Part shown: one piece after another, positions 1-64,000 of the stretch
Position numbering within the stretch: position 1 is the first letter of the stretch
Layout: each line of letters opens with the position of its first letter
Virus record (IMG/VR): IMGVR_UViG_3300045988_184100
Location: 33,784-97,783 of that record
From: a virus
Strand: one strand, 5' to 3'
Length of the DNA: 64,000 nt
Position numbers and translations under genes: made by a program
The notes under the pieces: generated by a model
The model's database searches: none
What the model was told of the DNA's origin: nothing
What the model saw: only the letters and a program-made list of their open reading frames with translations

Positions 1-73
1 TCCATTGACGACAGATACGACGCCATAGCTGACGACGCTGACGGTGAGAGTTCTGTTGATAGAAGGTTCCATA
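1..73 (-). CDS. 5' end of a hypothetical gene that runs off the left edge (MEPSINRTLTVSVVSYGVVSVVNG...)
   Basis: Minus-strand ATG at about position 73, preceded by AAAGGAAA Shine-Dalgarno (RC of 78-85). The ORF continues to position 1 without a stop. It lies about 100 nt downstream (minus orientation) of the left repeat array. Confidence 0.3.
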
Positions 74-172
74 TTCTTTATTTCCTTTCTTGTTTTTAAG
101 AATTTAAGAGGAATGTTTTGTCATTTCGACAAAACGCTCCACACAGCGGAGGGAAGAACTATAATTACGAAT

Positions 173-262
173 GGTAAAACCCTGTTATTTCAGGGTGGTG
201 TATACCAAAAGGAGACGCCATGAATTGGTATACAACCCTGTTATTTCCGGGTGGTGTATACC
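173..262 (-). CRISPR. CRISPR-like mini-array, copy L: 2 repeats (distal one degenerate) and one 20-nt spacer; no cas genes
   Basis: Repeat 2 (227-262) is GGTATACAACCCTGTTATTTCCGGGTGGTGTATACC. It has an 8-bp terminal inverted stem (GGTATACA/TGTATACC) and an inner ACCC/GGGT stem. Repeat 1 (173-206) is a 34-nt degenerate version. The spacer (207-226) is AAAAGGAGACGCCATGAATT. The same repeat family with different spacers recurs at 30831-30998. Strand is inferred, not proven. Confidence 0.45.
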
Positions 263-402
263 CAGCACAGGTATTCAGTTCCCAGAAAGTGCTGGTCGCC
301 ACCTCTCACATAACAAACCAGCCAACAGAGTATTCCTGCTTCCACGACGACCATGCATCTCCACAGGCGTTAATTCCGGCTATACCGTCCGTACTCGTTT
401 TT
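263..402 (-). ncRNA. Conserved structured RNA scaffold attached to the repeat array (copy L), in the omega-RNA-like position 3' of the tnpB-like gene
   Basis: This segment is about 90% identical to 30999-31137. It contains three hairpins: CAGCAC...GTGCTG, CTGGT...ACCAG and GAGTA...TACTC. Both copies are bounded by an A/T run. In minus orientation it sits between the tnpB stop (458) and the repeats. Confidence 0.4.
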
Positions 403-457
403 ATTTCCTTGGCAATGTGTGCAATCATTGCACACTTTATTTGCTCGCCACAGGGCT

Positions 458-1516
458 TTAGGCAGGATTCTGCTCGGAGGCCATGCGCTGACCTTCGGAC
501 AGCACGACCTGTGCCAGCGCCTCGTCATGCTTTGCTTCCGGTGCTACGGTGGCGGTATCTACATCCACCAGCGTGCGTCCAGCCCAGTCCGCCTTATACT
601 TTATCATACCGGTAAGTTCAGACCAGCCGGCATCGAGGATGCTTTTAGCCTGCTCATTGCCCTCAACTAAGGGCTTAACGGCCACCTTCTCAACGGCAAT
701 AAGCTGGTTTGCGTTGACAAGTTCACGGCTGATTTTATGCCGGTAGTCATTGCGCTGATTGGCAATATGCTCATGGACGCCGGCTACCTTGCGCCGCTGC
801 TTCTCGTAGTTGGCAGAGCCTTTTTTCTTACGGGATAGACGCCGCTGCTCACGGGCCAGCCGCTTTGCAGACTTGCTCAGATGCTTCGGGTTCTCATAGT
901 GAACGCCGTTGCTGTCAATAGCCAACTCCTTCAGGCCGAGACTGATGCCCACTTCGCCGTCCACAATAGGCAGCGTGTCTCGCTCTACTTTACAGCAGAC
1001 AGATGCCCAGTATTTTCCGGTAGCAGACCGAGAAATAGTGACCTCGCGGGGAGACCCTTCGATGGGGCGCCCCGTCCCTCGCCTGAGCTTGTTGATTTTC
1101 TGATACTGCCCTCCAAACGGAACTTGAATGTAATCGTCCGTCACATAGATAGTACCAGCGGTCGTAAAACTCTGGGTCGGATGGGACGCGCCCTTAAATT
1201 TGGGATAACCGGGCTTCTCCCCCGCTTTAATGCGGCGGAAGAACGCTTTTCGCGCCTCAAACAAATCAATGATGGCATATCTCTCTGCCGTACAGCCGCA
1301 GTCCGCAAGCCAAGGCCAGCGCTCCCGCATCTCCGTGAGAACCTTCATACAGTCGAAGGTCGTCATCTTCTCCTGTCGGCGCTCATAGATTTTGGAGGTT
1401 TGTTCAAGGAAATGATTCCACACAAACCGGCAGCATTTGAAAGTCTTCTCGATGATTTCGACCTGCTCATCAGTCGGGTAAATGCGATACTTAAACGCTT
1501 GAAATGTAGTTGGCAT
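458..1516 (-). CDS. tnpB: TnpB-family (IS200/IS605 OrfB) protein, 353 aa, apparently nuclease-inactivated: RuvC-I Asp replaced by Ser, RuvC-III and zinc-finger missing (TldR-like)
   Basis: The N-terminus MPTTFQAFKYRIYPTDEQ...CCRFVWN is the classic TnpB start. The RuvC-I region reads VGISLGLKELAIDSNG where canonical is GIDLG...SDG. RuvC-II is IAVEKV, so the Glu is kept. After ...GRTLVDVD the protein ends in 32 unrelated residues with no CxxC zinc finger and no D-NAA-NI motif. ATG at 1514-1516 with AAAGGA Shine-Dalgarno; the six-frame ORF extends to 1642 only through non-coding upstream. Confidence 0.8.
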   Translation of the reverse strand: MPTTFQAFKYRIYPTDEQVEIIEKTFKCCRFVWNHFLEQTSKIYERRQEKMTTFDCMKVLTEMRERWPWLADCGCTAERYAIIDLFEARKAFFRRIKAGEKPGYPKFKGASHPTQSFTTAGTIYVTDDYIQVPFGGQYQKINKLRRGTGRPIEGSPREVTISRSATGKYWASVCCKVERDTLPIVDGEVGISLGLKELAIDSNGVHYENPKHLSKSAKRLAREQRRLSRKKKGSANYEKQRRKVAGVHEHIANQRNDYRHKISRELVNANQLIAVEKVAVKPLVEGNEQAKSILDAGWSELTGMIKYKADWAGRTLVDVDTATVAPEAKHDEALAQVVLSEGQRMASEQNPA

Positions 1517-1867
1517 AGAAATCCGTCCTTTCGCAAATAGTCGGCACCTCTCGCAGCAACCATCCAGACTGCGAGAACACCGGACCCCACGCAAACAAGC
1601 ACAGCATAAAAGGCAGCACCCACGTCTGGAATACGCCAACAACCTCTGCGCTCGGCCCGCGTTTACTTATTTTTCCGGCTTCCCTTGTCCCGCGAACCAT
1701 GCAGGCGTTCGCGGAGACTTTTGCTCATCTGCTTTCGGCTACTGAAAGCGCAGAGTTTCACCCTTATCACGCCACCGCCCGCAAAACAGGTACAGGCAGC
1801 TCGCTTCTCACGCTTCAGGCGACTTTTGCGCTCGCCGATGTTGTCCGAAAAACACAGGACAAACAAG

Positions 1868-1901
1868 CAGATAAAGAAGAAGGACACACTTTACGGTGTC
1901 C
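1868..1901 (-). terminator. Intrinsic terminator of the minus-strand tRNA operon
   Basis: Hairpin GGACACCGTAAAGTGTGTCC followed by a T-rich run on the minus strand, directly 3' of tRNA-Gly. Confidence 0.4.
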
Positions 1902-1902
1902 T

Positions 1903-1979
1903 TGGAGCGGACGACGGGACTCGAACCCGCAATGACCAGCTTGGAAGGCTGGTGTCTCACCAAATTAGACGACATCCGC
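1903..1979 (-). tRNA. tRNA-Gly (anticodon UCC)
   Basis: Cloverleaf: acceptor GCGGATG/CGTCCGC, anticodon loop CTTCCAA, T-loop GGGTTCGAGTCCC, encoded CCA. Confidence 0.8.
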
Positions 1980-2014
1980 GCATATAAAAACACCACAAAA
2001 GCACATGGTTTTAA

Positions 2015-2090
2015 TGGAGCTGATGGAGGGCCTTGAACCCCCGACCTGCGGTTTACAAATCCGCCGCTCTGCCAACTGAGCTACATCAGC
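2015..2090 (-). tRNA. tRNA-Thr (anticodon UGU)
   Basis: Acceptor GCTGATG/CATCAGC, D-arm GCTCAGTTGGCAGAGC, anticodon loop TTTGTAA, encoded CCA. Confidence 0.75.
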
Positions 2091-2182
2091 ATAGTCGTGA
2101 AGCCCCCGCACAACGAGGCTGAAAGCACTTTTCAAAAGACCTGTTACACGGGGGCTTCACTTGAAGGAGAATGAGTATGGAA

Positions 2183-2258
2183 TGGAGCTGACGGTGGGGG
2201 TCGAACCCACGACCTGCGCGTTACGAGTGCGCCGCTCTGCCTACTGAGCTACACCAGC
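2183..2258 (-). tRNA. tRNA-Thr (anticodon CGU)
   Basis: Acceptor GCTGGTG/CACCAGC, anticodon loop CTCGTAA, T-loop GGGTTCGACCCCC, encoded CCA. Confidence 0.75.
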
Positions 2259-2364
2259 ATTTTGGTGGTGCTGGCAGCCTCCGCTTATCACGTGTAATCC
2301 CGTCTGCACGGAGGCCGCCAGCGCCGAAGAGAGTTGATGTCGGCGGGGTGGGTAGAACGCCGGC

Positions 2365-2443
2365 TGGCAATAGCGGCTGGAGTTGAACCAACATATCGTT
2401 ACCTGTGAGAGAGGTACGGCATTACCAGTTATGCTACGCTATC
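2365..2443 (-). tRNA. Atypical tRNA, possibly tRNA-Glu (CUC); non-standard spacing between the D stem and the anticodon stem
   Basis: Acceptor GATAGCG/CGCTATT, D-loop AACTGGTA, anticodon stem TACCT/AGGTA with loop CTCTCAC, T-arm GTTGG-TTCAACT-CCAGC, CCA. There are two nucleotides where one is expected at position 26. Confidence 0.45.
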
Positions 2444-2753
2444 ATATTGAGAGATGTTTCTGTGTCCGCTGCTCGTTAAAAAAGACGGAGGCAAAGATAG
2501 AAGCAGCGAAAACAGAAGGCGCGTCGTGCGGACTCGAACCGCCAGAACCTCCCCGCATAGAGAACAACGCGAAAGTCGAAGCAGCTCCCGCACACTTCCC
2601 TCAGGGAGCTGACTTTATTGTGCTTATGAGTGTAAATAAAGAAAGAAGAAAACGGGACGGGCAACTTAGGCGCTTATTCTTACAATCGCAAGAATATTGT
2701 CATTTTAGGTACAAGCCCTTCGAACGAGCCTTTCTTGCCCCGTCCACGCTGTT

Positions 2754-2782
2754 ATACTAACACGAACATATAAAAATGTCAA
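2754..2782 (-). promoter_or_regulatory. Sigma-A-type promoter of the tRNA operon (TTGACA-17-TAGTAT) with the conserved TTTATATGTTCGTG spacer
   Basis: RC reads TTGACATTTTTATATGTTCGTGTTAGTAT. It belongs to a family of near-identical promoters in this window. Confidence 0.5.
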
Positions 2783-2933
2783 GTCTAATTATCAGTAAAA
2801 AAAACTATACCGCGAGTTTATACGCCATGAAGCGTTCTGCACAAACTAAAGCAAGCTGTATTTTACGAAAAGTAGTTGGCAATAATAACGAATATACAAA
2901 AGAACAGGGGTTGACATCCCGTAAATTTTCTCT

Positions 2934-2963
2934 CTAATACGCTTGACAAAATTTTATGTTCGT
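2934..2963 (+). promoter_or_regulatory. Promoter of the recG operon (TTGACA-17-TTATAAT) with the same conserved spacer
   Basis: TTGACAAAATTTTATGTTCGTGTTTATAAT. A second TTGACA lies at about 2911. Confidence 0.5.
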
Positions 2964-3096
2964 GTTTATAATAAGGGTGTGTAAGCCCTCTTTATAAGAA
3001 GTAAGCAAGAAGCCTCGGTGATTTATTGCCGAGTAGTTCACGAAAAGCACCCCGACACCCTGACATTTTTCCCACCAAACGGAGGTGAGAATATAT

Positions 3097-5172
3097 ATGA
3101 AGCTATCCGTCATTGGAGTAAACGCACAAAAAGAAAAGCGTTTCGAGAAAAAAGGTATCCACTCAGCAGAAGACCTTCTGCGTTATATCCCAAAAAGCTA
3201 TAAGGACTACCGGCAGCTTGCAACGCATCTCATAGATGGTGCGGAGCAGGCTTGTCTTGTGCGTGTAGACGAAGTAAAGTCCTTCGGCCAAGAACTGCGC
3301 TATAAGGGTTCTTATGTGCAGACTTCCTCCCATGTCCCTATGATTATCGCACACTGCACTGTGCTTCCAAGCGGAGAAAAACTCGTTATTACATGGTTCC
3401 GGCAAAACTACCTCTTCCGCAAGATTTCCACTTGCACAGGGCAGGAGGTTTATGTGGCCGGAAAGGTCGGATACAGCGAGAAATACAACAACTACACCAT
3501 GACGGCACCGGAGATTTTCGAGCCTGCCTATGGGCAGGCACCGGGCATTCGTCCTGTGTACGCTCAAATCGGAGGCGTGAGCGATGCCTACCTGAGAGAA
3601 AAGATTCAGGAGGCTTCCGACAGAACTATCGGACTTATTGAAACGCTTCCCAATGATTTCCTCGACAAAAAAGGTCTTTCAAGCCTTTGGACTTCACTCA
3701 AGAAGCTGCACTTCCCCGTTTCCGAGCAGGATATTAAGGACGGGCAATCCCGACTCCTTCAGGAAGACCTCGTATATTTTGCTATGGCTAACGAATGGGC
3801 CGCACGAAAGATTTCTAAAGGTAGCCAATTCTCCGTCAAAACAAACGGCTGGATTGAAAAGATTAAGAAGTCCCTGCCCTATTCTCTCACAAAAGACCAG
3901 ATGGACGCGATTGAGAGCATGACTCAATTTGCAGCAGACGGGCATCGCATCAACGCGCTTGTGCAGGGTGATGTCGGTTGTGGAAAGAGCATCGTTGCCT
4001 TTTGCCTTATGATGACCATGGCTGAGAATGGGTATCAGGCAGCGGTGATGGCTCCAACGCTGGTGTTGGCGCGTCAGCACTACGAGGACCTCTCTGTTCT
4101 GGCGGAACCGTTTGGCGTAAGTGTTGTTTGGCTTGGCAGCGATTTGAAGACGAGCGAAAAGAAAAAAGCCTTGGCCGTCATCAAGGAAGGCAAGGCACAA
4201 CTCATTGTTGGAACACAGTCCATCATTGGAGAAGATGTGGAGTATAAAAATCTCGCCTTAACCGTAACGGATGAGGAACACAAGTTTGGCGTTGACCAGC
4301 GTACAGCGCTCATCGAAAAGGCTTCAGGCGGTGTTCATTCTATTACTATGTCTGCCACCCCCATCCCCCGCAGTTTGGCTCAGGTAATTTATGGAGATAC
4401 CGTGCAACTCCACACCATTAAAACGATGCCGGACGGACGTCTTCCGGTTATCACCGGCATTGCCACAAGTAAAGAAAAAATCTTTCGCTTCATTCTGCTG
4501 CAGAAACAAAAGGGGTATCAAACCTATGTTGTCTGTCCGCTTATTGATAGAAGCGAGAAGCTGGAAGGCGTACAGTCTGTCGAGGAAGTCAGCGCAGAAT
4601 ACCGTTCTGTTCTGGAACCGTATGGCGTCCGCATCGAAACAGTAACAGGCAAGATGGGAAAGACAGAAACAGAGGACATTCTCTCGCGCTTCAAGGATGG
4701 TCAAGTAGATGTGCTTGTCAGTACAACCGTTGTGGAGGTTGGCGTAAATGTCCCTACCGCGACAATGATGGTCATTGTAAACGCGGACCGCTTCGGGCTT
4801 TCCAGTCTGCACCAGTTGAGAGGGCGTGTAGGGCGGAGCAGCGTACAGTCCTATTGTGTGCTGGAAGCAGGCGCGGCACCCACGCCGGCTGCGATGGAGA
4901 GACTGAACGCCATGGTACAGACCAATAACGGGTTTGAAATTGCAGAGGCGGACCTCCGCATTAGAGGTGCCGGAGATTTCCTCGGCACAGAACAATCCGG
5001 ATGGAACCGATATATGACCCTTATGATGGCATACCCCGCTGAGTACGAACAGGCAAAGGAGGACGCAAAGACACTTTTGAACAGAGGAAAAGGTTCCTGC
5101 AAAATGGTCGATTCCATAATCGCGGGAGGTCAGGAGACCGACAATACCGCAAAGGAGGCATCAAGAAAATGA
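3097..5172 (+). CDS. recG: ATP-dependent DNA helicase RecG
   Basis: Motifs DEEHKFGV (DEQH box), SATPIPRSLA and LHQLRGRVGRS, length about 692 aa, with an N-terminal wedge-like region. ATG at 3097 sits 9 nt after GGAGGTGA. Confidence 0.85.
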   Translation: MKLSVIGVNAQKEKRFEKKGIHSAEDLLRYIPKSYKDYRQLATHLIDGAEQACLVRVDEVKSFGQELRYKGSYVQTSSHVPMIIAHCTVLPSGEKLVITWFRQNYLFRKISTCTGQEVYVAGKVGYSEKYNNYTMTAPEIFEPAYGQAPGIRPVYAQIGGVSDAYLREKIQEASDRTIGLIETLPNDFLDKKGLSSLWTSLKKLHFPVSEQDIKDGQSRLLQEDLVYFAMANEWAARKISKGSQFSVKTNGWIEKIKKSLPYSLTKDQMDAIESMTQFAADGHRINALVQGDVGCGKSIVAFCLMMTMAENGYQAAVMAPTLVLARQHYEDLSVLAEPFGVSVVWLGSDLKTSEKKKALAVIKEGKAQLIVGTQSIIGEDVEYKNLALTVTDEEHKFGVDQRTALIEKASGGVHSITMSATPIPRSLAQVIYGDTVQLHTIKTMPDGRLPVITGIATSKEKIFRFILLQKQKGYQTYVVCPLIDRSEKLEGVQSVEEVSAEYRSVLEPYGVRIETVTGKMGKTETEDILSRFKDGQVDVLVSTTVVEVGVNVPTATMMVIVNADRFGLSSLHQLRGRVGRSSVQSYCVLEAGAAPTPAAMERLNAMVQTNNGFEIAEADLRIRGAGDFLGTEQSGWNRYMTLMMAYPAEYEQAKEDAKTLLNRGKGSCKMVDSIIAGGQETDNTAKEASRK

Positions 5173-6137
5173 GTGCTATTTATAAAAGAACAAATCCAAC
5201 AAAGCCGGCACGAGCTGGAGACGATATAAGGTACGGAGAAAACGTCTCAACAACTGTCTATACCTCTATAGTCCTGCTCCTCCGCAAATTAAGAATTGCG
5301 GAGGATGCAGGCAACATGGCAAGAGTAAACAACATTATCACAGACACCACGCCATACAGGGCAGAAATGAAAAAGCTGCGGTTAGCCGAACAGCTTAATT
5401 GTCCAGAAGAAAAGCTGCCAGCCCTTTTATTTGATAAAACTCCCATTACAAACGGAGAAACACAGCGATTTATAGGCTGGCAGGGATTTAACTGGCAAAT
5501 CGTTTTTCGGATTCTTGCCGAGTTGGACATATCTTACGAGGAAATGATTCGATTCGGAGATAAAAACTTTCCAGCTTTCAGCAGCCTACCGCCAGATGTT
5601 CAAGAAGTCTATAATCTTGTAGATAGCTTTCCAGAAACGATAAGAGACGGATGCATAAGAGAGTCAGCTCTCGGCATGATTGATACGATGTGGATACATC
5701 AATTCTGGGATGATAAAAAACGCAGCTTATTGCTGCGCCCTTCTGCGCGAGTACAGTACGTTTTTTCCCATAGATGTTCATTTAAGCGACAGGATATTCT
5801 CGATTTGGATGAATTGATTCAGTCCGGAAAAGGCAATTTTGAATTAGATGATAAACAAAAGGATGTCATTCACGAGTTGGCGAATATCATGTTGGTGAGA
5901 CCCTCCTGCTCCACAAGCAACGAAAGAATTCTGCCGCATATAGCGGCTGCCTTTGGCGTCTCTTTACACTGGCTCATGGGGATGCCAAGCACAATGCGAC
6001 TTTATGCGAAAAACTCTACGACAGAAGATATTGTTTCCGCCTATTATTTCATGTCAACCACCTGCAAAATTGAGTTTAGAAAAGCGCTGCAAAAGTTTTC
6101 CGAAAGACTTGAACACTTTAAGGAGGAAAACAAATGA
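5169..6137 (+). CDS. Hypothetical protein with a C-terminal XRE-like helix-turn-helix (ILPHIAAAFGVSLHWLMG); overlaps the recG stop and is translationally coupled to it
   Basis: ORF with AAGGAGG Shine-Dalgarno. The HTH-like segment was seen by eye. Confidence 0.45.
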   Translation: MSAIYKRTNPTKPARAGDDIRYGENVSTTVYTSIVLLLRKLRIAEDAGNMARVNNIITDTTPYRAEMKKLRLAEQLNCPEEKLPALLFDKTPITNGETQRFIGWQGFNWQIVFRILAELDISYEEMIRFGDKNFPAFSSLPPDVQEVYNLVDSFPETIRDGCIRESALGMIDTMWIHQFWDDKKRSLLLRPSARVQYVFSHRCSFKRQDILDLDELIQSGKGNFELDDKQKDVIHELANIMLVRPSCSTSNERILPHIAAAFGVSLHWLMGMPSTMRLYAKNSTTEDIVSAYYFMSTTCKIEFRKALQKFSERLEHFKEENK

Positions 6138-7306
6138 GAAAAAAGGATAGTGCAGTCAACGCATATATCGACTGCAATAAATGGGCGACAAAACTCAATA
6201 CGCGGTTCTCTTCCGCCGAGAAGTCGGAAAAATTGAATTACAAGGAAATGCTCGGAATATATGCCGAATTCAGCGATGAGCTTACTTTGGTACGCAGGCT
6301 TGTTTCCGCGAGAGTGTACGAAGAGCTGTTTGCCATTACCAAAATGCCACGTGTCTATGGAGAATGGAATGTGAAGCAAATTGGTGCAGAAATCGGCATG
6401 GACGCAACTAAAATGTCGCGCCTCAAGGAGCCTGAGGACGGTGCGCTTACCTCTGTGGGACCGTTTGAGTTACGCATTTCGCCTCCAGCAGACGGCAAGC
6501 AGACGCGACGGCTGCCTGAAGGGTTTTATGCGTCTGTTGAAGGTCTTTACAAAACCTCATACTTTTTCCTTGACAAGTCCTGCGAAAAAGTCTTATTCGG
6601 AGATGAGTGTGCGCCCATCCACCTCCCTCATAACTACTCCTCCCTTTTCTCCCAAATCTCAGCAGTTCCGTTTTCCGATTCCTTGCGGATACAAGTTAAG
6701 ATTAAAGAAATGTGCAAGCAGTACGAGCAGTACATGGTAAGGGAAACGGCAGACGGCAAAAAGCCAGAAAACTACGTATACGCGGACAGCGCAGGTGCTC
6801 CCATTGATTTTCAGGAGCTTTATATAAAGCGGCTTAACGAGAAGATGGAAAATGACTGCTGTAATGCTTCCTCACTGTTCGGCGAAGACGCCAGTGCTCC
6901 TTTTAAGAACATGGCAATCAGATGCTTTAGCGTTCCTGTAGACACATTTGAAAAGTCAGATAGGGCAATATTCTTTGACAAGAACGGAACTCTTATGAGA
7001 CCGGAGAAGAAGTCCGGAAAGAAAGAACCAATGGGAACGACCGGCAATCTTATGATGCTGAGTATTGGCCTTGACACGGCTGTGGACTATTTCATCTCCC
7101 CTGATTATACGAAATATTCGACGCTGCTTGCTCGAACAAATGTCCCAGATAAAAGTGGAAACGAGATGGAGTTCACGCTTGATGAAGGTATGCGGTCAGC
7201 CCTTTCTTCAATCCTGATGATTTCTGACGATAACGATAGAAGTGAGGTCGTAGCGGAAGCCCTTTGCGACTGCTGGATGGCACAATACTCCGAGGAAATA
7301 AGGTAA
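6134..7306 (+). CDS. Hypothetical protein (390 aa), third gene of the recG operon
   Basis: ORF with AAGGAGG Shine-Dalgarno and ATGA overlap with the upstream stop. Confidence 0.45.
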   Translation: MRKKDSAVNAYIDCNKWATKLNTRFSSAEKSEKLNYKEMLGIYAEFSDELTLVRRLVSARVYEELFAITKMPRVYGEWNVKQIGAEIGMDATKMSRLKEPEDGALTSVGPFELRISPPADGKQTRRLPEGFYASVEGLYKTSYFFLDKSCEKVLFGDECAPIHLPHNYSSLFSQISAVPFSDSLRIQVKIKEMCKQYEQYMVRETADGKKPENYVYADSAGAPIDFQELYIKRLNEKMENDCCNASSLFGEDASAPFKNMAIRCFSVPVDTFEKSDRAIFFDKNGTLMRPEKKSGKKEPMGTTGNLMMLSIGLDTAVDYFISPDYTKYSTLLARTNVPDKSGNEMEFTLDEGMRSALSSILMISDDNDRSEVVAEALCDCWMAQYSEEIR

Positions 7307-7340
7307 AAAAAGAGGCAGGCGAAAGCCGCCTCTTTTTTCT
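7304..7340 (+). terminator. Intrinsic terminator ending the recG operon
   Basis: AGAGGCAGGCGAAAGCCGCCTCT followed by TTTTTTCT. Confidence 0.6.
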
Positions 7341-7349
7341 CTGCTATTG

Positions 7350-7484
7350 TTGACATTATAAATAATTGTGGTAGTATAATAGTATAATTACGAAGATATT
7401 TTTATAAGGAGACTTATCTCCGCTTCCAGTCACACCAAGTATTCAAGACAGTTATCCCAAGACAGGGATAGCTGTCTTTTTATA
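7350..7484 (+). promoter_or_regulatory. Island module copy 1: strong promoter (TTGACA-17-TAGTATAAT), conserved leader with a hairpin that sequesters an SD-like sequence, and an intrinsic terminator
   Basis: TTGACATTATAAATAATTGTGGTAGTATAATAGTATAATTACGAAGATATTTTTATAAGGAGACTTATCTCCG ... GACAGTTATCCC-AAGACA-GGGATAGCTGTC followed by TTTTT. Confidence 0.6.
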
Positions 7485-7527
7485 TATTTTTTTTACATTA
7501 CAACACAATAAGAAAGGAGAAAACATA

Positions 7528-7794
7528 ATGGCACAGGCAAAAATGGTTTTCAGCTATCTCGGCCCCGTTCGTGTCTATGACGACATTACCACAAATAAGT
7601 GGGGCGGGACGACTATGGCGGTTTCTGAGAAACAGGCTCGTAACAACTTGGCCCACCAGTATCGAAAACAGCGCGGATTGCTCCAGTGTGTGCCTGTCAA
7701 AATGACGGGTGAGTTGACAAGCTACAACGCACCGATAATGCCGCCGTTCAGGTCCAAGCGGAGACCTTCGTATCGCGGAGGTGAAGCGCAATGA
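7528..7794 (+). CDS. Hypothetical protein (88 aa)
   Basis: ORF with AAAGGAGAAAAC Shine-Dalgarno. Confidence 0.45.
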   Translation: MAQAKMVFSYLGPVRVYDDITTNKWGGTTMAVSEKQARNNLAHQYRKQRGLLQCVPVKMTGELTSYNAPIMPPFRSKRRPSYRGGEAQ

Positions 7795-8063
7795 TGTGGA
7801 ATGGAAAGTGGAACGGAGCAAATGCCATCGTAGTTCACACGCCGCAGAGCTTTCGGTCGTTCAAGCGAGCTATCCGTTCTCTTGGCGATGTGTGGGCTGA
7901 CTGGAATCATGTGTATTTCAGTCAGTGCAGAGATTTGTACTCCGCAGCATACCTTCCCTGCTATCCAGACAAGAGTCCCGAAGATAGCACAATCACCTAT
8001 CACTGGCTCAAGGAAACTTGGTCCAAAGAAGGTCCTCGTGCCGTAGGCATGAACATTCAATAA
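7791..8063 (+). CDS. Hypothetical protein (90 aa)
   Basis: ORF overlapping the upstream stop (ATGA). Confidence 0.4.
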   Translation: MMWNGKWNGANAIVVHTPQSFRSFKRAIRSLGDVWADWNHVYFSQCRDLYSAAYLPCYPDKSPEDSTITYHWLKETWSKEGPRAVGMNIQ

Positions 8064-8079
8064 ACGAGGAGGAGAAGCT

Positions 8080-8283
8080 ATGTCTACACCGCTGTATGAG
8101 TTAATTGAGAGAGCCGAGCGTATGGATTCCATCTACTCCGAGCGCTACACATCTTTCTCTTCTGAACAGGATAGGCGTGCGAAGCAGTGTATTGCGGAGG
8201 CTCGCGAAGCTATCGAAGAGCAGCGAAAAATCTGCGAAAGACGACGCCAGCAGGCAGCCGTAACACTGTCTCGGCAACATTGA
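8080..8283 (+). CDS. Hypothetical protein (67 aa)
   Basis: ORF with AGGAGGAG Shine-Dalgarno. Confidence 0.4.
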   Translation: MSTPLYELIERAERMDSIYSERYTSFSSEQDRRAKQCIAEAREAIEEQRKICERRRQQAAVTLSRQH

Positions 8284-8304
8284 AAAGAAAGGAGTAAATT
8301 CATT

Positions 8305-8520
8305 GTGAAAGTAAAAAAGAAAATTCGTTACGCCGGCGAATGCTGCATTTGCCACGAACCCATTGAGGTTGGCGAAGAATATGTCGAGGCACCTTACGAA
8401 AACAAACAGTGTCATATCGACTGCATGGAGACAGAGCCGCTTAAAGCGGTTCTGTCTTTTTTCGGCATTCCGTCGTGTGTAACCAATTCTGAAGGAAAGG
8501 AGACAAGAATCTATGGGTAG
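8305..8520 (+). CDS. Small Cys-rich (CxxC...C..C) protein, candidate antitoxin or partner of the downstream MazF-like gene
   Basis: GTG start after AAAGGAG. Its last 8 nt overlap the toxin gene start. Confidence 0.35.
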   Translation: MKVKKKIRYAGECCICHEPIEVGEEYVEAPYENKQCHIDCMETEPLKAVLSFFGIPSCVTNSEGKETRIYG

Positions 8521-9094
8521 AAATGGAAATATCCGCAGGGGCGATGTATTTTGGGTCAATGCGAAAGAAATCGAAATCTTTTCCCCTTGGGCCCCGGAAG
8601 GAAGTCAGTTCCGCGATAAAGACGGACATCCTTCCAATAGCTCTGTTATCAGAGGACATCGTCCCGCAATCGTTGTATCTTCGGATGACCTGAACCGCTA
8701 CAGCAGTGTAGTGGAGGTCGTATTTACAACATCATCTCCAAAGATGCAGCAGCCCTCCCATGTACTCATCACGAGCACGAGCCGCCCAAGCACAGCACTG
8801 TGCGAGCAGCCGATGGCAGTTTCTGTCAATGAGCTGGGGGCCTATATCTGCCACCTGACTGAAGCGGAGCTGGTAGACATCGACGCCGCGCTGTACTACA
8901 GCATGGGGCTGAGTGCTCGTGTGAACGACAATGATGATAATACATGGCGTGCGCGGTATGAAACCATGCACAGGGCATATTCCGAGATGCTTGTCCATGT
9001 TATGCGAATCATGGACAGCAACAACAAGCGGGCCACACCGTACCCCGCAGCCACCGTTGGAAGAAGAAAGGAGCAAGCCGAAAATGAGGGGTAA
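8513..9094 (+). CDS. MazF/PemK-family toxin-like protein with an insertion and a C-terminal extension (193 aa)
   Basis: RGDVFWV ... RPAIVVSSDDLN ... VVEVVFTTS matches the PemK/MazF core (RPxxVxS..N....V..TT). Confidence 0.5.
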   Translation: MGRNGNIRRGDVFWVNAKEIEIFSPWAPEGSQFRDKDGHPSNSSVIRGHRPAIVVSSDDLNRYSSVVEVVFTTSSPKMQQPSHVLITSTSRPSTALCEQPMAVSVNELGAYICHLTEAELVDIDAALYYSMGLSARVNDNDDNTWRARYETMHRAYSEMLVHVMRIMDSNNKRATPYPAATVGRRKEQAENEG

Positions 9095-9356
9095 TCCTAT
9101 CTTCATCGTGTTTGCCTGTGACGCTTGGAAAGCAACAGACTCTATGCGTCTGGTTTCTGCGACGACTTCCCGCGCAAAGCTGAAGGAGCTTGTGGCAACC
9201 TGCGTCGAGTCCGAGACGTTTGAGTACGGCGAAGACTCCGTAGAGGCCGCTGCGACGCAGCTCCGCAAGGACTTTGATAGCGGATTAAGTATCTACGACA
9301 TCAACAACAACCTCAGATTCGGTATTATAACCGCTGCCGAGGATGGCGAGATGTAA
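9084..9356 (+). CDS. Hypothetical protein (90 aa)
   Basis: ATG 8 nt after GAAGGAG. Overlaps the toxin gene end by 11 nt. Confidence 0.4.
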   Translation: MRGNPIFIVFACDAWKATDSMRLVSATTSRAKLKELVATCVESETFEYGEDSVEAAATQLRKDFDSGLSIYDINNNLRFGIITAAEDGEM

Positions 9357-9372
9357 GAAAGGAGATGTAAAA

Positions 9373-10332
9373 ATGGGATACACTATCATTGATGCCCGCT
9401 CTTTCATCAAGACAACTCGTGGTATCATTCCCCTTGCCTTGGGTGGCAGCAACAACTGCTCCGAGTTTATCTACGACAGGAATTTCAAGCCGCGAGAGGT
9501 TCGCGAGCGCCACTGGTTCTTGCTGGGAGGAATCAATCTTCTGGAACTTCCTGAGGACGAATTTGTGGCGAAGGTGAATACCACCTTCCCCGACACCGAT
9601 GATGAGTGCTGGAAGATGAACAGCAAGTGGGTCACTTGCTCTCAGGCACGGAAATGGTTTGCTCGCGCCGCAAAGGATGCCGCCACGCTGGAGGACATCC
9701 TCGCCGCCAATCCCGGCGTCAACGACCTGAATGTAGGGCTGATGCCCTATACGTCCGGCGACCATCTGCTGTGGAGGTATGTCAGAACAACGGATGAGCT
9801 GGAAGTCTGGCTGGATGAGGCACGGGAACTGGTAAAAGAACACAAGGACCACTACATCTTCATGTCGTTCAGCGGAACACAGCGCGGCGAGCGCCTGCGA
9901 CCTGCCAGAGCGCGGGATGTAAAGGGTCCGCTTGTAGTTCAAAAGCGCAACGCGGGCTATGTGCGTGCGTTTGATAATGTGATTGGAAGAATAACTGTGC
10001 ATTTCACAAAGGATGTCAGAGATGCCATTCACTACCCGTCTGCGGAAGCAGCTACGGCAGCAATGGGAGAGGTTATCAGCGTAATGGGACTTGAGTTCAA
10101 GACCGTAACGCGCAAGATGACGGCGCCTCGGCCCTATGTCGTTATGTGTACGGAAAAGGCATACGCAGGGAAGTATGTGAAGAAATCCGTGAAGAACAAC
10201 CTCCAGTACACGTCCTCCGTGGATGATGCTCAGAGGTTTATCAGTGAGAAAGACGCTGAGGCAAAGATTTCTTCCTTGCGAGGCAAATTTCTCAGCGCAC
10301 AGTATCTTAAACCAGTTTACGTAGAAGCGTGA
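9373..10332 (+). CDS. Hypothetical protein (319 aa)
   Basis: ATG after GAAAGGAG. The six-frame track begins at 9343. Confidence 0.45.
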   Translation: MGYTIIDARSFIKTTRGIIPLALGGSNNCSEFIYDRNFKPREVRERHWFLLGGINLLELPEDEFVAKVNTTFPDTDDECWKMNSKWVTCSQARKWFARAAKDAATLEDILAANPGVNDLNVGLMPYTSGDHLLWRYVRTTDELEVWLDEARELVKEHKDHYIFMSFSGTQRGERLRPARARDVKGPLVVQKRNAGYVRAFDNVIGRITVHFTKDVRDAIHYPSAEAATAAMGEVISVMGLEFKTVTRKMTAPRPYVVMCTEKAYAGKYVKKSVKNNLQYTSSVDDAQRFISEKDAEAKISSLRGKFLSAQYLKPVYVEA

Positions 10333-10343
10333 ACAACAAGCCT

Positions 10344-10377
10344 AAAAAAAGAGCCGCTATGCGGCTCTTTTCTTTTG
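10344..10377 (+). terminator. Intrinsic terminator
   Basis: AAAAAAAGAGCCGCTATGCGGCTCTTTTCTTTTG. Confidence 0.6.
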
Positions 10378-10388
10378 CGCCGAAACCG

Positions 10389-10525
10389 TTGACATTATAA
10401 GGAAATGTGGTAGTATAGTAGTATAATTACGAAGATATTTTTATAAGGAGCTTTGTCTCCGTTTTCAGTCACATCATCACATTCAAGGCAGTTGTTCTCT
10501 TTTGAGAACGACTGTCTTTTTATAT
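10389..10525 (+). promoter_or_regulatory. Island module copy 2: promoter, leader and terminator
   Basis: Same promoter and leader as copy 1. The terminator stem GCAGTTGTTCTC/GAGAACGACTGTC covaries with the other copies. Confidence 0.6.
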
Positions 10526-10584
10526 ATTCACTACATTTTTGTTCCCATAAGACCTTAACACAGGCTGGGAGAAAGGAGAAAAAT

Positions 10585-11337
10585 ATGGCATATATCTGTG
10601 AAAAGCCTGCTGGTTCCTGTGCGTTATGTGAGCACTATCGTTTCGATGAGGAAAAGGGACGAAAAGTGTGCTTTGCCGCTGTGGATAAGTGTGAGGCAGA
10701 AAAAAAAGCAGCCGAGCTGAAGGTCGTTGCGTCGAAATCCGGATGTGATAAGGCAGAGAACACCTGCATCTCCTGTGAGAAGTATGTGTGGGACGACAAA
10801 GTGGCGCGTTACGTGTGTCTCGAAGGCGAGGATGCAGCGAGAACTGCAACCCTTCCCAGCAGAAGATACGCGATGCTTTTTGTGAGCCACTCCCCTATCG
10901 GCGAAAGCTCTCTCGTGGATGTGTGTGCGTTGTCCTTCGACACACTGGATGAGGCTCGCGTGGGCGTTGAGTTGGTAAAGAACGCGCACACACACGTCAG
11001 CAACCAGTTCAGAGGCAGACGCGGTCTTTTCCCGTTTGCCGGTGAAATGCTCTCCGATGAGGAGTGCCGCCGTGTGTTCGGCGCAAAGGTTCTCTGTGCG
11101 TATTCCCTCTACTACACGGATGAGTACGATGCAAGCGTCAAGGCGAGAGCTTTTTCCTACCTCGCGGTAGAGGCCGAAAATGCGCGGGATGTTATCCGGC
11201 GTCTTCTGCATCACAATTTGGACTGTGGCACCTGCCAGACCTTCGTTGATGAGGGTTGCGAAACCTATCACGACTGCCCTTACCACGGCGAGTGCGCCAA
11301 GTTGGGCGATGTCTGGGTAGAAAGAAAGGCGGTGTAA
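10585..11337 (+). CDS. Cys-rich hypothetical protein (250 aa)
   Basis: ATG after the conserved CACAGGCTGGGAGAAAGGAGAAAA element. Confidence 0.45.
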   Translation: MAYICEKPAGSCALCEHYRFDEEKGRKVCFAAVDKCEAEKKAAELKVVASKSGCDKAENTCISCEKYVWDDKVARYVCLEGEDAARTATLPSRRYAMLFVSHSPIGESSLVDVCALSFDTLDEARVGVELVKNAHTHVSNQFRGRRGLFPFAGEMLSDEECRRVFGAKVLCAYSLYYTDEYDASVKARAFSYLAVEAENARDVIRRLLHHNLDCGTCQTFVDEGCETYHDCPYHGECAKLGDVWVERKAV

Positions 11338-11339
11338 GA

Positions 11340-11672
11340 ATGTTGCTTTCTGTAAAGCTGAAAAACGGACTTACCTCTCTGGCAGAACAGATGGGCATGG
11401 ACATTACCACGCACCTGAAGAACATCACAGTCAACGGACAGAAGCGCGGCTGCTCTGGCTTCGTGACTTGCGGAGAGAGTTGCGTCTATGTAACAACCGA
11501 GCACTCTTGCTATGGACCTATTTCCGACAAATCCATGTGCCGCTATGCCAAGAATACAGAGGATTTCTCCAGCAACGGTCTGAAAAACGGCTATAACCAG
11601 TTTGTGGCCGACGATTTATTGGCCGCAAAAGTCATTTCCATGCTCAAAAACGGCAAAGGCATCCCCCGCTGA
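11340..11672 (+). CDS. Hypothetical protein (110 aa)
   Basis: ATG after AGAAAGAAAGG. Abuts the upstream stop. Confidence 0.4.
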   Translation: MLLSVKLKNGLTSLAEQMGMDITTHLKNITVNGQKRGCSGFVTCGESCVYVTTEHSCYGPISDKSMCRYAKNTEDFSSNGLKNGYNQFVADDLLAAKVISMLKNGKGIPR

Positions 11673-11700
11673 GGGGGATGCCGGCAGAAAGGAGGCTCCC

Positions 11701-12252
11701 GTGAGGAAGGACTACATTAGATTTCCCGCAAGGATGAAACAGCTCGTCAGCTTCACGGGCATGACTATTGAAAACAAGGGTAACTGTTATCCTACCGACA
11801 TAGACGGACTCATTGAGTATCACGACAAGGGGTATGTTTTCTTTGAGGTGAAGCATCGTAATGCCGCAATGCCTTATGGTCAGAGACTCGCGCTGCAGCG
11901 CATGGTGGAGGATGCTTCCAGAATTGGAAAGACATCTATCGCCATCGTGTGTGAACATACGGTAGACAATCCCCTCATTCCCGTCACAGTTGCAACGTGT
12001 CGGGTCAGGGAAATCTACTATTCTAAGGAGCATCGTTGGCGGGCACCAAAATACCCCACAATGACCGTGAGACAAGCGGTAGATGGGTTTCTCTACACGC
12101 CAAGCGTTCAGCAATACAGAACGCCCTCTGGCGGCATTAGCACCCTCGTGGTGGCTCAGGTAGCGAGAGGAGGGGCTATCCCCTTCCCTCCCGCCTACCC
12201 AGCCGCACAGAGCTACGGTGCTGTGCCTGATACGCTGAGGCAGAGCAGTTGA
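11701..12252 (+). CDS. VRR-NUC-like or PD-(D/E)xK nuclease-fold protein (possible)
   Basis: DIDGLIEYHDKGYVFFEVKHRNA...QRLALQ fits the D...E-V-K...Q pattern of VRR-NUC. GTG start 5 nt after AAAGGAGG. Confidence 0.35.
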   Translation: MRKDYIRFPARMKQLVSFTGMTIENKGNCYPTDIDGLIEYHDKGYVFFEVKHRNAAMPYGQRLALQRMVEDASRIGKTSIAIVCEHTVDNPLIPVTVATCRVREIYYSKEHRWRAPKYPTMTVRQAVDGFLYTPSVQQYRTPSGGISTLVVAQVARGGAIPFPPAYPAAQSYGAVPDTLRQSS

Positions 12253-12283
12253 AATCCGCGAAAAAAAAAGAAAGGAGAACAAC

Positions 12284-12736
12284 ATGGGAAGAAACAAGGT
12301 TTTGTCCCGCGATGAGGTTGTAAAGAACCTGAAGAGACAACTCACCGAGTGTGACATTAACGACATCCCAACGGACGCAATTCGACACTTGCAGATGGCG
12401 AGAATTATCTGCGAGTGCAATTATGTGTTCCTCGATGATGTTATCGAGACTCTGGCGAATTGGCTGAAAATGGATACCGGTGAAATTCCAAAGGGTGCGA
12501 TATCGCTCCTGCAGGACGCACTGGATGCCTGTCGCGGAACCTCACCACATAAGCGGCGCAAGGTAAGCGTAGAAGGCACCGATACACCGTCAGAGGTGTT
12601 CGACGAGCTCCTGTTTCTTGGAGATGTCACCGGATTGCTCGGTGAATGGTTTGACATGGACACTCAAGACATTCCTGAGACGGCGTTGGCTGCGCTGCAT
12701 AAGGTTTACGACCTTTGTTGTCAGGAATATGAGTGA
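12284..12736 (+). CDS. Hypothetical protein (150 aa)
   Basis: ORF with GAAAGGAGAA Shine-Dalgarno. Confidence 0.45.
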   Translation: MGRNKVLSRDEVVKNLKRQLTECDINDIPTDAIRHLQMARIICECNYVFLDDVIETLANWLKMDTGEIPKGAISLLQDALDACRGTSPHKRRKVSVEGTDTPSEVFDELLFLGDVTGLLGEWFDMDTQDIPETALAALHKVYDLCCQEYE

Positions 12737-12766
12737 CCCCGCGAGGAAAAGAAAGGAGAAAAAAAT

Positions 12767-13504
12767 ATGCCCAGAAAGGAACCTTATGAGCGGCGAATCT
12801 GCCTCTCACATTGTCCTGTCAAAGAGTGCGACACAGACATCTATCGTGGCTCTCGTTGCAAGGAACTGCGCGAGAAAGCCGGCATCCATTTTGACCCCGA
12901 TGCCTTTAAGGGCAAAAAGCCTAAGCCCATTATTTTCAACGGAGAGATGGTTCGAGCCATCCGTGAGGGTCACAAGACGGTAACACGCCGTGGTGCGTTT
13001 CACTTCGCCGGCAAACGAGCGGAAGGTCTGTACCGTGACGGTGATGGGCGTCTCGTGGCAGCCTTTGCTGATACGGATGCTGTCATCCGCAGCTTTCGCG
13101 CCCCGTTTGATAAGGGCGATATCCTGTATGTCCGTGAGACGACTTGTGCCTGCGATTTCAACCGCTGGCTCTACAAGGCCGATTATTCGGATGAGGATTT
13201 GAAAAACTCCCCTGAGGTGAGTTCCCTCATTCACTGGACACCATCCATTCATATGCCCAAAGAGGCGGCACGCATTTTCCTGCGTGTGACGGATGTGCGG
13301 TTGGAACATTTGAATGACATGAAGGACGAGGACTTCACTAAGGAGGGCATCACCTGTGACAGTACCTCCGGCGAGAACACCATGTCCCTTCAGGAGAAGT
13401 TTATCGAGCTGTGGGACAGCACGATTCCCGAACACAAGGCCCTGTCCAAGTGGGACGGAAACCCGTGGGTATGGGTCATTGAGTTCGAGGAGGTGCAGTT
13501 CTGA
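12767..13504 (+). CDS. ASCH-domain protein
   Basis: IIFNGEMVRAIREGHKTVTRRG matches the ASCH core. Confidence 0.5.
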   Translation: MPRKEPYERRICLSHCPVKECDTDIYRGSRCKELREKAGIHFDPDAFKGKKPKPIIFNGEMVRAIREGHKTVTRRGAFHFAGKRAEGLYRDGDGRLVAAFADTDAVIRSFRAPFDKGDILYVRETTCACDFNRWLYKADYSDEDLKNSPEVSSLIHWTPSIHMPKEAARIFLRVTDVRLEHLNDMKDEDFTKEGITCDSTSGENTMSLQEKFIELWDSTIPEHKALSKWDGNPWVWVIEFEEVQF

Positions 13505-13803
13505 TGGCGACGGATTACCATGCAGTGATTCAGGAGAATATCCAAAAACAGAACGGCACCTACGAGTCCAATGCAAACCCGTTTGGCATCTGCGGCACCT
13601 GTGGCTGCGAGCTTGAACCGAGCTACTTCGTGGAGGAGGAAGAAATCATCCAGCATGGGGTGCGTTTCAAGACCGGTCGTATTCGGCGGGCTGTGGACTG
13701 TCTCGTTTGCCCCAACTGTCTCCGTACTGAATGTGTGGACGACAGCTTCGACGGTCCTTGGATGGATAAAGCCCAGTGGAAAAAGCTCCATGGGATGCAT
13801 TGA
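13504..13803 (+). CDS. Small zinc-ribbon protein (99 aa)
   Basis: CGTCGC ... CPNC cysteine pairs. ATG overlaps the upstream stop. Confidence 0.4.
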   Translation: MATDYHAVIQENIQKQNGTYESNANPFGICGTCGCELEPSYFVEEEEIIQHGVRFKTGRIRRAVDCLVCPNCLRTECVDDSFDGPWMDKAQWKKLHGMH

Positions 13804-13824
13804 AAAATGAAAGGAGAAAAAACA

Positions 13825-14328
13825 ATGAAAGAAATTCTGTTTCGCGGCCAGATTCGGCGGCATGGTGAGAAAGTTCGCATGGCAACCGGAGCACCCCTGC
13901 CGGGAATTTGGGTCTACGGGGGCGCCGCACGTCCCCATAACAGCCCGAAGGACTTCGCCATCATCTACACGTACTTGTCCGACACGGCTGAAAGCCGCGA
14001 TGTTTGCGGCGTCTACGCGGATACCGTTACGCAGTATACCGGTATCGACGACAAGGATGGAACCAAGGTATTCGAGGGAGACATTGTGGAGACTTTTGAG
14101 GGCTTCCACCCCACGGCTCGTTTTAACGAGCACACAGTCGTGTTCCGCAACGGTTCCTTTGGCCTGCTGGTTAGTGAGTCTTTGAAAACAAAAACGGCAG
14201 CAGAGCTGATGGACGAGGCTTACGACAACGGACATTTTGTTCCGTTTTGCAAGCTGCTCGGAACCAAAATCCGTGTTGTTGGCAACATCTTCGATGGCGT
14301 CGCTGATGAGACCGCAAGAAATGAATAA
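13825..14328 (+). CDS. YopX-family phage protein
   Basis: MKEILFRGQ ... VYGG ... DKDGTKVFEGDIV matches YopX. ATG after AAAGGAGAAAAAAC. Confidence 0.5.
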   Translation: MKEILFRGQIRRHGEKVRMATGAPLPGIWVYGGAARPHNSPKDFAIIYTYLSDTAESRDVCGVYADTVTQYTGIDDKDGTKVFEGDIVETFEGFHPTARFNEHTVVFRNGSFGLLVSESLKTKTAAELMDEAYDNGHFVPFCKLLGTKIRVVGNIFDGVADETARNE

Positions 14329-14337
14329 CTCGAATCT

Positions 14338-14371
14338 AAAAAGAAGCTCCTTTTGGGGCTTCTTTTTTTTG
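14338..14371 (+). terminator. Intrinsic terminator
   Basis: AAGAAGCTCCTTTTGGGGCTTCTTTTTTTT. Confidence 0.6.
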
Positions 14372-14382
14372 CGCCGTTTCCG

Positions 14383-14516
14383 TTGACATTATAAAGAATT
14401 GTGGTAGTATAGTAGTATAATTACGAAGATATTTTTATAAGGAGATTTATCTCCGTTTTCAGTCACATCATCATATTCAAGACAGTTGTTCTCATTTGGG
14501 AACGACTGTCTTTTTA
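14383..14516 (+). promoter_or_regulatory. Island module copy 3: promoter, leader and terminator
   Basis: TTGACATTATAAAGAATTGTGGTAGTATAGTAGTATAAT ... GACAGTTGTTC-TCATTTGG-GAACGACTGTC followed by TTTTT. Confidence 0.6.
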
Positions 14517-14553
14517 TATATTCAGAACAAATAAAAACGAAAGGAGAAAACGC

Positions 14554-14730
14554 ATGAAACAAAAGGAGCTTACCCAGTATGAGTGCGATACACACCCGTC
14601 TATCCATTATACAGGCAGCGTGCGCGGTATGAAAGCAAGCGGCTTGTGGGGAAAGAACGACGAATGTGTGCGTTGTGGTAATTATATCTACAACCTGTCT
14701 ATCACACTTGGGCCTTACAAGCAGATTTAG
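14554..14730 (+). CDS. Small protein (58 aa) with a CxxC pair; not in the ORF track because it is under 60 aa
   Basis: ATG 6 nt after GAAAGGAGAAAAC. Translated by hand as MKQKELTQYECDTHPSIHYTGSVRGMKASGLWGKNDECVRCGNYIYNLSITLGPYKQI. Confidence 0.4.
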   Translation: MKQKELTQYECDTHPSIHYTGSVRGMKASGLWGKNDECVRCGNYIYNLSITLGPYKQI

Positions 14731-14745
14731 AGAAAGGAGAATAAA

Positions 14746-15054
14746 ATGGATACATCTTCGCTGCACTTTGTTGACAGCACATTGTCTCAGTATCGGAACG
14801 AGTTGTTGTTCCACCCCCGCAAGAAGTTGCCCGCAAAAGACGTCAACGACGCTCTGAGGCGGCTGCTGGAAATAACGGGAGTACAGGGAAAGGTCAGGGA
14901 CACCCTGACTACCCACCTGAACGACAGGTGCGGATATGCCCGCGATTTGAGTAAGCCTACGCCCTCAATCGCACAGGTCATCTCCGCTATGGAATTCGCG
15001 TTGCAGTCGGTTTATGCCGACCGGCCTGTTATGGAAGGGGGTGCAAGAGCATGA
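14746..15054 (+). CDS. Hypothetical protein (102 aa)
   Basis: ORF with GAAAGGAGAATAAA Shine-Dalgarno. Confidence 0.45.
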   Translation: MDTSSLHFVDSTLSQYRNELLFHPRKKLPAKDVNDALRRLLEITGVQGKVRDTLTTHLNDRCGYARDLSKPTPSIAQVISAMEFALQSVYADRPVMEGGARA

Positions 15055-15260
15055 GTAAGCATCGCTGGACAATCGAAGAGCTGAAGAGCGTCAATGACGC
15101 TAAGTTTGCTATGGCGATTCTGATGGAGCGCCGCAGTGAGTTGTCGAATCCCTACACCCCGTTCGCACAGCGTCTCACCAGCGTCATCAATACACTGATG
15201 GACATGGCTGTGGATGGCGGGCTGACAGACGAAGAAAGGAGTAAGAACAATGGCCGCTGA
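15051..15260 (+). CDS. Hypothetical protein (69 aa)
   Basis: ORF overlapping the upstream stop. Confidence 0.35.
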   Translation: MSKHRWTIEELKSVNDAKFAMAILMERRSELSNPYTPFAQRLTSVINTLMDMAVDGGLTDEERSKNNGR

Positions 15261-15615
15261 AATGAGACTTTACCGCGTAACGGTTGTCGGCAGCAATGCC
15301 GAGAGGCAGCGTGGAAAAGTGGTGGATGAGGTCACAGTCAAGGTCGGAACCAAGTGGCTGACGGACGATAACGGTCGGCGTTACTACAAGGCACCGCTTG
15401 AGGATGCAAACCGAAACCTCTACTTCCAGCTCAACACCATGTACTGCATGGACTACCGGCTGTATCAGACAGAGCAGGCCGCCAAGGATTACCTTCGGCA
15501 AGCGGAACTGCGTGTGACGCTTTGCAGAGCCGTTGGCGACTTCGGCTTCAACGCCCCGTTGACCGTGTTGGAGAAGGTCATGGACATTCTCAAGGAAGGC
15601 GGGTGCCTGAAATGA
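15250..15615 (+). CDS. Hypothetical protein (121 aa)
   Basis: ORF overlapping the upstream stop. Confidence 0.4.
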   Translation: MAAEMRLYRVTVVGSNAERQRGKVVDEVTVKVGTKWLTDDNGRRYYKAPLEDANRNLYFQLNTMYCMDYRLYQTEQAAKDYLRQAELRVTLCRAVGDFGFNAPLTVLEKVMDILKEGGCLK

Positions 15616-16391
15616 GCACGAAAATCTTTGACGCTTGGCGCATCAATTCTACCGACATCGGAGAGTTGGTCAAGCTCGGCAACGAGATTCGGGAAGTGCA
15701 GCAGAAGTCCTTCGTGGACGCTGTCTACAACTCGCTCGATTTCTGCCAGCTCGCTATCATCTTTGCCAAAAAGTCTGTAGAGGCTGTTGAGGAGCTCAAA
15801 CCTTCGTTTGCGTCAATCGCCGCGAACGTCGTTCACAAGTGCGTTTTGATGTACGATTGGACGCCATCTTTCACGATGACGGATAACGCCAAAAGCTCTG
15901 CGGAACAGATTCTGCAGAAGGAGGCTCAGAAACGGAAGATTTCATTGACAGTAGAGCAGAAGAGAAATCTGCTCGACGTTATCACTGAAATCTACGAAAT
16001 CGTCTCCCGTGATTGGCAGGCGTCACTGCTGTTTCTCAGGGGCGATAATGGCAGTACCTACATGAAAGGGTTCAATCTCACCAGAGAAGCGGCCCATTTC
16101 ATCGACTCCCAATATCCCCGCTTTGAGTACACCGACCAGACGGAGATGAATATTTCAGACTTCAACGAGTACACACGGCAGTACATTGACGCTGCAAAGA
16201 CGGAAGAAGAGCGCTATGAGAGGCTCTTGGAGGCCCAGCACGAACGTGGAGAACTGTGGGACAAAGCATTCGCAGGCCAAAGTGTATGGCGCAATGCCGG
16301 TCTCTCCGTCTCTCTCGTGCCGGCACAGCTTCAGGAACAGTTCGTGACTATCCACTCCATCTGCAAAAAGGTGTTCGGCACCGAAGCCTAA
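15612..16391 (+). CDS. Hypothetical protein (259 aa)
   Basis: ATGA overlap with the upstream stop. Confidence 0.45.
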   Translation: MSTKIFDAWRINSTDIGELVKLGNEIREVQQKSFVDAVYNSLDFCQLAIIFAKKSVEAVEELKPSFASIAANVVHKCVLMYDWTPSFTMTDNAKSSAEQILQKEAQKRKISLTVEQKRNLLDVITEIYEIVSRDWQASLLFLRGDNGSTYMKGFNLTREAAHFIDSQYPRFEYTDQTEMNISDFNEYTRQYIDAAKTEEERYERLLEAQHERGELWDKAFAGQSVWRNAGLSVSLVPAQLQEQFVTIHSICKKVFGTEA

Positions 16392-16414
16392 CGAAAAAAG
16401 AAAGGAGAAAAATC

Positions 16415-17056
16415 ATGGAGAATAACCAAAAGAACGCTGTGGAGGTCGAGACCAGCGTTCCTGACCTGATTCCGGCCAACTACCGCGAAAAGGCAGAAAC
16501 ACTGGGCTGGGTCATCGACGAGGACAAGGTCTGTGGTGTGTTCACGTTCAGGCAGGGGTCGCCTGCCGGCGAGGACTATTCCTTCGACCTGTACGCCGAC
16601 GATGACTTCAGCGACGGTGTGGCTGCTGCTGTGCGCCGCGTCTACGAGGACTTCGACGTTGACGAGCACGTCGCTCTGTTTGCGGAGGCTTCCGTAAAGG
16701 GCACGTCAGGCGTTCCGAAGCTGTCAGTGCTTGTCGAGGACGCCAAGGAAATCAATGAGATGCTTCTCACACTCGCCGAAGCGTTTGAAGACATCGAATC
16801 TGGTACATCAGAGCGGGAGCAGAAGGTGTATACCCGCTGCTGCCCCAACTGTGGTGGCGTATCTTTCTCTGGTCATCAGGTCCTCCACATTGATGTGTTG
16901 GTTGACATCGAAACGGGAGATTTCCTCGGAAATATCAACGACGAAATCGAATCTAACATCTACGAGTCGTCTGACCCCTACGGTCCATATCACTGCATGA
17001 CCTGCGGATTTGAATGCGACAACCTTTCCGAGCTGGAAAAGAGCGAGGTGGAGTAA
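16415..17056 (+). CDS. Acidic hypothetical protein with a C-terminal zinc-ribbon (213 aa)
   Basis: ATG after AAAGGAGAAAAATC. The C-terminus has CPNCGG and CMTCGFEC. Confidence 0.45.
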   Translation: MENNQKNAVEVETSVPDLIPANYREKAETLGWVIDEDKVCGVFTFRQGSPAGEDYSFDLYADDDFSDGVAAAVRRVYEDFDVDEHVALFAEASVKGTSGVPKLSVLVEDAKEINEMLLTLAEAFEDIESGTSEREQKVYTRCCPNCGGVSFSGHQVLHIDVLVDIETGDFLGNINDEIESNIYESSDPYGPYHCMTCGFECDNLSELEKSEVE

Positions 17057-17061
17057 CTCTA

Positions 17062-17223
17062 ATGTCGATTATTCTTTACTTCGCACTTACCATTCTCGTG
17101 ATGTGCGGCATATTCCTTGGCATAAAGAGACTGGACACACAGGACCTCTTGCCGCCAATCATCTGCAGCGTTTCTGTGGGCGTTATTATGGTGGAACTGT
17201 TCGCACTTGTTCGGTGGTATTAA
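17062..17223 (+). CDS. Small membrane protein (53 aa)
   Basis: Hydrophobic ORF. Confidence 0.3.
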   Translation: MSIILYFALTILVMCGIFLGIKRLDTQDLLPPIICSVSVGVIMVELFALVRWY

Positions 17224-17237
17224 CGGAGGTGAAGGAC

Positions 17238-17414
17238 GTGTTCAAAATGCTGACGAACCCCTTGTTTATAGCCTATGTCGTTCTTATCATCGCCGCAATG
17301 GTCGTCTCAGTCATAGCCGCAAAAAAATCAGACCAGCCAGAAATGCTTCCGGCTGCCTTTGGTACTATTGCGCTCACCATTGTTTTGGTTATTGTAGCGG
17401 TCATAACCGGTTAA
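17238..17414 (+). CDS. Small membrane protein (58 aa)
   Basis: GTG start 8 nt after GGAGG. Hydrophobic. Confidence 0.3.
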   Translation: MFKMLTNPLFIAYVVLIIAAMVVSVIAAKKSDQPEMLPAAFGTIALTIVLVIVAVITG

Positions 17415-17482
17415 ATTAAAGCCAGCGGGAGGGGCGCTCTGCCTCTCCCCTGCTTAAAAAAGAAAAGGAAGGAGATATTCGA

Positions 17483-17701
17483 ATGGCATACAGCATTGCT
17501 GAAATCGCGGCCATCAAAGCGGAGTATCCCGCAGGCACAAGAATCAGACTGAAACACATGGACGAAAGCAAGTTTCCTGTGGCAGACGGCACGACCGGTA
17601 AAGTCACTTATGTGGACGATAACGGCCAGATTCATATGCGTTGGGATAATGGCCGCACGCTGCCGCTCGTTCCGGGCGTCGATGATTTCGACAAAATCTG
17701 A
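17483..17701 (+). CDS. Hypothetical protein (72 aa)
   Basis: ORF with AAGGAGATAT Shine-Dalgarno. Confidence 0.4.
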   Translation: MAYSIAEIAAIKAEYPAGTRIRLKHMDESKFPVADGTTGKVTYVDDNGQIHMRWDNGRTLPLVPGVDDFDKI

Positions 17702-17732
17702 GCTGTTTTTTCAAAAAGAAAGGAGAAAAATT

Positions 17733-18776
17733 ATGGGTAATACATCTATCAGAGCCGCTGCATCTTTCTGCAACGAGAACACGCTGGTCAAGGTCTACCG
17801 CTATAATCCTAAGTACGACAGGTTCGAGATGACCTTCGTTCCTTTCAAGGACATCCGCAAGAGCGATTCTGTGAGCGTCTTTGCCAGTGATGGGCACGAG
17901 ATGCACTTTTCCGTTCTCACAAATGCTTCTTTTAAGAAGGACGAGCGATACGGGAACGAGTGCGGTTGGTCTGTGAAAGTCACTGAGGACGGCGGCAAGA
18001 CGGAGATGGTTCTTCGTCCCACCGATTTCGCGCCCTACATCATCAGCCTTTCCGTTACCGACGAAGGAGAGTGGCGCGGCTGCCGGCTGCTTTTCGAAAG
18101 CGTCCTCAACGACACCGAAGCTATCGTCAACAATATGCGGGCGCGATTCGAGCCGCGTGTTGCGCCGGAAAACACCTGCGGGCGGCATTCCGACACAGTT
18201 GCGGCCATGGCGAAGAGAGACCTCACTCGTGAGTGGACGGAGCAGTTCGGCTTCCGGCTCATTTCGGACAGCGTAAACTTCGCCCAGTGCGGTGTGAAGG
18301 ACATTCTCTCTGAGAAGTTCTTCAATTCCCCGACCATGGAGCTGACGTTCTTCGCCTATTCCGACGGCGAGTATTCAGCGTCCCCCCTGTTCTTTGCCAA
18401 ACTGCCCGATTTGGGCGAACGGTACAACAAGCCTGAGGGACGTGCTGCAATCGCAGAACTGCTGCAGAAGCTGGACGAGATGTACGGCGACCTGCCTGAA
18501 GACACAGAAAAATGGGCACTGGAGTATCAACTTTGGGCTCGTATGCTGCTGGCAGAAGGTGCGGTCATGCTGAATCCGAAGCACCTCGACCTCCCCGACT
18601 CCAGCGCCTACGAATTCATAACGCTGGCTTTCGGTAATAAAATGCTGAAAGACAGCGGTGACGGTATTGCGTGGGCAAAGGCTGTCAAAACACCTATCAG
18701 CGTAATCGCCGAGGCGTGGGAGAATGACATGAGTGAGTCCGGCGATGAGGCTTTTACCTGCATCGTAACTGGCTGA
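17733..18776 (+). CDS. Hypothetical protein (347 aa), paralog of the next gene
   Basis: Shares SPLFFAKLP.LG ... YGDLPE.TE.W.LEYQLWARMLL.EGAVMLNP.HL with 18793-19839. Confidence 0.5.
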   Translation: MGNTSIRAAASFCNENTLVKVYRYNPKYDRFEMTFVPFKDIRKSDSVSVFASDGHEMHFSVLTNASFKKDERYGNECGWSVKVTEDGGKTEMVLRPTDFAPYIISLSVTDEGEWRGCRLLFESVLNDTEAIVNNMRARFEPRVAPENTCGRHSDTVAAMAKRDLTREWTEQFGFRLISDSVNFAQCGVKDILSEKFFNSPTMELTFFAYSDGEYSASPLFFAKLPDLGERYNKPEGRAAIAELLQKLDEMYGDLPEDTEKWALEYQLWARMLLAEGAVMLNPKHLDLPDSSAYEFITLAFGNKMLKDSGDGIAWAKAVKTPISVIAEAWENDMSESGDEAFTCIVTG

Positions 18777-18792
18777 AGTTGAAAGGAGAACC

Positions 18793-19839
18793 ATGGATAA
18801 TCTGATTTCAAACAAGCGAAAGCTGCACTGCGACGAGAACGTATTGGTCCATATCGTGCGCTACTGCCATGATACGGATGATACAGATGGCGACGGCATT
18901 AGAGAGGTGGAAATGTATGTCCCCTTCAAGTATATCTGCAAGGGTGATACCATTGATATTCCTGATAAGGACACCGACGATGCCTTCAGAACAACCGCCT
19001 ATGCTGCTGAGGACGCTTCGTATAGCGAAGCTCGTGCGGGTGGTTGGTTTGTGCCGGTCGCCTGTACTGGGCAGAAAGAGTATGTTCTGAAGCCTGATGA
19101 TTTCGCACCTTGGCTCGTGACCCTGAGTGTCGCGTTCACACACGGGTCGTCCTGCAAGCTCTTTTTCGAGTGCGTGGAACGACGCGAAGAGAAGCTGTGG
19201 GCAAACATCCGCAGAATCTTTGACGATGTACCGACGCTGCGGCATGAGCTGGGTTTCGTTGCCCTCGTCCGACATATGGCACGGAAGTACCTCACACCTG
19301 ATAGGACGGAGCCTCTTGGCTTCAGATTCCTTTCGGATGATGTTGTCTGGAGCAACTGTAAAGTGAAGGATATCCTTCCCGACCGGTTCTTCGCAGCAGC
19401 GGACATGACGCTAAGGTTTTACGCCTATGCGGAAGACGAGTATGCTGAAAGTCCCCTATTCTTCGCCAAGCTGCCGTATCTCGGTACGCATCACGGAACT
19501 CCCGCAGGCTGCGTGATTTGCGCCTCCATCCTGCGAAAGCTGGACGAGCTGTATGGCGACCTGCCGACGGAAACGTCCCGCTGGTCGCTTGAATACCAGC
19601 TCTGGGCCCGTATGCTGCTGACGGAAGGCGCAGTCATGCTGAACCCGATGCATCTGACACTCTATGAAGACGAGCATATCTTTAATTCGCTTGTCTCTTG
19701 CGATGATGCGCTGGAAGTCAGCGGTGATGCCATTGTATGGAAGAAGGCATCCGGCACTCCCAGCAACAAGATTACTGAGGCGTGGGAAATAGAGACGGAA
19801 AAGTCTGGCTGCAATGACACATTCACTTGCGCCATTTAA
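18793..19839 (+). CDS. Hypothetical protein (348 aa), paralog of the previous gene
   Basis: Same conserved C-terminal core with a divergent N-terminus. Confidence 0.5.
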   Translation: MDNLISNKRKLHCDENVLVHIVRYCHDTDDTDGDGIREVEMYVPFKYICKGDTIDIPDKDTDDAFRTTAYAAEDASYSEARAGGWFVPVACTGQKEYVLKPDDFAPWLVTLSVAFTHGSSCKLFFECVERREEKLWANIRRIFDDVPTLRHELGFVALVRHMARKYLTPDRTEPLGFRFLSDDVVWSNCKVKDILPDRFFAAADMTLRFYAYAEDEYAESPLFFAKLPYLGTHHGTPAGCVICASILRKLDELYGDLPTETSRWSLEYQLWARMLLTEGAVMLNPMHLTLYEDEHIFNSLVSCDDALEVSGDAIVWKKASGTPSNKITEAWEIETEKSGCNDTFTCAI

Positions 19840-19865
19840 GCCACGGAAAGGAGGAACAAACGAAA

Positions 19866-20507
19866 ATGCTGGATACTGCCGACATTCGCCATTTTGTAAT
19901 ACCGAAGATAAGAGAGACCATTCTGTATATCAACCGCTATGAGAAAGCGGCTGAAGCCATTGCCACAATCATCGGGATGGGTGCGTCCTTACAGGTTCGT
20001 CCGAAGTTGTCTGACCTGCCGCAAGACGCGGCGGAACTGGTTCTGCGGAAGCGCGAACTGGCTGAGTTATACGGCTTCGTCGAACAAAACTACGCCCATC
20101 TCCTGATTTCCGGTATTCTGTTCCGCAGCGACAGTGAGAGCAAACAGAAATCCATCAAAGCCTACCACGAGTTGTACTTTGCGCTGTGCGAGTATATCGT
20201 CCATGTGTCGCATTGCACGGATATACTCTACAAGGCAAAAGGACAGCATAATGACCATTTGTGGATTTGGGATGATGATGGTGCATTTAAGGCCGCTTGG
20301 ACGGTTCAGTACCATGAGGATTTCGACAACACACTCTCCGCAATGAGCCATCAGGAAAATGAACTGCTCCAGACCATTTCCAGAAGCGCCGCCGTAATGC
20401 GAGACGCCTTCGCAGCGTTTTCCTTGGATTATCGCAACGACGCTGATGGGTACGGCCAAAGGGTTCTGAAGGAGTATCAGGAGCGCATGGTTAAAAGGGA
20501 ATGTTAA
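19866..20507 (+). CDS. Hypothetical protein (213 aa)
   Basis: ATG after AAAGGAGGAACAAAC. Confidence 0.45.
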   Translation: MLDTADIRHFVIPKIRETILYINRYEKAAEAIATIIGMGASLQVRPKLSDLPQDAAELVLRKRELAELYGFVEQNYAHLLISGILFRSDSESKQKSIKAYHELYFALCEYIVHVSHCTDILYKAKGQHNDHLWIWDDDGAFKAAWTVQYHEDFDNTLSAMSHQENELLQTISRSAAVMRDAFAAFSLDYRNDADGYGQRVLKEYQERMVKREC

Positions 20508-20531
20508 TCGCAAGATAAAAAACTAAATTTC

Positions 20532-20565
20532 AAAAGAAGCTCCTTCGGGAGCTTCTTTTTTTTAC
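20532..20565 (+). terminator. Intrinsic terminator
   Basis: AAAAGAAGCTCCTTCGGGAGCTTCTTTTTTTT. Confidence 0.6.
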
Positions 20566-20574
20566 GTTGCTGCT

Positions 20575-20712
20575 GTTGACAAAATAGCGAAACGTGGTAG
20601 TATAGTAGTATAATTACGAAGATATTTTTATAAGGAGTTTTATCTCCGTTTTTCAAGTCACATCATAAATTCAGGCAATCACTACCCTCTTCGGGCAGTG
20701 ATTGTCTTTTTC
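20575..20712 (+). promoter_or_regulatory. Island module copy 4: promoter, leader and terminator
   Basis: The promoter and leader are conserved. The terminator stem has a completely different sequence (GGCAATCACTACCC/GGGCAGTGATTGTC) but the pairing is preserved. Confidence 0.6.
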
Positions 20713-20779
20713 TATATATACATTTTATTTTGGTTTCCCGTAAGTCCTTATCACAGGCTGGGAGAAAGGAGAAAACATC

Positions 20780-22645
20780 ATGGCAAACTGTGTACTCTTC
20801 CGAGGGAAGAAAGGGTTCGATATCAGTACCCTTCCGTACGGGCTGAACTCGCTTCCCAATAGAAACACAAGTACGGTGTCCAAATGGAGTGCTCCCAAGC
20901 GCCCCTCTGCAAAGGGGTATTCTACCCTTCACAACTATGCGACCAGAGCTCTTTTGGCGTATCTGGGAATTCCCAATTTTGTCGATGACTACGCTCTTTT
21001 GCAGGTTTCTGATAACCTGTGGAGCGCGGAATATCGAGACGCCACGGAATCAAGGACGTATCTTTTCACCTACAAGACGGTCATTCAAACGAATGCGCCG
21101 GCAGTAGGTAAGCTGGCGGCTGCGTCAGCGGCACCTTCCGGACAGTGGGCGGGAACCCCGTCTATTGGCTCGGAGTCGGACACTCTCGACCTGAGCGGTG
21201 CTTTCCTTGCGATGACCCCGTTCACCCTCGCAACGTATTACGGCGCACCTGAACTGGCTGTTGTCGCAAACAATGTGGAGCTCAAGCAGGTACAGACGGG
21301 CATCCTTGACCTGAGCACCAAGTACCCCGCCGACTGGGGCAACCATATGGATGAGATTCCTGATGCGAGAGACTTTCTCTACACATTCAGTGATATGTTC
21401 TACTACGGTTGTGAAGACGGAAAAATCCCTCTCAATATCCAGAACGGCAATATGGACACTCTGACCCGGCAGAAGGTAAACAGCGGAGCCTTTAACGGCA
21501 CCGTCATCGTTGGCTCCCCGACCATTATCGGTGGCACCATGGCCTCAAACGCCGGCTCGTCTGAAAAGAGCATGACCGTGAAGGATGCCAAGCTCAGATA
21601 TGCTGCATGGACAAACACACATACGTGGACGCAAGACGAAGAACTGCTGATTCCCACCTTTGACGACGACTTCAAGGTCCAGCCGGAGGTAATCGAAATC
21701 GCAGATAAAATCGTCGCAACGTCTAATATGCGCGTTCCGTTCCGCAACTTCCTGTGGCGCGGTATCACCGGTTACGGCAAGTCTACCGGTACGAAGGTGT
21801 TGGCGTGCATCCTGCACACCCCCCGTTTGGAGCTGACCTGTCATACTGATATGTTGGCAAAGGACTTGATTTCCGAGTTCGTTCCCTGCAATCCTGTGGA
21901 TGCGGCACGAGGAGAACTCCCCTCCTTTGAGGAGATTTCCTTCGACCCCGAATCTGCGTGGAACAACATGACAGGAGAAGATGGCACGGGCATTACCTCC
22001 GAGGAGTGCTTTGCAAAGTATTCCGAGCTGTTGGTTGCACGTGCCGGCTGCACTTCCCCCGTGAAGGTGGTTGAATCCGCTTTTGTGAAGGCCGTTTCTC
22101 GCGGATACATCTGCGAGATTCAGGAGGTCAGCCGAATCAAGGATTCCGGCGTTATGGTCGCGCTGAACCAGTACGATTTGCCGGGAGCTATGATTCCTCT
22201 GGTAGATGGTGGGTTTACCTATCGCCAGAAGGACGCCGTTGTGGTATTCACAGATAACGTCGGATATGCTTCCTGCCGCCCCATTGACCAGTCGGTTCTC
22301 CGTCGCTGCCGTATGATTTTCGACAGTACGGAAATTGAGAAGAAAGCCATGCTGGAGCGCATCAAGTACAACACCGGCTGGAGCCGCGACGACAGAACCC
22401 TGTACGCGCTCTACGACGTGTACGAGCAGATTCGCAGCTACTGTGCAGACAAGGAAATCACTGAGGGTTCTTGCACCATCTGCGAGCTCGAATCCCTCGT
22501 GTGCTGCGTGCAGTGCGATGACCGCTATCTGGCAAATCTTGAAAAGTATATTGACACGTGCCTCATCTCGAAATGCACGAACGACCCCGTTGAACAGAAC
22601 GAAATTCGTTCCAACGCAGCACAAGTCATCAGCAAGGTGGCATAA
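20780..22645 (+). CDS. MoxR/CobS-like AAA+ ATPase with an N-terminal extension of about 300 aa (621 aa)
   Basis: Walker A WRGITGYGKSTGTKV. Walker B and arginine-finger region YICEIQEVSRIKDSGVMVALNQ. Confidence 0.5.
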   Translation: MANCVLFRGKKGFDISTLPYGLNSLPNRNTSTVSKWSAPKRPSAKGYSTLHNYATRALLAYLGIPNFVDDYALLQVSDNLWSAEYRDATESRTYLFTYKTVIQTNAPAVGKLAAASAAPSGQWAGTPSIGSESDTLDLSGAFLAMTPFTLATYYGAPELAVVANNVELKQVQTGILDLSTKYPADWGNHMDEIPDARDFLYTFSDMFYYGCEDGKIPLNIQNGNMDTLTRQKVNSGAFNGTVIVGSPTIIGGTMASNAGSSEKSMTVKDAKLRYAAWTNTHTWTQDEELLIPTFDDDFKVQPEVIEIADKIVATSNMRVPFRNFLWRGITGYGKSTGTKVLACILHTPRLELTCHTDMLAKDLISEFVPCNPVDAARGELPSFEEISFDPESAWNNMTGEDGTGITSEECFAKYSELLVARAGCTSPVKVVESAFVKAVSRGYICEIQEVSRIKDSGVMVALNQYDLPGAMIPLVDGGFTYRQKDAVVVFTDNVGYASCRPIDQSVLRRCRMIFDSTEIEKKAMLERIKYNTGWSRDDRTLYALYDVYEQIRSYCADKEITEGSCTICELESLVCCVQCDDRYLANLEKYIDTCLISKCTNDPVEQNEIRSNAAQVISKVA

Positions 22646-22657
22646 GGGTCCGAAAGG

Positions 22658-22694
22658 AGAAAAGAGGCATGGTGCCTCTTTTCTTTCTTTTCGG
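22658..22694 (+). terminator. Intrinsic terminator
   Basis: AAAAGAGGCATGGTGCCTCTTTTCTTTCTTTTC. Confidence 0.5.
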
Positions 22695-22720
22695 ATAAGA
22701 AAGAAAGGAGAAAAAGCACC

Positions 22721-23140
22721 ATGACTCAGAACTATAACAACATCAACTTTTTCAATCGTGAAAATTACAACGCGCTCTGCGCCAAGGTCGGCGAATGCGT
22801 CAAGAAGGGTATTCCCAATGCAGATAAGCTGCTTGAGAACCTTGAAGAGCGATGCTCTGCCTTCCTCGACTATGTGAACACAGTTGATATGGGTGAGACA
22901 CGCATCATCATTGCTCACAACCGTCTTGAGGGCGAAGACCTCCGCGACGCATTGCAGACCATCGACAGGCTCCGTAAATGCTACCATGACGTTGCTTGCA
23001 ATAGCTGCAATATCATTAACCGGATGGCGGCAGCAAATGGAATCGGACCTGTTTTTACCGGAGATTCCACCGACCGCCTGCAGGTGGCAGACTTCTGCCT
23101 CGAATTTACCGTTGAAATTTTCAAGAACCGGAAAAAGTAA
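22721..23140 (+). CDS. Hypothetical protein (139 aa)
   Basis: ORF with GAAAGGAGAAAAAG Shine-Dalgarno. Confidence 0.45.
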   Translation: MTQNYNNINFFNRENYNALCAKVGECVKKGIPNADKLLENLEERCSAFLDYVNTVDMGETRIIIAHNRLEGEDLRDALQTIDRLRKCYHDVACNSCNIINRMAAANGIGPVFTGDSTDRLQVADFCLEFTVEIFKNRKK

Positions 23141-23157
23141 GAAAGGAGAGTTGACGC

Positions 23158-25380
23158 ATGGACCAGAAATCTATCTGGAGGCAAATCCGCATAGGCGCCA
23201 AGGAAATGAGCGAAAAACTCACAGATGCTGACATCTACACCAGTGAAGCATTTCGGAGTCATGTGCAGGCCACGGTCGATTCGATGACAAAAGACCTCGA
23301 CAAACACATTTCTGTCTCCCTGATGCATGACCCGAAATCTGACATCACCGCCTTAACTGATGGGAACAATCTTTATCAGAATACGGCGAATGGCGTCATA
23401 AGGTGGTATAAGCTCCCCTCCTCCCGTTTCGCAACGGTTATGGGTATCGTCTATCACGAGTTGGCCCACATTCGATTCCATGACTTCCGCGCCGATGTGC
23501 TGGCAGACAAGGAGTTGAAGGAAAACGGCACACTTTACGGACGAATGCCTGAGCCGGACGATGAAACAGAGCTGGATGAGATGAAGGAAGCTCTAAAGCA
23601 CCCTGAATACCGAGAGGTGTTCAAGTCGCTGCGAGATGAACTCATCAACTGTATCATCGACGCACACGATGAGGAGCGCATGAGCGACTACTACGGCGGC
23701 ATTGTTGCACGTGGTATTGAGATGGTAGCATCTTCCCTTCAGGGGCAGCTTCACACGCTGGAAGGCTATACGAATAACAAGAATGAGCCGCTGTCTATTA
23801 TGACAAGCCTCATTCTCCAGTTCGCACGCTTCGGTGAAATCCTCGTTGCGGATGAGCAAACGCTCTACACCAATGAGTATGCCAAGAAGCTGATGAGCCT
23901 CTCACAAGCCATTGAACTTGCCACCACTACGGATAACCCGAAGGAGCTGTATTCCCAAATCAATGTGATGCTTCTCTTTATGTGGCCTTACATTAAGGAC
24001 GCGATTGAGAAGTGTGACAAGCAGCAGAGTTCTCAGGCAGGTCAAGGCCAGCAGGGGCAGGGTAATCAGTCCGGCTCCGACCAGAACGGTCAGGGCGGGC
24101 AGCAAGGACAGCCCGCTTCCGGCGGTGGCCAAGGCAGTCAGAACCAGCAGGGCGGCGGAGGTATCTCCCAGCCCAGCACCAATGCCATTCAGCAGGTGCT
24201 CCAGCAAATTGCTCAGGGCGCACAGAATGGCGGAGGTTCTCAGATGCCTCAAAACCAGAAGGCATCCAACGTAGCCAAGCAAGCTACCAAAGATGCCCAG
24301 TCTGCCGACAAGAAGAAGGGCAAGAAAAACGACAGCGGTAGTGGTTCCGGCGGGAATGATGCCAATAAGGGCAACGTCCCCGCTGCTGTGGCCGGCAAGA
24401 GCGGCGACGGACAGGATAAAAACGGGAAGCAGGAGCAAGCCGACAGTATGTTGGCGAATGTCCTGCAGACCATTATTTCCTCCGTTGCCGGAAACATGGC
24501 CGAAGCACAGATGGAGCAGGATTTGAAGTCTCAAATCATCGCTGATGTTGACATCATGGACCGTAGCTCTACGCACAAGGGCCATAGCATCGACGTCAAA
24601 CGCGAGGTTGAAGTAACACCTTCCAACATCAAGCTCTACGGTGAAATGATGGAGGATGTGTCGCAGTATTCCAAGCGTCTGGCAAAGCTGATGCAGCAGG
24701 AGTTGAAGGACCTGCAGGACGGCGATGTCCGCAGAAACCGAATGTACGGTAGAGATATCGTTGCAAGCGAGATGTGGCGTCCGGATTGCCGGTTCTTCAG
24801 CGACACAAAGTTGCCGCAGGACCTGCCTGACATGGCCGTGGCTGTTCTCGTTGACCAGTCCGGCTCCATGTGCGGACAGCGCATGGGCGCCGCTATGAAG
24901 GCCACCATGCTCCTGCATGACTTTGCAGAGCGTGTTCATGTTCCTGTCGCTGTGTACGGTCACAATGTAACCATGCATGGTAGGGTCAACCTGTTCGTCT
25001 ACACAGACTTCCTGAAGGCCGGAAAGCGTGACAAGTACCGTCTTGCCAAGCTCTCCACTGGCGGCTGTAACCGTGACGGTGCAGCACTGGAGGTCGTTGC
25101 GAACCTGCTGAATGCGAGACCTGAGCGCACGAAGCTCCTCATTATCATTTCGGATGGCAAGCCGAATGATGATTCCTATGGTGGAGATTCTGCGGCGAAG
25201 GACATCAAAGACATCGTAGCCCGCAATCGCCGGCGCGGTGTTGAGATTGTCGCAGCAGCTATCGGCGACGACAAAGAGTACCTCAAGAAGATTTACGGCG
25301 ACCAGTTCCTTGACATTACTGACCTTTCCACCTTTCCAAAGGCAATGGTCAAAATCGTCAAGAAGCGGTTGAAGGTCTAA
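23158..25380 (+). CDS. von Willebrand factor A (VWA) domain protein with a Gln/Gly-rich low-complexity linker (740 aa), a CobT/ViaA-like partner of the AAA+ gene
   Basis: C-terminal MIDAS motif VLVDQSGSM ... TGG ... IIISDG. Residues about 290-430 are Q/G/N-rich. Confidence 0.55.
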   Translation: MDQKSIWRQIRIGAKEMSEKLTDADIYTSEAFRSHVQATVDSMTKDLDKHISVSLMHDPKSDITALTDGNNLYQNTANGVIRWYKLPSSRFATVMGIVYHELAHIRFHDFRADVLADKELKENGTLYGRMPEPDDETELDEMKEALKHPEYREVFKSLRDELINCIIDAHDEERMSDYYGGIVARGIEMVASSLQGQLHTLEGYTNNKNEPLSIMTSLILQFARFGEILVADEQTLYTNEYAKKLMSLSQAIELATTTDNPKELYSQINVMLLFMWPYIKDAIEKCDKQQSSQAGQGQQGQGNQSGSDQNGQGGQQGQPASGGGQGSQNQQGGGGISQPSTNAIQQVLQQIAQGAQNGGGSQMPQNQKASNVAKQATKDAQSADKKKGKKNDSGSGSGGNDANKGNVPAAVAGKSGDGQDKNGKQEQADSMLANVLQTIISSVAGNMAEAQMEQDLKSQIIADVDIMDRSSTHKGHSIDVKREVEVTPSNIKLYGEMMEDVSQYSKRLAKLMQQELKDLQDGDVRRNRMYGRDIVASEMWRPDCRFFSDTKLPQDLPDMAVAVLVDQSGSMCGQRMGAAMKATMLLHDFAERVHVPVAVYGHNVTMHGRVNLFVYTDFLKAGKRDKYRLAKLSTGGCNRDGAALEVVANLLNARPERTKLLIIISDGKPNDDSYGGDSAAKDIKDIVARNRRRGVEIVAAAIGDDKEYLKKIYGDQFLDITDLSTFPKAMVKIVKKRLKV

Positions 25381-25434
25381 CAACAATTAGAGAGCCACCC
25401 TTCGGGGTGGCTCTCTTAGAAAGGAGATAATACT

Positions 25435-25671
25435 ATGGATTTAGGTTACATTGCTCCCTGCCCCGTGTGTGGTGGCGAAATCAAGCTGTATTCCCACTGT
25501 GGCAAGCCAGATTGTAAGGCTGTATGTCAGAGTTGCAAAAAGGGGTTTCCGTTCCACGCAAACCTGAAGACCTATGCCGGAACAAAAATCTATGCCAGCA
25601 GTATCAGGAAGAGTGTGCGGATGTGGAATAACACGGTTTCAAAGGAAGTCATTGCCGATGAGGTTCTTTGA
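25435..25671 (+). CDS. Small zinc-ribbon protein (78 aa)
   Basis: CPVCGG ... CGKPDCKAVCQSC. Confidence 0.4.
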   Translation: MDLGYIAPCPVCGGEIKLYSHCGKPDCKAVCQSCKKGFPFHANLKTYAGTKIYASSIRKSVRMWNNTVSKEVIADEVL

Positions 25672-25765
25672 TTCTGCTTGATGCAGAAAGGAGTTGAGTT
25701 TCTGCATATAAGAATATATAATGATATGCAAAAAGAAGCCGGTATTGTAGAAAGGAGAAAACATA

Positions 25766-25975
25766 ATGACAGCCAAGCTGAAAAACGATGCGCTGAGAGT
25801 CATCAAGAGACTCCGCTGCTACGGCACAGACGCTGAAGACAACCTCGGCTGCGGCGATAAGCGGTGCAAGTACCGTGATGTGGACGGTGCCTGTAACATC
25901 AACAACATTGAAGCGGATGCTGCCGATGTGATAGAAAAATTATTGAAGGAGATTGAGAAGTATGAACATCACTGA
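25766..25975 (+). CDS. Hypothetical protein (69 aa)
   Basis: ORF with GAAAGGAGAAAACATA Shine-Dalgarno. Confidence 0.4.
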   Translation: MTAKLKNDALRVIKRLRCYGTDAEDNLGCGDKRCKYRDVDGACNINNIEADAADVIEKLLKEIEKYEHH

Positions 25976-27326
25976 TGTGGTGATGAAGTCCCGCAATGTT
26001 GAATCGTTCAACAACCTCCTCCCTGTTACATCTGTCACATCAGAGAAATCAAAGGCAGTTGCCAGTCGGAACGGATATATGGCACCCTATACAGCCGATG
26101 AACTGCGGAAGAAGTTTCATCTAACCGACGACATCATTGAGAACCTCTACTACGGCTGCGGCTTTACCCCGTTTTATTACTGGGATAAGGATAAGGTCAT
26201 ATTCCCCTGCAACAGTCTTACAATGGCAGCCGACGGTGAAGATAAAACGCCTGAAATCCGAGGGGCTGTTGAGCAACTGAAGAAGAAAATTGCCTCCGGC
26301 AACTGTAACTTCATCATCACGGCACTCAACGACCGGATGCGGATAGAATATCTGAAGAAACTCGTTGATGAGGGCTTTGATGGTGCTTACAAACTGTTCT
26401 ACAATGTCTACCCCTTTTCCGATTACGGATGCTCCGCACTCGGACGGGATGGTATACTGAAGCTCAAAAGCATGAAAACGCCGGAACAGGTTCAGGCAAC
26501 GGAGAAGGGGCTCAGGAAGTATCCTGACACACTGACGGTTTACCGTGGCGCCGGCGATGAAAGCGCAAGTCTGGAGGAAGCGTTCTCTTGGACGCTGGAC
26601 CCTGCCGTAGCCGTGTTCTTCGCCACGCGCTTTCCGTCTGACCATGCAAAGGTATATCGGGCTACAGTCGAAAAAGCCTCTGTCATTGAGTATTTCGAAG
26701 GTGTGGAGGCTGAAGTTATTGTATCTCCTGATGACATCAAGGAGGTTGAAGACTTCCCCTTCTATGGTATCGACTGGCTCAACGAGGCAGCGGATGACGG
26801 TGCGATAGACGACTTCTGGCTCTATCAGAGGACTGCTGACTATGACGCCGTTCCATTCCAGATGGCAGGCAAACTGCATGGAAAGGCTCACGCTGGACGT
26901 GTCCTATTCATGTGTATGCTGCTGGCATATATGAAGGGTCTGGACTTGGAAGACAAGGAAATTCTGATTGAGGCTGCACTGTATCACGACACAGGCAGAC
27001 GTAGCGATTCCGAGGATAATACCCACGGTGGCGAGAGCGCAAGGATGCTGCAGGAAGCATATCCTGATACGGACCCCATCACACTGTTTCTGATGGAGTA
27101 TCACTGCCGCCCCGATAAGGAAGGCTACGACTTCATCTCGGAACACTGGAGGAATAGGCAGGATGCGCTGCGCGTCAAAACACTCTTTGATATTTTCAAA
27201 GACGCTGATGGGCTTGACCGCGTCCGGCTCGGCAATTATGAGCTGGATATGTTCCAGCTCCGTACCGAAGAAGCTCGCAAGTTGCCGCAAATCGCAAAAA
27301 TAACTGAAGAGCAACTCAAATTCTAA
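25962..27326 (+). CDS. HD-domain phosphohydrolase-like protein with an N-terminal domain of unknown function (454 aa)
   Basis: H...HD signature in KAHAGRVLFMCMLLAYMK ... ALYHDTGR. ATG 10 nt after GAAGGAG. Confidence 0.45.
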   Translation: MNITDVVMKSRNVESFNNLLPVTSVTSEKSKAVASRNGYMAPYTADELRKKFHLTDDIIENLYYGCGFTPFYYWDKDKVIFPCNSLTMAADGEDKTPEIRGAVEQLKKKIASGNCNFIITALNDRMRIEYLKKLVDEGFDGAYKLFYNVYPFSDYGCSALGRDGILKLKSMKTPEQVQATEKGLRKYPDTLTVYRGAGDESASLEEAFSWTLDPAVAVFFATRFPSDHAKVYRATVEKASVIEYFEGVEAEVIVSPDDIKEVEDFPFYGIDWLNEAADDGAIDDFWLYQRTADYDAVPFQMAGKLHGKAHAGRVLFMCMLLAYMKGLDLEDKEILIEAALYHDTGRRSDSEDNTHGGESARMLQEAYPDTDPITLFLMEYHCRPDKEGYDFISEHWRNRQDALRVKTLFDIFKDADGLDRVRLGNYELDMFQLRTEEARKLPQIAKITEEQLKF

Positions 27327-27328
27327 AC

Positions 27329-27372
27329 ACAAAAGCACCTCTCTTTTGAGAGGTGCTTTTTGCTTATTTTTC
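27329..27372. terminator. Bidirectional intrinsic terminator between convergent operons
   Basis: AAAAGCACCTCTCTTTTGAGAGGTGCTTTTTGCTTATTTTT. Confidence 0.6.
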
Positions 27373-27459
27373 AAGGTTGCAACCAACTTGCGACAAATCA
27401 AACTAAATTCCAAGGAAAAAGCTAAGAGATTGGGTAAATAAGCAAAGAGAAACTCAAAC

Positions 27460-27669
27460 TCAACTTTGCGTTTTCTTTGCAGCTCCGAGAGGCTCAATGA
27501 AGCGAGTTGCCCAGTCCTCCTTACCGCAGCGCGGGCAAGGACGGTGCCAGTCGTACATGAGGTGTCCATCCACATCCACCTTATCGGTCAGTGGGGCAAC
27601 CTGCCCGCAAGCGGTACAGAAGACGATATAGCGTCGGTCGGCGCCTGCACGCTGTTTGCCGGCGGCCAT
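27460..27669 (-). CDS. Zinc-ribbon protein (69 aa), last gene of the minus-strand operon
   Basis: CTACGQ ... CPRCGKEDW. TAATG overlap with the upstream gene. Confidence 0.4.
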   Translation of the reverse strand: MAAGKQRAGADRRYIVFCTACGQVAPLTDKVDVDGHLMYDWHRPCPRCGKEDWATRFIEPLGAAKKTQS

Positions 27670-27941
27670 TAAGATGCCTCCTTAACAGCGCTGACCAGCG
27701 GGCGCTCCTCCAACATACCGACAACTGTACGCAGGGGCTCAGAACCGCCAAAAGCAGTAACGATGTGCTTGAAAGCGCTCTCAGGAACGGAGAAGCTGTC
27801 CGAGGCGCAGATGCCAACGGTCTTACCCTTCTTTGTGCCCACTGTCACGAAATCTCCGGTATGGAGCTCACATCCGTCAGGGACAGAAAACAGGAATGTC
27901 TGCGGGCACTTGGGGTGCTTAATGATGACAATGTTGCTCAT
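27669..27941 (-). CDS. Hypothetical protein (90 aa)
   Basis: ORF with translational coupling to its neighbours. Confidence 0.4.
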   Translation of the reverse strand: MSNIVIIKHPKCPQTFLFSVPDGCELHTGDFVTVGTKKGKTVGICASDSFSVPESAFKHIVTAFGGSEPLRTVVGMLEERPLVSAVKEAS

Positions 27942-27944
27942 GGT

Positions 27945-28163
27945 TTAATTTTCCTTATCCAGTTCAACGCCGCAATGGATGCAGCGGTTCAGTTTGATGG
28001 CACATTCAGGGCAGAGCGAGTCTGCCGGGGTATTAAAGCAGATGATGACTTTGCCGCATTCGAGACAATGGCTTTCGGAGAATGCGTGAAGTACGATACG
28101 GTTGAAGCACTTGGCACAATGTCTATAAGGCAACCGTGAGGTTATGGTAGGTGTAGCTTCCAT
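27945..28163 (-). CDS. Zinc-ribbon protein (72 aa, four CxxC pairs)
   Basis: CAKCF ... CLECG ... CPECA ... CIHCG. Confidence 0.4.
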   Translation of the reverse strand: MEATPTITSRLPYRHCAKCFNRIVLHAFSESHCLECGKVIICFNTPADSLCPECAIKLNRCIHCGVELDKEN

Positions 28164-30344
28164 TTAGGACGCCTCCTTCTGAGCATACCAGCTCACAAAT
28201 TTCGATACGTTGCGGGAATGAAGACTATGGACATCTTTGGCGAGCTTCCACTCGGACAGGTCTACCATCCAAGAGGGATGCTTCTCCGTAAAGCCGGGGC
28301 AAGCATGGTCAATGTATTCTTTCTCGGATGTCTCGCGCTGGCGGATGTGCTGCAGGGCCACGTTCAGGTACTTGATACCGTAGGCGTAATCCACGCACTT
28401 GCCGCCGATAATCCATCCACCGAGGTTCTTGGTATTGATGGCGTAAGTCAGCCACTCGGAGTTCATAAAAGCGAGGTTAATATATTCGTCGCGGAACACC
28501 TCGAAGTTGGAACGGGCGCGTTTCTTGCCCTCGTCATCATACCAACGGCGGTTTATGGACTCGCCCTTCTCCACAGATACGAAGAAATGCGGCTTAGGCT
28601 CCATGACAGTTTCGATGATTTCAGCGTCATCTGTGAGATTACTGCCATCGCCATATGTGGAGTAGCGAATGCCATTAAAGAAATAATAGGTGCGCTGCTC
28701 CGGTTCGTCATACTCCACCAGATTGATGGGATAGATGGCGCAGTCATCAACGGAACAGTCGTGGGTACGGTTGCGGTCTCCCCTGCCACGGTCATTCCAG
28801 TAAGGCCTATACCTGTATTCTCTCTCCGGAGTCAAAGAAAGAACGGTCAAGATACTATCACCCTTCTTTGCGTCAGGCTTGTTGCATCGCTCCACAATGT
28901 CTACAAAGCTGCCGTAGCGGTTGTCGGTCAACCAGCGGTCAGCCATGGAAAACACGACATACTCGGAGGACTTGGAGATTTTGACGCCAGCCGGCAGAGA
29001 AAGGATGTTGGAGCTATCCACCACACCCTGCAGGATATTGAACAGGAAGATTCTGGAAACCATTTCCACGACCATACTTCGTGCCTGTGAACGTTCCTCT
29101 TTGACACGCTGCTTCCGCTGGTATTCATCCTCCTGCCCGATATACTCCGTATTGACGCGGAAATCCTTGGGATTTACTTCCATAATGAAGTCATCTGTCA
29201 CATGGACTTCCTCCGGGTCAGTCCAACCGATATAGACATTTTCTCCGTTTCGGATAATGATACCGATGGTGTTCCCGTGGTAGATATTATAGCTATCCAG
29301 CATATTGCTCCACGCCTCATGTCCAAAGAAATGCTTGCCGGTCTTGCTGAGACGAACCAGTGCCACGCACTTCTCACTGGGAGCAAAGGTATCCAGCGCA
29401 ACAGGAGACGCTGCGAGAAACTCCTCGAAATACTTCAGCTTGCTTTCTTTCATGTTGTAAATGGAAGCAAGACGCCCCATCTCTTCATCGAGAAAACGGA
29501 GCTTCTGGAACAGGACGACCGGCTCCTTTTCCGGTGCGTTCCGGCCAGTGCGGATACGGGTAAAGTTGATTGTCTCACCCATGTAGCAGCGGATAGCATA
29601 AATCTGAGATTCCAACAGGTAAATCTGATTGTTCATCATTTCTACCTGTTCCTCCAGAGCCTCGCGTTTGGCGGACAGCTCTGCCATCAGTTTTTCCTTT
29701 TTCTGCTCCAAGGCTGCCATGGCACGCTCGACCTCTTCCTTGAGGGCGCGGAGTTCATCACTGGTTCCGTTCTTGGTATCTTCGATATTGGCTTTGAGGG
29801 CGTTCAGCTCCGTCTCACGGTCAGACAGGCCTTCACGCACCTGAGAGACCGAAAGAGACTCAGGCACGGATGCCGGCAGCGTCGATGAAGCACCGTGCGT
29901 TGCGAGGGCTCGCATCTCGCCCACGGACATTGCGGAATAGTCCTTGACCGGCACATACTCCGCCACCAGAGAGTCCGGCTGGTAGAGAAAGAACCTACGA
30001 CTGCCGAGGCCGACGACCATACCAATGCCCTCATAAATGCTATATACGTTGGCAGTCTGCTCATAGGTCTTACAGTAGTCGATGAACTCAGAAAGGTTCT
30101 TGAGGTAGTCCTCAATGCGTTTCCGCCACCATCTCTCATTAGTGTCACTATTATCTCGTGAGAGACTGGACAGGTCTGTGAGTCCAGAAAAGAGCGTTGC
30201 ATCGTCTCTGTCATTCTCTCTGATAATGTGGGTTTCCTCCTGTCGGGCCTTTTCAAAGCGCCATTCACGGCTTCTCGCCGCCCACTCATTCTTGTACGCC
30301 CCGATGTCATTAAAGCGCACCGTCCCCAATATGGTGTTCTTCAT
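28164..30344 (-). CDS. Large hypothetical protein (726 aa) with a central coiled-coil; no recognisable NTPase or nuclease motif
   Basis: ORF with GGTGAGGTGAAAGGA Shine-Dalgarno. Heptad-like region about residues 180-250. Confidence 0.5.
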   Translation of the reverse strand: MKNTILGTVRFNDIGAYKNEWAARSREWRFEKARQEETHIIRENDRDDATLFSGLTDLSSLSRDNSDTNERWWRKRIEDYLKNLSEFIDYCKTYEQTANVYSIYEGIGMVVGLGSRRFFLYQPDSLVAEYVPVKDYSAMSVGEMRALATHGASSTLPASVPESLSVSQVREGLSDRETELNALKANIEDTKNGTSDELRALKEEVERAMAALEQKKEKLMAELSAKREALEEQVEMMNNQIYLLESQIYAIRCYMGETINFTRIRTGRNAPEKEPVVLFQKLRFLDEEMGRLASIYNMKESKLKYFEEFLAASPVALDTFAPSEKCVALVRLSKTGKHFFGHEAWSNMLDSYNIYHGNTIGIIIRNGENVYIGWTDPEEVHVTDDFIMEVNPKDFRVNTEYIGQEDEYQRKQRVKEERSQARSMVVEMVSRIFLFNILQGVVDSSNILSLPAGVKISKSSEYVVFSMADRWLTDNRYGSFVDIVERCNKPDAKKGDSILTVLSLTPEREYRYRPYWNDRGRGDRNRTHDCSVDDCAIYPINLVEYDEPEQRTYYFFNGIRYSTYGDGSNLTDDAEIIETVMEPKPHFFVSVEKGESINRRWYDDEGKKRARSNFEVFRDEYINLAFMNSEWLTYAINTKNLGGWIIGGKCVDYAYGIKYLNVALQHIRQRETSEKEYIDHACPGFTEKHPSWMVDLSEWKLAKDVHSLHSRNVSKFVSWYAQKEAS

Positions 30345-30366
30345 GTCCTTTCACCTCACCCCAAAT

Positions 30367-30774
30367 TTAAGTTTTACAGTAGCGGATAAAGTCCTGTGCC
30401 GAGAACGGCAGATTATCGTATCCGCAGTCCTTCAAATAACGGGAGACAACAGCAGAACTCATACTGATACGTCCATCTCCCGATGCCTTCATATGCTGCA
30501 AGCAGATGTCAGCATAACCATCTACCACATCAAGGTGTTCCAGACACCACTTCTCTACGCGGCGCTTGCGGGCCGCCAGAGACCGCTGTTCGGGATGCGG
30601 CATCTTCTTGTAGGTGTATGCCTTTGCCGCCTTCTCGCGGCTTGTATAGCCGAAGCCTTGGGCATCATCCAATACCGCACCAGTCTTGGGCTGTATGACG
30701 ATGTAGCGAGGGTCATATTCAGCGGAAAGCTCCCGCGAGTAAACAACTTTGAAGTAATCAGCCATACAAAAAAT
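30367..30774 (-). CDS. Hypothetical protein (135 aa), first gene of the minus operon, 57 nt downstream of the right repeat array
   Basis: ATG (MIFCMADYF) after GGTGGAAGG. The ORF track starts at a TTG at 30804. Confidence 0.4.
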   Translation of the reverse strand: MFCMADYFKVVYSRELSAEYDPRYIVIQPKTGAVLDDAQGFGYTSREKAAKAYTYKKMPHPEQRSLAARKRRVEKWCLEHLDVVDGYADICLQHMKASGDGRISMSSAVVSRYLKDCGYDNLPFSAQDFIRYCKT

Positions 30775-30830
30775 CATCGCCCTTCCACCGATTTTGATGC
30801 TCAATGCACACGTTCGATACTCTTGACCTT

Positions 30831-30998
30831 GGTATAGAACCCTGTTATTTCTGGGTGATGTATACCTTGGGTCTCCTCATATATAACCACCGCCCCGGTA
30901 TATAACCCTGTTATTTCCGGGTGGTGTATACCGTATTCGGCAGGATTGTTCAAAACTGCAAAGGTATACAACCCTGTTGTTTCTGGGTGGTGTATACC
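30831..30998 (-). CRISPR. CRISPR-like mini-array, copy R: 3 repeats and 2 unique 30-nt spacers; orphan
   Basis: Repeats at 30831-30866, 30897-30932 and 30963-30998 belong to the same 36-nt family as copy L, with a few SNPs. Spacers are TTGGGTCTCCTCATATATAACCACCGCCCC and GTATTCGGCAGGATTGTTCAAAACTGCAAA. Confidence 0.45.
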
Positions 30999-31137
30999 CA
31001 GCACAGGTATTCAGTTCCCCAAAGTGCTGGTCGCCACCTCTCACGTGACTACCAACCAACAGAGTATTCCTGCTTCCACGACGACCATGCATCTCCACAG
31101 GCGTTAATTCCGGCTATACCGTCCGTACTTGTTTTTT
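30999..31137 (-). ncRNA. Conserved structured RNA scaffold (copy R), directly abutting the tRNA-Ser 3' CCA
   Basis: About 90% identical to 263-402. Substitutions are clustered in one internal segment (CACATAACAAACCAGCC versus CACGTGACTACCAACC). Confidence 0.4.
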
Positions 31138-31226
31138 TGGCGGAGAGAGTGGGAGTCGAACCCACGGATGCTTCCACATCGCCGGTTTTCAAGACCGGTG
31201 CCTTCAGCCGCTTGGCCATCTCTCCA
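31138..31226 (-). tRNA. tRNA-Ser (anticodon UGA), long variable arm, CCA encoded
   Basis: GGAGAGATGGCCAAGCGGCTGAAGGCACCGGTCTTGAAAACCGG ... GGGTTCGACTCCCACTCTCTCCGCCA. Confidence 0.85.
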
Positions 31227-31267
31227 TATCACCCGCCGCAGGGAGTGCCTACGGCGGGATATTGTTT

Positions 31268-32704
31268 TTACTCGGCACCGCCCTCAGTGGTAGCGGTAGG
31301 CTCAACACCGGAAGCAGATGCGGGAACTGCAACCTTACCACCGACAAAACCTGCCAGCAGGCTCCGCAGGTCGATACCCAGACCGTTCAGCATACCGTTG
31401 GAGACCTGAGTGGTAGAGGAAACGATGTCCTCAATCAGCTTCGTACTGTTACCTTCGCCGTACATGGTGATGGAATCCACATTAGTGAGAGGCGCGGCCA
31501 CGTTCTTGGCAATTTCGGGCAGTGCGTTCATAATCATCTCGACCACTGCGGCTTCACCGTACTTCTTCATGGCCTCGGCCTTACGGTCGATACCTTCCGC
31601 TTCGGCCAGAGCCTTGGCCTTGATAGCCTCGGCTTCTGCGGCACCGACGGCCTTGATACCTTCGGCAATCTGCTCCTGCTCGAAGCGCTTGGCCTCGGCT
31701 TCCTGCTTGCGGGCGTACAGCTCTGCTTCGGCCTTCTTTTCGGCAGCGTACTTATCGGCATCTGCCTTCTTGCGAATATCAGCATCCAACCGACGCTCCT
31801 GCAACGTGATTTCGCGCTCGGCCAGTTCTGCTTCCTTCTCGCGCTTCGCAATGTCGGCATCGGTAGAAGCAATATCGAGGCTCCGGCGCTGCTTCTGTTC
31901 CTCAATCTTATAGGCAGCATCGGCAGCAGCCTTCTTGATGTCGGAGGTCTCCTTCAGCTCGGCCTGCTTCACGGCCAGTTCGGTCTTACGAATAGAAATC
32001 TGTGTATCGGATGCGACCTGAGCCTCGTTCGCCTGACGAGCCGCCTCCGCCTGAGCAATCTGGATATCGCGCTCCGCTTCGGCCTTGGCGATAGAAGCAT
32101 TTTTCTGGATTTGACTCATATTATCCTGACCCAGAGCATTGATAAGGCCCTTCTCGTCGGTCACGCGCTGGATATTACAGGAGATAATCTCGATACCCAA
32201 CGCATTCATGTCAACCTGCGCCTTTGACTGGATTTCATCACCGAATTTCTTACGGTCATTGCAGATTTCCTTGAGCGTTATAGTCCCGATAATCTCTCTC
32301 ATGTTTCCCTGCAGAGAGTCCGAAATCGCCTGCTCAAAGCCACGGGCATCAGTGATGTTCAGGAAGTTCCGCATAGCCAGCTTAATGCCCTCGTCATCTG
32401 TCCTGACACGGACCTTGGCAACGGCATCCACATCAACGCCGATGAAGTCCAGTGTGGGAATGTAGCCATCGGATTTGATGTCCACGGAAATCTGACGGAC
32501 AATTAGCTTATCGACGCGCTCCAGAAACGGAACGCGAACGCCGGCACGACCAATGAGGATTTTGGGCTTCTTGCGAAGACCGGAGATGATATACGCCATA
32601 TCGGGCGGCGCCTTGATATACCCCAAAATACAGATGATGAGGACCGCAATCACGATAATTGCGGGGACGAGAACGGCCTTGTTCCCAAAGAGCAGGTCAA
32701 ACAT
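31268..32704 (-). CDS. Flotillin/SPFH (band-7) family protein, FloT/YuaG-like
   Basis: N-terminal TM helix, SPFH core, then a long Ala/Glu/Lys-rich coiled-coil (EAERDIQIAQAEAARQANEAQ...). Confidence 0.75.
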   Translation of the reverse strand: MFDLLFGNKAVLVPAIIVIAVLIICILGYIKAPPDMAYIISGLRKKPKILIGRAGVRVPFLERVDKLIVRQISVDIKSDGYIPTLDFIGVDVDAVAKVRVRTDDEGIKLAMRNFLNITDARGFEQAISDSLQGNMREIIGTITLKEICNDRKKFGDEIQSKAQVDMNALGIEIISCNIQRVTDEKGLINALGQDNMSQIQKNASIAKAEAERDIQIAQAEAARQANEAQVASDTQISIRKTELAVKQAELKETSDIKKAAADAAYKIEEQKQRRSLDIASTDADIAKREKEAELAEREITLQERRLDADIRKKADADKYAAEKKAEAELYARKQEAEAKRFEQEQIAEGIKAVGAAEAEAIKAKALAEAEGIDRKAEAMKKYGEAAVVEMIMNALPEIAKNVAAPLTNVDSITMYGEGNSTKLIEDIVSSTTQVSNGMLNGLGIDLRSLLAGFVGGKVAVPASASGVEPTATTEGGAE

Positions 32705-32731
32705 AGTTCTTTCTCCTTTATTCTTTCTAAT

Positions 32732-33523
32732 TTAGTTTTCAGCGGAGTATTCCGCGTCCGCCCAGTTGAGGCCGGTGCCGTAATCAATCTTGACACCGGG
32801 CTGCACATTATAGCAAAACACACAGAACTCAATGGTATCATCTTCCACAGAAAGGGCTTCCATCAAGACACCGTTCGCTACAAGGTTGTCGCCTTCAAAA
32901 ACGGGAGTCACACGATACAGAACGTGGTTGTTTGTTTCGTGAACATAATCAGCAATCTCGTTCTCAAACGGCAGCATACCAGTAACATTGAGGTAGCGAG
33001 TTCCGGTGATGAGGTTCTTGACATTGGCGTTCTCGCCTGTAAGCTGATAGCCCAGCAGATGACAACGATTGTAGAGGTACTTGCCATCCACGCAGTCGTA
33101 TTTGTTCAGGTGCCAGCCTGACGGCTTCACGGAACCGATAGACCCTCGTTCTTCCGTAGGCATCAGCTCTTGGCACACATTTGCGTAGGCAGTCCCGCAG
33201 CGGCCAAGGTCGTCCAACTCGGAAAACAATTCGAAAGGCTCTGTGGTTATATCAGCTTCTGTAAAAAAAGGAACATTACCGTTTACAACGATATATGGTT
33301 CCCCGTCAAATGGAGCAATGTCGTCTAACGAAAGCCGGCTCTTATAACTCCCCTCGTAGATATCAGACGCTTCTGTATACGACGGATGGTTGTCGGGGCC
33401 AAGGTTCTCTGTGAGCTGCGGAATGAGCTCTACTCCGAGAAACACAGCAAGGGCAACAAGGAAAGCGAGGAGCCCTCGCAAGGCATTCGTGCCGTTGTTT
33501 TTCTTGTTATTATTCTTTACCAT
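32732..33523 (-). CDS. Membrane-anchored DNA/RNA non-specific endonuclease (NucA/EndA-like)
   Basis: N-terminal TM helix. Motifs NRCHLLGYQLTGENANVKNLITGTRYLN...M..FE. Confidence 0.6.
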   Translation of the reverse strand: MVKNNNKKNNGTNALRGLLAFLVALAVFLGVELIPQLTENLGPDNHPSYTEASDIYEGSYKSRLSLDDIAPFDGEPYIVVNGNVPFFTEADITTEPFELFSELDDLGRCGTAYANVCQELMPTEERGSIGSVKPSGWHLNKYDCVDGKYLYNRCHLLGYQLTGENANVKNLITGTRYLNVTGMLPFENEIADYVHETNNHVLYRVTPVFEGDNLVANGVLMEALSVEDDTIEFCVFCYNVQPGVKIDYGTGLNWADAEYSAEN

Positions 33524-33565
33524 AACGCTTTCCTTTCGAGTCTTTTATGTTTCTATCTTAATTCG

Positions 33566-33594
33566 ACTATAACACGAATATAAAATAATGTCAA
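33566..33594 (-). promoter_or_regulatory. Promoter (TTGACA-17-TATAGT) with the conserved TTTATATTCGTG spacer, driving the nuclease, flotillin and tRNA-Ser direction
   Basis: RC reads TTGACATTATTTTATATTCGTGTTATAGT. Confidence 0.5.
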
Positions 33595-33614
33595 GTCTGC
33601 ATGGTGCTTTTCGC

Positions 33615-33643
33615 TTGACATTATGTTCGAATATGGTAATATA
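33615..33643 (+). promoter_or_regulatory. Divergent promoter (TTGACA-17-TAATAT)
   Basis: TTGACATTATGTTCGAATATGGTAATAT. Confidence 0.4.
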
Positions 33644-33721
33644 GAAAATGTAGAAAAGCAAGTCCCGCCACGGTCTTTAGGGAATGTGGCTGTGGCGGGA
33701 ACCTGCTAACGGAGGTATTTT

Positions 33722-33955
33722 ATGCTTGAAAAACTTGTCAATATTTTTGAACGTATCAAAGTTTGGGTATTGACCCTTACCCCCGCACAAATCGCGAGTC
33801 TGCTGATTCTCATTGCCGCACTGTATGCGGCGCGGAAAGTAGTGAAAAAGGGACTGTCTGTTGTATTGACCATTCTGGCTGTTCTGGCCGGACTCTATTT
33901 CCTCGTACCGAGCATCTTCTACACTGTTCTCGGTTGGCTCACGAGCATCATTTAA
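33722..33955 (+). CDS. Small membrane protein (77 aa)
   Basis: ORF with GGAGG Shine-Dalgarno. Two predicted TM helices. Confidence 0.4.
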   Translation: MLEKLVNIFERIKVWVLTLTPAQIASLLILIAALYAARKVVKKGLSVVLTILAVLAGLYFLVPSIFYTVLGWLTSII

Positions 33956-34010
33956 CCTACTAAACCCACTGAGGCTGTCAACTACGCCTCCACACTGAAA
34001 GGACAAAACT

Positions 34011-34442
34011 ATGAATCACTATGAAACTCTTCGCCTGCTTTGGATTGTAGGCCGAACCGTTGCCACCTGCATACTTCTTGCCTTTATTCTTAAAAAGGCC
34101 AAGTATCCCATTTGGGCGGGGCTTATCCCCGTGTATAACATCATTTGCCTATTCTATTCCGTTTTTGGGAACCTTCGCTATATATGGCTGATGCTCATAC
34201 CGGGTGTAAACCTCATCATGTGGATTATCATATGGGTGAAGTTCATACCTATGCTTGGCGTCGAATATCAAGGTCGCACCAGCTACCACACCCCTAAACT
34301 TTTTATTTGGATGATTTTCTTTCAGCTCATCGTCCTTGCAATTCTGGCTTTTGACGCCACAGAGTACAAGGGCGAATTCCCCGGACCGAACCCATTCTTA
34401 AAAAAACCTGTTTCAGCCAAGGCTGATGAGACTGTAGGTTGA
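34011..34442 (+). CDS. Membrane protein (143 aa)
   Basis: ORF with AAAGGA Shine-Dalgarno. Multiple TM helices. Confidence 0.4.
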   Translation: MNHYETLRLLWIVGRTVATCILLAFILKKAKYPIWAGLIPVYNIICLFYSVFGNLRYIWLMLIPGVNLIMWIIIWVKFIPMLGVEYQGRTSYHTPKLFIWMIFFQLIVLAILAFDATEYKGEFPGPNPFLKKPVSAKADETVG

Positions 34443-34459
34443 TAGAATTGGAGAGTTGT

Positions 34460-34915
34460 ATGAACAATCAAATTGGACTCAAAGAAGCGTGGGAACAGTT
34501 GCTGGCGTATGACCCTGCTGTCTGGATAGGAGTTTTTACTGCTATCGTTGTTTTTGCTATTGAAATCGTTTTATACAAAAAAGGAATCATTTTTTCGAGC
34601 GGCGAGAAAAAAATAGCGAAGGCAAAAGAAAGCGGGCATATGCTTTCTGCAACACAGGTAAAATGTCGTTATCACGAAAAGAGCTCTGGTGCAAGAAATT
34701 ATGTAGCCACATACGAATATGAGCTTGATGGCTTGCACACAAAAACGGTTGTGACTTCAAATAGTATGCCGCCTTTGAAAATTACTCTCTACTACGATAA
34801 CGGCAAAGTCTTTTCAGAAGCTGATGTAAGTTCAAGCCCATCAAAACTTCTTATGTATATTATCCCAATTATCGCTGCAATAGCGGTGATGAAAGCATTG
34901 GGATTTGAGGGCTAA
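34460..34915 (+). CDS. Membrane-anchored hypothetical protein (151 aa)
   Basis: ATG after GGAGAG. One TM helix. Confidence 0.4.
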   Translation: MNNQIGLKEAWEQLLAYDPAVWIGVFTAIVVFAIEIVLYKKGIIFSSGEKKIAKAKESGHMLSATQVKCRYHEKSSGARNYVATYEYELDGLHTKTVVTSNSMPPLKITLYYDNGKVFSEADVSSSPSKLLMYIIPIIAAIAVMKALGFEG

Positions 34916-34939
34916 ACAGAGAAAGGAAGATGATGCCCT

Positions 34940-36433
34940 ATGGCGAGAGATAACACATGGACTTTCACTGCTGAGGAAGTCGCACAAATCAAAAAGCTGC
35001 CTAAGCGCCAGTTTAAGCTGGGTGCTGGGAATATCTGTACCGGATATTTCGATGACGCCAATAGTCGCTTCTACGAGTGCAGGGAGGACGGAGAGCTGAC
35101 TGGCCGCGTTGGTAGCGCAAAGAAGCAGACGACTATCGTTGTTCCCGCTGCAAACGGCGGCGACGACGCGCCCCCTTCCGCACCTGAGAAAAAGGAAGCC
35201 TCTCGGAGCACGGAATCCCCCACTCACAGCACCGACACGCCCAGCTCAGGCACGGCAGAAACCCCCGACTGGCGCGAGCTCAAGCGGCAGGAGGAAGAAC
35301 GGCTGAAGGCCGAGAGGCTGCGGGAAAAGGAGCAGAAAAAGCAGCAGAAGCGCAAACCGGCGGAAAAGAACGTATCCGCAAGTGATGCGGCAGGAACAAG
35401 CATGGTCCCTGTAAGTAAAGGGAAGCGGTTTCTGAAAAAGGTCGTTTATCCTGCTGCAGCTATCATTGCCGGTGCCGCTATTGTCTTCTGCGTCTACACC
35501 ACGCTGGCCAACCGCTCTGCACCTATCGGGTTTCAGTACCCCACGACGCTCCAGCGTTCTGATGGAACGACAGTTTCCACGTCCTACGTTCATGGAGATA
35601 GCGTGCAGGTGATTCAGGTCACAGACGATATACTGCCGGGAACGCAGTTCTCTAAGGATAATCTTGCCGTAGCAACCATTCCTGCCGACGTCTACAACTG
35701 CGCTGTGGCCATTGGCTCCAAGCTGTGTAATGTGGACATGGCATCCACTGTGGTGGGGAAATACGCGACTGAATATATCGGCGCCGGTCAAATTCTCCGC
35801 ATCGACCAGTTCAGTGTAAACAGCACAGGAGGAACATCAGTTGCCGTCAACCCTTGGCTGGCCGCTGATGAGGAAGATGTGCGAGATTATCTGTGGGAAA
35901 CGGATACCAGCTTCCTCATGTTTGGACGCGAGGCTGTCATTACCATCAATCGCACAGTGGACGACAACAACCCCGCGTTGCGCGAGGAACTCTATGCGGA
36001 TGACCCCACTATCGAGTACACCATCAGCGATAAGGACGAGCATAACCGGAGGCATGAAACCATTAAGCTGAATGCGGTGGTAAGTGACCTCCTGAACGCC
36101 GACGGAACGCTGCTGTTTGATGTCTATGCCAAGCTGGGAGCAATCCCGCAGGGCGAGTTGACACAGTATGTGAAGAACCATGTTAGCATCGCAAAAATGG
36201 TTCCCTCCATTGTAAGATTCCGTATGACAGAAAAGGCTGCAACCGTGTATGACGCAGCCATGGTCACTGGTGCAGATGCAACACTTACCAGCGGTACGGT
36301 TACGACCGTGGAGCTGCTGGAGGAGCTGGAAGCAAACACTCCCGAACGCGCCGCACAGCTCAACATCTGCCAATTTGTAGACCGCGTGCTCTGCGGTGAT
36401 ACCGCACCTCAGAACACGAACCCCGTACAGTAA
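34940..36433 (+). CDS. Membrane-anchored protein with a charged low-complexity N-terminus and a large extracytoplasmic domain (497 aa)
   Basis: TM helix VVYPAAAIIAGAAIVFCVYTTLA after a K/E/P-rich region. Confidence 0.45.
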   Translation: MARDNTWTFTAEEVAQIKKLPKRQFKLGAGNICTGYFDDANSRFYECREDGELTGRVGSAKKQTTIVVPAANGGDDAPPSAPEKKEASRSTESPTHSTDTPSSGTAETPDWRELKRQEEERLKAERLREKEQKKQQKRKPAEKNVSASDAAGTSMVPVSKGKRFLKKVVYPAAAIIAGAAIVFCVYTTLANRSAPIGFQYPTTLQRSDGTTVSTSYVHGDSVQVIQVTDDILPGTQFSKDNLAVATIPADVYNCAVAIGSKLCNVDMASTVVGKYATEYIGAGQILRIDQFSVNSTGGTSVAVNPWLAADEEDVRDYLWETDTSFLMFGREAVITINRTVDDNNPALREELYADDPTIEYTISDKDEHNRRHETIKLNAVVSDLLNADGTLLFDVYAKLGAIPQGELTQYVKNHVSIAKMVPSIVRFRMTEKAATVYDAAMVTGADATLTSGTVTTVELLEELEANTPERAAQLNICQFVDRVLCGDTAPQNTNPVQ

Positions 36434-36456
36434 AAATCCGTAAGGAGGAATCCTAT

Positions 36457-37143
36457 ATGAAGAAGTTCATCGCATTGACTCTGGCCGTGCTTATGGCTCT
36501 GACCATTGTGGGCTGTGGAAAGAAAGATAAAGATGAGGACACCGGCGAACCTCAGTACAACCTCGAAAATCCCGAACCCATCCCCGACGGTGAAGAGGAC
36601 TCCCAAGGATATATCGGGGATGGCAAGTACCGCAACGACATCAAGTTGAGCTGTACGCTGGAATCCGGCTATGAGGTCACGCTGGGTATGGGCGACAAGG
36701 ATGCCGGCGTCAACGCCATCTACTTGAATCCCACCTGCAACGACCCCAACGGTGCGGCGTTCTATATCAAGTGCGAGCGTACGACATATCCCCTATACTT
36801 TATGCCGGAAGAATACGCAACCGTCAAGCGGCAAGATTTTTACACAATGGATACCAACAGTATTGCAGCCTTTACTTGGTATGACGATGTGCTGGGAATT
36901 GACGCGACCTACCGCGATGTAAATAAATTCGGTGTTGCGTGGCAGGACTCCATTCTTGTGGATGGATATAACGGCAATGAAACGCTGACAATCCGCGTAT
37001 GTGATAAGGCTACGGGCGAAGACCTTGGCAGCTTTATCGCACACATCAACTACGACAAGGCAGCGGATGTTTACTATCTCGCAGATATGAGCGCGGTCAT
37101 CGAAGGTGCCGATACTGAGACAGATACCGCACTCGCTAACTAA
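36457..37143 (+). CDS. Lipoprotein (228 aa)
   Basis: Signal peptide with lipobox: MKKFIALTLAVLMALTIVGCGKK. Confidence 0.5.
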   Translation: MKKFIALTLAVLMALTIVGCGKKDKDEDTGEPQYNLENPEPIPDGEEDSQGYIGDGKYRNDIKLSCTLESGYEVTLGMGDKDAGVNAIYLNPTCNDPNGAAFYIKCERTTYPLYFMPEEYATVKRQDFYTMDTNSIAAFTWYDDVLGIDATYRDVNKFGVAWQDSILVDGYNGNETLTIRVCDKATGEDLGSFIAHINYDKAADVYYLADMSAVIEGADTETDTALAN

Positions 37144-37167
37144 AAAAAAGAAAAGGAGAGAAAAACC

Positions 37168-37614
37168 ATGCCCGCAATTATCAGTGACTCAAAGCAGCAG
37201 CAGGCACTCCAGCAGGTCTCAGACGGACTGAAAGCAGTCGCAGACATCAATACGATGTTAGATATCGCTGCGAAGGATAACGCCTTTACGGTATCGGCAA
37301 AAAGCCGTAAAAAGCCTGCTATCGTTGTAGATGAACAGGCCGCGACACGCATCCAGTCCGCCATGAAAAATTTCCGCGAAAAAATGGTCAAGAAAATCCG
37401 CGATACCGCTGAAAGGCAGCGTATTGCACTGTCCGAGGAGGATGAGGCTATTCTCAACTGGGGCGTGACCCCTGTTGCAGCGGAAGCCACAGAAGACGAG
37501 GACAGCGATGATGGCCTTGTGAACGAGGCCAATACGCCGGAAAACGCCTTTACTCCGGAAGAGTCTGAACCTCAGGAGGATGCAGAAATCGGAAGGCCCT
37601 TCTTTTTCAATTAA
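37168..37614 (+). CDS. Hypothetical acidic protein (148 aa)
   Basis: ORF with AAAAGGAGAG Shine-Dalgarno. Confidence 0.4.
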   Translation: MPAIISDSKQQQALQQVSDGLKAVADINTMLDIAAKDNAFTVSAKSRKKPAIVVDEQAATRIQSAMKNFREKMVKKIRDTAERQRIALSEEDEAILNWGVTPVAAEATEDEDSDDGLVNEANTPENAFTPEESEPQEDAEIGRPFFFN

Positions 37615-37629
37615 CTCTCACAACACGAA

Positions 37630-37697
37630 AGAGGTCTTGCCACAAGGCAAGGCCTCTTCTAAACGCAAAAAAGCCGGCCCGTAGGCCGGCTTTTTTC
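37630..37697. terminator. Tandem, bidirectional intrinsic terminators
   Basis: AGAGGTCTTGCCACAAGGCAAGGCCTCT and AAAAAAGCCGGCCCGTAGGCCGGCTTTTTT. Confidence 0.6.
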
Positions 37698-38229
37698 ACT
37701 TTTCCGAAGAAAGCTCCGACTTGACCTCTTCTGTGTCCTTCGCATCGGAAGGCACATAGATTTCTTTGTAGGCCAAGCAATGAGTATTATCTCTTGCACG
37801 AACATAGATGGTGTACTTAAAGCCGGGATACAGGTCCTTGTTCTTGCGGTCAGGAAGATTAAACACATGGGCCTCTTGACCTTCGTCTTCCCCTGTTACA
37901 AAAACCACCTCTTTGCTGTCCCGTGGCCATGACCGAGACCGCACAGAGCGGCACAAAGCAATATGACACACGATGTCCCCATTCTGCCATTCTGTTCGCA
38001 AGTGTAGGGCAGAATAGACAACATATCCTGCCAGCAAGAGGATAACGCCGGCAAAGGGAAGCATTGCCTTCAATTCGGACTTCTGCAGGCAAAGCGTTGC
38101 AATGAGGATAACCACAATGGCACCGGCCATCAAGATTCCCTTCATCGTGAGGCGCTGCAGAGCTTCAGGATAATCGCGAGTATCGGCGACGATATCGCTC
38201 TGGAGGTCAGGCTCAGATTTATTCACCAC
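37696..38229 (-). CDS. Membrane protein (177 aa from the GTG start; the ORF track extends to 38277)
   Basis: GTG 5 nt after GGAGGTGG. Two TM helices. Confidence 0.35.
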   Translation of the reverse strand: MVNKSEPDLQSDIVADTRDYPEALQRLTMKGILMAGAIVVILIATLCLQKSELKAMLPFAGVILLLAGYVVYSALHLRTEWQNGDIVCHIALCRSVRSRSWPRDSKEVVFVTGEDEGQEAHVFNLPDRKNKDLYPGFKYTIYVRARDNTHCLAYKEIYVPSDAKDTEEVKSELSSEK

Positions 38230-38878
38230 AAGAACCACCTCCAGTTGCAGAGAAAGAAGGTTTGATACGGCGTCCACGGAAAAAGAGCCGCGAGTTCGCT
38301 TCGCGTCCGGTTACTGAGCCGATGACCAATGCCATTTCATCCGATGTTGCCACACCTGTGGCCATATTTCCGGACGCAACAGCCACCTCCATCAGCTTGT
38401 CTGCGGGAACGTCAATTACTGCGGCTACCGCAGCAGCACGAGCCTTCGGCATCTCCTTGTAAGGGTATGTGGAAAAAATATACTGTGCGAGTCCCTGAAC
38501 GCCAGCCATCTGTTCCAGATAATCAAGCGTAACTCCCTCCCTGTTCAGATAATCCGCAATGAGAGGATAACCCTCGCTGAAATACCACGAATGAGCGCCA
38601 CGGATATTGTTGCAAAGCATCACAACATCCGCAACAGGAATGCCCGTTGTCTCTGAAGCGGCGGATATGGGCGCATCCTTATTCGCGACAAAAAAACCGA
38701 CCACAGACCTTACCTGCTCTTCATTCAGTGCGGGACGAGGATACCTTTTGGCCTTATCATTAGGAAAAGGAATCTTCTGCAGATGCAGATACACCTGCTG
38801 CCGGGAAATGCCAAAGGTATCAGCAATTTCCTGCACAGAGTAGCCGTTCCACCGCATCAGCGCAATATACGTCGCCAT
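38219..38878 (-). CDS. Protein with an N-terminal helix-turn-helix resembling sigma-70 region 4 (219 aa)
   Basis: NGYSVQEIADTFGISRQQVYLHLQKI. ATG after GGGGTGAG. Confidence 0.4.
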   Translation of the reverse strand: MATYIALMRWNGYSVQEIADTFGISRQQVYLHLQKIPFPNDKAKRYPRPALNEEQVRSVVGFFVANKDAPISAASETTGIPVADVVMLCNNIRGAHSWYFSEGYPLIADYLNREGVTLDYLEQMAGVQGLAQYIFSTYPYKEMPKARAAAVAAVIDVPADKLMEVAVASGNMATGVATSDEMALVIGSVTGREANSRLFFRGRRIKPSFSATGGGSCGE

Positions 38879-38921
38879 GCGCTCACCCCATTGTGCGTTT
38901 TCAGACTTTGTTGTTGTAGCG

Positions 38922-39468
38922 TCAAACAAACCAAATCGCCTCCTTTAAGTAGTCGCCGGCTTCGTAGAAGAAATTGATGGTACAAAGAACTGCGACACAC
39001 GCCAAGACAAAAGAAAATGCGTGACCAGCAGCACTGTCCGTCTTTATACCGAATATCCAGAAGCGATGGGATATCGGCCAAAGCAAAGGAACGCCGGCTT
39101 TATTGAAAAGGTCGAGCAAAATATGAGTTGCTCCACCAATCACAAACGCAAGGATATAGGTCAACCATTCAGCACCCAAAAGCAGCTTCAAGGCCGCGTA
39201 CAGTGCCGCCCAAATGAAGGGCGCATGGGTAATACCCCTATGCCCAAAAAGAGCATTTACGGCAGCGGACACGTGTCTATTGCGTCGTCCCGCTCTGCTG
39301 CGCGGAAGGTCTATGTCAGGCGCGAGGGAGCCCGCCATGGACAGTCCAACCACTCCGACACACGGAAGAATGCCGTCCGGCGCCGGAAGGCCAAATGCTC
39401 CGAAGATTTGTGCCTGCACAAGAAGTAATCCTGCCGTGTATCCGGCAAAAGTATGGGTTCGCCCGTCC
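38922..39468 (-). CDS. YdjM-family (DUF457) membrane-bound metal-dependent hydrolase
   Basis: Motifs LAPDIDLP, FGHRGITHA and HILLDLFNKAGVPLLWP match E. coli YdjM. TTG start 5 nt after GGAGGTG. Confidence 0.55.
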
Positions 39469-39563
39469 AATGGTTCACCTCCTAATGTTTTGAACGGGGT
39501 ATAGCACAATAACAAGATTCTTGTTATTTATCTCGGAAATTACAGGTAAATAACAAGCATCTT

Positions 39564-39575
39564 GAACAAATGTTC
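39564..39575. promoter_or_regulatory. Cheo-type LexA/SOS box GAACAAATGTTC upstream of the ydjM-like gene
   Basis: Matches the GAAC-N4-GTTC consensus. YdjM is SOS-regulated in E. coli. An adjacent 11-bp inverted repeat CTTGTTATTTA ... TAAATAACAAG sits at 39521-39558. Confidence 0.4.
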
Positions 39576-39648
39576 TGGTACATCTTTGTTAAATAGAACA
39601 CTTGTACTATACCATAGACTATGTTAAAATGTCAACTATGATGCAGCA

Positions 39649-41964
39649 TCACCGATGTCCAGAGCGCCGACTCCGCGAAGAACCACGCGACGTACTGCGA
39701 CTACCGGAACGACCACCACCAGAGCGCGAGGAGGCTCCTGCGGGTTTGGTGCTGTTGAACTGAAGTGTAAAGTTCGGGCCCCAATCACTGCGCTGACTGT
39801 CATCCATCACAAGGTCTGCCGCAAATGTACCGCCGTCCTTCTTGGTCAGCTTCGTCTTGTGGGCAGGCTTTCCGGCGAGGAAGTTTTTAACATCCTTCTC
39901 TGTGAATGTGATGTGCTGGAACAGGGTCGGTTTTGGCTTTTTCCAGATGGTAAACTTACATCCACTCTTCCAGTTGGAACAACCAAAGCCCATTTTCCCC
40001 TCTATGATGTTCCCACCACAGCGAGGACACACTCCTATCGGCGTGAATCCCTTCCTTGTCGGGACAATATTGGGGTCCACTTTAGGATGCGGTTGCTGCA
40101 GGAAATCTTTGAGCATAGCCAGAACGTTTTGTTCCAGCTTCTCCGGCGTCGCCTTCCCCTCATGTATCTCCTCTTGGATGACCCACCACAAGGCGGTGAG
40201 GTCCGGTCCACGAAGGGAATCGGGGAGAATGCGATACAGCTCGCGTCCAAGTGGAGTGGAAATAAGGGACTTCCCCTTTTCCTGCAAGAACCCTCTTGAA
40301 ATGAGACCGGAGATTATCTGGTCCCGTGTTGCGCTGGTGCCGATAGCCCCGTTATTCTCTTCCACGTCGGCATCTTTCTTCAGCAGAGTGCTCTTGATGA
40401 ATGGGTCGGTAACATACTTGGCAATACGGCTCATATCCTTCGCCAGCGTGTACTGTGTATAACGAGGAGGGGGATTTGTTTCCTTCTCTAAGACCTGAGC
40501 GTCGGAAACAAAGGCATCGTAGCTGCCGGCGGGTATCATACTCAACGCAGTGGGCGTATCTACACCTTCGCGCATCATCACGAGATAACCGGGTTTCAGA
40601 ACACCAGTGCTGGACGCCTCTAAAGTGGCGCCGTCCGGCAGCGGGACGACCAGCCTTGTTGTTTCCTTCTCAGCGGGCGGAAAGAATTGGATAAGATAAT
40701 ACTTACAAATGGCAAGATATACGTTTCGTTCCCGCTCTGTCATCTTGTTGAGGTCGAGACTCACATTTTGAGGAATGATGCCAAAATGGGCTTCAATTTT
40801 AGAATCGTCGAAGCACCGCCCCTTCGTCTTGAAGTCCATACCAAGAATAGGGTTGAAATTTCCCTTTCCTACCGTGTTTATGTTTGCGATAACGGTACGG
40901 GAGGTGGCGGGAGCTTCCGCAAAGTAGTTTTCGGGGAGATATCGCACCTGAGTACGGTTATATGTAATGGCGTTGTAGTTATCGCGTAAAGACTGCGTGA
41001 TTTCCATGGTGTCGTCCAGCTTGTAGCCGAAACTCTTCAAACAGTAGCCCTGCAATTCCAGCATATCAAACGGCAAAGGCGGTTGTTCTTTGGAAATCTT
41101 TTTTGTAACGGCAGCCCCAGAGAACTGTTTTCCGGAAATCATCGCAGACTTGCTCTCCGCGTAAGGTCTTTCCAAGATAAGCCCATCAGTCAGATGAGGG
41201 TCATCTTTCTTCGGCCTGTACTTCGTCTCAACGACCTTACCCTCAACAGAAGTCTTCGCTGAGACCTCATAGTATTTTGTTTTTACGTGGTTTTCGATAA
41301 GCATATCACGCTCAACCACAAGCCCAAGGGTAGGAGACTGCACACGTCCAACTGTCAGCGAAGCATTGTTGACCAGCGAATAATACCGGCTCATATTAAC
41401 GCCAACCATCAGGTCCGCAACGCTGCGGGCATAGGCTGACCAGCCCATGTTCTCAAAGGAACGGTTGTCTTTAAGATTATTGAGCGCACGCCGCAACGCC
41501 GGAATAGATGTGTCACCTGTCGCCAGACGGTAGACAGGCCCACGATAGTGATGCCAGCGAAGCAGTTCATCAATAAGGAGCTGCCCCTCTTCATCAGGGT
41601 CGCCGGCATGGATAACACAGCTACACTGTTTCAGCAGCTCGCCGATGCGGGCAACGCGCTCATTGGGGTTCACTCCCCTGCCATTGTATTCTTTGATTTT
41701 GGTCTGCCAGTTAGGGAAGTAAATGGGTAGTGCAGACAAATCCCACTTACCAAGAGCGGCATCGTAATCCTCAGGTTCTTTCAAAGACAAAAGGTGTCCC
41801 TGTGAACACACGATGACGTAATCGCCCTTTACGGTCGCTCCACGGTCAGAACGTGCCGTGCCGGGGATAGCTTGAGCAATCAAATCGCCAAGCTGTTTTT
41901 TCTCAGCAAGTATTAGTTTAATGTGGAAACACGACCTTTCACAGCAGGTGTTAAAAGCTCCCAA
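39649..41964 (-). CDS. topB: DNA topoisomerase III (type IA) with C-terminal zinc ribbons and a Gly/Ser/Arg-rich tail
   Basis: N-terminal IKLILAEKKQLGDLIAQAIPG (Toprim), central Topo IA core, C-terminal GVCPRCGGNIIEGKMGFGCSNWKSGC. The start codon is uncertain: either the TTG at 41964 or a later codon. Confidence 0.75.
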   Translation of the reverse strand: MGAFNTCCERSCFHIKLILAEKKQLGDLIAQAIPGTARSDRGATVKGDYVIVCSQGHLLSLKEPEDYDAALGKWDLSALPIYFPNWQTKIKEYNGRGVNPNERVARIGELLKQCSCVIHAGDPDEEGQLLIDELLRWHHYRGPVYRLATGDTSIPALRRALNNLKDNRSFENMGWSAYARSVADLMVGVNMSRYYSLVNNASLTVGRVQSPTLGLVVERDMLIENHVKTKYYEVSAKTSVEGKVVETKYRPKKDDPHLTDGLILERPYAESKSAMISGKQFSGAAVTKKISKEQPPLPFDMLELQGYCLKSFGYKLDDTMEITQSLRDNYNAITYNRTQVRYLPENYFAEAPATSRTVIANINTVGKGNFNPILGMDFKTKGRCFDDSKIEAHFGIIPQNVSLDLNKMTERERNVYLAICKYYLIQFFPPAEKETTRLVVPLPDGATLEASSTGVLKPGYLVMMREGVDTPTALSMIPAGSYDAFVSDAQVLEKETNPPPRYTQYTLAKDMSRIAKYVTDPFIKSTLLKKDADVEENNGAIGTSATRDQIISGLISRGFLQEKGKSLISTPLGRELYRILPDSLRGPDLTALWWVIQEEIHEGKATPEKLEQNVLAMLKDFLQQPHPKVDPNIVPTRKGFTPIGVCPRCGGNIIEGKMGFGCSNWKSGCKFTIWKKPKPTLFQHITFTEKDVKNFLAGKPAHKTKLTKKDGGTFAADLVMDDSQRSDWGPNFTLQFNSTKPAGASSRSGGGRSGSRSTSRGSSRSRRSGHR

Positions 41965-41994
41965 AAGGGCTTATTTCTTCGATTTCATATTAGC

Positions 41995-42024
41995 ACGAAC
42001 ATAAAGTAATGTCAAGTACACGGA
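41995..42024 (-). promoter_or_regulatory. topB promoter (TTGACA-17-TAATAT) with the conserved TTTATGTTCGTG spacer
   Basis: RC reads TTGACATTACTTTATGTTCGTGCTAATAT. Confidence 0.5.
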
Positions 42025-42521
42025 GCGTAAAAAGGGTGGCTCATGTGCCAAAATCATTCAAGTCGTAAGGGAGAAAAGCAAAACGTCTAAAAACGTAAAA
42101 TTTGGTAAGAATATCTACATTTAGCACAAAAATGAGCAGAATCCTTTAACAAATGATTAAAAGATGTTACACGAAACTGTAACATCCCACAAATTAACAC
42201 AGCTTATATTAGGAATAATGTCAACACGAAAGACATGATTGTTCCAATTTTCACAAGTCGTAAACTTGACAAAATTATGTAATCGTGGTAGAGTGATATT
42301 GAATATGGAACATAAGCGCTGGCAGACGACTTTCACTGCCGCAGGAAGCACTTACTCCACTTTTGCGGCATAGAAGCAGCGGCTTGTCAGCGCTATTTCC
42401 ATGTACTCTTGCCAGCCCAATACGCGGGAGCAATATCTCGAATGGCGAACAAAACACGCCACCGTCATCGTTTTCAAAGGTAGAAAGGAAAAAGTAGCAG
42501 CGTAGAAGGAGGTCACGGGAA

Positions 42522-43088
42522 ATGCAACGAAAACACAACAGTAGAATCTATGAGCACGGAACCAGCAACGAAGAAAAACAGAACAAGAAAGATAACGACG
42601 ACCTCATTGATGACGTTTGCCAATTCACAGGCAGCACAAGCGACGCTGTCCGGAAGTCTGTAGAAATGGCAGTCAACGACCCTCTTTCCCTTATGGATGT
42701 GATGATATCTATAATGGAGTTTGGAGGGGACGACCCCGAAACAGCGAAGCGGCTTCTCGACATGGCAGAGCTTCGCCTCAAGACCCTTGTGAAGCAGCAC
42801 GAAATTTACGGCACCCGTGCGCCGCACGACCTTGTCCCCGAAGAGCAGAGTCTCTGTCGGGCTTTCTCTCCCCGCGAGGTGCTGCGGATGTGGTTGTTTA
42901 GGCGCGAAAATGTCATTGTTACCCCTATCGCCAGTATCTACGAATCCATGTCCGACATGATTACGGATATCTGTGATGAGAATAAGTGGGGCAGGGCAAA
43001 GGGAGAGGAATTCATCCAGCGTGAATATGCGAACCACTATCAGTTTATTGATAGTATTGGGCTTATCGTGTACGAGCTGGACGCATAG
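42522..43088 (+). CDS. Hypothetical protein (188 aa)
   Basis: ORF with AGAAGGAGG Shine-Dalgarno. Confidence 0.45.
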   Translation: MQRKHNSRIYEHGTSNEEKQNKKDNDDLIDDVCQFTGSTSDAVRKSVEMAVNDPLSLMDVMISIMEFGGDDPETAKRLLDMAELRLKTLVKQHEIYGTRAPHDLVPEEQSLCRAFSPREVLRMWLFRRENVIVTPIASIYESMSDMITDICDENKWGRAKGEEFIQREYANHYQFIDSIGLIVYELDA

Positions 43089-43130
43089 CAACCTGCAAAG
43101 ACAAATACATTTCAAAATTAAAATTTCTCA

Positions 43131-43197
43131 GGAAGCAGCCCAAGGGTTGCTTCCTTTTTTGAAAAAAAGACCGATGGGCTCACCACCGGTCTTTTTC
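43131..43197. terminator. Two hairpin terminators between convergent genes
   Basis: GGAAGCAGCCCAAGGGTTGCTTCC followed by TTTTTT. GACCGATGGGCTCACCACCGGTC followed by TTTTT. Confidence 0.5.
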
Positions 43198-43199
43198 GC

Positions 43200-44711
43200 T
43201 TATCCATTTGTGTTCTCAGCTTCCTTTTGCTTCAAGCGAAGAACTCTGCGGATGAATGGCTTTACATAGGTTTCATCAGGCGCGAGGGAGTACCCAAGAG
43301 CCTCCGCGTACTCCACCGCCTCACGGGACGGCGTTCTCCCCTCGCCCACCTTTCGGATAAAGCCCTGAATGGCTCTGGGAGCCTCCTCATAGGCTTCGTC
43401 GCCCTTACGGGTGTATCCACCCCTGCCTGCCATCTCCACGCCGTCGTAGGCGTTCCTGAGGCGTCCTCCGCGACCGTAGTAGCTTATGGATACCTCATCG
43501 AATTTCCGGACGCCCTTATTGTCGAGGGACAGATACTTGACATGGCTGCTTAGTTGCGACAGCAGTTCTGGGCCTTTGCGCGTTACGGCACAGGCGTAGA
43601 GAGTTAAAACGAGCCGCCTTATGTTCCCGTAGATGACTCTGTCCTCTGAATCGAGGAAAACCGAAAAGAAGAACCCTGTCTTAGTATCATAGTACCCGCT
43701 CAAGTCTCCCTCACAGGTGTCCAGACGGTAAAGCATATAGATGGAATCGCCGTATAGAGTTTCCTTGAGCAAGACCTTCCGGATAATGTCTTTGTCGCTT
43801 GTAAACTCAAACACTGCGCCGTTGGCAGGAAGCGTTGAACTTCGTTTCGTCCGCAACAGCTCATGCATTTCATCAGGCAGCATCGGAGGCAGCGCAACAA
43901 CGGAAAAGAACTTATTTGCGATGGCAGAAAAGCGATGCTGCGGAAGTATGTCGAAGGTGTATTCATTGATGAGCGCAGCCATACCCGCTATTTGGTTGGA
44001 AAAAATCCTGTCTACCTGCGTGTAGCGCTCCAAATCCTCCTTATTTTGGATGTAGCCATATCCCCACTTGCTATAGATTTCCTTGATTTGGGCATCCAAC
44101 TCCATGGGGGAACGAACCTTTCCATCAAGATTCCGGCGCTCCAACTCAAAAGCAGGCTTATCCAAGAAGGGGTAGGTATCTTCCATGACCAACAGTTCGC
44201 CGGTCGTTTTCAAACCGCAGACGACTTTGGTTAAGTCGAACTTATCGGGACGCAGGTATTCCGTCTGCTGAAGGAGGATACTGAAGTAACAGTACACCAC
44301 ATCAATGTTGATGTTAGATTGTTTTTCTTCCTTCGCGGTAAAAAGAAGGCGAGATGCAGCCATGAGAAAATCAAAGAACAGGGCGTATTCGGATTCGTTC
44401 TTGATTCTCTTGGCCATGGAATTGAAAAAGCTGTGAAGGCCCTTGATAAACTTGTCAGGGTTGGCACCGGCCAACTCCACCTGAGACTCATACAGACGAG
44501 AGAACTCCTTGCTATCTATATCACTACAAAAGAAGTACAGCGAAGAAGATAACTCAGTAAAAGGAATATTTTGCAGTGTACTCACAGTTACGATTGCAGT
44601 GTTCATCGTTCTCCGCTGCAATATGTTTGCTGGCCCATAACCGCTGCCGTTTTTCCGGTCGAACCAGTTGCTCCACTTTTTCAAGAGCGCGTAATCGGCA
44701 TCCATCGGCAT
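43200..44711 (-). CDS. Hypothetical protein (503 aa)
   Basis: ORF with GAGGAG Shine-Dalgarno. Confidence 0.45.
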   Translation of the reverse strand: MPMDADYALLKKWSNWFDRKNGSGYGPANILQRRTMNTAIVTVSTLQNIPFTELSSSLYFFCSDIDSKEFSRLYESQVELAGANPDKFIKGLHSFFNSMAKRIKNESEYALFFDFLMAASRLLFTAKEEKQSNINIDVVYCYFSILLQQTEYLRPDKFDLTKVVCGLKTTGELLVMEDTYPFLDKPAFELERRNLDGKVRSPMELDAQIKEIYSKWGYGYIQNKEDLERYTQVDRIFSNQIAGMAALINEYTFDILPQHRFSAIANKFFSVVALPPMLPDEMHELLRTKRSSTLPANGAVFEFTSDKDIIRKVLLKETLYGDSIYMLYRLDTCEGDLSGYYDTKTGFFFSVFLDSEDRVIYGNIRRLVLTLYACAVTRKGPELLSQLSSHVKYLSLDNKGVRKFDEVSISYYGRGGRLRNAYDGVEMAGRGGYTRKGDEAYEEAPRAIQGFIRKVGEGRTPSREAVEYAEALGYSLAPDETYVKPFIRRVLRLKQKEAENTNG

Positions 44712-44821
44712 TTGAAAACTCCTCTTCTTTGTTTTTTAATTATTCTACCATGTGAGAAGTCGGAAAACCAGCGTGTTTTGCGAAAACTTTTTTATCCCAA
44801 AAGTCATCCGCGATAAAGAGT

Positions 44822-45553
44822 CTACCTATTTTCAAATCTTATGAGCTCAGAAGCGCTCTCAAGATATGTTTTAACAGCGCCTTCCACTTCGTTCACATAC
44901 TCTGCTTGACACGGAACGAACACAACATAAAGCTCACATCCTGCCCGAACAGCGTCACACACAGCGACAGAAGCTGCAGCCTTGCACGAAAGATGAGCAT
45001 ACGCCCGTGAGCAGCACGCTCCGACGGAGGACGAACCAATGAAAACCGCATTGAGACAACGATTCAATTCATCCACCTCCGCAATCACATACACACCTGA
45101 ACAGAAGACATATTTATATCCAAACAAAGCTCCATTGGAACACGCATTCATCCCCCTCCGGCTGGGCGCGGAATCCCAATCACGCAGAAAGTCTTTACGT
45201 GAAATTGGAACACTTCCCACTACATTTGCCTCAATTTCAAGACGACGCTTCTTGGCGAAAACTGCACCGCCTATTTCGAAAGAAAGACAACAAAGCAGAA
45301 GTGCTACAGTTATAAGCCCTATCCATACCTTCATCCAATTATCCTTTAAGAACTGACCCGCCGCATTCATGGGCTTTTCTAAGAAATCAAACCATCCATA
45401 GCAGTCGGCCAAAAGGATAAGTAGAATTCCAGCGAGAATAACTACAGTCAGCACGAAAATACGCGGGAGGACGCTCGTTTTATCCTCGACCTTGTTCCCA
45501 TTGTTGTCGTAACCCGCCTCGTTTTGTTTTGCTTTTTTCCCCATTTTTTTCAC
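44822..45553 (-). CDS. Membrane protein (243 aa)
   Basis: ORF with AAAGGTGA Shine-Dalgarno. TM helices. Confidence 0.4.
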   Translation of the reverse strand: MKKMGKKAKQNEAGYDNNGNKVEDKTSVLPRIFVLTVVILAGILLILLADCYGWFDFLEKPMNAAGQFLKDNWMKVWIGLITVALLLCCLSFEIGGAVFAKKRRLEIEANVVGSVPISRKDFLRDWDSAPSRRGMNACSNGALFGYKYVFCSGVYVIAEVDELNRCLNAVFIGSSSVGACCSRAYAHLSCKAAASVAVCDAVRAGCELYVVFVPCQAEYVNEVEGAVKTYLESASELIRFENR

Positions 45554-45640
45554 CTTTTTGTATTGTTGAAAGAGGAGAGGACCTTCCCTCTCCTCTTTTT
45601 AGATAAAGCGTTTTTAACTCTCCTGCCGGAGGTCAAAATC

Positions 45641-45979
45641 TCAGCTAAATACTGATGCCGTGTCAACAGCGGAGTACCATCCACCAACTACACTGGAAAT
45701 CAGTGCGCCGGAAAGGATGGTGCCGAGGATACTCAGACCGACTGCCACGCAGAATCCAATCAGTGCCCACTTCCCCACCGCCTTCGCCTTAATGGGGGTC
45801 GAATTCTGCCACGACAGATACAGAATCAGGCCAACCAGTGGGATGAGGAATGACAGGATGTTCAGACCGGTAGAAGGCTTGTCCACCTCGACATTCTTGC
45901 TCGCCACGGCGCAGCCGCAGAAAGGACAGACAACAGCGTTATCAGAGACCTCTTTGCCACAATTATTACAGTATTTCAT
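45641..45979 (-). CDS. Zinc-ribbon plus transmembrane protein (112 aa)
   Basis: MKYCNNCGKEVSDNAVVCPFCGC followed by two TM helices. ATG after AAAGGAA. Confidence 0.4.
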   Translation of the reverse strand: MKYCNNCGKEVSDNAVVCPFCGCAVASKNVEVDKPSTGLNILSFLIPLVGLILYLSWQNSTPIKAKAVGKWALIGFCVAVGLSILGTILSGALISSVVGGWYSAVDTASVFS

Positions 45980-46024
45980 TTCCTTTTCTCTCTTTCCGGG
46001 GAGGTGCTCTCCCCTACTGTTATA

Positions 46025-46065
46025 TTTGTAAAAGCAGAGGGCGCAGGCACAAGGTCTGCGCCCCC
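46025..46065 (-). terminator. Intrinsic terminator of the giant adhesin gene
   Basis: GGGCGCAGACCTTGTGCCTGCGCCC followed by a T-rich run on the minus strand. Confidence 0.45.
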
Positions 46066-46105
46066 TGCATTCACTTTGGGGTTTACTCACCACATGATGA
46101 GCTGC

Positions 46106-49100
46106 TTACTCGGCGCCATACTCCTTCTTGCGGCGGAACATGAACACCGCAGTGCCGCAGCAAGCAATGGCACTGAACGTACCCAGCATGGCCCACAGGC
46201 CGATGCCCTCATCGCCAGTCTGGACACTGTCGCGGAAATACACCGTCTGGGCACCGTCCATCAGGTCGTTGTGGGTAGCAATGACATTACCCGCCTCAGC
46301 ACGACCCTCATACAGAGTCTCGAATACCACGAGCGCATGGTCCTTCAGCTTGGATGCGTCGAACTTGAACGTAACATTCACAGCCCCGTTGGAGGACTTG
46401 GGCGTAAAGGTCGTGGTAGCCGTTACCAGATTCCCCTTATTGTCCTTGAGGGCAACACCGGAATCCTTATCCATCAGCGTACCAACCAGCACGTAGGTCT
46501 TGCCCACAGTCAGGCCGGTATAGTTGACGGTGTCCACGATTTTCACGTTCTTACCAGCAACGGAGTTCTTCTTCTCCTTGCCATCGAAGGTAGCGGTGGT
46601 GGAAATGCTCGGACCGGAATAGGTCGGGATGCGCTTGATGGTCACAGTCTGGTCAACATCGTTGATGTCGGCGTGAGTCGCGACCGTAGTACCATTGCGG
46701 GTCAGGGTCTCGAACACGACCAGCGTCTTACCGCCCAGAATGGATGCATCAAACACGAAACTCACATCCACAGTACCGTCAGAGGATTTGGCCTCGAACT
46801 CGGTAGTGGCGGTGATTTCCTTGTTGTTGCGGCCCAGAACAGGCTCACCTGTCGCCTTGTCCATCAGCTTACCGATTACGGTGTACTTATTGCCGGCAAT
46901 CAGGCCCTTATAGGACACGGTATCGACCAGCTCGACCTTGCTGTAGGCCCAGAATTCCTTCTTGCCATCAGCCGCGTTCTTAGCGGTGGTCTTGATTTCA
47001 GGGCTGTTGACAGTCACGGTCTGGTCAACATCGTTGATGTCGGCATGAACTGCGATTTCAATGTCCTTGTACTGCAGGGACTCGAATACAACGATAGACT
47101 GGCCACGCAGCAGAGATGCATCGAGCACGAAGAACACGTCAACGGTGCCATTGGACGCCTCAGCGGTGAAAGTAACGGAGGAGGTAATTTCCTTTCCGTC
47201 CTTATCCTTCAGTGGCTCGTTGGTAGCCTTGTTCATCAGCTTACCGGAAACAGTGTACTTCTCGCCAGCAATCAGGCCCTTATAGGACACGGTATCCTTG
47301 ATTTCAGCGCGGGCTTCGGGGTCGAGGGTCTTGCCGTTGGTGGCGTTGTTCACGGCCTTTGTACCGATTTCGGGAACGCCGATGGTGACGGTCTGCCCCT
47401 CATCGTTGATATCCTCGTGACTCACAAACACGGGTTTATTGGAGTCGCCGGGAACAATCTCGTTGCCCAGATACACACGCTCGAATACCACCAGAGACTT
47501 GCCGGCCAGCTTGGAAGCGTCAAAGACGAACTTCACATCCACCGTACCAGTGGCAGCTTCGGGAGTGAACACCTTGTAAGAGGTAACGGGGTCGCCGTTG
47601 GCATCGGTAACAGGCTTGCCGGTGGCCTTATCCATCAGCGTACCGATAGCGATGAACTCCTTACCCACGGGCATATTCTCGTAGGAGATGGTATCCACCA
47701 GAATCACATCAGCCAGAGGCATGAACTCCTTGCCTCCAACAGCGTTCTTGGCCGTGGTGCCAATCTTGGGATTCAGGATTACAACGGTCTGGTCAACATC
47801 GTTGATGTCAGCATGGGTAGCAACGACACGGTTGCCGCGCTTCAGGTCCTCGAAAACAACGATGGACTCGCCACCCAGCAGAGACGCATCAAAGGTGAAC
47901 TCCAGCTCCACAAAGCCAGTGAAGTCGGCCTCAGCCTTGAAGGTCTTAGAGGCGGTAATGCGATTACCCTCGGCGTCCAGCAGAGGCTCGCCGGTGGACT
48001 TAACCACCAGATATCCCTCGACCGTATAGGTCTTGTTGGGGATAACGTCGGTGCATTCCACCTTATCGACGATAGTGACGGTGGTGGACGGAACGATTTC
48101 CTTGTTGCCGTCCTTGTCGGTTGCAGTAGTCTTGACCTTGGGAGTCACCGCCTCGTCCTCGGCGATGATATTCACAGTCACCAGACCGGTCTCGGCATCC
48201 AGAGAAATGGTATCGGGCGTAACGCTGAAGGTAATCGGGGTATCCATCAGCTCATAACCCTTCGGGGGTACGATTTCGACCAGATGATAGTTCTCGCCGT
48301 AAGGCAGAACCAGCGGGGTCACAAAATAACCCTCATCATTGGTCTCGAATGTATCAATATAAGTTACCGTGGGGTAAGTGACCTTCTGGGACACCTTGTT
48401 CCCGTCAGGGTCGTAAATCTGGAACTTCGCGCCGCCCCAAGGAATGACCTCGCCGTCAAGCTCATCGACCTTCACAACGCGCAGGTACGCGGTAATAGGT
48501 CCGTTGTTGACAGCCAAGTCGTGATGGTCGTGGTCAACCTCGCCAACCAGAACGGTGAACTCAGGCGCGAGCCCCGCACCCTTATCGCCGGCCTTGGTCT
48601 GATGCACCACATAGGTGCCGTAGGGCAGCTCGATAGACTTGCCGCTGTAACCCAAGTCGTTGGTCGTCAGGATACCGCGCTCGTCATCCTTAGCGTCCTC
48701 GTAAGAGCCGGCGGACTGCAGCCAATACTTGAACTCTGCACCGCCCTCGAACTTAGCGGGACCGGAGGTTCCGTCGGAGATGAACTTGGTGATGGCGAAT
48801 GTGCCGCGATTGATGACCTCGACAGAGGTAATCTGGGGAGCAACGTTGTGTTCGATACGGTAGTTCTCCGGCTCGGCGCCAACGTGATACACGCCCTCAT
48901 CAATCTGATAGCCAGTGGGCGCCTTGATTTCACGGATGGTGTAATCATAGCCGCAGATGTACTCGTCAGTGGTAAACTTGCCGTCGCTGCCGATAACGTA
49001 CTCCTTCACCAGCTCGTCACCCTTATAGAGACCGTACACAGCACCCTCAAAGACACCATCGCCGCGAGGGATGTTGCCAGTCTCGGCGTCCGTCTTCTCC

Positions 49101-51856
49101 ACAGTGACCTTCCACTTCTTCAGTACGTTGGTCACAGCGGTGTCGGTAACTTTCTGGAACTCCACAACGAGACCTGTCTGCACGGCAGGAATAACATACT
49201 TCACCGCCGTATCGACTTCCTCCAGCGTGTAGTTGTTGCCAATCAGGACATCCTTGAAGATGGCAATACCGTCAGCGTTGGTGGTAGCAGTCAGGTCAAC
49301 AGCATCGCCGGAGATGGCAGTTCCATGCAGCCGGAAGGTAATGCCCTCGACCATGCCGTCCTCAGAGGTCTTGGTAACGCGCAGGTCGCCGCGCTTGAGC
49401 TTGTTGTAGACATTCACGGGGGTGGTGTTATCCAGAGTAACCTTCACGCCGTTTGTCACAGCGGGAACGATATACTTGGCAGCCGTGTTCACTTCCTCAA
49501 CGCTGTAGTTGTTGCCAATCAGAACGTTGTTGAAGGTGGCAACTCCGGCGTCATTGGTCACGGCGGTCATATCCACCGTCTCGCCGTTGATAGCAGTACC
49601 GGACAGACGGAACGTGATACCAGCGGCCTTGCCGTCCTCGGAGGTCTTCTTAACCTCAACGGCGCCGCGAGCCAGCTTATTATGGAAGTTCAAGCTGGTG
49701 GTGTTGTTGAGCGTGACGGTCACATTGCTCTGGACAGCGGGAACAACGTACCGCTCGGCGGTGTTGATTTCCTGTACGGTATAGTTATTACCGATAAGGA
49801 TTTCTCTGAACATGACGACACCGTTCTCGTCGGTAGAAGCAGTTTCATTGACTGCTGCACCGGAGATAGACGTACCGGTCAGCCGGAAGGTCATGCCTGC
49901 CACGAAGCCATCCTCGGAGGTCTTCGTGATTTTCAGATTGCCGCGAGCCAGCTTGTTCTCAAACTGAGCGGGGGTGCTGGTGTTGTACTCAACCACCACG
50001 CCAGCCTGCACCGCAGGAACAACATACTTCGCTGCGGTGTTGATTTCCTCCAGCTTATAGTTGTTGCCCACAGGAACATTATTGAAGGTAGCCACGCCGT
50101 TGGCATCCGTAACAGCCGTCATGTTGACAGCCGTACCTGCTGCGGAAGTGCCGGACAGACGGAAGGTGTGACCAGCAATCTGACCATCCTCTGAGGTCTT
50201 AGTCACCTTTACGGCGCCCTTCTTCAGCACGTTGCTGAAGTTCACCGTCTTAAAATCGCCGATTGCGATGTTTACGGACTGGGGCTGCGTCGGGATGTAG
50301 TTGTCAGGTGTATTCTCCGTTACGGTATAAGTACCGGGCTGCAAATCGGTAATGGCAATCTTACCGTTTGCACCAGTGGTCACAGTCTTGCTGTAACCGT
50401 TGGGGCCCGTGACCGTGAAACTCACGCCGCCTACTTTGCCATCCTCGGAGGTCTTGGCAATGTTCAAATCACCGGTGGTTTTCGTGACCTTGGCGCGGAC
50501 GTAGGCAGTAACGGGGTCGGGTCGCCCGTTCAGCGCAACACAATTCTGCTTGCCTCCACCCGCGACGAGGAGATAAGCATTGATGCTGTCGGGGTCAATC
50601 GCATTTCCCTCGGAAGGGCGAGATACAATCCCGTTCAACATACTCTTCGCAGCTTCCGGAGTGGCTGTAATTGTCAGATTGTTTCCACTTTGGAAGGTGC
50701 TCACACCAGACAGACTGAACTCAAAGTCTTCAAAATTTCTCAAGACTCTGTTTGTATCTGTTCTTGTAGCCGTCCACGAAGTACCATCCCACGTGAGTTC
50801 GATATCCTTCGATGTGTTGTATGGATATGCAACAGCAAAGCTGGGGATGGTGCTCTGCTGGTTAATCTTTTCCCAGATATAATCATGTGCTGCCTTAATA
50901 GGTTCTGCAACAGAGGCGTCATAGGAATGGCCGGGACCCACAAACAGGTCACTCAAGTCACTGTAGCCGCCAACAATTTCCCAGATAACCTCTTGTGTGG
51001 CACACCACGCATAAGTGCCGTTGCCGGCATACCAAAGCAACGTCGAGTCGTCTACCCCACCGTAGCCATAGGCAAGTGCGAGGCGGACTCGGTTGTTCTC
51101 CCAATAACTGCTGGCATCAACGGAGGTTCCGGAGCCGGGGGCATTCTTATGAGGCTCAATACAGTAAGCAGGCTGGCCGTTGAAGTATTTCACAACGGCA
51201 CTGGAGTAGGGGGCAAACTCGGCCATCCACTTGCTGTTATAACTCATGTCATCACCGGTCGTAATGGTTCCGGAGGAACGAGCGGGGGCTCTCATTGCAC
51301 TGATAGCTCTGGGTGCGTTCTGCGCTGACCCATAAAGGACGGAAACGCTCACAGGAGTTTCCTCTCCAGCATAAGGGTCACGAAGTCCATCCTCTGCCGA
51401 GGGGTCTTCTCCTGCCTCCTTACTCTCTTCCTTTTTCGCCTCTGCGGGCTCTCCATTCTTTACCTCGTCAGAAGAGGATGATGTCTCCGCCTTGTCAGGC
51501 TTTTCAGACATATCGGGCTTCTGCTCCGCTTCTGTCCCCACATTGGTCTTTGCGTCTCCCGCAACATCCTTGGCATCAGCTTTGCCGCCATTTTCCGTTG
51601 AAGGCGTTTCCGCATCGCCAACGCTGTTGCCAGTACCCGCAACATCGGTGCCCTTGTCGTCCGCCGATTCGCCAGTGGGCAGCGCATCGGCATCCTCGGC
51701 GCTTGGCGTATCTGCCGTCTGCTCGACAACTGTACTGACGACGGAAGTGTTGCCTTCACCCGCATCGTCGGCATACACAGAGGTCGGAAGCATTCCGACC
51801 ACCATCACCAGTGTCAACAGCATTGCAACAACGCCACGCATCTTCTTGTGTTTCAT
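46106..51856 (-). CDS. Giant sortase-anchored surface adhesin (1916 aa): signal peptide, acidic region, adhesive N-domain, SpaA/CnaB-like domains, about 9 Thr-Gln ester-bond Ig-like stalk repeats, C-terminal sorting signal
   Basis: MKHKKMRGVVAMLLTLVMVVGML signal. Repeated KTSEDG...ATTDANGVATF modules. Repeated H-x-D-x-x-D-x-x-Q-T-V motifs (for example ATHADINDVDQTVT). C-terminal VQTGDEG, hydrophobic segment, RRKKEY. Confidence 0.75.
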   Translation of the reverse strand: MKHKKMRGVVAMLLTLVMVVGMLPTSVYADDAGEGNTSVVSTVVEQTADTPSAEDADALPTGESADDKGTDVAGTGNSVGDAETPSTENGGKADAKDVAGDAKTNVGTEAEQKPDMSEKPDKAETSSSSDEVKNGEPAEAKKEESKEAGEDPSAEDGLRDPYAGEETPVSVSVLYGSAQNAPRAISAMRAPARSSGTITTGDDMSYNSKWMAEFAPYSSAVVKYFNGQPAYCIEPHKNAPGSGTSVDASSYWENNRVRLALAYGYGGVDDSTLLWYAGNGTYAWCATQEVIWEIVGGYSDLSDLFVGPGHSYDASVAEPIKAAHDYIWEKINQQSTIPSFAVAYPYNTSKDIELTWDGTSWTATRTDTNRVLRNFEDFEFSLSGVSTFQSGNNLTITATPEAAKSMLNGIVSRPSEGNAIDPDSINAYLLVAGGGKQNCVALNGRPDPVTAYVRAKVTKTTGDLNIAKTSEDGKVGGVSFTVTGPNGYSKTVTTGANGKIAITDLQPGTYTVTENTPDNYIPTQPQSVNIAIGDFKTVNFSNVLKKGAVKVTKTSEDGQIAGHTFRLSGTSAAGTAVNMTAVTDANGVATFNNVPVGNNYKLEEINTAAKYVVPAVQAGVVVEYNTSTPAQFENKLARGNLKITKTSEDGFVAGMTFRLTGTSISGAAVNETASTDENGVVMFREILIGNNYTVQEINTAERYVVPAVQSNVTVTLNNTTSLNFHNKLARGAVEVKKTSEDGKAAGITFRLSGTAINGETVDMTAVTNDAGVATFNNVLIGNNYSVEEVNTAAKYIVPAVTNGVKVTLDNTTPVNVYNKLKRGDLRVTKTSEDGMVEGITFRLHGTAISGDAVDLTATTNADGIAIFKDVLIGNNYTLEEVDTAVKYVIPAVQTGLVVEFQKVTDTAVTNVLKKWKVTVEKTDAETGNIPRGDGVFEGAVYGLYKGDELVKEYVIGSDGKFTTDEYICGYDYTIREIKAPTGYQIDEGVYHVGAEPENYRIEHNVAPQITSVEVINRGTFAITKFISDGTSGPAKFEGGAEFKYWLQSAGSYEDAKDDERGILTTNDLGYSGKSIELPYGTYVVHQTKAGDKGAGLAPEFTVLVGEVDHDHHDLAVNNGPITAYLRVVKVDELDGEVIPWGGAKFQIYDPDGNKVSQKVTYPTVTYIDTFETNDEGYFVTPLVLPYGENYHLVEIVPPKGYELMDTPITFSVTPDTISLDAETGLVTVNIIAEDEAVTPKVKTTATDKDGNKEIVPSTTVTIVDKVECTDVIPNKTYTVEGYLVVKSTGEPLLDAEGNRITASKTFKAEADFTGFVELEFTFDASLLGGESIVVFEDLKRGNRVVATHADINDVDQTVVILNPKIGTTAKNAVGGKEFMPLADVILVDTISYENMPVGKEFIAIGTLMDKATGKPVTDANGDPVTSYKVFTPEAATGTVDVKFVFDASKLAGKSLVVFERVYLGNEIVPGDSNKPVFVSHEDINDEGQTVTIGVPEIGTKAVNNATNGKTLDPEARAEIKDTVSYKGLIAGEKYTVSGKLMNKATNEPLKDKDGKEITSSVTFTAEASNGTVDVFFVLDASLLRGQSIVVFESLQYKDIEIAVHADINDVDQTVTVNSPEIKTTAKNAADGKKEFWAYSKVELVDTVSYKGLIAGNKYTVIGKLMDKATGEPVLGRNNKEITATTEFEAKSSDGTVDVSFVFDASILGGKTLVVFETLTRNGTTVATHADINDVDQTVTIKRIPTYSGPSISTTATFDGKEKKNSVAGKNVKIVDTVNYTGLTVGKTYVLVGTLMDKDSGVALKDNKGNLVTATTTFTPKSSNGAVNVTFKFDASKLKDHALVVFETLYEGRAEAGNVIATHNDLMDGAQTVYFRDSVQTGDEGIGLWAMLGTFSAIACCGTAVFMFRRKKEYGAE
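50489..50700. repeat. Near-identical DNA tract shared by the two adhesin paralogs (matches 63710-63920), consistent with recent gene conversion
   Basis: A 66-nt perfect identity (ACCTTGGCGCGGACGTAGGCAGTAACGGGGTCGGGTCGCCCGTTCAGCGCAACACAATTCTGCTT) is followed by about 140 nt with only scattered mismatches. Confidence 0.6.
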
Positions 51857-52059
51857 GGTATTTGTCTCCTTTCAATGAAAGTATTTAGAGAAAATCAACC
51901 GCCGCTATATTTATCCATTTCTTTTTATTGCCAATTTTGAAATGAAAAACACTCGGAGGCGGATTACCCTCCATGTTTTTATGGTAGCATAATCGAGCAT
52001 ATTGTCAACACACCTAAGAGCACAATTTTGCCAAAGAATTAAACAGGTTGTTCAAAACA

Positions 52060-52101
52060 AGAAAAGCAACAAAAAAAGAACAGCGACTAAGGTCGCTGTT
52101 C
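52060..52101 (-). terminator. Intrinsic terminator
   Basis: GAACAGCGACCTTAGTCGCTGTTC followed by TTTTTTTGTTGC on the minus strand. Confidence 0.5.
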
Positions 52102-52124
52102 TCTGTTACGATTTAACAAATATG

Positions 52125-53324
52125 TTACGCTGCGTAATAAACATAGAATTCGTGATGACCAGCCGAGGCATCCCATCTCGCAACACAGTTTACGGCAGCA
52201 GCCCATCCCTCAACTTCTGGAGTCCATCGTCCGTTTTCTGCAGATACTCTCTTTACTGCATCAACCATTTCTTTAATAGCTGCATTCGCTTGAGCTTGAC
52301 TCCAGTCAGAGTAATCTTCCTCGAAGTAAATAGGTGTCATATAGCTGGGGCAACCGTCCCAGATATCAAAACCGAGGCTCTTTGCATACTCATTTCCTGC
52401 ACGCATCACTTCAGCACAGTCAATGTTCGCTTTAGTAGGCTTGGCGGGCTCAGAAGGCGTGGTGGGAGCCGTGGAACCACCACCCGTGGAACCGGTAGAG
52501 CCGGTGTTTCCAGTGTTACCAGAACCAGAGTTACCCGTATTGCCGGTATTGCCAGCGTTGCCAGTGTTCCCAGTGTTGCCACCAGAGGGGTTTTCGGGGG
52601 TGGTAATCTGCTTGTTGCTCTGGTAGTATGCCCACGCCTCATCAGCGGTGCGGCCACCGGCGGCCTTCTTGGAGCCTGCACCCCACTGACCGTCCGCGCT
52701 TACGCCGTACCAGCGCTGGAGCTCCTTCACCTGTGCGGTGGTCAGAGAACCGTTATCGTAGCTGGGCGTTGCGGGTTTCTGGGGCTCCGGCTTAACCTCA
52801 GGCTTCGTTTCGGGCTTGGTCTCAGGCTTCGTGGTGTCCTGCTTGTTGTCAGCGGGCTTCTGAGTTTCCTGCTTGGCATCATCCTTCTTGGTCTCGTCCT
52901 TCTTAGTGTTATCCACCTTGGTGTCCGTCTTCTGTGCGTCGGACTTGTTCTCGCCATCGGGCTTCGCAGTATCCTCAGGCTTCTGAGTATCTGCCTCGGA
53001 TGCGTCGGTCTTGTTCTCCGCATCCTTTTCCTCGGACTTCTCGTAAGCCGTGATGTCCGCCGCCTTGACGACCACCACGCCCTGCGTGTCCACCACATTG
53101 CCTTCGTCGTCCAGCGTGTAGTCGGTCACGGCGTTGCCGTCCTTATCCACCAGAACCTTCTCTCCGGTCTCAGTCGTCTGTACGTAGCAGCCGATGTCCT
53201 CTCCGGTCTTGGTCTCCTCGTCAGTCTTGTTGCCGCAGGCCATCAAACTCATGGTCATCACCAGAGCCAGCAGCAGGGCGATAAAATTCTTCATCTTTTT
53301 CATAGTTCTTGTCCTTTCATTCAT
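52125..53324 (-). CDS. Lipoprotein with K/T/P-rich linkers, a peptidoglycan-binding-like segment, a (GNT)n low-complexity tract and a C-terminal domain of unknown function (399 aa)
   Basis: MKKMKNFIALLLALVMTMSLMACG lipobox. LQRWYGVSADGQWG resembles PG_binding_1. Tandem 9-bp DNA repeats at about 52490-52600. Confidence 0.5.
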   Translation of the reverse strand: MNERTRTMKKMKNFIALLLALVMTMSLMACGNKTDEETKTGEDIGCYVQTTETGEKVLVDKDGNAVTDYTLDDEGNVVDTQGVVVVKAADITAYEKSEEKDAENKTDASEADTQKPEDTAKPDGENKSDAQKTDTKVDNTKKDETKKDDAKQETQKPADNKQDTTKPETKPETKPEVKPEPQKPATPSYDNGSLTTAQVKELQRWYGVSADGQWGAGSKKAAGGRTADEAWAYYQSNKQITTPENPSGGNTGNTGNAGNTGNTGNSGSGNTGNTGSTGSTGGGSTAPTTPSEPAKPTKANIDCAEVMRAGNEYAKSLGFDIWDGCPSYMTPIYFEEDYSDWSQAQANAAIKEMVDAVKRVSAENGRWTPEVEGWAAAVNCVARWDASAGHHEFYVYYAA

Positions 53325-53412
53325 TTCAAAATTTGCTCAGGGAATGTAATTAAATAATAGACCGTGACGAGGTTTAAGCTGTGGAAAACTTGACATTATT
53401 TTTGATGTGCTT

Positions 53413-53441
53413 ACAATAGCACGATTATAAAAAAATGTCAA
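53413..53441 (-). promoter_or_regulatory. Promoter (TTGACA-17-TATTGT) with the conserved spacer family
   Basis: RC reads TTGACATTTTTTTATAATCGTGCTATTGT. Confidence 0.4.
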
Positions 53442-53577
53442 GTGTGGTTTTTGGAAAATTTTTCGTTTTCTCATCTTAAACCACAAAGCCTTGTGCCTCG
53501 CAAAGACGGAAACCCCTTATATTGCAACGGTTTTGCACGCTTCCCTTCCTTCTGTTTTCAATCAAATAATTTTTTCA

Positions 53578-53612
53578 AAAAAAATAGACCGGAGCCAAAA
53601 CTCCGGTCTATT
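53578..53612 (-). terminator. Intrinsic terminator of the second giant adhesin gene
   Basis: AGACCGGAGTTTTGGCTCCGGTCT followed by ATTTTTTTT on the minus strand. Confidence 0.5.
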
Positions 53613-53632
53613 TAATACCTTTGGTCCTACGT

Positions 53633-56600
53633 TTACTTATTTTTCTTTCTTCTCTTGACGTTGCTCACTACAACGACAATAATTGCAGTTCCCAAGGCAA
53701 TCGAGCCCAAAGAGACATACTTGCCGACGCCAGCGTCTCCAGTCTTGGGAGATGCGGTAACAGTCACAGTCTGTCCAGCATCATTGATGTCAGTATGGCT
53801 CAGGTACGGAGTCCCGTCCACACTTCCTCCGACATATAACTCCTCAAACACGACAATCTTCGCACCCTTGATGTTCGACGCAGCGAAGGAGAATTTCATG
53901 TCGATGGAGCCATCGGAGGCCTTCGGGGTAAATGTCAGCTTGGAGGTTACTTCCCTGCCGCCCGCATCGCGCAGAGCTTCCCCCGTCTGAGCATCCATCA
54001 ACCTGCCAACCAAGGTGTAATTCTGACCAACAGCCAACCCAGAATAACTCACGGTATCTACGACCACAAGGCGAGAGGCATAACCGCTGGACTTTGAGCC
54101 ATTGGCAAATGTCGCCGTAGTTCCCATGGTAGGACCGCTATAATGGATGCGGTCAACAGTAACCGTTTGTTTCTCGTCCATTATGTCAGCGTGAGTAGCG
54201 ACACTCATGTTGTTGTAGAGGAGCTCCTCGTACACAACGAGAGTTTTCCCCGCAACGGAACGAGCACCAAACACAAAGGAAACCGTCGTTGTTCCTTCGG
54301 CCTTTTCAGGCGTAAAGGTCGCAGTAGCGGTCAAGGGCTTTTTGTCCTTGTCCGTGATGGGTTTACCTTCGACCCAATTCCCAACAAATTTAACCTTTTC
54401 TACCAGAGTCCCGACCAAGGTGTACTCGTGACCGGGGATAAGTCCCTCATAGGTCACAGTGTCTACCAGCTCGGCTTTCTCATACGGAGAGAACGTCTTC
54501 TTCCCCGTAGAAGCATTGGCAGCAGAGGTCTTGATAGCAGGATTCGCAAAGGAAACGGTCTGTGCGGTGTCTTCCAAGTCCTCGTGAGTTGCCAAAGCCG
54601 TTTCATCTCCCTCGTTGTAATAGAGATACTCAAATACAACAATATCCTTGCCAGCGAGCGAACTCCCATCGAACTCAAACAAGACTTCAACAGAACCGAA
54701 GAGGTTGTCAGGAGTAAAGAATGTGGATGCAACAACAGAGTTGCCGTCCTTATCCTTCAAGGATTCTCCAGTAGATTTATCCATCAGCTTACCAACAAGT
54801 GTATACTTGTGAGCAGTTGAGAGATGGTCGTATTTTACAGAATCAGTCAAAACGACCTTCTCTGTGGGGTCAACCAGCTTTTCCCCATCGACTTTGTTTG
54901 TTGCGATGGTTTCAACAATGACGGGATTCTTAATCTCGACAGACTGGTTTTCGTCGTTGATATCACGGTGAGCGGCGACGACAGTCTCTCCGTAGTACAA
55001 GTCCTCAAAAACGACCAGAGTGCGCCCAAAGAAATCGCGTGCATCGAATTTGAACTCGACTACCACAGAACCGTTCTCGCCCTCAGGCGTGAACACTTTT
55101 TCAGCGGTGATAGACTTCCCTGATGCGACCTCCACCGGTTTGCCCGTGGACTTATCCATCAGGGTGCCAACGACCTTGTACGTATGTCCAGCAATGATGC
55201 CTTCGTAGTCCACAGTATCCTTCAGGATAACCTCGCTGGCGGGCTCAAACACCTTCGTGCCGTCAGCAGCATTTTCAGCGCAGGTCTTGATGGAAGATTT
55301 TACCACGGTCACAGTCTGGTCAGCATCCTCAATATCCTTGTGCGCCGCCACAGGTGCCTCGTCACCAGCAGTAAAGAACAGTTCCTCGAACACCACGATA
55401 TCGCGTCCCTTCGCGGCAGAAGCGTCGAAAGCGATAGCCGCAACAGCCGAGCCAGCAGTGCTTTCAGGCGTGAACTGCATCTCCGAAACGACGGGTTTGC
55501 CGTTATTCAGAACAGGCTCGCCAGTAGTTTTATCAACCAAGCTGCTTCTCAGTGTGTAGGCGTGTCCAGTAGACAGGTGACGATATACCACAGTATCATT
55601 GATGGTAGAAGTTTCAGAGGCATCAATGAACTTTCCTCCATCCACTGCGCTCAAAGCAACAGTCCGTACGATTTCAGGGTTGTGAACCGTAGTAGTCTGC
55701 TCCTCATCATTGATATCCTCATGGGACGCAATGACAGTTCCGTTGAAGAGTAGCTTCTCGAACGCCACGATGGTTTTGCCATACAACTCAGTTGCAGCGA
55801 AGGGGAATTCAACATCCACCGTGCCGCAGGGAGCATCAGGAGTAAACTCCACAGAAGAAGCCACGATACTTCCCGCAGTATCCTTGATGGGCTTGCCGGT
55901 TCCCTTATCCATCAGAGTTCCGGTCACGGTGTATCTATGTCCCACAATGAGATTGTTGTAAAACACGGTATCCTTCAGCGTAACCGTCTGGTCCGGTTCA
56001 AAGACCTTGCCATTATCTTCTTTGTTCACGGCAACAGTCCTTACTTCAGGGCTTGTTACAGAAACGGTCTGTTTTCCATCGTCGATATCCCTATGGACGG
56101 CGACCGGTTCAGTATCTTCGGAGTTGAAATAAATTTCCTCAAACACAACAATGTCTTTGCCCTTCAAGAAGGAAGCAGTGAAAACAAACTGCATATCCGC
56201 AGAACCGCTCGCCTCCACAGGCGTAAAGGACTGTTCAGACACAACCTCTGTGCCGCCATTTTTGATAGGCTCGCCCGTTTCCTTGTTCATTAACGTACCG
56301 CGTAAGGTGTATTCGTGGCCAGCAGACAGATGTTCATACGTAACAGTGTCGGTGATTTTCACATTGTCTGCGGGGTCAATCAGCTTACCGCCTCCAAGAG
56401 TTCCAACCGCCGTTGTGCCAGTGATGTTAGGCGCATAAACCGTCACCGTCTGTTCCCTGTCGTTGATATTTTCGTGAGAAGCAATCTCAGTGTCATTACA
56501 GAAAATCTTCTCGAAAACAACAATGTCTTTCCCGTACAACTCTGTGGCCGCAAAGGTAAACTCAACATCAACACTTCCGCCAGCAGCCTTCGCCTTAAAG

Positions 56601-59600
56601 GTCTTTTCAGCGGTAATCGTCTCGCCACTTTCATCGACCACAGGATTGCCAGTTGCCTTATCCATCAGCGTCCCGGAAACCTTATAAGTGTGACCCTCAA
56701 TCAGTCCAGAGAAAGAAACTGTATCGAGGATTGTAACTCTCTTATCCGGCTCAAGCATCTTACTTCCATCGACCTTATTGGAGGCAACAGTCTTCACCTT
56801 AGGATTGGAAACAGTAACAGTCTGGCCGACATCTCCAAGGTCCTTATGTGCTGCCGCAGCAATCGTTTGATTTTCGTAAAACAACTCCTCGAAAACAACA
56901 ATTTTCTTCCCCTGCAGCCCAGATGCATCGAAGACGAATTCCATGTCGATAGAGCCTTCCGCTTTCTTCGCTGTGAAGGATTTTTCAACTACAATAGGTT
57001 TATTGTTTAGCAAAACGGGTTCTCCGGAGGACTGGAAAACAAGTGTTCCACGCAACTTGAAATCGTGTTTTATAGGTAGATGTGCATACTTTACAGTATC
57101 CTTGATAACCACATTTCTGGCTGCATCAATGTACTTGCTGCCGCCCTCACCGTTCACGGCGGTCGTATTGGTCAGTTCAGGATTATAGAATGTTGCCGAC
57201 TGGTCAACATCGTTAATGTCCTCATGCTTGGCAATAATGTGACCGCCGTAGGAAACGGTTTCAAAGGCTACGACCGTTTTACCGAACAGCTCAGAAGAGT
57301 CGAATGTAAAATAGACATCCACAGACCCATCCATGGACTTGGGAACGAATACTGTTCTCCCTGAAATCTCGCCATTTCCGCCAACAAGAACACGTCCAGT
57401 AGCTTTGTCCATCAAGTGCCCCTCGGCGACATAGGTGTGACCGGGGATGAGGTTGTGATAAGTAACGGTATCTACCAAAACCGTAGACAGAGAAGAAACA
57501 AAGAACTGGTTCTTATCAGGACTTGCCTTCATGGTAGTTCCGATGCTCGGCTCCATTACCGTAACGGTTTGAGCTTCGTCACGAAGGTCTTTGTGTGTCG
57601 CACAAGGAGCAGCGTCCGTTTCGTTAAAGAACAGTTCCTCAAACACAACTACATTTTTACCAGCAAGGAGAGATGCATCCAATGCGAAAGTCACGTCCAC
57701 ATCACCAGACGTACGCTTCGGAGTGAATTTCACCCGTGTTGCAGTGCCGGGAATTTCCTCACCAGTTCCTCCATTCATCAATCGCCCCACTAAGGTGTAC
57801 TCGTGACCGGGAGTTACATGGGAATAGGAAACGGTGTCTGTTATAGAGGTTTCCTTCGCCGCATCAAGCATCTTACCCTTGCCATCCGTATTCACAGCCC
57901 TTGTCGAGATGCTGGGAACATTGATTGTTACGGTCTGACTTCTGTCGTCAAGGTCCCTATGCTCCGCAATTACCGTTCCGTTAAACACGAGTTCCTCAAA
58001 CACAACCAGAGATTTTCCGTAGAGCTGCGAAGCGTCAAAAACAAACTCCACCTTAACCTTGCCGGCAGCACTGCGAGCTATAAATGATGTTGTTCCGGTA
58101 ACGGGGTTGCCATCCGTATTCAGAACCGGCGTACCGGTCTTTTTATCCATCAGGACACCATTTACCGTGTACTCATGTCCCTTGCACAGACCCTCATAAC
58201 TCACGGTATCTACCAGTCTGACAGCGCTCTTAGGGTCAAAGAACTTGGAGTTATCTTCCGCATTCTTCGCACTGGTCTTAATAGCTGGTGTGCTGAAGGT
58301 CAGGCTCTGTTTCAGGTCGGAAATGTCCGTATGCGTCCCTGCGGGAATTTCATCGCCCTCGTTGAAGTACAGATACTCAAAAACAACGAGCGTCTTCCCT
58401 GCCATATTGCTGGCGTCAAATGTAAACTCGACGTTGACCGCCCCCGCGACCCGCTGCGGCGTGAATACGGTTTTGCCGGCAATCTCGTCACCCTTCGCAT
58501 CCAGCAAAGGAAGCCCTGTCATTTTATCCATCAGCTTACCTACAACGGTATATTCATGGTCAGGGGTTAAGTGGCGATAATAAACAGTGTCCACAATATG
58601 CGTTCCCTTGGCAGGGTCAATCAGGTTTGTATCGCCGTCATTATTCAGAGCCTTTGTACTCAGCGCAGGAGCGAAGAACACAGCCTCCTGTTTCTCGTCA
58701 GCGAGGTCTTTGTGCTCGGCAATAACTGTGTTGTGGTAATACAGGGACTCGAAGGCAATGACACTCTGACCATACAGGATAGAGGCGTTTAGCGTGAATT
58801 TAACATCAACATTTCCATCCTTGGTCGTCGGAACGAAGTCTGCCTCACCGGACACCAAATTTCCATTACCGTCGCGGATAACATCGCCGGTGTCTTTGGA
58901 AACGAGATTGCCCTTCACCTTGTACCTGTGACCGGGTACGAGGTCTGTATAGGTCACAGTATCCGTAATGGTAATTTCATTCAGCGGCTCGAAATAGTTA
59001 TTCAGAGAGATGCTCTCATTGATGGTCGTGTGAATTGTAGGAGCGTTCACGACAACTGTCTGCCCTTCATCGCCGATATCCTTATGGATGGCACAAGGTG
59101 TGCTGTCAGATGCACGGAAATACAGCTCTTCGTACACAACAAGGGAATCTCCATCAAGACCAGAAGCATCAAATGTAAAGACCATTTCGGTGCTGCCCTT
59201 AGACGCAGACGGCGTAAATGTGTTCGTCACCGTTACAGTGCGTCCACCAGAAACAACAGCCTCACCTGTTCGCTTATTCATCACTGTACCGATGATAGTG
59301 TACTCCTGCCCTATGGTAAGATGTTCGTAAGCAATCGTATCCTTAATGACAACATTTTTCGCAGGGTCAATAAACTTACCCGTACCCTCACCATCAATAG
59401 CGGTAGTGCCAATCTTCGGGCTGTAGACATTCACGGTCTGCTCGGCATCTGCTTCATCTTCGTGGACGGTAAGGACAACACCCCTGTAAGACAGTTTTTC
59501 AAACACGACCAGAGTATGTCCATACAGTTCCGAAGCATCAAAAACGAACTCGACATCCACAGTACCGGCCTTCGCCGTGGGCGTAAATCTTGTTGTGCCG

Positions 59601-62600
59601 GTAATTTCATTTCCGGCAGCATCCTTCACAAACTCGCCTGTCGTTTTATCAAACACCTTTCCGGTCAACAGATAGGTGTGCCCCTCAACGACCTTTTCAT
59701 ACGCAACAGAGTCCCTGACCTTCACCATGTACTGCGGGTCAAGGAATTTAGTTCCGTCTTCGGCGTTGGTTGCATGAGTGGTAATCTCAGGCGCCTCGAC
59801 TGTTACGGTCTGTTCCGCGTCCTCAATGTCCTCGTGCGTTGCAACGGGGATATCGCTGCTGATGGCAACATGATAGAGTTTCTCGAACGCGACAAGCTGC
59901 ACACCCGCAATCTCAGTTGCATCGAAGGTGAAGGTAACATCTACCGAGCCTTCCGTTGTCGCCGGAGTAAAGGTTGTCGTTCCGACAATGTATGTTCCGT
60001 TATCGTCCTTTGCCGGCTGCTGCGTGTCCCTATCCATCATCTGCCCCTTCAAAACGTACTTATGTCCGGGAGTGAGATGCTTATAGGACACCGTATCCAC
60101 GATAGATACGCCGATGGAGGGGTCAACAACCTTCACATTTCCATCAGGGTTGACGGCGGAAGTTTTAATTTCGGGTGCGAAGAAGGATACGGTCTGGTCC
60201 GCGTCCGAAATGCTCTTGTGGGTTGCCACCTCTACACCGTCACGATGCAGCGTATCATATACAACTACAGCATCTCCAGCAATAAGAGAAGCATCGAATG
60301 TAAAGGACAGCACGGTGGACCCCTCAAAGTTGTTGCCGCCAACAAAGGTATTCGTAGCAGTTATCCTGTGACCGGCGCCATCCAGAAGAGGCTCGCCAGT
60401 AGACTTCAAAACCAGATAACCATTCACCGTATAGGTTTTGCCGGGAATGACATCGGTACAGGACACCGTATCCTTAATTGTCACAGATGTCAGGGGTTCC
60501 ATGGTTTTCTCCCCCGCCTCGCCCTTAGCTACAGTCTTGATTTGAGGCGTTACAGGCACATCTGTCATCTTCACGACAACGACCTTTTCCCCGTCATTCA
60601 TGGTTGTACTTTCAAAATCAACATTGAATATAACGGGAGTGGAGTTCAAGCGATAGCCACGAGGAGCTTTGGTTTCCACCAGCTTATAGCCGCGACCAAA
60701 AGGAAGTTCTTCGGGGGTTATCAAATTTCCGTCATTATCCGTCCTAAATGTATCAATGTTTTTAGCCCCAGCCTTGAGGGACACAAGAGTTCCATCTGGG
60801 TCGTATATCTGGAACTCAGCTCCGCTGTAAGGAACTTGAACATTGTCCATTGCGTCCTGTTTTACCACTCGAACAGAAGCATAATAAGGACGGTCATTAA
60901 GCACATAGAAATAAGTTTTCCCATTCTCGGAAATAGTCACCTCAAAGCCAAAAAGCATATCTGCGTGTTCAAAATGCTTTGTCTGCTCGATAACATATGT
61001 GCCGTAAGGCAGCGCCTTGGTTGTCGCATACCCGTCCTCGTCCACAACAATGTGGTCTCTATCGGTGGTCTTCGCAGCAGCGTAGCTTCCTGCCGCCTTC
61101 AGGTAGACATCGAACTCAGCGCCAACTTCGGGTGTGACCTTTCCGGTCGGGAGGGATTCCTCGACGCCGGTAGGACCGACATCCGAGTGCTTGAAAATCT
61201 TAATGTAGCCCTTGATGACCTTTTCTGTTACGCCCAAATCGGGGGCTGCATTGATTTCGATGACGTAGTTCTTCGCCTCAGCGCCTACTTGATATACACT
61301 GTCATCCAGCAGATAGCCGACGGACGGAACAATTTCCTTGATGGTCCAATTATCGCCGCAAACATAGACGTCCGTAGCAAACTTTCCATTCGCATCAGTG
61401 GTGTACTGTTTCACCAGTTCGTCGCCATTATACAGGCCATAAACGGCGCCCTGCAAGGTGGCGTTGCCCTGCGCTGTCGTCGTCTCGATATCGCGCTTTG
61501 TAACGGTCACAGACCACTTCTTCAGCACATTATGAACAGAAACAGTTGTGGTCTTGTCCAGCTTTACATTGATGCCGCCCTTTACTGCAGGAATGACATA
61601 CCGTGCAGCGGTGTCAACTTCCTCCAGCGCGTAGTTGTAACCCACAAGAACATTATTGAAGGTTGCAATACCGGAAGCATTCGTCACAGCCATCATGTCT
61701 ACGCGCTGACCCTGTGCAGAAGTACCTGTCAGGTGGAACTTGATGCCCTCAACGATACCGTCTTCAGAGGTCTTGGTCACACTCACTGTACCGCGAGCCA
61801 ACTTATTATGCACATTGGCGTTCGTAGTTTTATTCAGCGTTACATTTATGCCAGAAACGACATCCGGTACGATATACTTTTCGGCGGTGCCAACTTCCCG
61901 AACGGAATAGTTCTCGCCAATCAGGACGTCAGAGAAGGTTGCCACGCCTTTGGCGTTGGTGGTCGCGGTCATATCCACCGCGTCACCATTACCTGCCGTG
62001 CCGGTCAATCGGAACTTGATGCCGGAAACCAGCCCGTCCTCAGCAGTCTTCGTAACAGTAACCGTTCCGCGAGCCAGCTTGTTGTAAACCGAAGCCTCCG
62101 TGGTTTTCCCCACAGTGATTGTAATACCGTTCTGCACCGCAGGGACAACATAGCGGGCAGCCGTATCAACCTCCGTTAGAACGTAGCTGTTGCCCACCAG
62201 CACATTCTTGAACTCAGCAATGCCCACTGCATTGGTAGTCGCATCCAGAGACACCGCAGCTCCAGATGTAGAGGTGCCTTCCAGATGGAACTTCACGCCG
62301 GACACGAATCCGTCTTCAGACGTCTTGGTAACGCGAAGACTTCCACGCGCAAGGTCATTGTGGAAGGACAGCTTCGTAGTGTCGTTGACCCTCACGGTAA
62401 CGCCATCCTGCACATCCGGAACAACGTAGCGGGTAGGGGTGCTGGACTCCTGTACTGTGTACCTTGTCCCAATGGGCACATTGGAGAAGGTCGCAACGCC
62501 CTGAGCGTCCGTCTTTGCCGTCATGCTGACGGTCGTCCCCGCGTCAGAAGTACCTGTCAGCGTAAATGAAAGATTGCTCACAACGCCGTCTTCGGATGTC

Positions 62601-64000
62601 TTCGTCACCTGAACGACACCTACCTTGAGCCTATTCTGGACAGATACAGAGGATTTACGATTGATGGTCACTGTAACATTGACGGGATTCACGGCCTGAT
62701 AATAGGCTGGCACGTTGACTTCCGACACTATGTAGCTTCCAATAAGGACGTTCGAGAATGTCGCAACACCGGAGGCATTGGTCACAGCATACAGGTCAAC
62801 AGCGGTGCCGTCGATGGATGTTCCCTGCAAGCGGAACTTCACATTGGCAACTTTCCCGTCCTCAGAAGACTTCGTAACTTGAACCGAACCACGCGCCAAC
62901 TTGTTGCTGACAGTCGCCCGCACAGTCGAGTTATACTGCACCGTGACATTCTGCGCGGACACGGGGGCGTACTGCCTACCTGTATTTACTTCCGTCAGCG
63001 TATATGTACCGACAAGCACATTGGAGAACGTGGCCACGCCGCTGGCGTTGGTTGTTTCAGTAAGGTTTACTGTCTGGCCAGACAAAGACGTGCCCTTCAG
63101 ATTAAATTGGACTCCGCTTACTTTTCCATCTTCGGAGGTCTTTGTGACAGTCACGTTGCCGCGAGCCAATTTATTTTCGAATGTTTTGGTTACAGACGTA
63201 TTAGGCGTCGAAAGCGTAAACGTCTGGCTGGCAGGGGCTACATATCTTCTGGGCGTATTTACCTCGGCAAGAACATAGTTGGAACCCAAGGGGACATTGG
63301 AGAACGTAGCCTTGCCGTTCGCATCTGTGGTCGCAGACAGATTTACAGTATCTCCCGCGTAAGACGTTCCCTTCAGTGTAAAGGTGAACCCTTGCAGAAC
63401 TCCATCTTCCGATGTCTTCGTTACCTGCACGGTACACCGAGACACTTTGTTCTGGAAGGAGACACTCGCCGTACCTCCAATCGTAACTGTCGCAGTCTGA
63501 ACCCGATTCACAGCATAGTATCCTAACGGCGAAGTTTCTGTAATCGTGTAAGTTCCGGGCTGCAGGTCTGTAATGCTGATTTTGCCGGATGCATTTGTCT
63601 TAAAGAGTCGGTTATACCCATTCGGCCCAGTTACAGTAAAACTAACGTTGGAAATGTTTTTCCCATTTTCAGACGTTTTTGAGATGTTCAGATTACCGGT
63701 TGTTTGCGTAACCTTGGCGCGGACGTAGGCAGTAACGGGGTCGGGTCGCCCGTTCAGCGCAACACAATTCTGCTTTCCTCCACCCGCGACGAGGAGATAA
63801 GCATTGATGCTGTCGGGGTTAATCGTATTGCCCTCGGAAGGGCGAGATACAATCCCGTTCAGCATACTCTTCGCAGCTTCCGGTGTGGCTGTAATTGTAA
63901 GAGTGTTTCCGCTCTGAGAGGTGCTAACACCGGGAAGGGAAAACTTGAAGCGTCTAAAATTTCTCAAGACGCTGTTTGTATCTGTCCTTGTAGCCGTCCA
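53633..64000 (-). CDS. Second giant sortase-anchored adhesin, over 3450 aa, paralog of 46106-51856; the N-terminus lies beyond the window end
   Basis: The reading frame stays open upstream of the ORF-track TTG at 63967 (WTATRTDTNSVLRNF...). More than 20 Thr-Gln ester-type repeats (H.D..D..QT). C-terminal SPKTGDAG, hydrophobic helix, KRRKKNK sorting signal. Confidence 0.75.
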   Translation of the reverse strand, partial: WTATRTDTNSVLRNFRRFKFSLPGVSTSQSGNTLTITATPEAAKSMLNGIVSRPSEGNTINPDSINAYLLVAGGGKQNCVALNGRPDPVTAYVRAKVTQTTGNLNISKTSENGKNISNVSFTVTGPNGYNRLFKTNASGKISITDLQPGTYTITETSPLGYYAVNRVQTATVTIGGTASVSFQNKVSRCTVQVTKTSEDGVLQGFTFTLKGTSYAGDTVNLSATTDANGKATFSNVPLGSNYVLAEVNTPRRYVAPASQTFTLSTPNTSVTKTFENKLARGNVTVTKTSEDGKVSGVQFNLKGTSLSGQTVNLTETTNASGVATFSNVLVGTYTLTEVNTGRQYAPVSAQNVTVQYNSTVRATVSNKLARGSVQVTKSSEDGKVANVKFRLQGTSIDGTAVDLYAVTNASGVATFSNVLIGSYIVSEVNVPAYYQAVNPVNVTVTINRKSSVSVQNRLKVGVVQVTKTSEDGVVSNLSFTLTGTSDAGTTVSMTAKTDAQGVATFSNVPIGTRYTVQESSTPTRYVVPDVQDGVTVRVNDTTKLSFHNDLARGSLRVTKTSEDGFVSGVKFHLEGTSTSGAAVSLDATTNAVGIAEFKNVLVGNSYVLTEVDTAARYVVPAVQNGITITVGKTTEASVYNKLARGTVTVTKTAEDGLVSGIKFRLTGTAGNGDAVDMTATTNAKGVATFSDVLIGENYSVREVGTAEKYIVPDVVSGINVTLNKTTNANVHNKLARGTVSVTKTSEDGIVEGIKFHLTGTSAQGQRVDMMAVTNASGIATFNNVLVGYNYALEEVDTAARYVIPAVKGGINVKLDKTTTVSVHNVLKKWSVTVTKRDIETTTAQGNATLQGAVYGLYNGDELVKQYTTDANGKFATDVYVCGDNWTIKEIVPSVGYLLDDSVYQVGAEAKNYVIEINAAPDLGVTEKVIKGYIKIFKHSDVGPTGVEESLPTGKVTPEVGAEFDVYLKAAGSYAAAKTTDRDHIVVDEDGYATTKALPYGTYVIEQTKHFEHADMLFGFEVTISENGKTYFYVLNDRPYYASVRVVKQDAMDNVQVPYSGAEFQIYDPDGTLVSLKAGAKNIDTFRTDNDGNLITPEELPFGRGYKLVETKAPRGYRLNSTPVIFNVDFESTTMNDGEKVVVVKMTDVPVTPQIKTVAKGEAGEKTMEPLTSVTIKDTVSCTDVIPGKTYTVNGYLVLKSTGEPLLDGAGHRITATNTFVGGNNFEGSTVLSFTFDASLIAGDAVVVYDTLHRDGVEVATHKSISDADQTVSFFAPEIKTSAVNPDGNVKVVDPSIGVSIVDTVSYKHLTPGHKYVLKGQMMDRDTQQPAKDDNGTYIVGTTTFTPATTEGSVDVTFTFDATEIAGVQLVAFEKLYHVAISSDIPVATHEDIEDAEQTVTVEAPEITTHATNAEDGTKFLDPQYMVKVRDSVAYEKVVEGHTYLLTGKVFDKTTGEFVKDAAGNEITGTTRFTPTAKAGTVDVEFVFDASELYGHTLVVFEKLSYRGVVLTVHEDEADAEQTVNVYSPKIGTTAIDGEGTGKFIDPAKNVVIKDTIAYEHLTIGQEYTIIGTVMNKRTGEAVVSGGRTVTVTNTFTPSASKGSTEMVFTFDASGLDGDSLVVYEELYFRASDSTPCAIHKDIGDEGQTVVVNAPTIHTTINESISLNNYFEPLNEITITDTVTYTDLVPGHRYKVKGNLVSKDTGDVIRDGNGNLVSGEADFVPTTKDGNVDVKFTLNASILYGQSVIAFESLYYHNTVIAEHKDLADEKQEAVFFAPALSTKALNNDGDTNLIDPAKGTHIVDTVYYRHLTPDHEYTVVGKLMDKMTGLPLLDAKGDEIAGKTVFTPQRVAGAVNVEFTFDASNMAGKTLVVFEYLYFNEGDEIPAGTHTDISDLKQSLTFSTPAIKTSAKNAEDNSKFFDPKSAVRLVDTVSYEGLCKGHEYTVNGVLMDKKTGTPVLNTDGNPVTGTTSFIARSAAGKVKVEFVFDASQLYGKSLVVFEELVFNGTVIAEHRDLDDRSQTVTINVPSISTRAVNTDGKGKMLDAAKETSITDTVSYSHVTPGHEYTLVGRLMNGGTGEEIPGTATRVKFTPKRTSGDVDVTFALDASLLAGKNVVVFEELFFNETDAAPCATHKDLRDEAQTVTVMEPSIGTTMKASPDKNQFFVSSLSTVLVDTVTYHNLIPGHTYVAEGHLMDKATGRVLVGGNGEISGRTVFVPKSMDGSVDVYFTFDSSELFGKTVVAFETVSYGGHIIAKHEDINDVDQSATFYNPELTNTTAVNGEGGSKYIDAARNVVIKDTVKYAHLPIKHDFKLRGTLVFQSSGEPVLLNNKPIVVEKSFTAKKAEGSIDMEFVFDASGLQGKKIVVFEELFYENQTIAAAAHKDLGDVGQTVTVSNPKVKTVASNKVDGSKMLEPDKRVTILDTVSFSGLIEGHTYKVSGTLMDKATGNPVVDESGETITAEKTFKAKAAGGSVDVEFTFAATELYGKDIVVFEKIFCNDTEIASHENINDREQTVTVYAPNITGTTAVGTLGGGKLIDPADNVKITDTVTYEHLSAGHEYTLRGTLMNKETGEPIKNGGTEVVSEQSFTPVEASGSADMQFVFTASFLKGKDIVVFEEIYFNSEDTEPVAVHRDIDDGKQTVSVTSPEVRTVAVNKEDNGKVFEPDQTVTLKDTVFYNNLIVGHRYTVTGTLMDKGTGKPIKDTAGSIVASSVEFTPDAPCGTVDVEFPFAATELYGKTIVAFEKLLFNGTVIASHEDINDEEQTTTVHNPEIVRTVALSAVDGGKFIDASETSTINDTVVYRHLSTGHAYTLRSSLVDKTTGEPVLNNGKPVVSEMQFTPESTAGSAVAAIAFDASAAKGRDIVVFEELFFTAGDEAPVAAHKDIEDADQTVTVVKSSIKTCAENAADGTKVFEPASEVILKDTVDYEGIIAGHTYKVVGTLMDKSTGKPVEVASGKSITAEKVFTPEGENGSVVVEFKFDARDFFGRTLVVFEDLYYGETVVAAHRDINDENQSVEIKNPVIVETIATNKVDGEKLVDPTEKVVLTDSVKYDHLSTAHKYTLVGKLMDKSTGESLKDKDGNSVVASTFFTPDNLFGSVEVLFEFDGSSLAGKDIVVFEYLYYNEGDETALATHEDLEDTAQTVSFANPAIKTSAANASTGKKTFSPYEKAELVDTVTYEGLIPGHEYTLVGTLVEKVKFVGNWVEGKPITDKDKKPLTATATFTPEKAEGTTTVSFVFGARSVAGKTLVVYEELLYNNMSVATHADIMDEKQTVTVDRIHYSGPTMGTTATFANGSKSSGYASRLVVVDTVSYSGLAVGQNYTLVGRLMDAQTGEALRDAGGREVTSKLTFTPKASDGSIDMKFSFAASNIKGAKIVVFEELYVGGSVDGTPYLSHTDINDAGQTVTVTASPKTGDAGVGKYVSLGSIALGTAIIVVVVSNVKRRKKNK

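What the first reader, a model, noticed from the sequence alone, without database searches (positions are those of the whole stretch)
30831..31138. Orphan second copy of the scaffold-plus-array RNA with three repeats and two unique 30-nt spacers, fused with no gap to the CCA end of tRNA-Ser
The scaffold 30999-31137 is about 90% identical to 263-402. The divergence is confined to one internal stem region, which is the pattern expected for covarying structure rather than for an att duplication. It is followed by three repeats of the same 36-nt family and two unique spacers (TTGGGTCTCCTCATATATAACCACCGCCCC and GTATTCGGCAGGATTGTTCAAAACTGCAAA). No tnpB lies next to this copy. On the minus strand the scaffold begins immediately after the encoded CCA of tRNA-Ser(UGA): ...TCTCTCCGCCA|AAAAAAACAAGTACGG. 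The left copy likewise begins AAATAAAAACGAGTACGG after the tnpB hairpin. This arrangement suggests co-transcription with the flotillin/tRNA-Ser unit and release of the guide-like RNA by RNase Z or RNase P cleavage. Spacer lengths differ between copies (20 versus 30 nt).
Basis: partly seen in the sequence, partly recalled or inferred. Interest (0 to 1): 0.8.

Follow-up and report, generated by a model that had tools for sequence, protein, structure and literature searches.

The report
Stand-alone scaffold-led mini-CRISPR array
A second copy of a transposon-derived guide-RNA scaffold, with no protein gene beside it, sits directly after a serine tRNA gene and carries a small CRISPR array that gains phage-matching spacers in related strains; it most likely serves a TnpB-like protein 30 kb away that appears unable to cut DNA.

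Summary
Window 30999-31137 is 94% identical to 263-402. It abuts the CCA end of tRNA-Ser(UGA) and is followed by three 36-nt repeats and two 30-nt spacers.

Comparative data show what it is:
- It is one of at least 7 dispersed "scaffold + mini-CRISPR array" modules in this human-gut lineage. Every array found has its own scaffold copy.
- The scaffold is a structured RNA on the window's minus strand.
- Scaffold plus first repeat is homologous to the omega/right-end RNA of resident active IS605 TnpB elements. The CRISPR repeat is that RNA's last hairpin.
- The "tnpB" beside the left copy is a fixed, strongly conserved 352-aa derivative (dN/dS 0.07). It has RuvC-I D->S and a deleted zinc finger, so it looks like TldR and is probably nuclease-dead.
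- The tRNA-Ser array differs between strains (2 to 9 spacers). New spacers appear at the scaffold-proximal end. Family spacers match phage or mobile-element contigs perfectly.

No cas1/cas2 was seen, no PAM emerged, and expression is untested. The tRNA link is specific to this site.

Verdict: a new variant of TnpB-derived (TranC / type V-U-like) CRISPR systems.

The parts
31138..31225 (-). tRNA-Ser(UGA) with encoded CCA. Its 3' end abuts the scaffold.
   Evidence: ARAGORN and Rfam tRNA at 58.9 bits. The junction ...CTCTCTCCGCCA|AAAAAACAAGTACGG is conserved in 13 or more related contigs.
30999..31137 (-). Scaffold copy R: a structured RNA derived from omega/right-end RNA (tracr-like), with no adjacent effector gene.
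   Evidence: 94% identical to 263-402. RNAalifold gives -40.7 kcal/mol for the sense strand and -14.1 for the antisense strand. There are 306 G-U cells on the sense strand against 8 on the antisense strand. Covariance model R1 built from the family hits the region just 3' of active tnpB genes.
30963..30998 (-). Repeat R1, fused to the scaffold. It corresponds to the last hairpin of the omega RNA. This repeat is the one duplicated when spacers are added.
   Evidence: In L006, seven identical copies of this repeat variant precede the older repeats. It is homologous to the 3' hairpin of the IS605 right end.
30933..30962 (-). Spacer A (RNA sense UUUGCAGUUUUGAACAAUCCUGCCGAAUAC), positioned like a natural single-guide.
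   Evidence: It is shared by several strains and also occurs in an array at another site (L034). No protospacer was found.
30897..30932 (-). Repeat R2.
30867..30896 (-). Spacer Z (RNA sense GGGGCGGUGGUUAUAUAUGAGGAGACCCAA). It is the oldest spacer and is shared by all arrays of this type.
   Evidence: No protospacer was found.
30831..30866 (-). Repeat R3, the distal and degenerate one (3 mismatches).
458..1516 (-). Presumed effector: a 352-aa domesticated TnpB derivative resembling TldR. It has RuvC-I D->S and a deleted zinc finger.
   Evidence: Pfam finds OrfB_IS605 plus HTH but no Zn ribbon. ISDra2 TnpB matches at E 1e-49. The alignment shows GISLGL in place of GIDVGL and a 28-aa deletion. 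Gene order is fixed. dN/dS is 0.07.
417..435 (.). Hairpin GTGTGCAATCATTGCACAC between the effector stop codon and scaffold L. It recurs before scaffolds at two other sites. On the plus strand it is followed by TTTATTT.
263..402 (-). Scaffold copy L, adjacent to the effector gene.
171..262 (-). Left mini-array: repeat 227-262, 20-nt spacer 207-226, degenerate repeat 171-206.
   Evidence: A near-identical strain (L002) has an extra 30-nt spacer plus repeat at the scaffold-proximal end.
33566..33594 (-). Consensus sigma-70-like promoter (TTGACA-17-TATAGT, with TG) upstream of the endonuclease-flotillin-tRNA-Ser-scaffold-array series.
   Evidence: This is a consensus match only. A sister promoter at 2782->2754 precedes the tRNA cluster, effector gene and scaffold.

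Best explanation
Window 30831-31137 is a self-contained guide-RNA module of a TnpB-derived CRISPR-like system.

**What the module is.** The 139-nt scaffold plus the first 36-nt repeat is the equivalent of a complete TnpB omega (right-end) RNA. The repeat is that RNA's terminal hairpin. Reiteration of the hairpin with 30-nt inserts produced a small CRISPR array.

**How it is probably made and used (inferred).**
- The module is transcribed on the minus strand, at this site probably as the tail of the endonuclease-flotillin-tRNA-Ser transcript.
- The first spacer is then presented as a natural single-guide RNA: scaffold, hairpin, guide.
- Later repeat-spacer units would pair with a scaffold in trans, as a split tracrRNA:crRNA.
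- The RNA is used in trans by the only family protein consistently linked to these scaffolds, the 352-aa TnpB derivative at 458-1516.
- That protein is probably nuclease-dead, so it would bind rather than cut targets. The outcome would be silencing or exclusion of phages and mobile elements, as with Cas12m, Cas12c or TldR.

**Shown here:** the anatomy, the RNA strand and structure, the homology to omega RNA, the multi-copy dispersal, polarised spacer turnover, phage protospacers, the catalytic-site lesions, and purifying selection on the protein.

**Inferred only:** transcription, processing, use in trans by that protein, and binding without cleavage.
For: - **Anatomy:** confirmed at the stated coordinates.
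- **One scaffold per array:** every array in 60 or more related loci has its own scaffold. There are 88 units at 7 or more genomic sites, and about 7 units on one 134-kb contig.
- **Strand and structure:** the sense-strand consensus fold is -40.7 kcal/mol with 47 pairs. The antisense fold is -14.1 kcal/mol with 23 pairs. 98% of cells are paired, with 306 G-U cells on the sense strand against 8 on the antisense strand. Compensatory AU<->GC and CG<->UA changes occur.
- **Omega RNA homology:** the alignment is collinear with the DNA just 3' of active IS605 tnpB genes, at z of about 5 against shuffles. Covariance model R1 hits there at E 2e-4 to 8e-4, on the tnpB strand, in three loci.
- **Spacer turnover at the tRNA-Ser locus:** arrays read [A,Z], [A,B,Z], [C,A',Z] and [5 new,C,A,D,Z]. 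The first repeat is duplicated and the distal repeat is degenerate. The same polarity is seen at three other sites.
- **Protospacers:** 31/31 and 29/30 matches in phage contig MT835962.1, and 30/30 matches in three IMG/VR contigs. These lie in or next to integrase, methyltransferase-like and endolysin genes, on contigs that also carry tail genes.
- **Effector:** RuvC-I D->S and a zinc-finger deletion are conserved in all three clusters of the clade. The chromosomal context is fixed. dN/dS is 0.07.
- **Co-occurrence:** the effector gene and the tRNA-Ser module lie on one contig in the window and in ERZ809074 NODE-113.
Against: - There is no expression or processing data.
- No PAM/TAM emerges from five protospacers.
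- Neither of the window's own two spacers has a known target.
- No cas1/cas2 or other adaptation gene was seen within about 10 kb of any module. How spacers are acquired is therefore unexplained.
- Loss of nuclease activity is inferred from sequence only. RuvC-II E and RuvC-III D are retained.
- An unseen active paralogue elsewhere on the replicon cannot be excluded.
- A plus-strand promoter-like site (138-165) and a plus-strand terminator (417-435) bracket the left module in antisense.
- The covariance-model E-values are rough.
Confidence: 0.7

Rival explanations
1. The arrays, this one included, are guide stores for a different, catalytically active Cas12/TranC-type effector encoded elsewhere on the replicon, probably with cas1-cas2. 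On this view the 352-aa protein is a side branch, for example a regulator that uses only its own adjacent guide.
For: Spacers turn over with the classic leader-proximal polarity and match phages. That behaviour is usual for interference-competent systems with an adaptation module, and none was seen locally. The fixed 20-nt spacer beside the effector gene looks like a TldR-type guide.
Against: About 600 kb of related loci were recovered through the repeat, the scaffold or neighbouring genes. In that sequence, the only TnpB-family genes next to scaffolds are this clade. The other copies are ordinary IS605 tnpB genes whose omega RNA is far more diverged. The arrays next to the effector gene also gain spacers.
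Confidence: 0.17
2. The 139-nt block is only a conserved DNA leader (promoter plus integration signal) of ordinary CRISPR arrays, not a functional RNA scaffold. Its resemblance to the sequence 3' of the TnpB-like gene reflects array duplication.
For: New spacers enter next to this block, as they do at a leader. All arrays share it.
Against: Substitutions among 48 copies preserve helices on one strand only, through G-U and compensatory changes. The block is collinear with, and homologous to, TnpB omega RNA on the tnpB strand. It is not AT-rich, and no sigma-70-like promoter was found inside it.
Confidence: 0.06
3. The two copies are direct repeats created by integration of a roughly 30-kb mobile element (att duplication), or the right copy is an inert relic of a decayed IS/TnpB element.
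For: The two copies are direct repeats 30.7 kb apart. The right one lies at a tRNA 3' end, a classic integration site. The region downstream of the array varies between strains (L009).
Against: The duplicated segment does not include any tRNA sequence. The gene order RecG-tRNAs-effector is conserved across lineages. Modules occur at 7 or more unrelated sites. The array is dynamic, not decaying.
Confidence: 0.03
4. The functional transcript is on the plus strand, running from array to scaffold complement and ending at the hairpin or T-run. It would act as an antisense or regulatory RNA.
For: At the left copy there is a plus-strand promoter-like site (138-165) and a plus-strand terminator (417-435). 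The right copy ends in T7 on the plus strand.
Against: The plus-strand consensus fold is weak, at -14.1 kcal/mol. On that strand the G-U pairs become A-C mismatches. TnpB-lineage guide RNAs carry the guide 3' of the scaffold and lie on the effector's strand (established knowledge; Altae-Tran 2023, PMC10691335).
Confidence: 0.04

Closest known systems
TranC (transposon-CRISPR intermediates; Jin et al., Cell 2025). The paper is not held in the library; it is known here from reviews and preprints read.
   Same: Both involve a TnpB-size protein of recent IS605 descent with short CRISPR arrays of 32-38-nt repeats and no nearby cas1/cas2. In both, the guide RNA is an omega/right-end RNA functionally divided into a scaffold part and a repeat-spacer part, and both omega-type and CRISPR-type guides are available.
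   Different: The protein here is only weakly similar to LaTranC (E 5e-12, over the RuvC part only). It carries RuvC-I D->S and lacks the zinc finger, so it is probably not a nuclease. Every array keeps a full scaffold fused in cis. The modules are dispersed at 7 or more sites, most of them without a protein gene.
TldR (TnpB-like nuclease-dead repressors; Wiegand et al. 2023/2024; Xiao et al. 2026 preprint).
   Same: Both are domesticated, non-mobile TnpB homologues with a lost RuvC residue and a C-terminal loss. In both, the guide-RNA scaffold lies just 3' of the gene. The expected activity is binding without cleavage.
   Different: TldRs use a single fixed guide that matches a host promoter (fliC or oppA). 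The TldR paper describes no arrays or orphan guides. Here the guides lie in CRISPR arrays that turn over and match phages. No host target was found in about 600 kb of related sequence.
Type V CRISPR effectors with no or impaired DNA cleavage (Cas12m, Cas12c, Cas12k) and the array-only V-U groups, including V-U24 with a non-canonical RuvC-I (Altae-Tran et al. 2023, PMC10691335).
   Same: All are TnpB/Cas12-family proteins with a downstream CRISPR array and no adaptation genes. Some interfere by binding rather than cutting. V-U24 shares the RuvC-I anomaly.
   Different: This protein is much smaller (352 aa) and is about 50% identical to active IS605 TnpBs. There is no separate tracrRNA gene, because the scaffold is fused to each array. 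Identity with V-U24 could not be checked, because no supplement is held.
Stand-alone omega RNAs acting in trans with OMEGA effectors (Altae-Tran et al. 2021, as summarised in PMC10691335).
   Same: Both are effector-less copies of the guide-RNA scaffold elsewhere in the genome that extend the set of targets.
   Different: Known stand-alone omega RNAs carry one fixed guide defined by their flank. This one carries an expandable CRISPR array.

Membership tests
CRISPR array | Three or more direct repeats of constant length, separated by unique spacers of near-constant length. | tested here: met
   There are three 36-nt repeats and two 30-nt spacers. Across the family, 69 unique spacers were found, mostly 30 nt.
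CRISPR array | Spacer content differs between close strains, with polarised gain at one end. | tested here: met
   The tRNA-Ser arrays hold 2 to 9 spacers. New units appear next to the scaffold, the first repeat is duplicated, and the distal repeat is degenerate. The same is seen at three other sites.
CRISPR array | Spacers match mobile genetic elements. | tested here: met
   Five spacers of the family match phage or MGE contigs: three perfectly, one at 29/30, and one shortened derivative of that spacer. The two spacers in the window itself have no match.
CRISPR-Cas system (adaptive) | An adaptation module (cas1-cas2) in the locus or genome. | tested here: inconclusive
   No adaptation gene was seen in the window ORFs tested or within about 10 kb of modules. 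Whole genomes were not available.
TnpB omega RNA / right-end RNA | A structured RNA encoded at or beyond the 3' end of tnpB, on the same strand, with the guide at its 3' end. | tested here: met
   The left copy starts 56 nt after the stop codon on the same strand. Structure is specific to that strand. The unit is homologous to the region 3' of active tnpB genes. No Rfam family matches.
TnpB (active IS200/IS605 nuclease) | An intact RuvC D-E-D triad and zinc-finger (TNB) domain. | tested here: not met
   RuvC-I is Ser (GISLGL). 28 aa including CxxC...CxxC are deleted. E and the third D are kept. There is no PF07282 hit.
TnpB (active IS200/IS605 nuclease) | Mobile: multiple copies, transposon ends, and often tnpA. 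| tested here: not met
   The gene is single-copy in the same RecG-tRNA context in three lineages, and no tnpA is nearby.
TldR | A non-mobile TnpB homologue with an inactivated RuvC and a C-terminal loss. | tested here: met
   with purifying selection at dN/dS 0.07.
TldR | A single adjacent guide complementary to a host promoter, and repression of that gene. | tested here: not met
   The guides are in arrays that turn over and match phages. No host match was found in the window or in related loci. Repression is not testable here.
TranC | A TnpB-lineage protein associated with a CRISPR array whose repeat derives from the right-end RNA. | tested here: met
TranC | RNA-guided DNA cleavage (an active RuvC). 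| tested here: not met
   At the sequence level only: RuvC-I D->S and zinc-finger deletion. No biochemistry was possible.
TranC | Membership of a published TranC clade. | not testable with these tools
   The Cell 2025 paper and its data are not held. LaTranC is only distantly similar.

The most novel reading that the evidence does not exclude
A 352-aa, nuclease-dead TnpB derivative runs a genuinely adaptive CRISPR-like system. Its memory is spread over many self-contained 'single-guide plus array' modules, each with a full omega-RNA scaffold fused in cis to a growing array, and some hitch-hiking on tRNA operons. On this reading, spacers are acquired without a dedicated local Cas1-Cas2, either in trans or by an unknown route. 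Protection comes from binding, not cutting. It would be a living 'unsplit' intermediate between omega RNA and tracrRNA/crRNA, and the smallest CRISPR effector known.
Probability: 0.3. Interest if true: 0.9.

Novelty: new variant of a known kind. Interest (0 to 1): 0.72.

Why it matters
**Origin of CRISPR arrays.** This system sits between transposon guide RNAs and CRISPR. The CRISPR repeat can still be recognised as the last hairpin of a TnpB omega RNA. The whole scaffold is still attached to each array, and the arrays already behave like CRISPR, with polarised gain of phage spacers. That makes the proposed origin of type V arrays, by reiteration of the 3' end of the omega RNA, directly testable in a natural system.

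**Binding versus cutting.** Phage-directed, renewable guides are paired here with an effector that has apparently lost its nuclease. This raises the question of how binding alone protects, or which partner does the damage.

**Spacer acquisition.** It also raises the question of who installs the spacers.

**Practical use.** A 352-aa programmable DNA binder with a natural single-guide RNA would be a very compact tool.

**Annotation.** Protein-less scaffold-array modules, such as this one behind a tRNA, are invisible to cas-gene-centred CRISPR finders.

Tried and rejected
- **att or island duplication.** Rejected: RecG and conserved gene order lie between the copies, the duplicated segment contains no tRNA sequence, and there are 7 or more module sites.
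- **Plus-strand RNA.** Rejected on consensus folding and G-U asymmetry. Single-sequence folding was uninformative, with z of -1.9 and -1.5.
- **Rfam.** No family matches the scaffold, at gathering or at permissive thresholds.
- **GTDB representative genomes.** Two scans, one with a scaffold 25-mer and one with the repeat pattern, found nothing. The organism is therefore unnamed.
- **INPHARED and PLSDB.** A 25-kb window segment matched only tRNA.
- **Host or self targets.** None of the guides, including the tails after the last repeats, had a target in the window or in related loci. The exceptions are a 12-nt identity to a promoter family and one 27/30 hit in L063.
- **PAM/TAM.** No consensus emerged from five protospacers, on either flank or in either orientation.
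- **Genes next to the orphan array** (132 aa, 726 aa, HD, VWA and others). No cas, defence or clear phage identity was found.
- **nhmmer with the scaffold profile.** It did not reach the IS605 omega RNAs. Only the covariance model and the shuffle-tested local alignment did.
- **IMG/VR hit for spacer A.** It turned out to be the same tRNA-Ser array on a 135-kb contig labelled viral, not a protospacer.
- **V-U24.** Whether this clade is V-U24 of Altae-Tran 2023 could not be checked, because no supplement is held.
Full report
**1. The observation**

The sequence is as described.
- tRNA-Ser(UGA) occupies 31138-31225 on the minus strand and encodes its CCA.
- With no gap, the minus strand continues AAAAAACAAGTACGG... 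into a 139-nt block (31137->30999). This block is 94% identical to 402->263.
- Three 36-nt repeats (30963-98, 30897-932, 30831-66) and two 30-nt spacers follow.
- The left copy lies 56 nt after the stop codon of a TnpB-like ORF, behind a hairpin. It has two repeats and a 20-nt spacer.
- No TnpB-like ORF is near the right copy.

**2. The partner gene is not an active tnpB**
- The ORF at 458-1516 (352 aa from the likely ATG) hits OrfB_IS605 and its HTH domain in Pfam, but not the Zn-ribbon domain.
- Its best solved relative is ISDra2 TnpB (E 1e-49). LaTranC matches only weakly (5e-12).
- I aligned it with its nearest relatives, which are full-length TnpBs of about 370 aa and about 50% identity. 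The clade shows GISLGL where those have GIDVGL, so the RuvC-I Asp is replaced by Ser. It also has a 28-residue deletion that removes the CxxC...CxxC zinc finger. The RuvC-II Glu and RuvC-III Asp remain.
- Three 90%-identity clusters make up the clade, with 370, 147 and 1 members. The only name any source gives them is 'putative transposase'.
- The gene sits in the same RecG / tRNA-Glu-Thr-Thr-Gly context in all three lineages.
- It evolves under strong purifying selection: dN/dS is 0.07 against the 87%-identity lineage.
- It is therefore a domesticated, functional and probably nuclease-dead TnpB derivative of the kind called TldR.

**3. The 'orphan' is one of a family of modules**
- A scan of public metagenome contigs with the repeat pattern returned 44 human-gut loci.
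- I combined these with contigs retrieved through the flotillin gene and the 132-aa neighbouring gene. The combined set contains 88 scaffold units, and every array is preceded by its own scaffold copy.
- By upstream context there are at least seven sites: next to the effector gene; two more 1-3 kb downstream of it; after tRNA-Ser; after two different terminators or gene ends; and after a copy of the hairpin.
- One 134-kb contig carries about seven units, including both the effector-linked unit and the tRNA-Ser unit. The window's left edge probably cuts off further units.
- Some spacers occur at different sites in different strains. Spacer A of this window is also found in a hairpin-site array in L034, which points to exchange between arrays.

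**4. It is a real, dynamic CRISPR array**

All the contigs compared here share an identical flotillin protein. Their tRNA-Ser arrays read as follows:

| Contig(s) | Spacers, scaffold-proximal first |
|---|---|
| window, L004, L009 | A, Z |
| L003 | A, B, Z |
| L007 | C, A', Z |
| L006 | five new spacers, C, A, D, Z |

- New units always sit next to the scaffold and carry exact copies of the first repeat. Older repeats differ slightly, and the distal repeat is degenerate.
- The same polarity is seen at the effector-adjacent site and at two other sites.
- A variant lineage (L005/L008/L010/L013-17) has a decayed three-repeat array at this site, followed by a second, diverged scaffold.

**5. Targets**
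- Of 69 unique spacers, five have protospacers in mobile-element contigs.
- One spacer matches at 31/31 and another at 29/30 in a human-faecal phage contig, MT835962.1. A shortened derivative of the second spacer also matches there. These sites lie in and next to an integrase gene.
- One spacer matches at 30/30 in an IMG/VR contig, inside a methyltransferase-like gene.
- One spacer matches at 30/30 in two IMG/VR contigs, right next to an endolysin gene. One of these two contigs (L071) also encodes tail proteins.
- Two of the matching spacers come from the tRNA-Ser array of L006.
- The window's own spacers A and Z found nothing. The single IMG/VR hit for A was the array itself.
- The five protospacers give no shared flanking motif.
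- No guide matches the window or related host loci, apart from a 27/30 hit in L063.

**6. The scaffold is an RNA on the minus strand, and it is an omega RNA**
- I aligned 48 distinct scaffold-plus-first-repeat sequences. RNAalifold, run separately on each strand, gives -40.7 kcal/mol and 47 pairs for the sense strand (window minus). It gives -14.1 kcal/mol and 23 pairs for the antisense strand.
- In the sense structure, 98% of cells are standard pairs, with 306 G-U cells. Only 8 would be G-U in the mirror image. That test is biased towards the strand used for prediction, which is why the independent folds matter.
- Several helices vary through G-C/G-U/A-U changes, and one stem shows AU<->GC and CG<->UA compensation. 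The differences between the window's two copies fall in that helix.
- The DNA just 3' of resident, intact IS605 tnpB genes (L010, L014, L059) aligns collinearly with scaffold plus repeat. The alignment runs from ...TACGG...AGCCG.AA.T.ACGCCTGTGGAGA... to ...AAGGTTGAATATCC at the element's right end.
- Alignment scores are 4.4 to 5.1 SD above dinucleotide shuffles.
- A covariance model of the family hits exactly there, on the tnpB strand, at E 2e-4 to 8e-4. These E-values are rough.
- The 36-nt CRISPR repeat therefore corresponds to the terminal hairpin of the omega RNA, just before the guide.
- By eye, the scaffold's invariant GGUAUA can pair with the repeat's 3' UAUACC. In the IS605 homologue the corresponding segments are GGAUG and UAUCC, so two positions are swapped in a compensatory way. 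This fits the pseudoknot known from TnpB omega RNA. It is an inference and was not tested statistically.

**7. Transcription**
- A consensus promoter (TTGACA-17-TATAGT, with TG) lies at 33594->33566. It sits ahead of the endonuclease, flotillin, tRNA-Ser and the module, all on the minus strand.
- No intrinsic terminator is predicted before the array.
- A sister promoter at 2782->2754 precedes the tRNA cluster, the effector gene and the left module.
- Co-transcription with the tRNA is thus plausible at this site.
- Most modules are not next to tRNAs, so tRNA-processing enzymes cannot be the general maturation route.
- RNase Z is an unlikely candidate at a CCA-encoding tRNA (established knowledge).
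- An antisense promoter/terminator pair brackets the left module and remains unexplained.

**8. Mechanism proposed**
- *Shown:* the module's anatomy, its strand, its omega-RNA ancestry, its dispersal, spacer turnover, phage matches, the effector's lesions and the constraint on the effector.
- *Inferred:* the transcript yields a natural single-guide RNA (scaffold, hairpin, spacer 1). It also yields repeat-spacer units that need a scaffold in trans, which is the 'functional RNA split' described for TranC.
- *Inferred:* the 352-aa protein loads these RNAs in trans from all modules. Lacking RuvC-I Asp and the zinc finger, it binds rather than cuts, silencing or excluding phages and other mobile elements.
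- *Unexplained:* how 30-nt spacers are installed. No cas1/cas2 was seen within about 10 kb of any module or among the window ORFs tested.

**9. Comparison with known systems**
- It works like a TranC / type V-U system: a recent TnpB derivative, short arrays, no adaptation genes, and a repeat derived from the omega RNA.
- It resembles the stand-alone omega RNAs that act in trans.
- Its protein resembles TldR.
- It fails one defining feature of each family. Unlike TranC or TnpB, its nuclease site is not intact. Unlike TldR, it has no single host-promoter guide.
- Dead or impaired type V effectors (Cas12m, Cas12c, Cas12k, and V-U24 with its odd RuvC-I) are the nearest functional precedents. Whether this clade is already listed as V-U24 or as a TranC clade could not be checked.
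- I know of no description of arrays that each keep a cis-fused full scaffold, are scattered as protein-less modules, and include one fused to a tRNA gene. This rests on my own knowledge and the searches.

**10. Verdict**
- The finding is real and most of its interpretation holds.
- It is best filed as a new variant of TnpB-derived CRISPR-like systems, not as a new category.
- The main uncertainties are expression, which protein uses the RNA, whether that protein is truly inactive, how spacers are acquired, and what kind of replicon this is.
- On the replicon: many ORFs have no Pfam match, no contig in the look-ups made exceeds about 230 kb, and IMG/VR labels one related contig viral.

Noticed in passing
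window 7303-7496, 10342-10535, 14336-14529, 20529-20722: There are four near-identical elements of about 194 nt. Each has the upstream gene's terminator, then TTGACA...TATAAT, then a leader with two hairpins, the second followed by a T-run. Each precedes a plus-strand operon of ORFs with no Pfam hits (only one of eight tested has a PHROG hit, a family of unknown function). No Rfam family matches. This looks like a shared promoter/attenuator regulon.
   Followed up: partly
window 159-171 versus the -10/TSS region of the four elements above (e.g. 10421-10432): The sequence just after the last repeat of the left module (TTCGTAATTATAG...) shares 12 consecutive bases with the -10/start region of that promoter family. 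It could be a fixed TldR-type guide against those promoters. It could equally be just a similar plus-strand promoter facing the array.
   Followed up: partly
window 138-165 (+) and 417-435 (+): A plus-strand promoter-like site and a plus-strand intrinsic terminator bracket the left scaffold-array module in antisense orientation. The same hairpin precedes scaffolds at two other sites in related contigs.
   Followed up: no
window 2754-2782 (-), 33566-33594 (-), also 41985-42032 and 53411-53458: A family of 48-nt repeats contains near-consensus extended sigma-70-like promoters. Two of them head the transcription units that end in the two scaffold-array modules.
   Followed up: partly
L033 5930-7399; L072/L073/L074 11260-12744: An IscB-like gene of about 490 aa (Pfam RRXRR, E 7e-51) lies among the modules. 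In the sister lineage it is inserted inside the last codons of the dead-TnpB gene, separating that gene from its scaffold by about 1.8 kb.
   Followed up: partly
L010 3056-4174, L014/L015/L016 ~921-2042, L073 16522-17640: An intact IS605 tnpB (372 aa, with Zn ribbon) is present or absent between strains. The N-terminal half of the P0003 form of the dead protein (L001) looks converted from this IS copy.
   Followed up: partly
L072 9903-9964: In the sister lineage, a 60-nt remnant of the scaffold's 5' part lies between tRNA-Gly and the start of the dead-TnpB gene.
   Followed up: no
whole window; L068: The nature of the replicon is unclear.
- All ten ORFs tested between 5.1 and 20.5 kb lack Pfam hits.
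- tRNA clusters, a type IA topoisomerase, a PemK-like toxin (seen in related loci), a VWA/CobT-like protein and giant surface proteins are present.
- No related contig in the look-ups made exceeds about 230 kb.
- IMG/VR labels as viral a 135-kb contig that carries the same tRNA-Ser array.
- There is no match in INPHARED or PLSDB, and the module's scaffold and repeat patterns are absent from GTDB representatives.

It may be a large mobile element rather than a chromosome.
   Followed up: partly
window 46106-51856 (-) and 53633-63967 (-): Two giant ORFs (1916 aa and 3444 aa) are built of many diverged repeats of about 276 nt and about 375 nt. They are presumably surface adhesins. Sortase-like genes lie near the modules in related loci.
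   Followed up: no
L063 565-594: Spacer B of the L003 tRNA-Ser array matches at 27/30 a non-array site on a contig of the same lineage that also carries modules. This may be a resident element or an escaped target.
   Followed up: no
window 28164-30765 (-): The genes immediately downstream of the orphan array (132 aa, a 726-aa coiled-coil protein, and small Cys-rich proteins) are conserved next to it in all strains but have no recognisable family. Further downstream the region varies between strains, for example a type I restriction HsdR gene in L009.
   Followed up: partly
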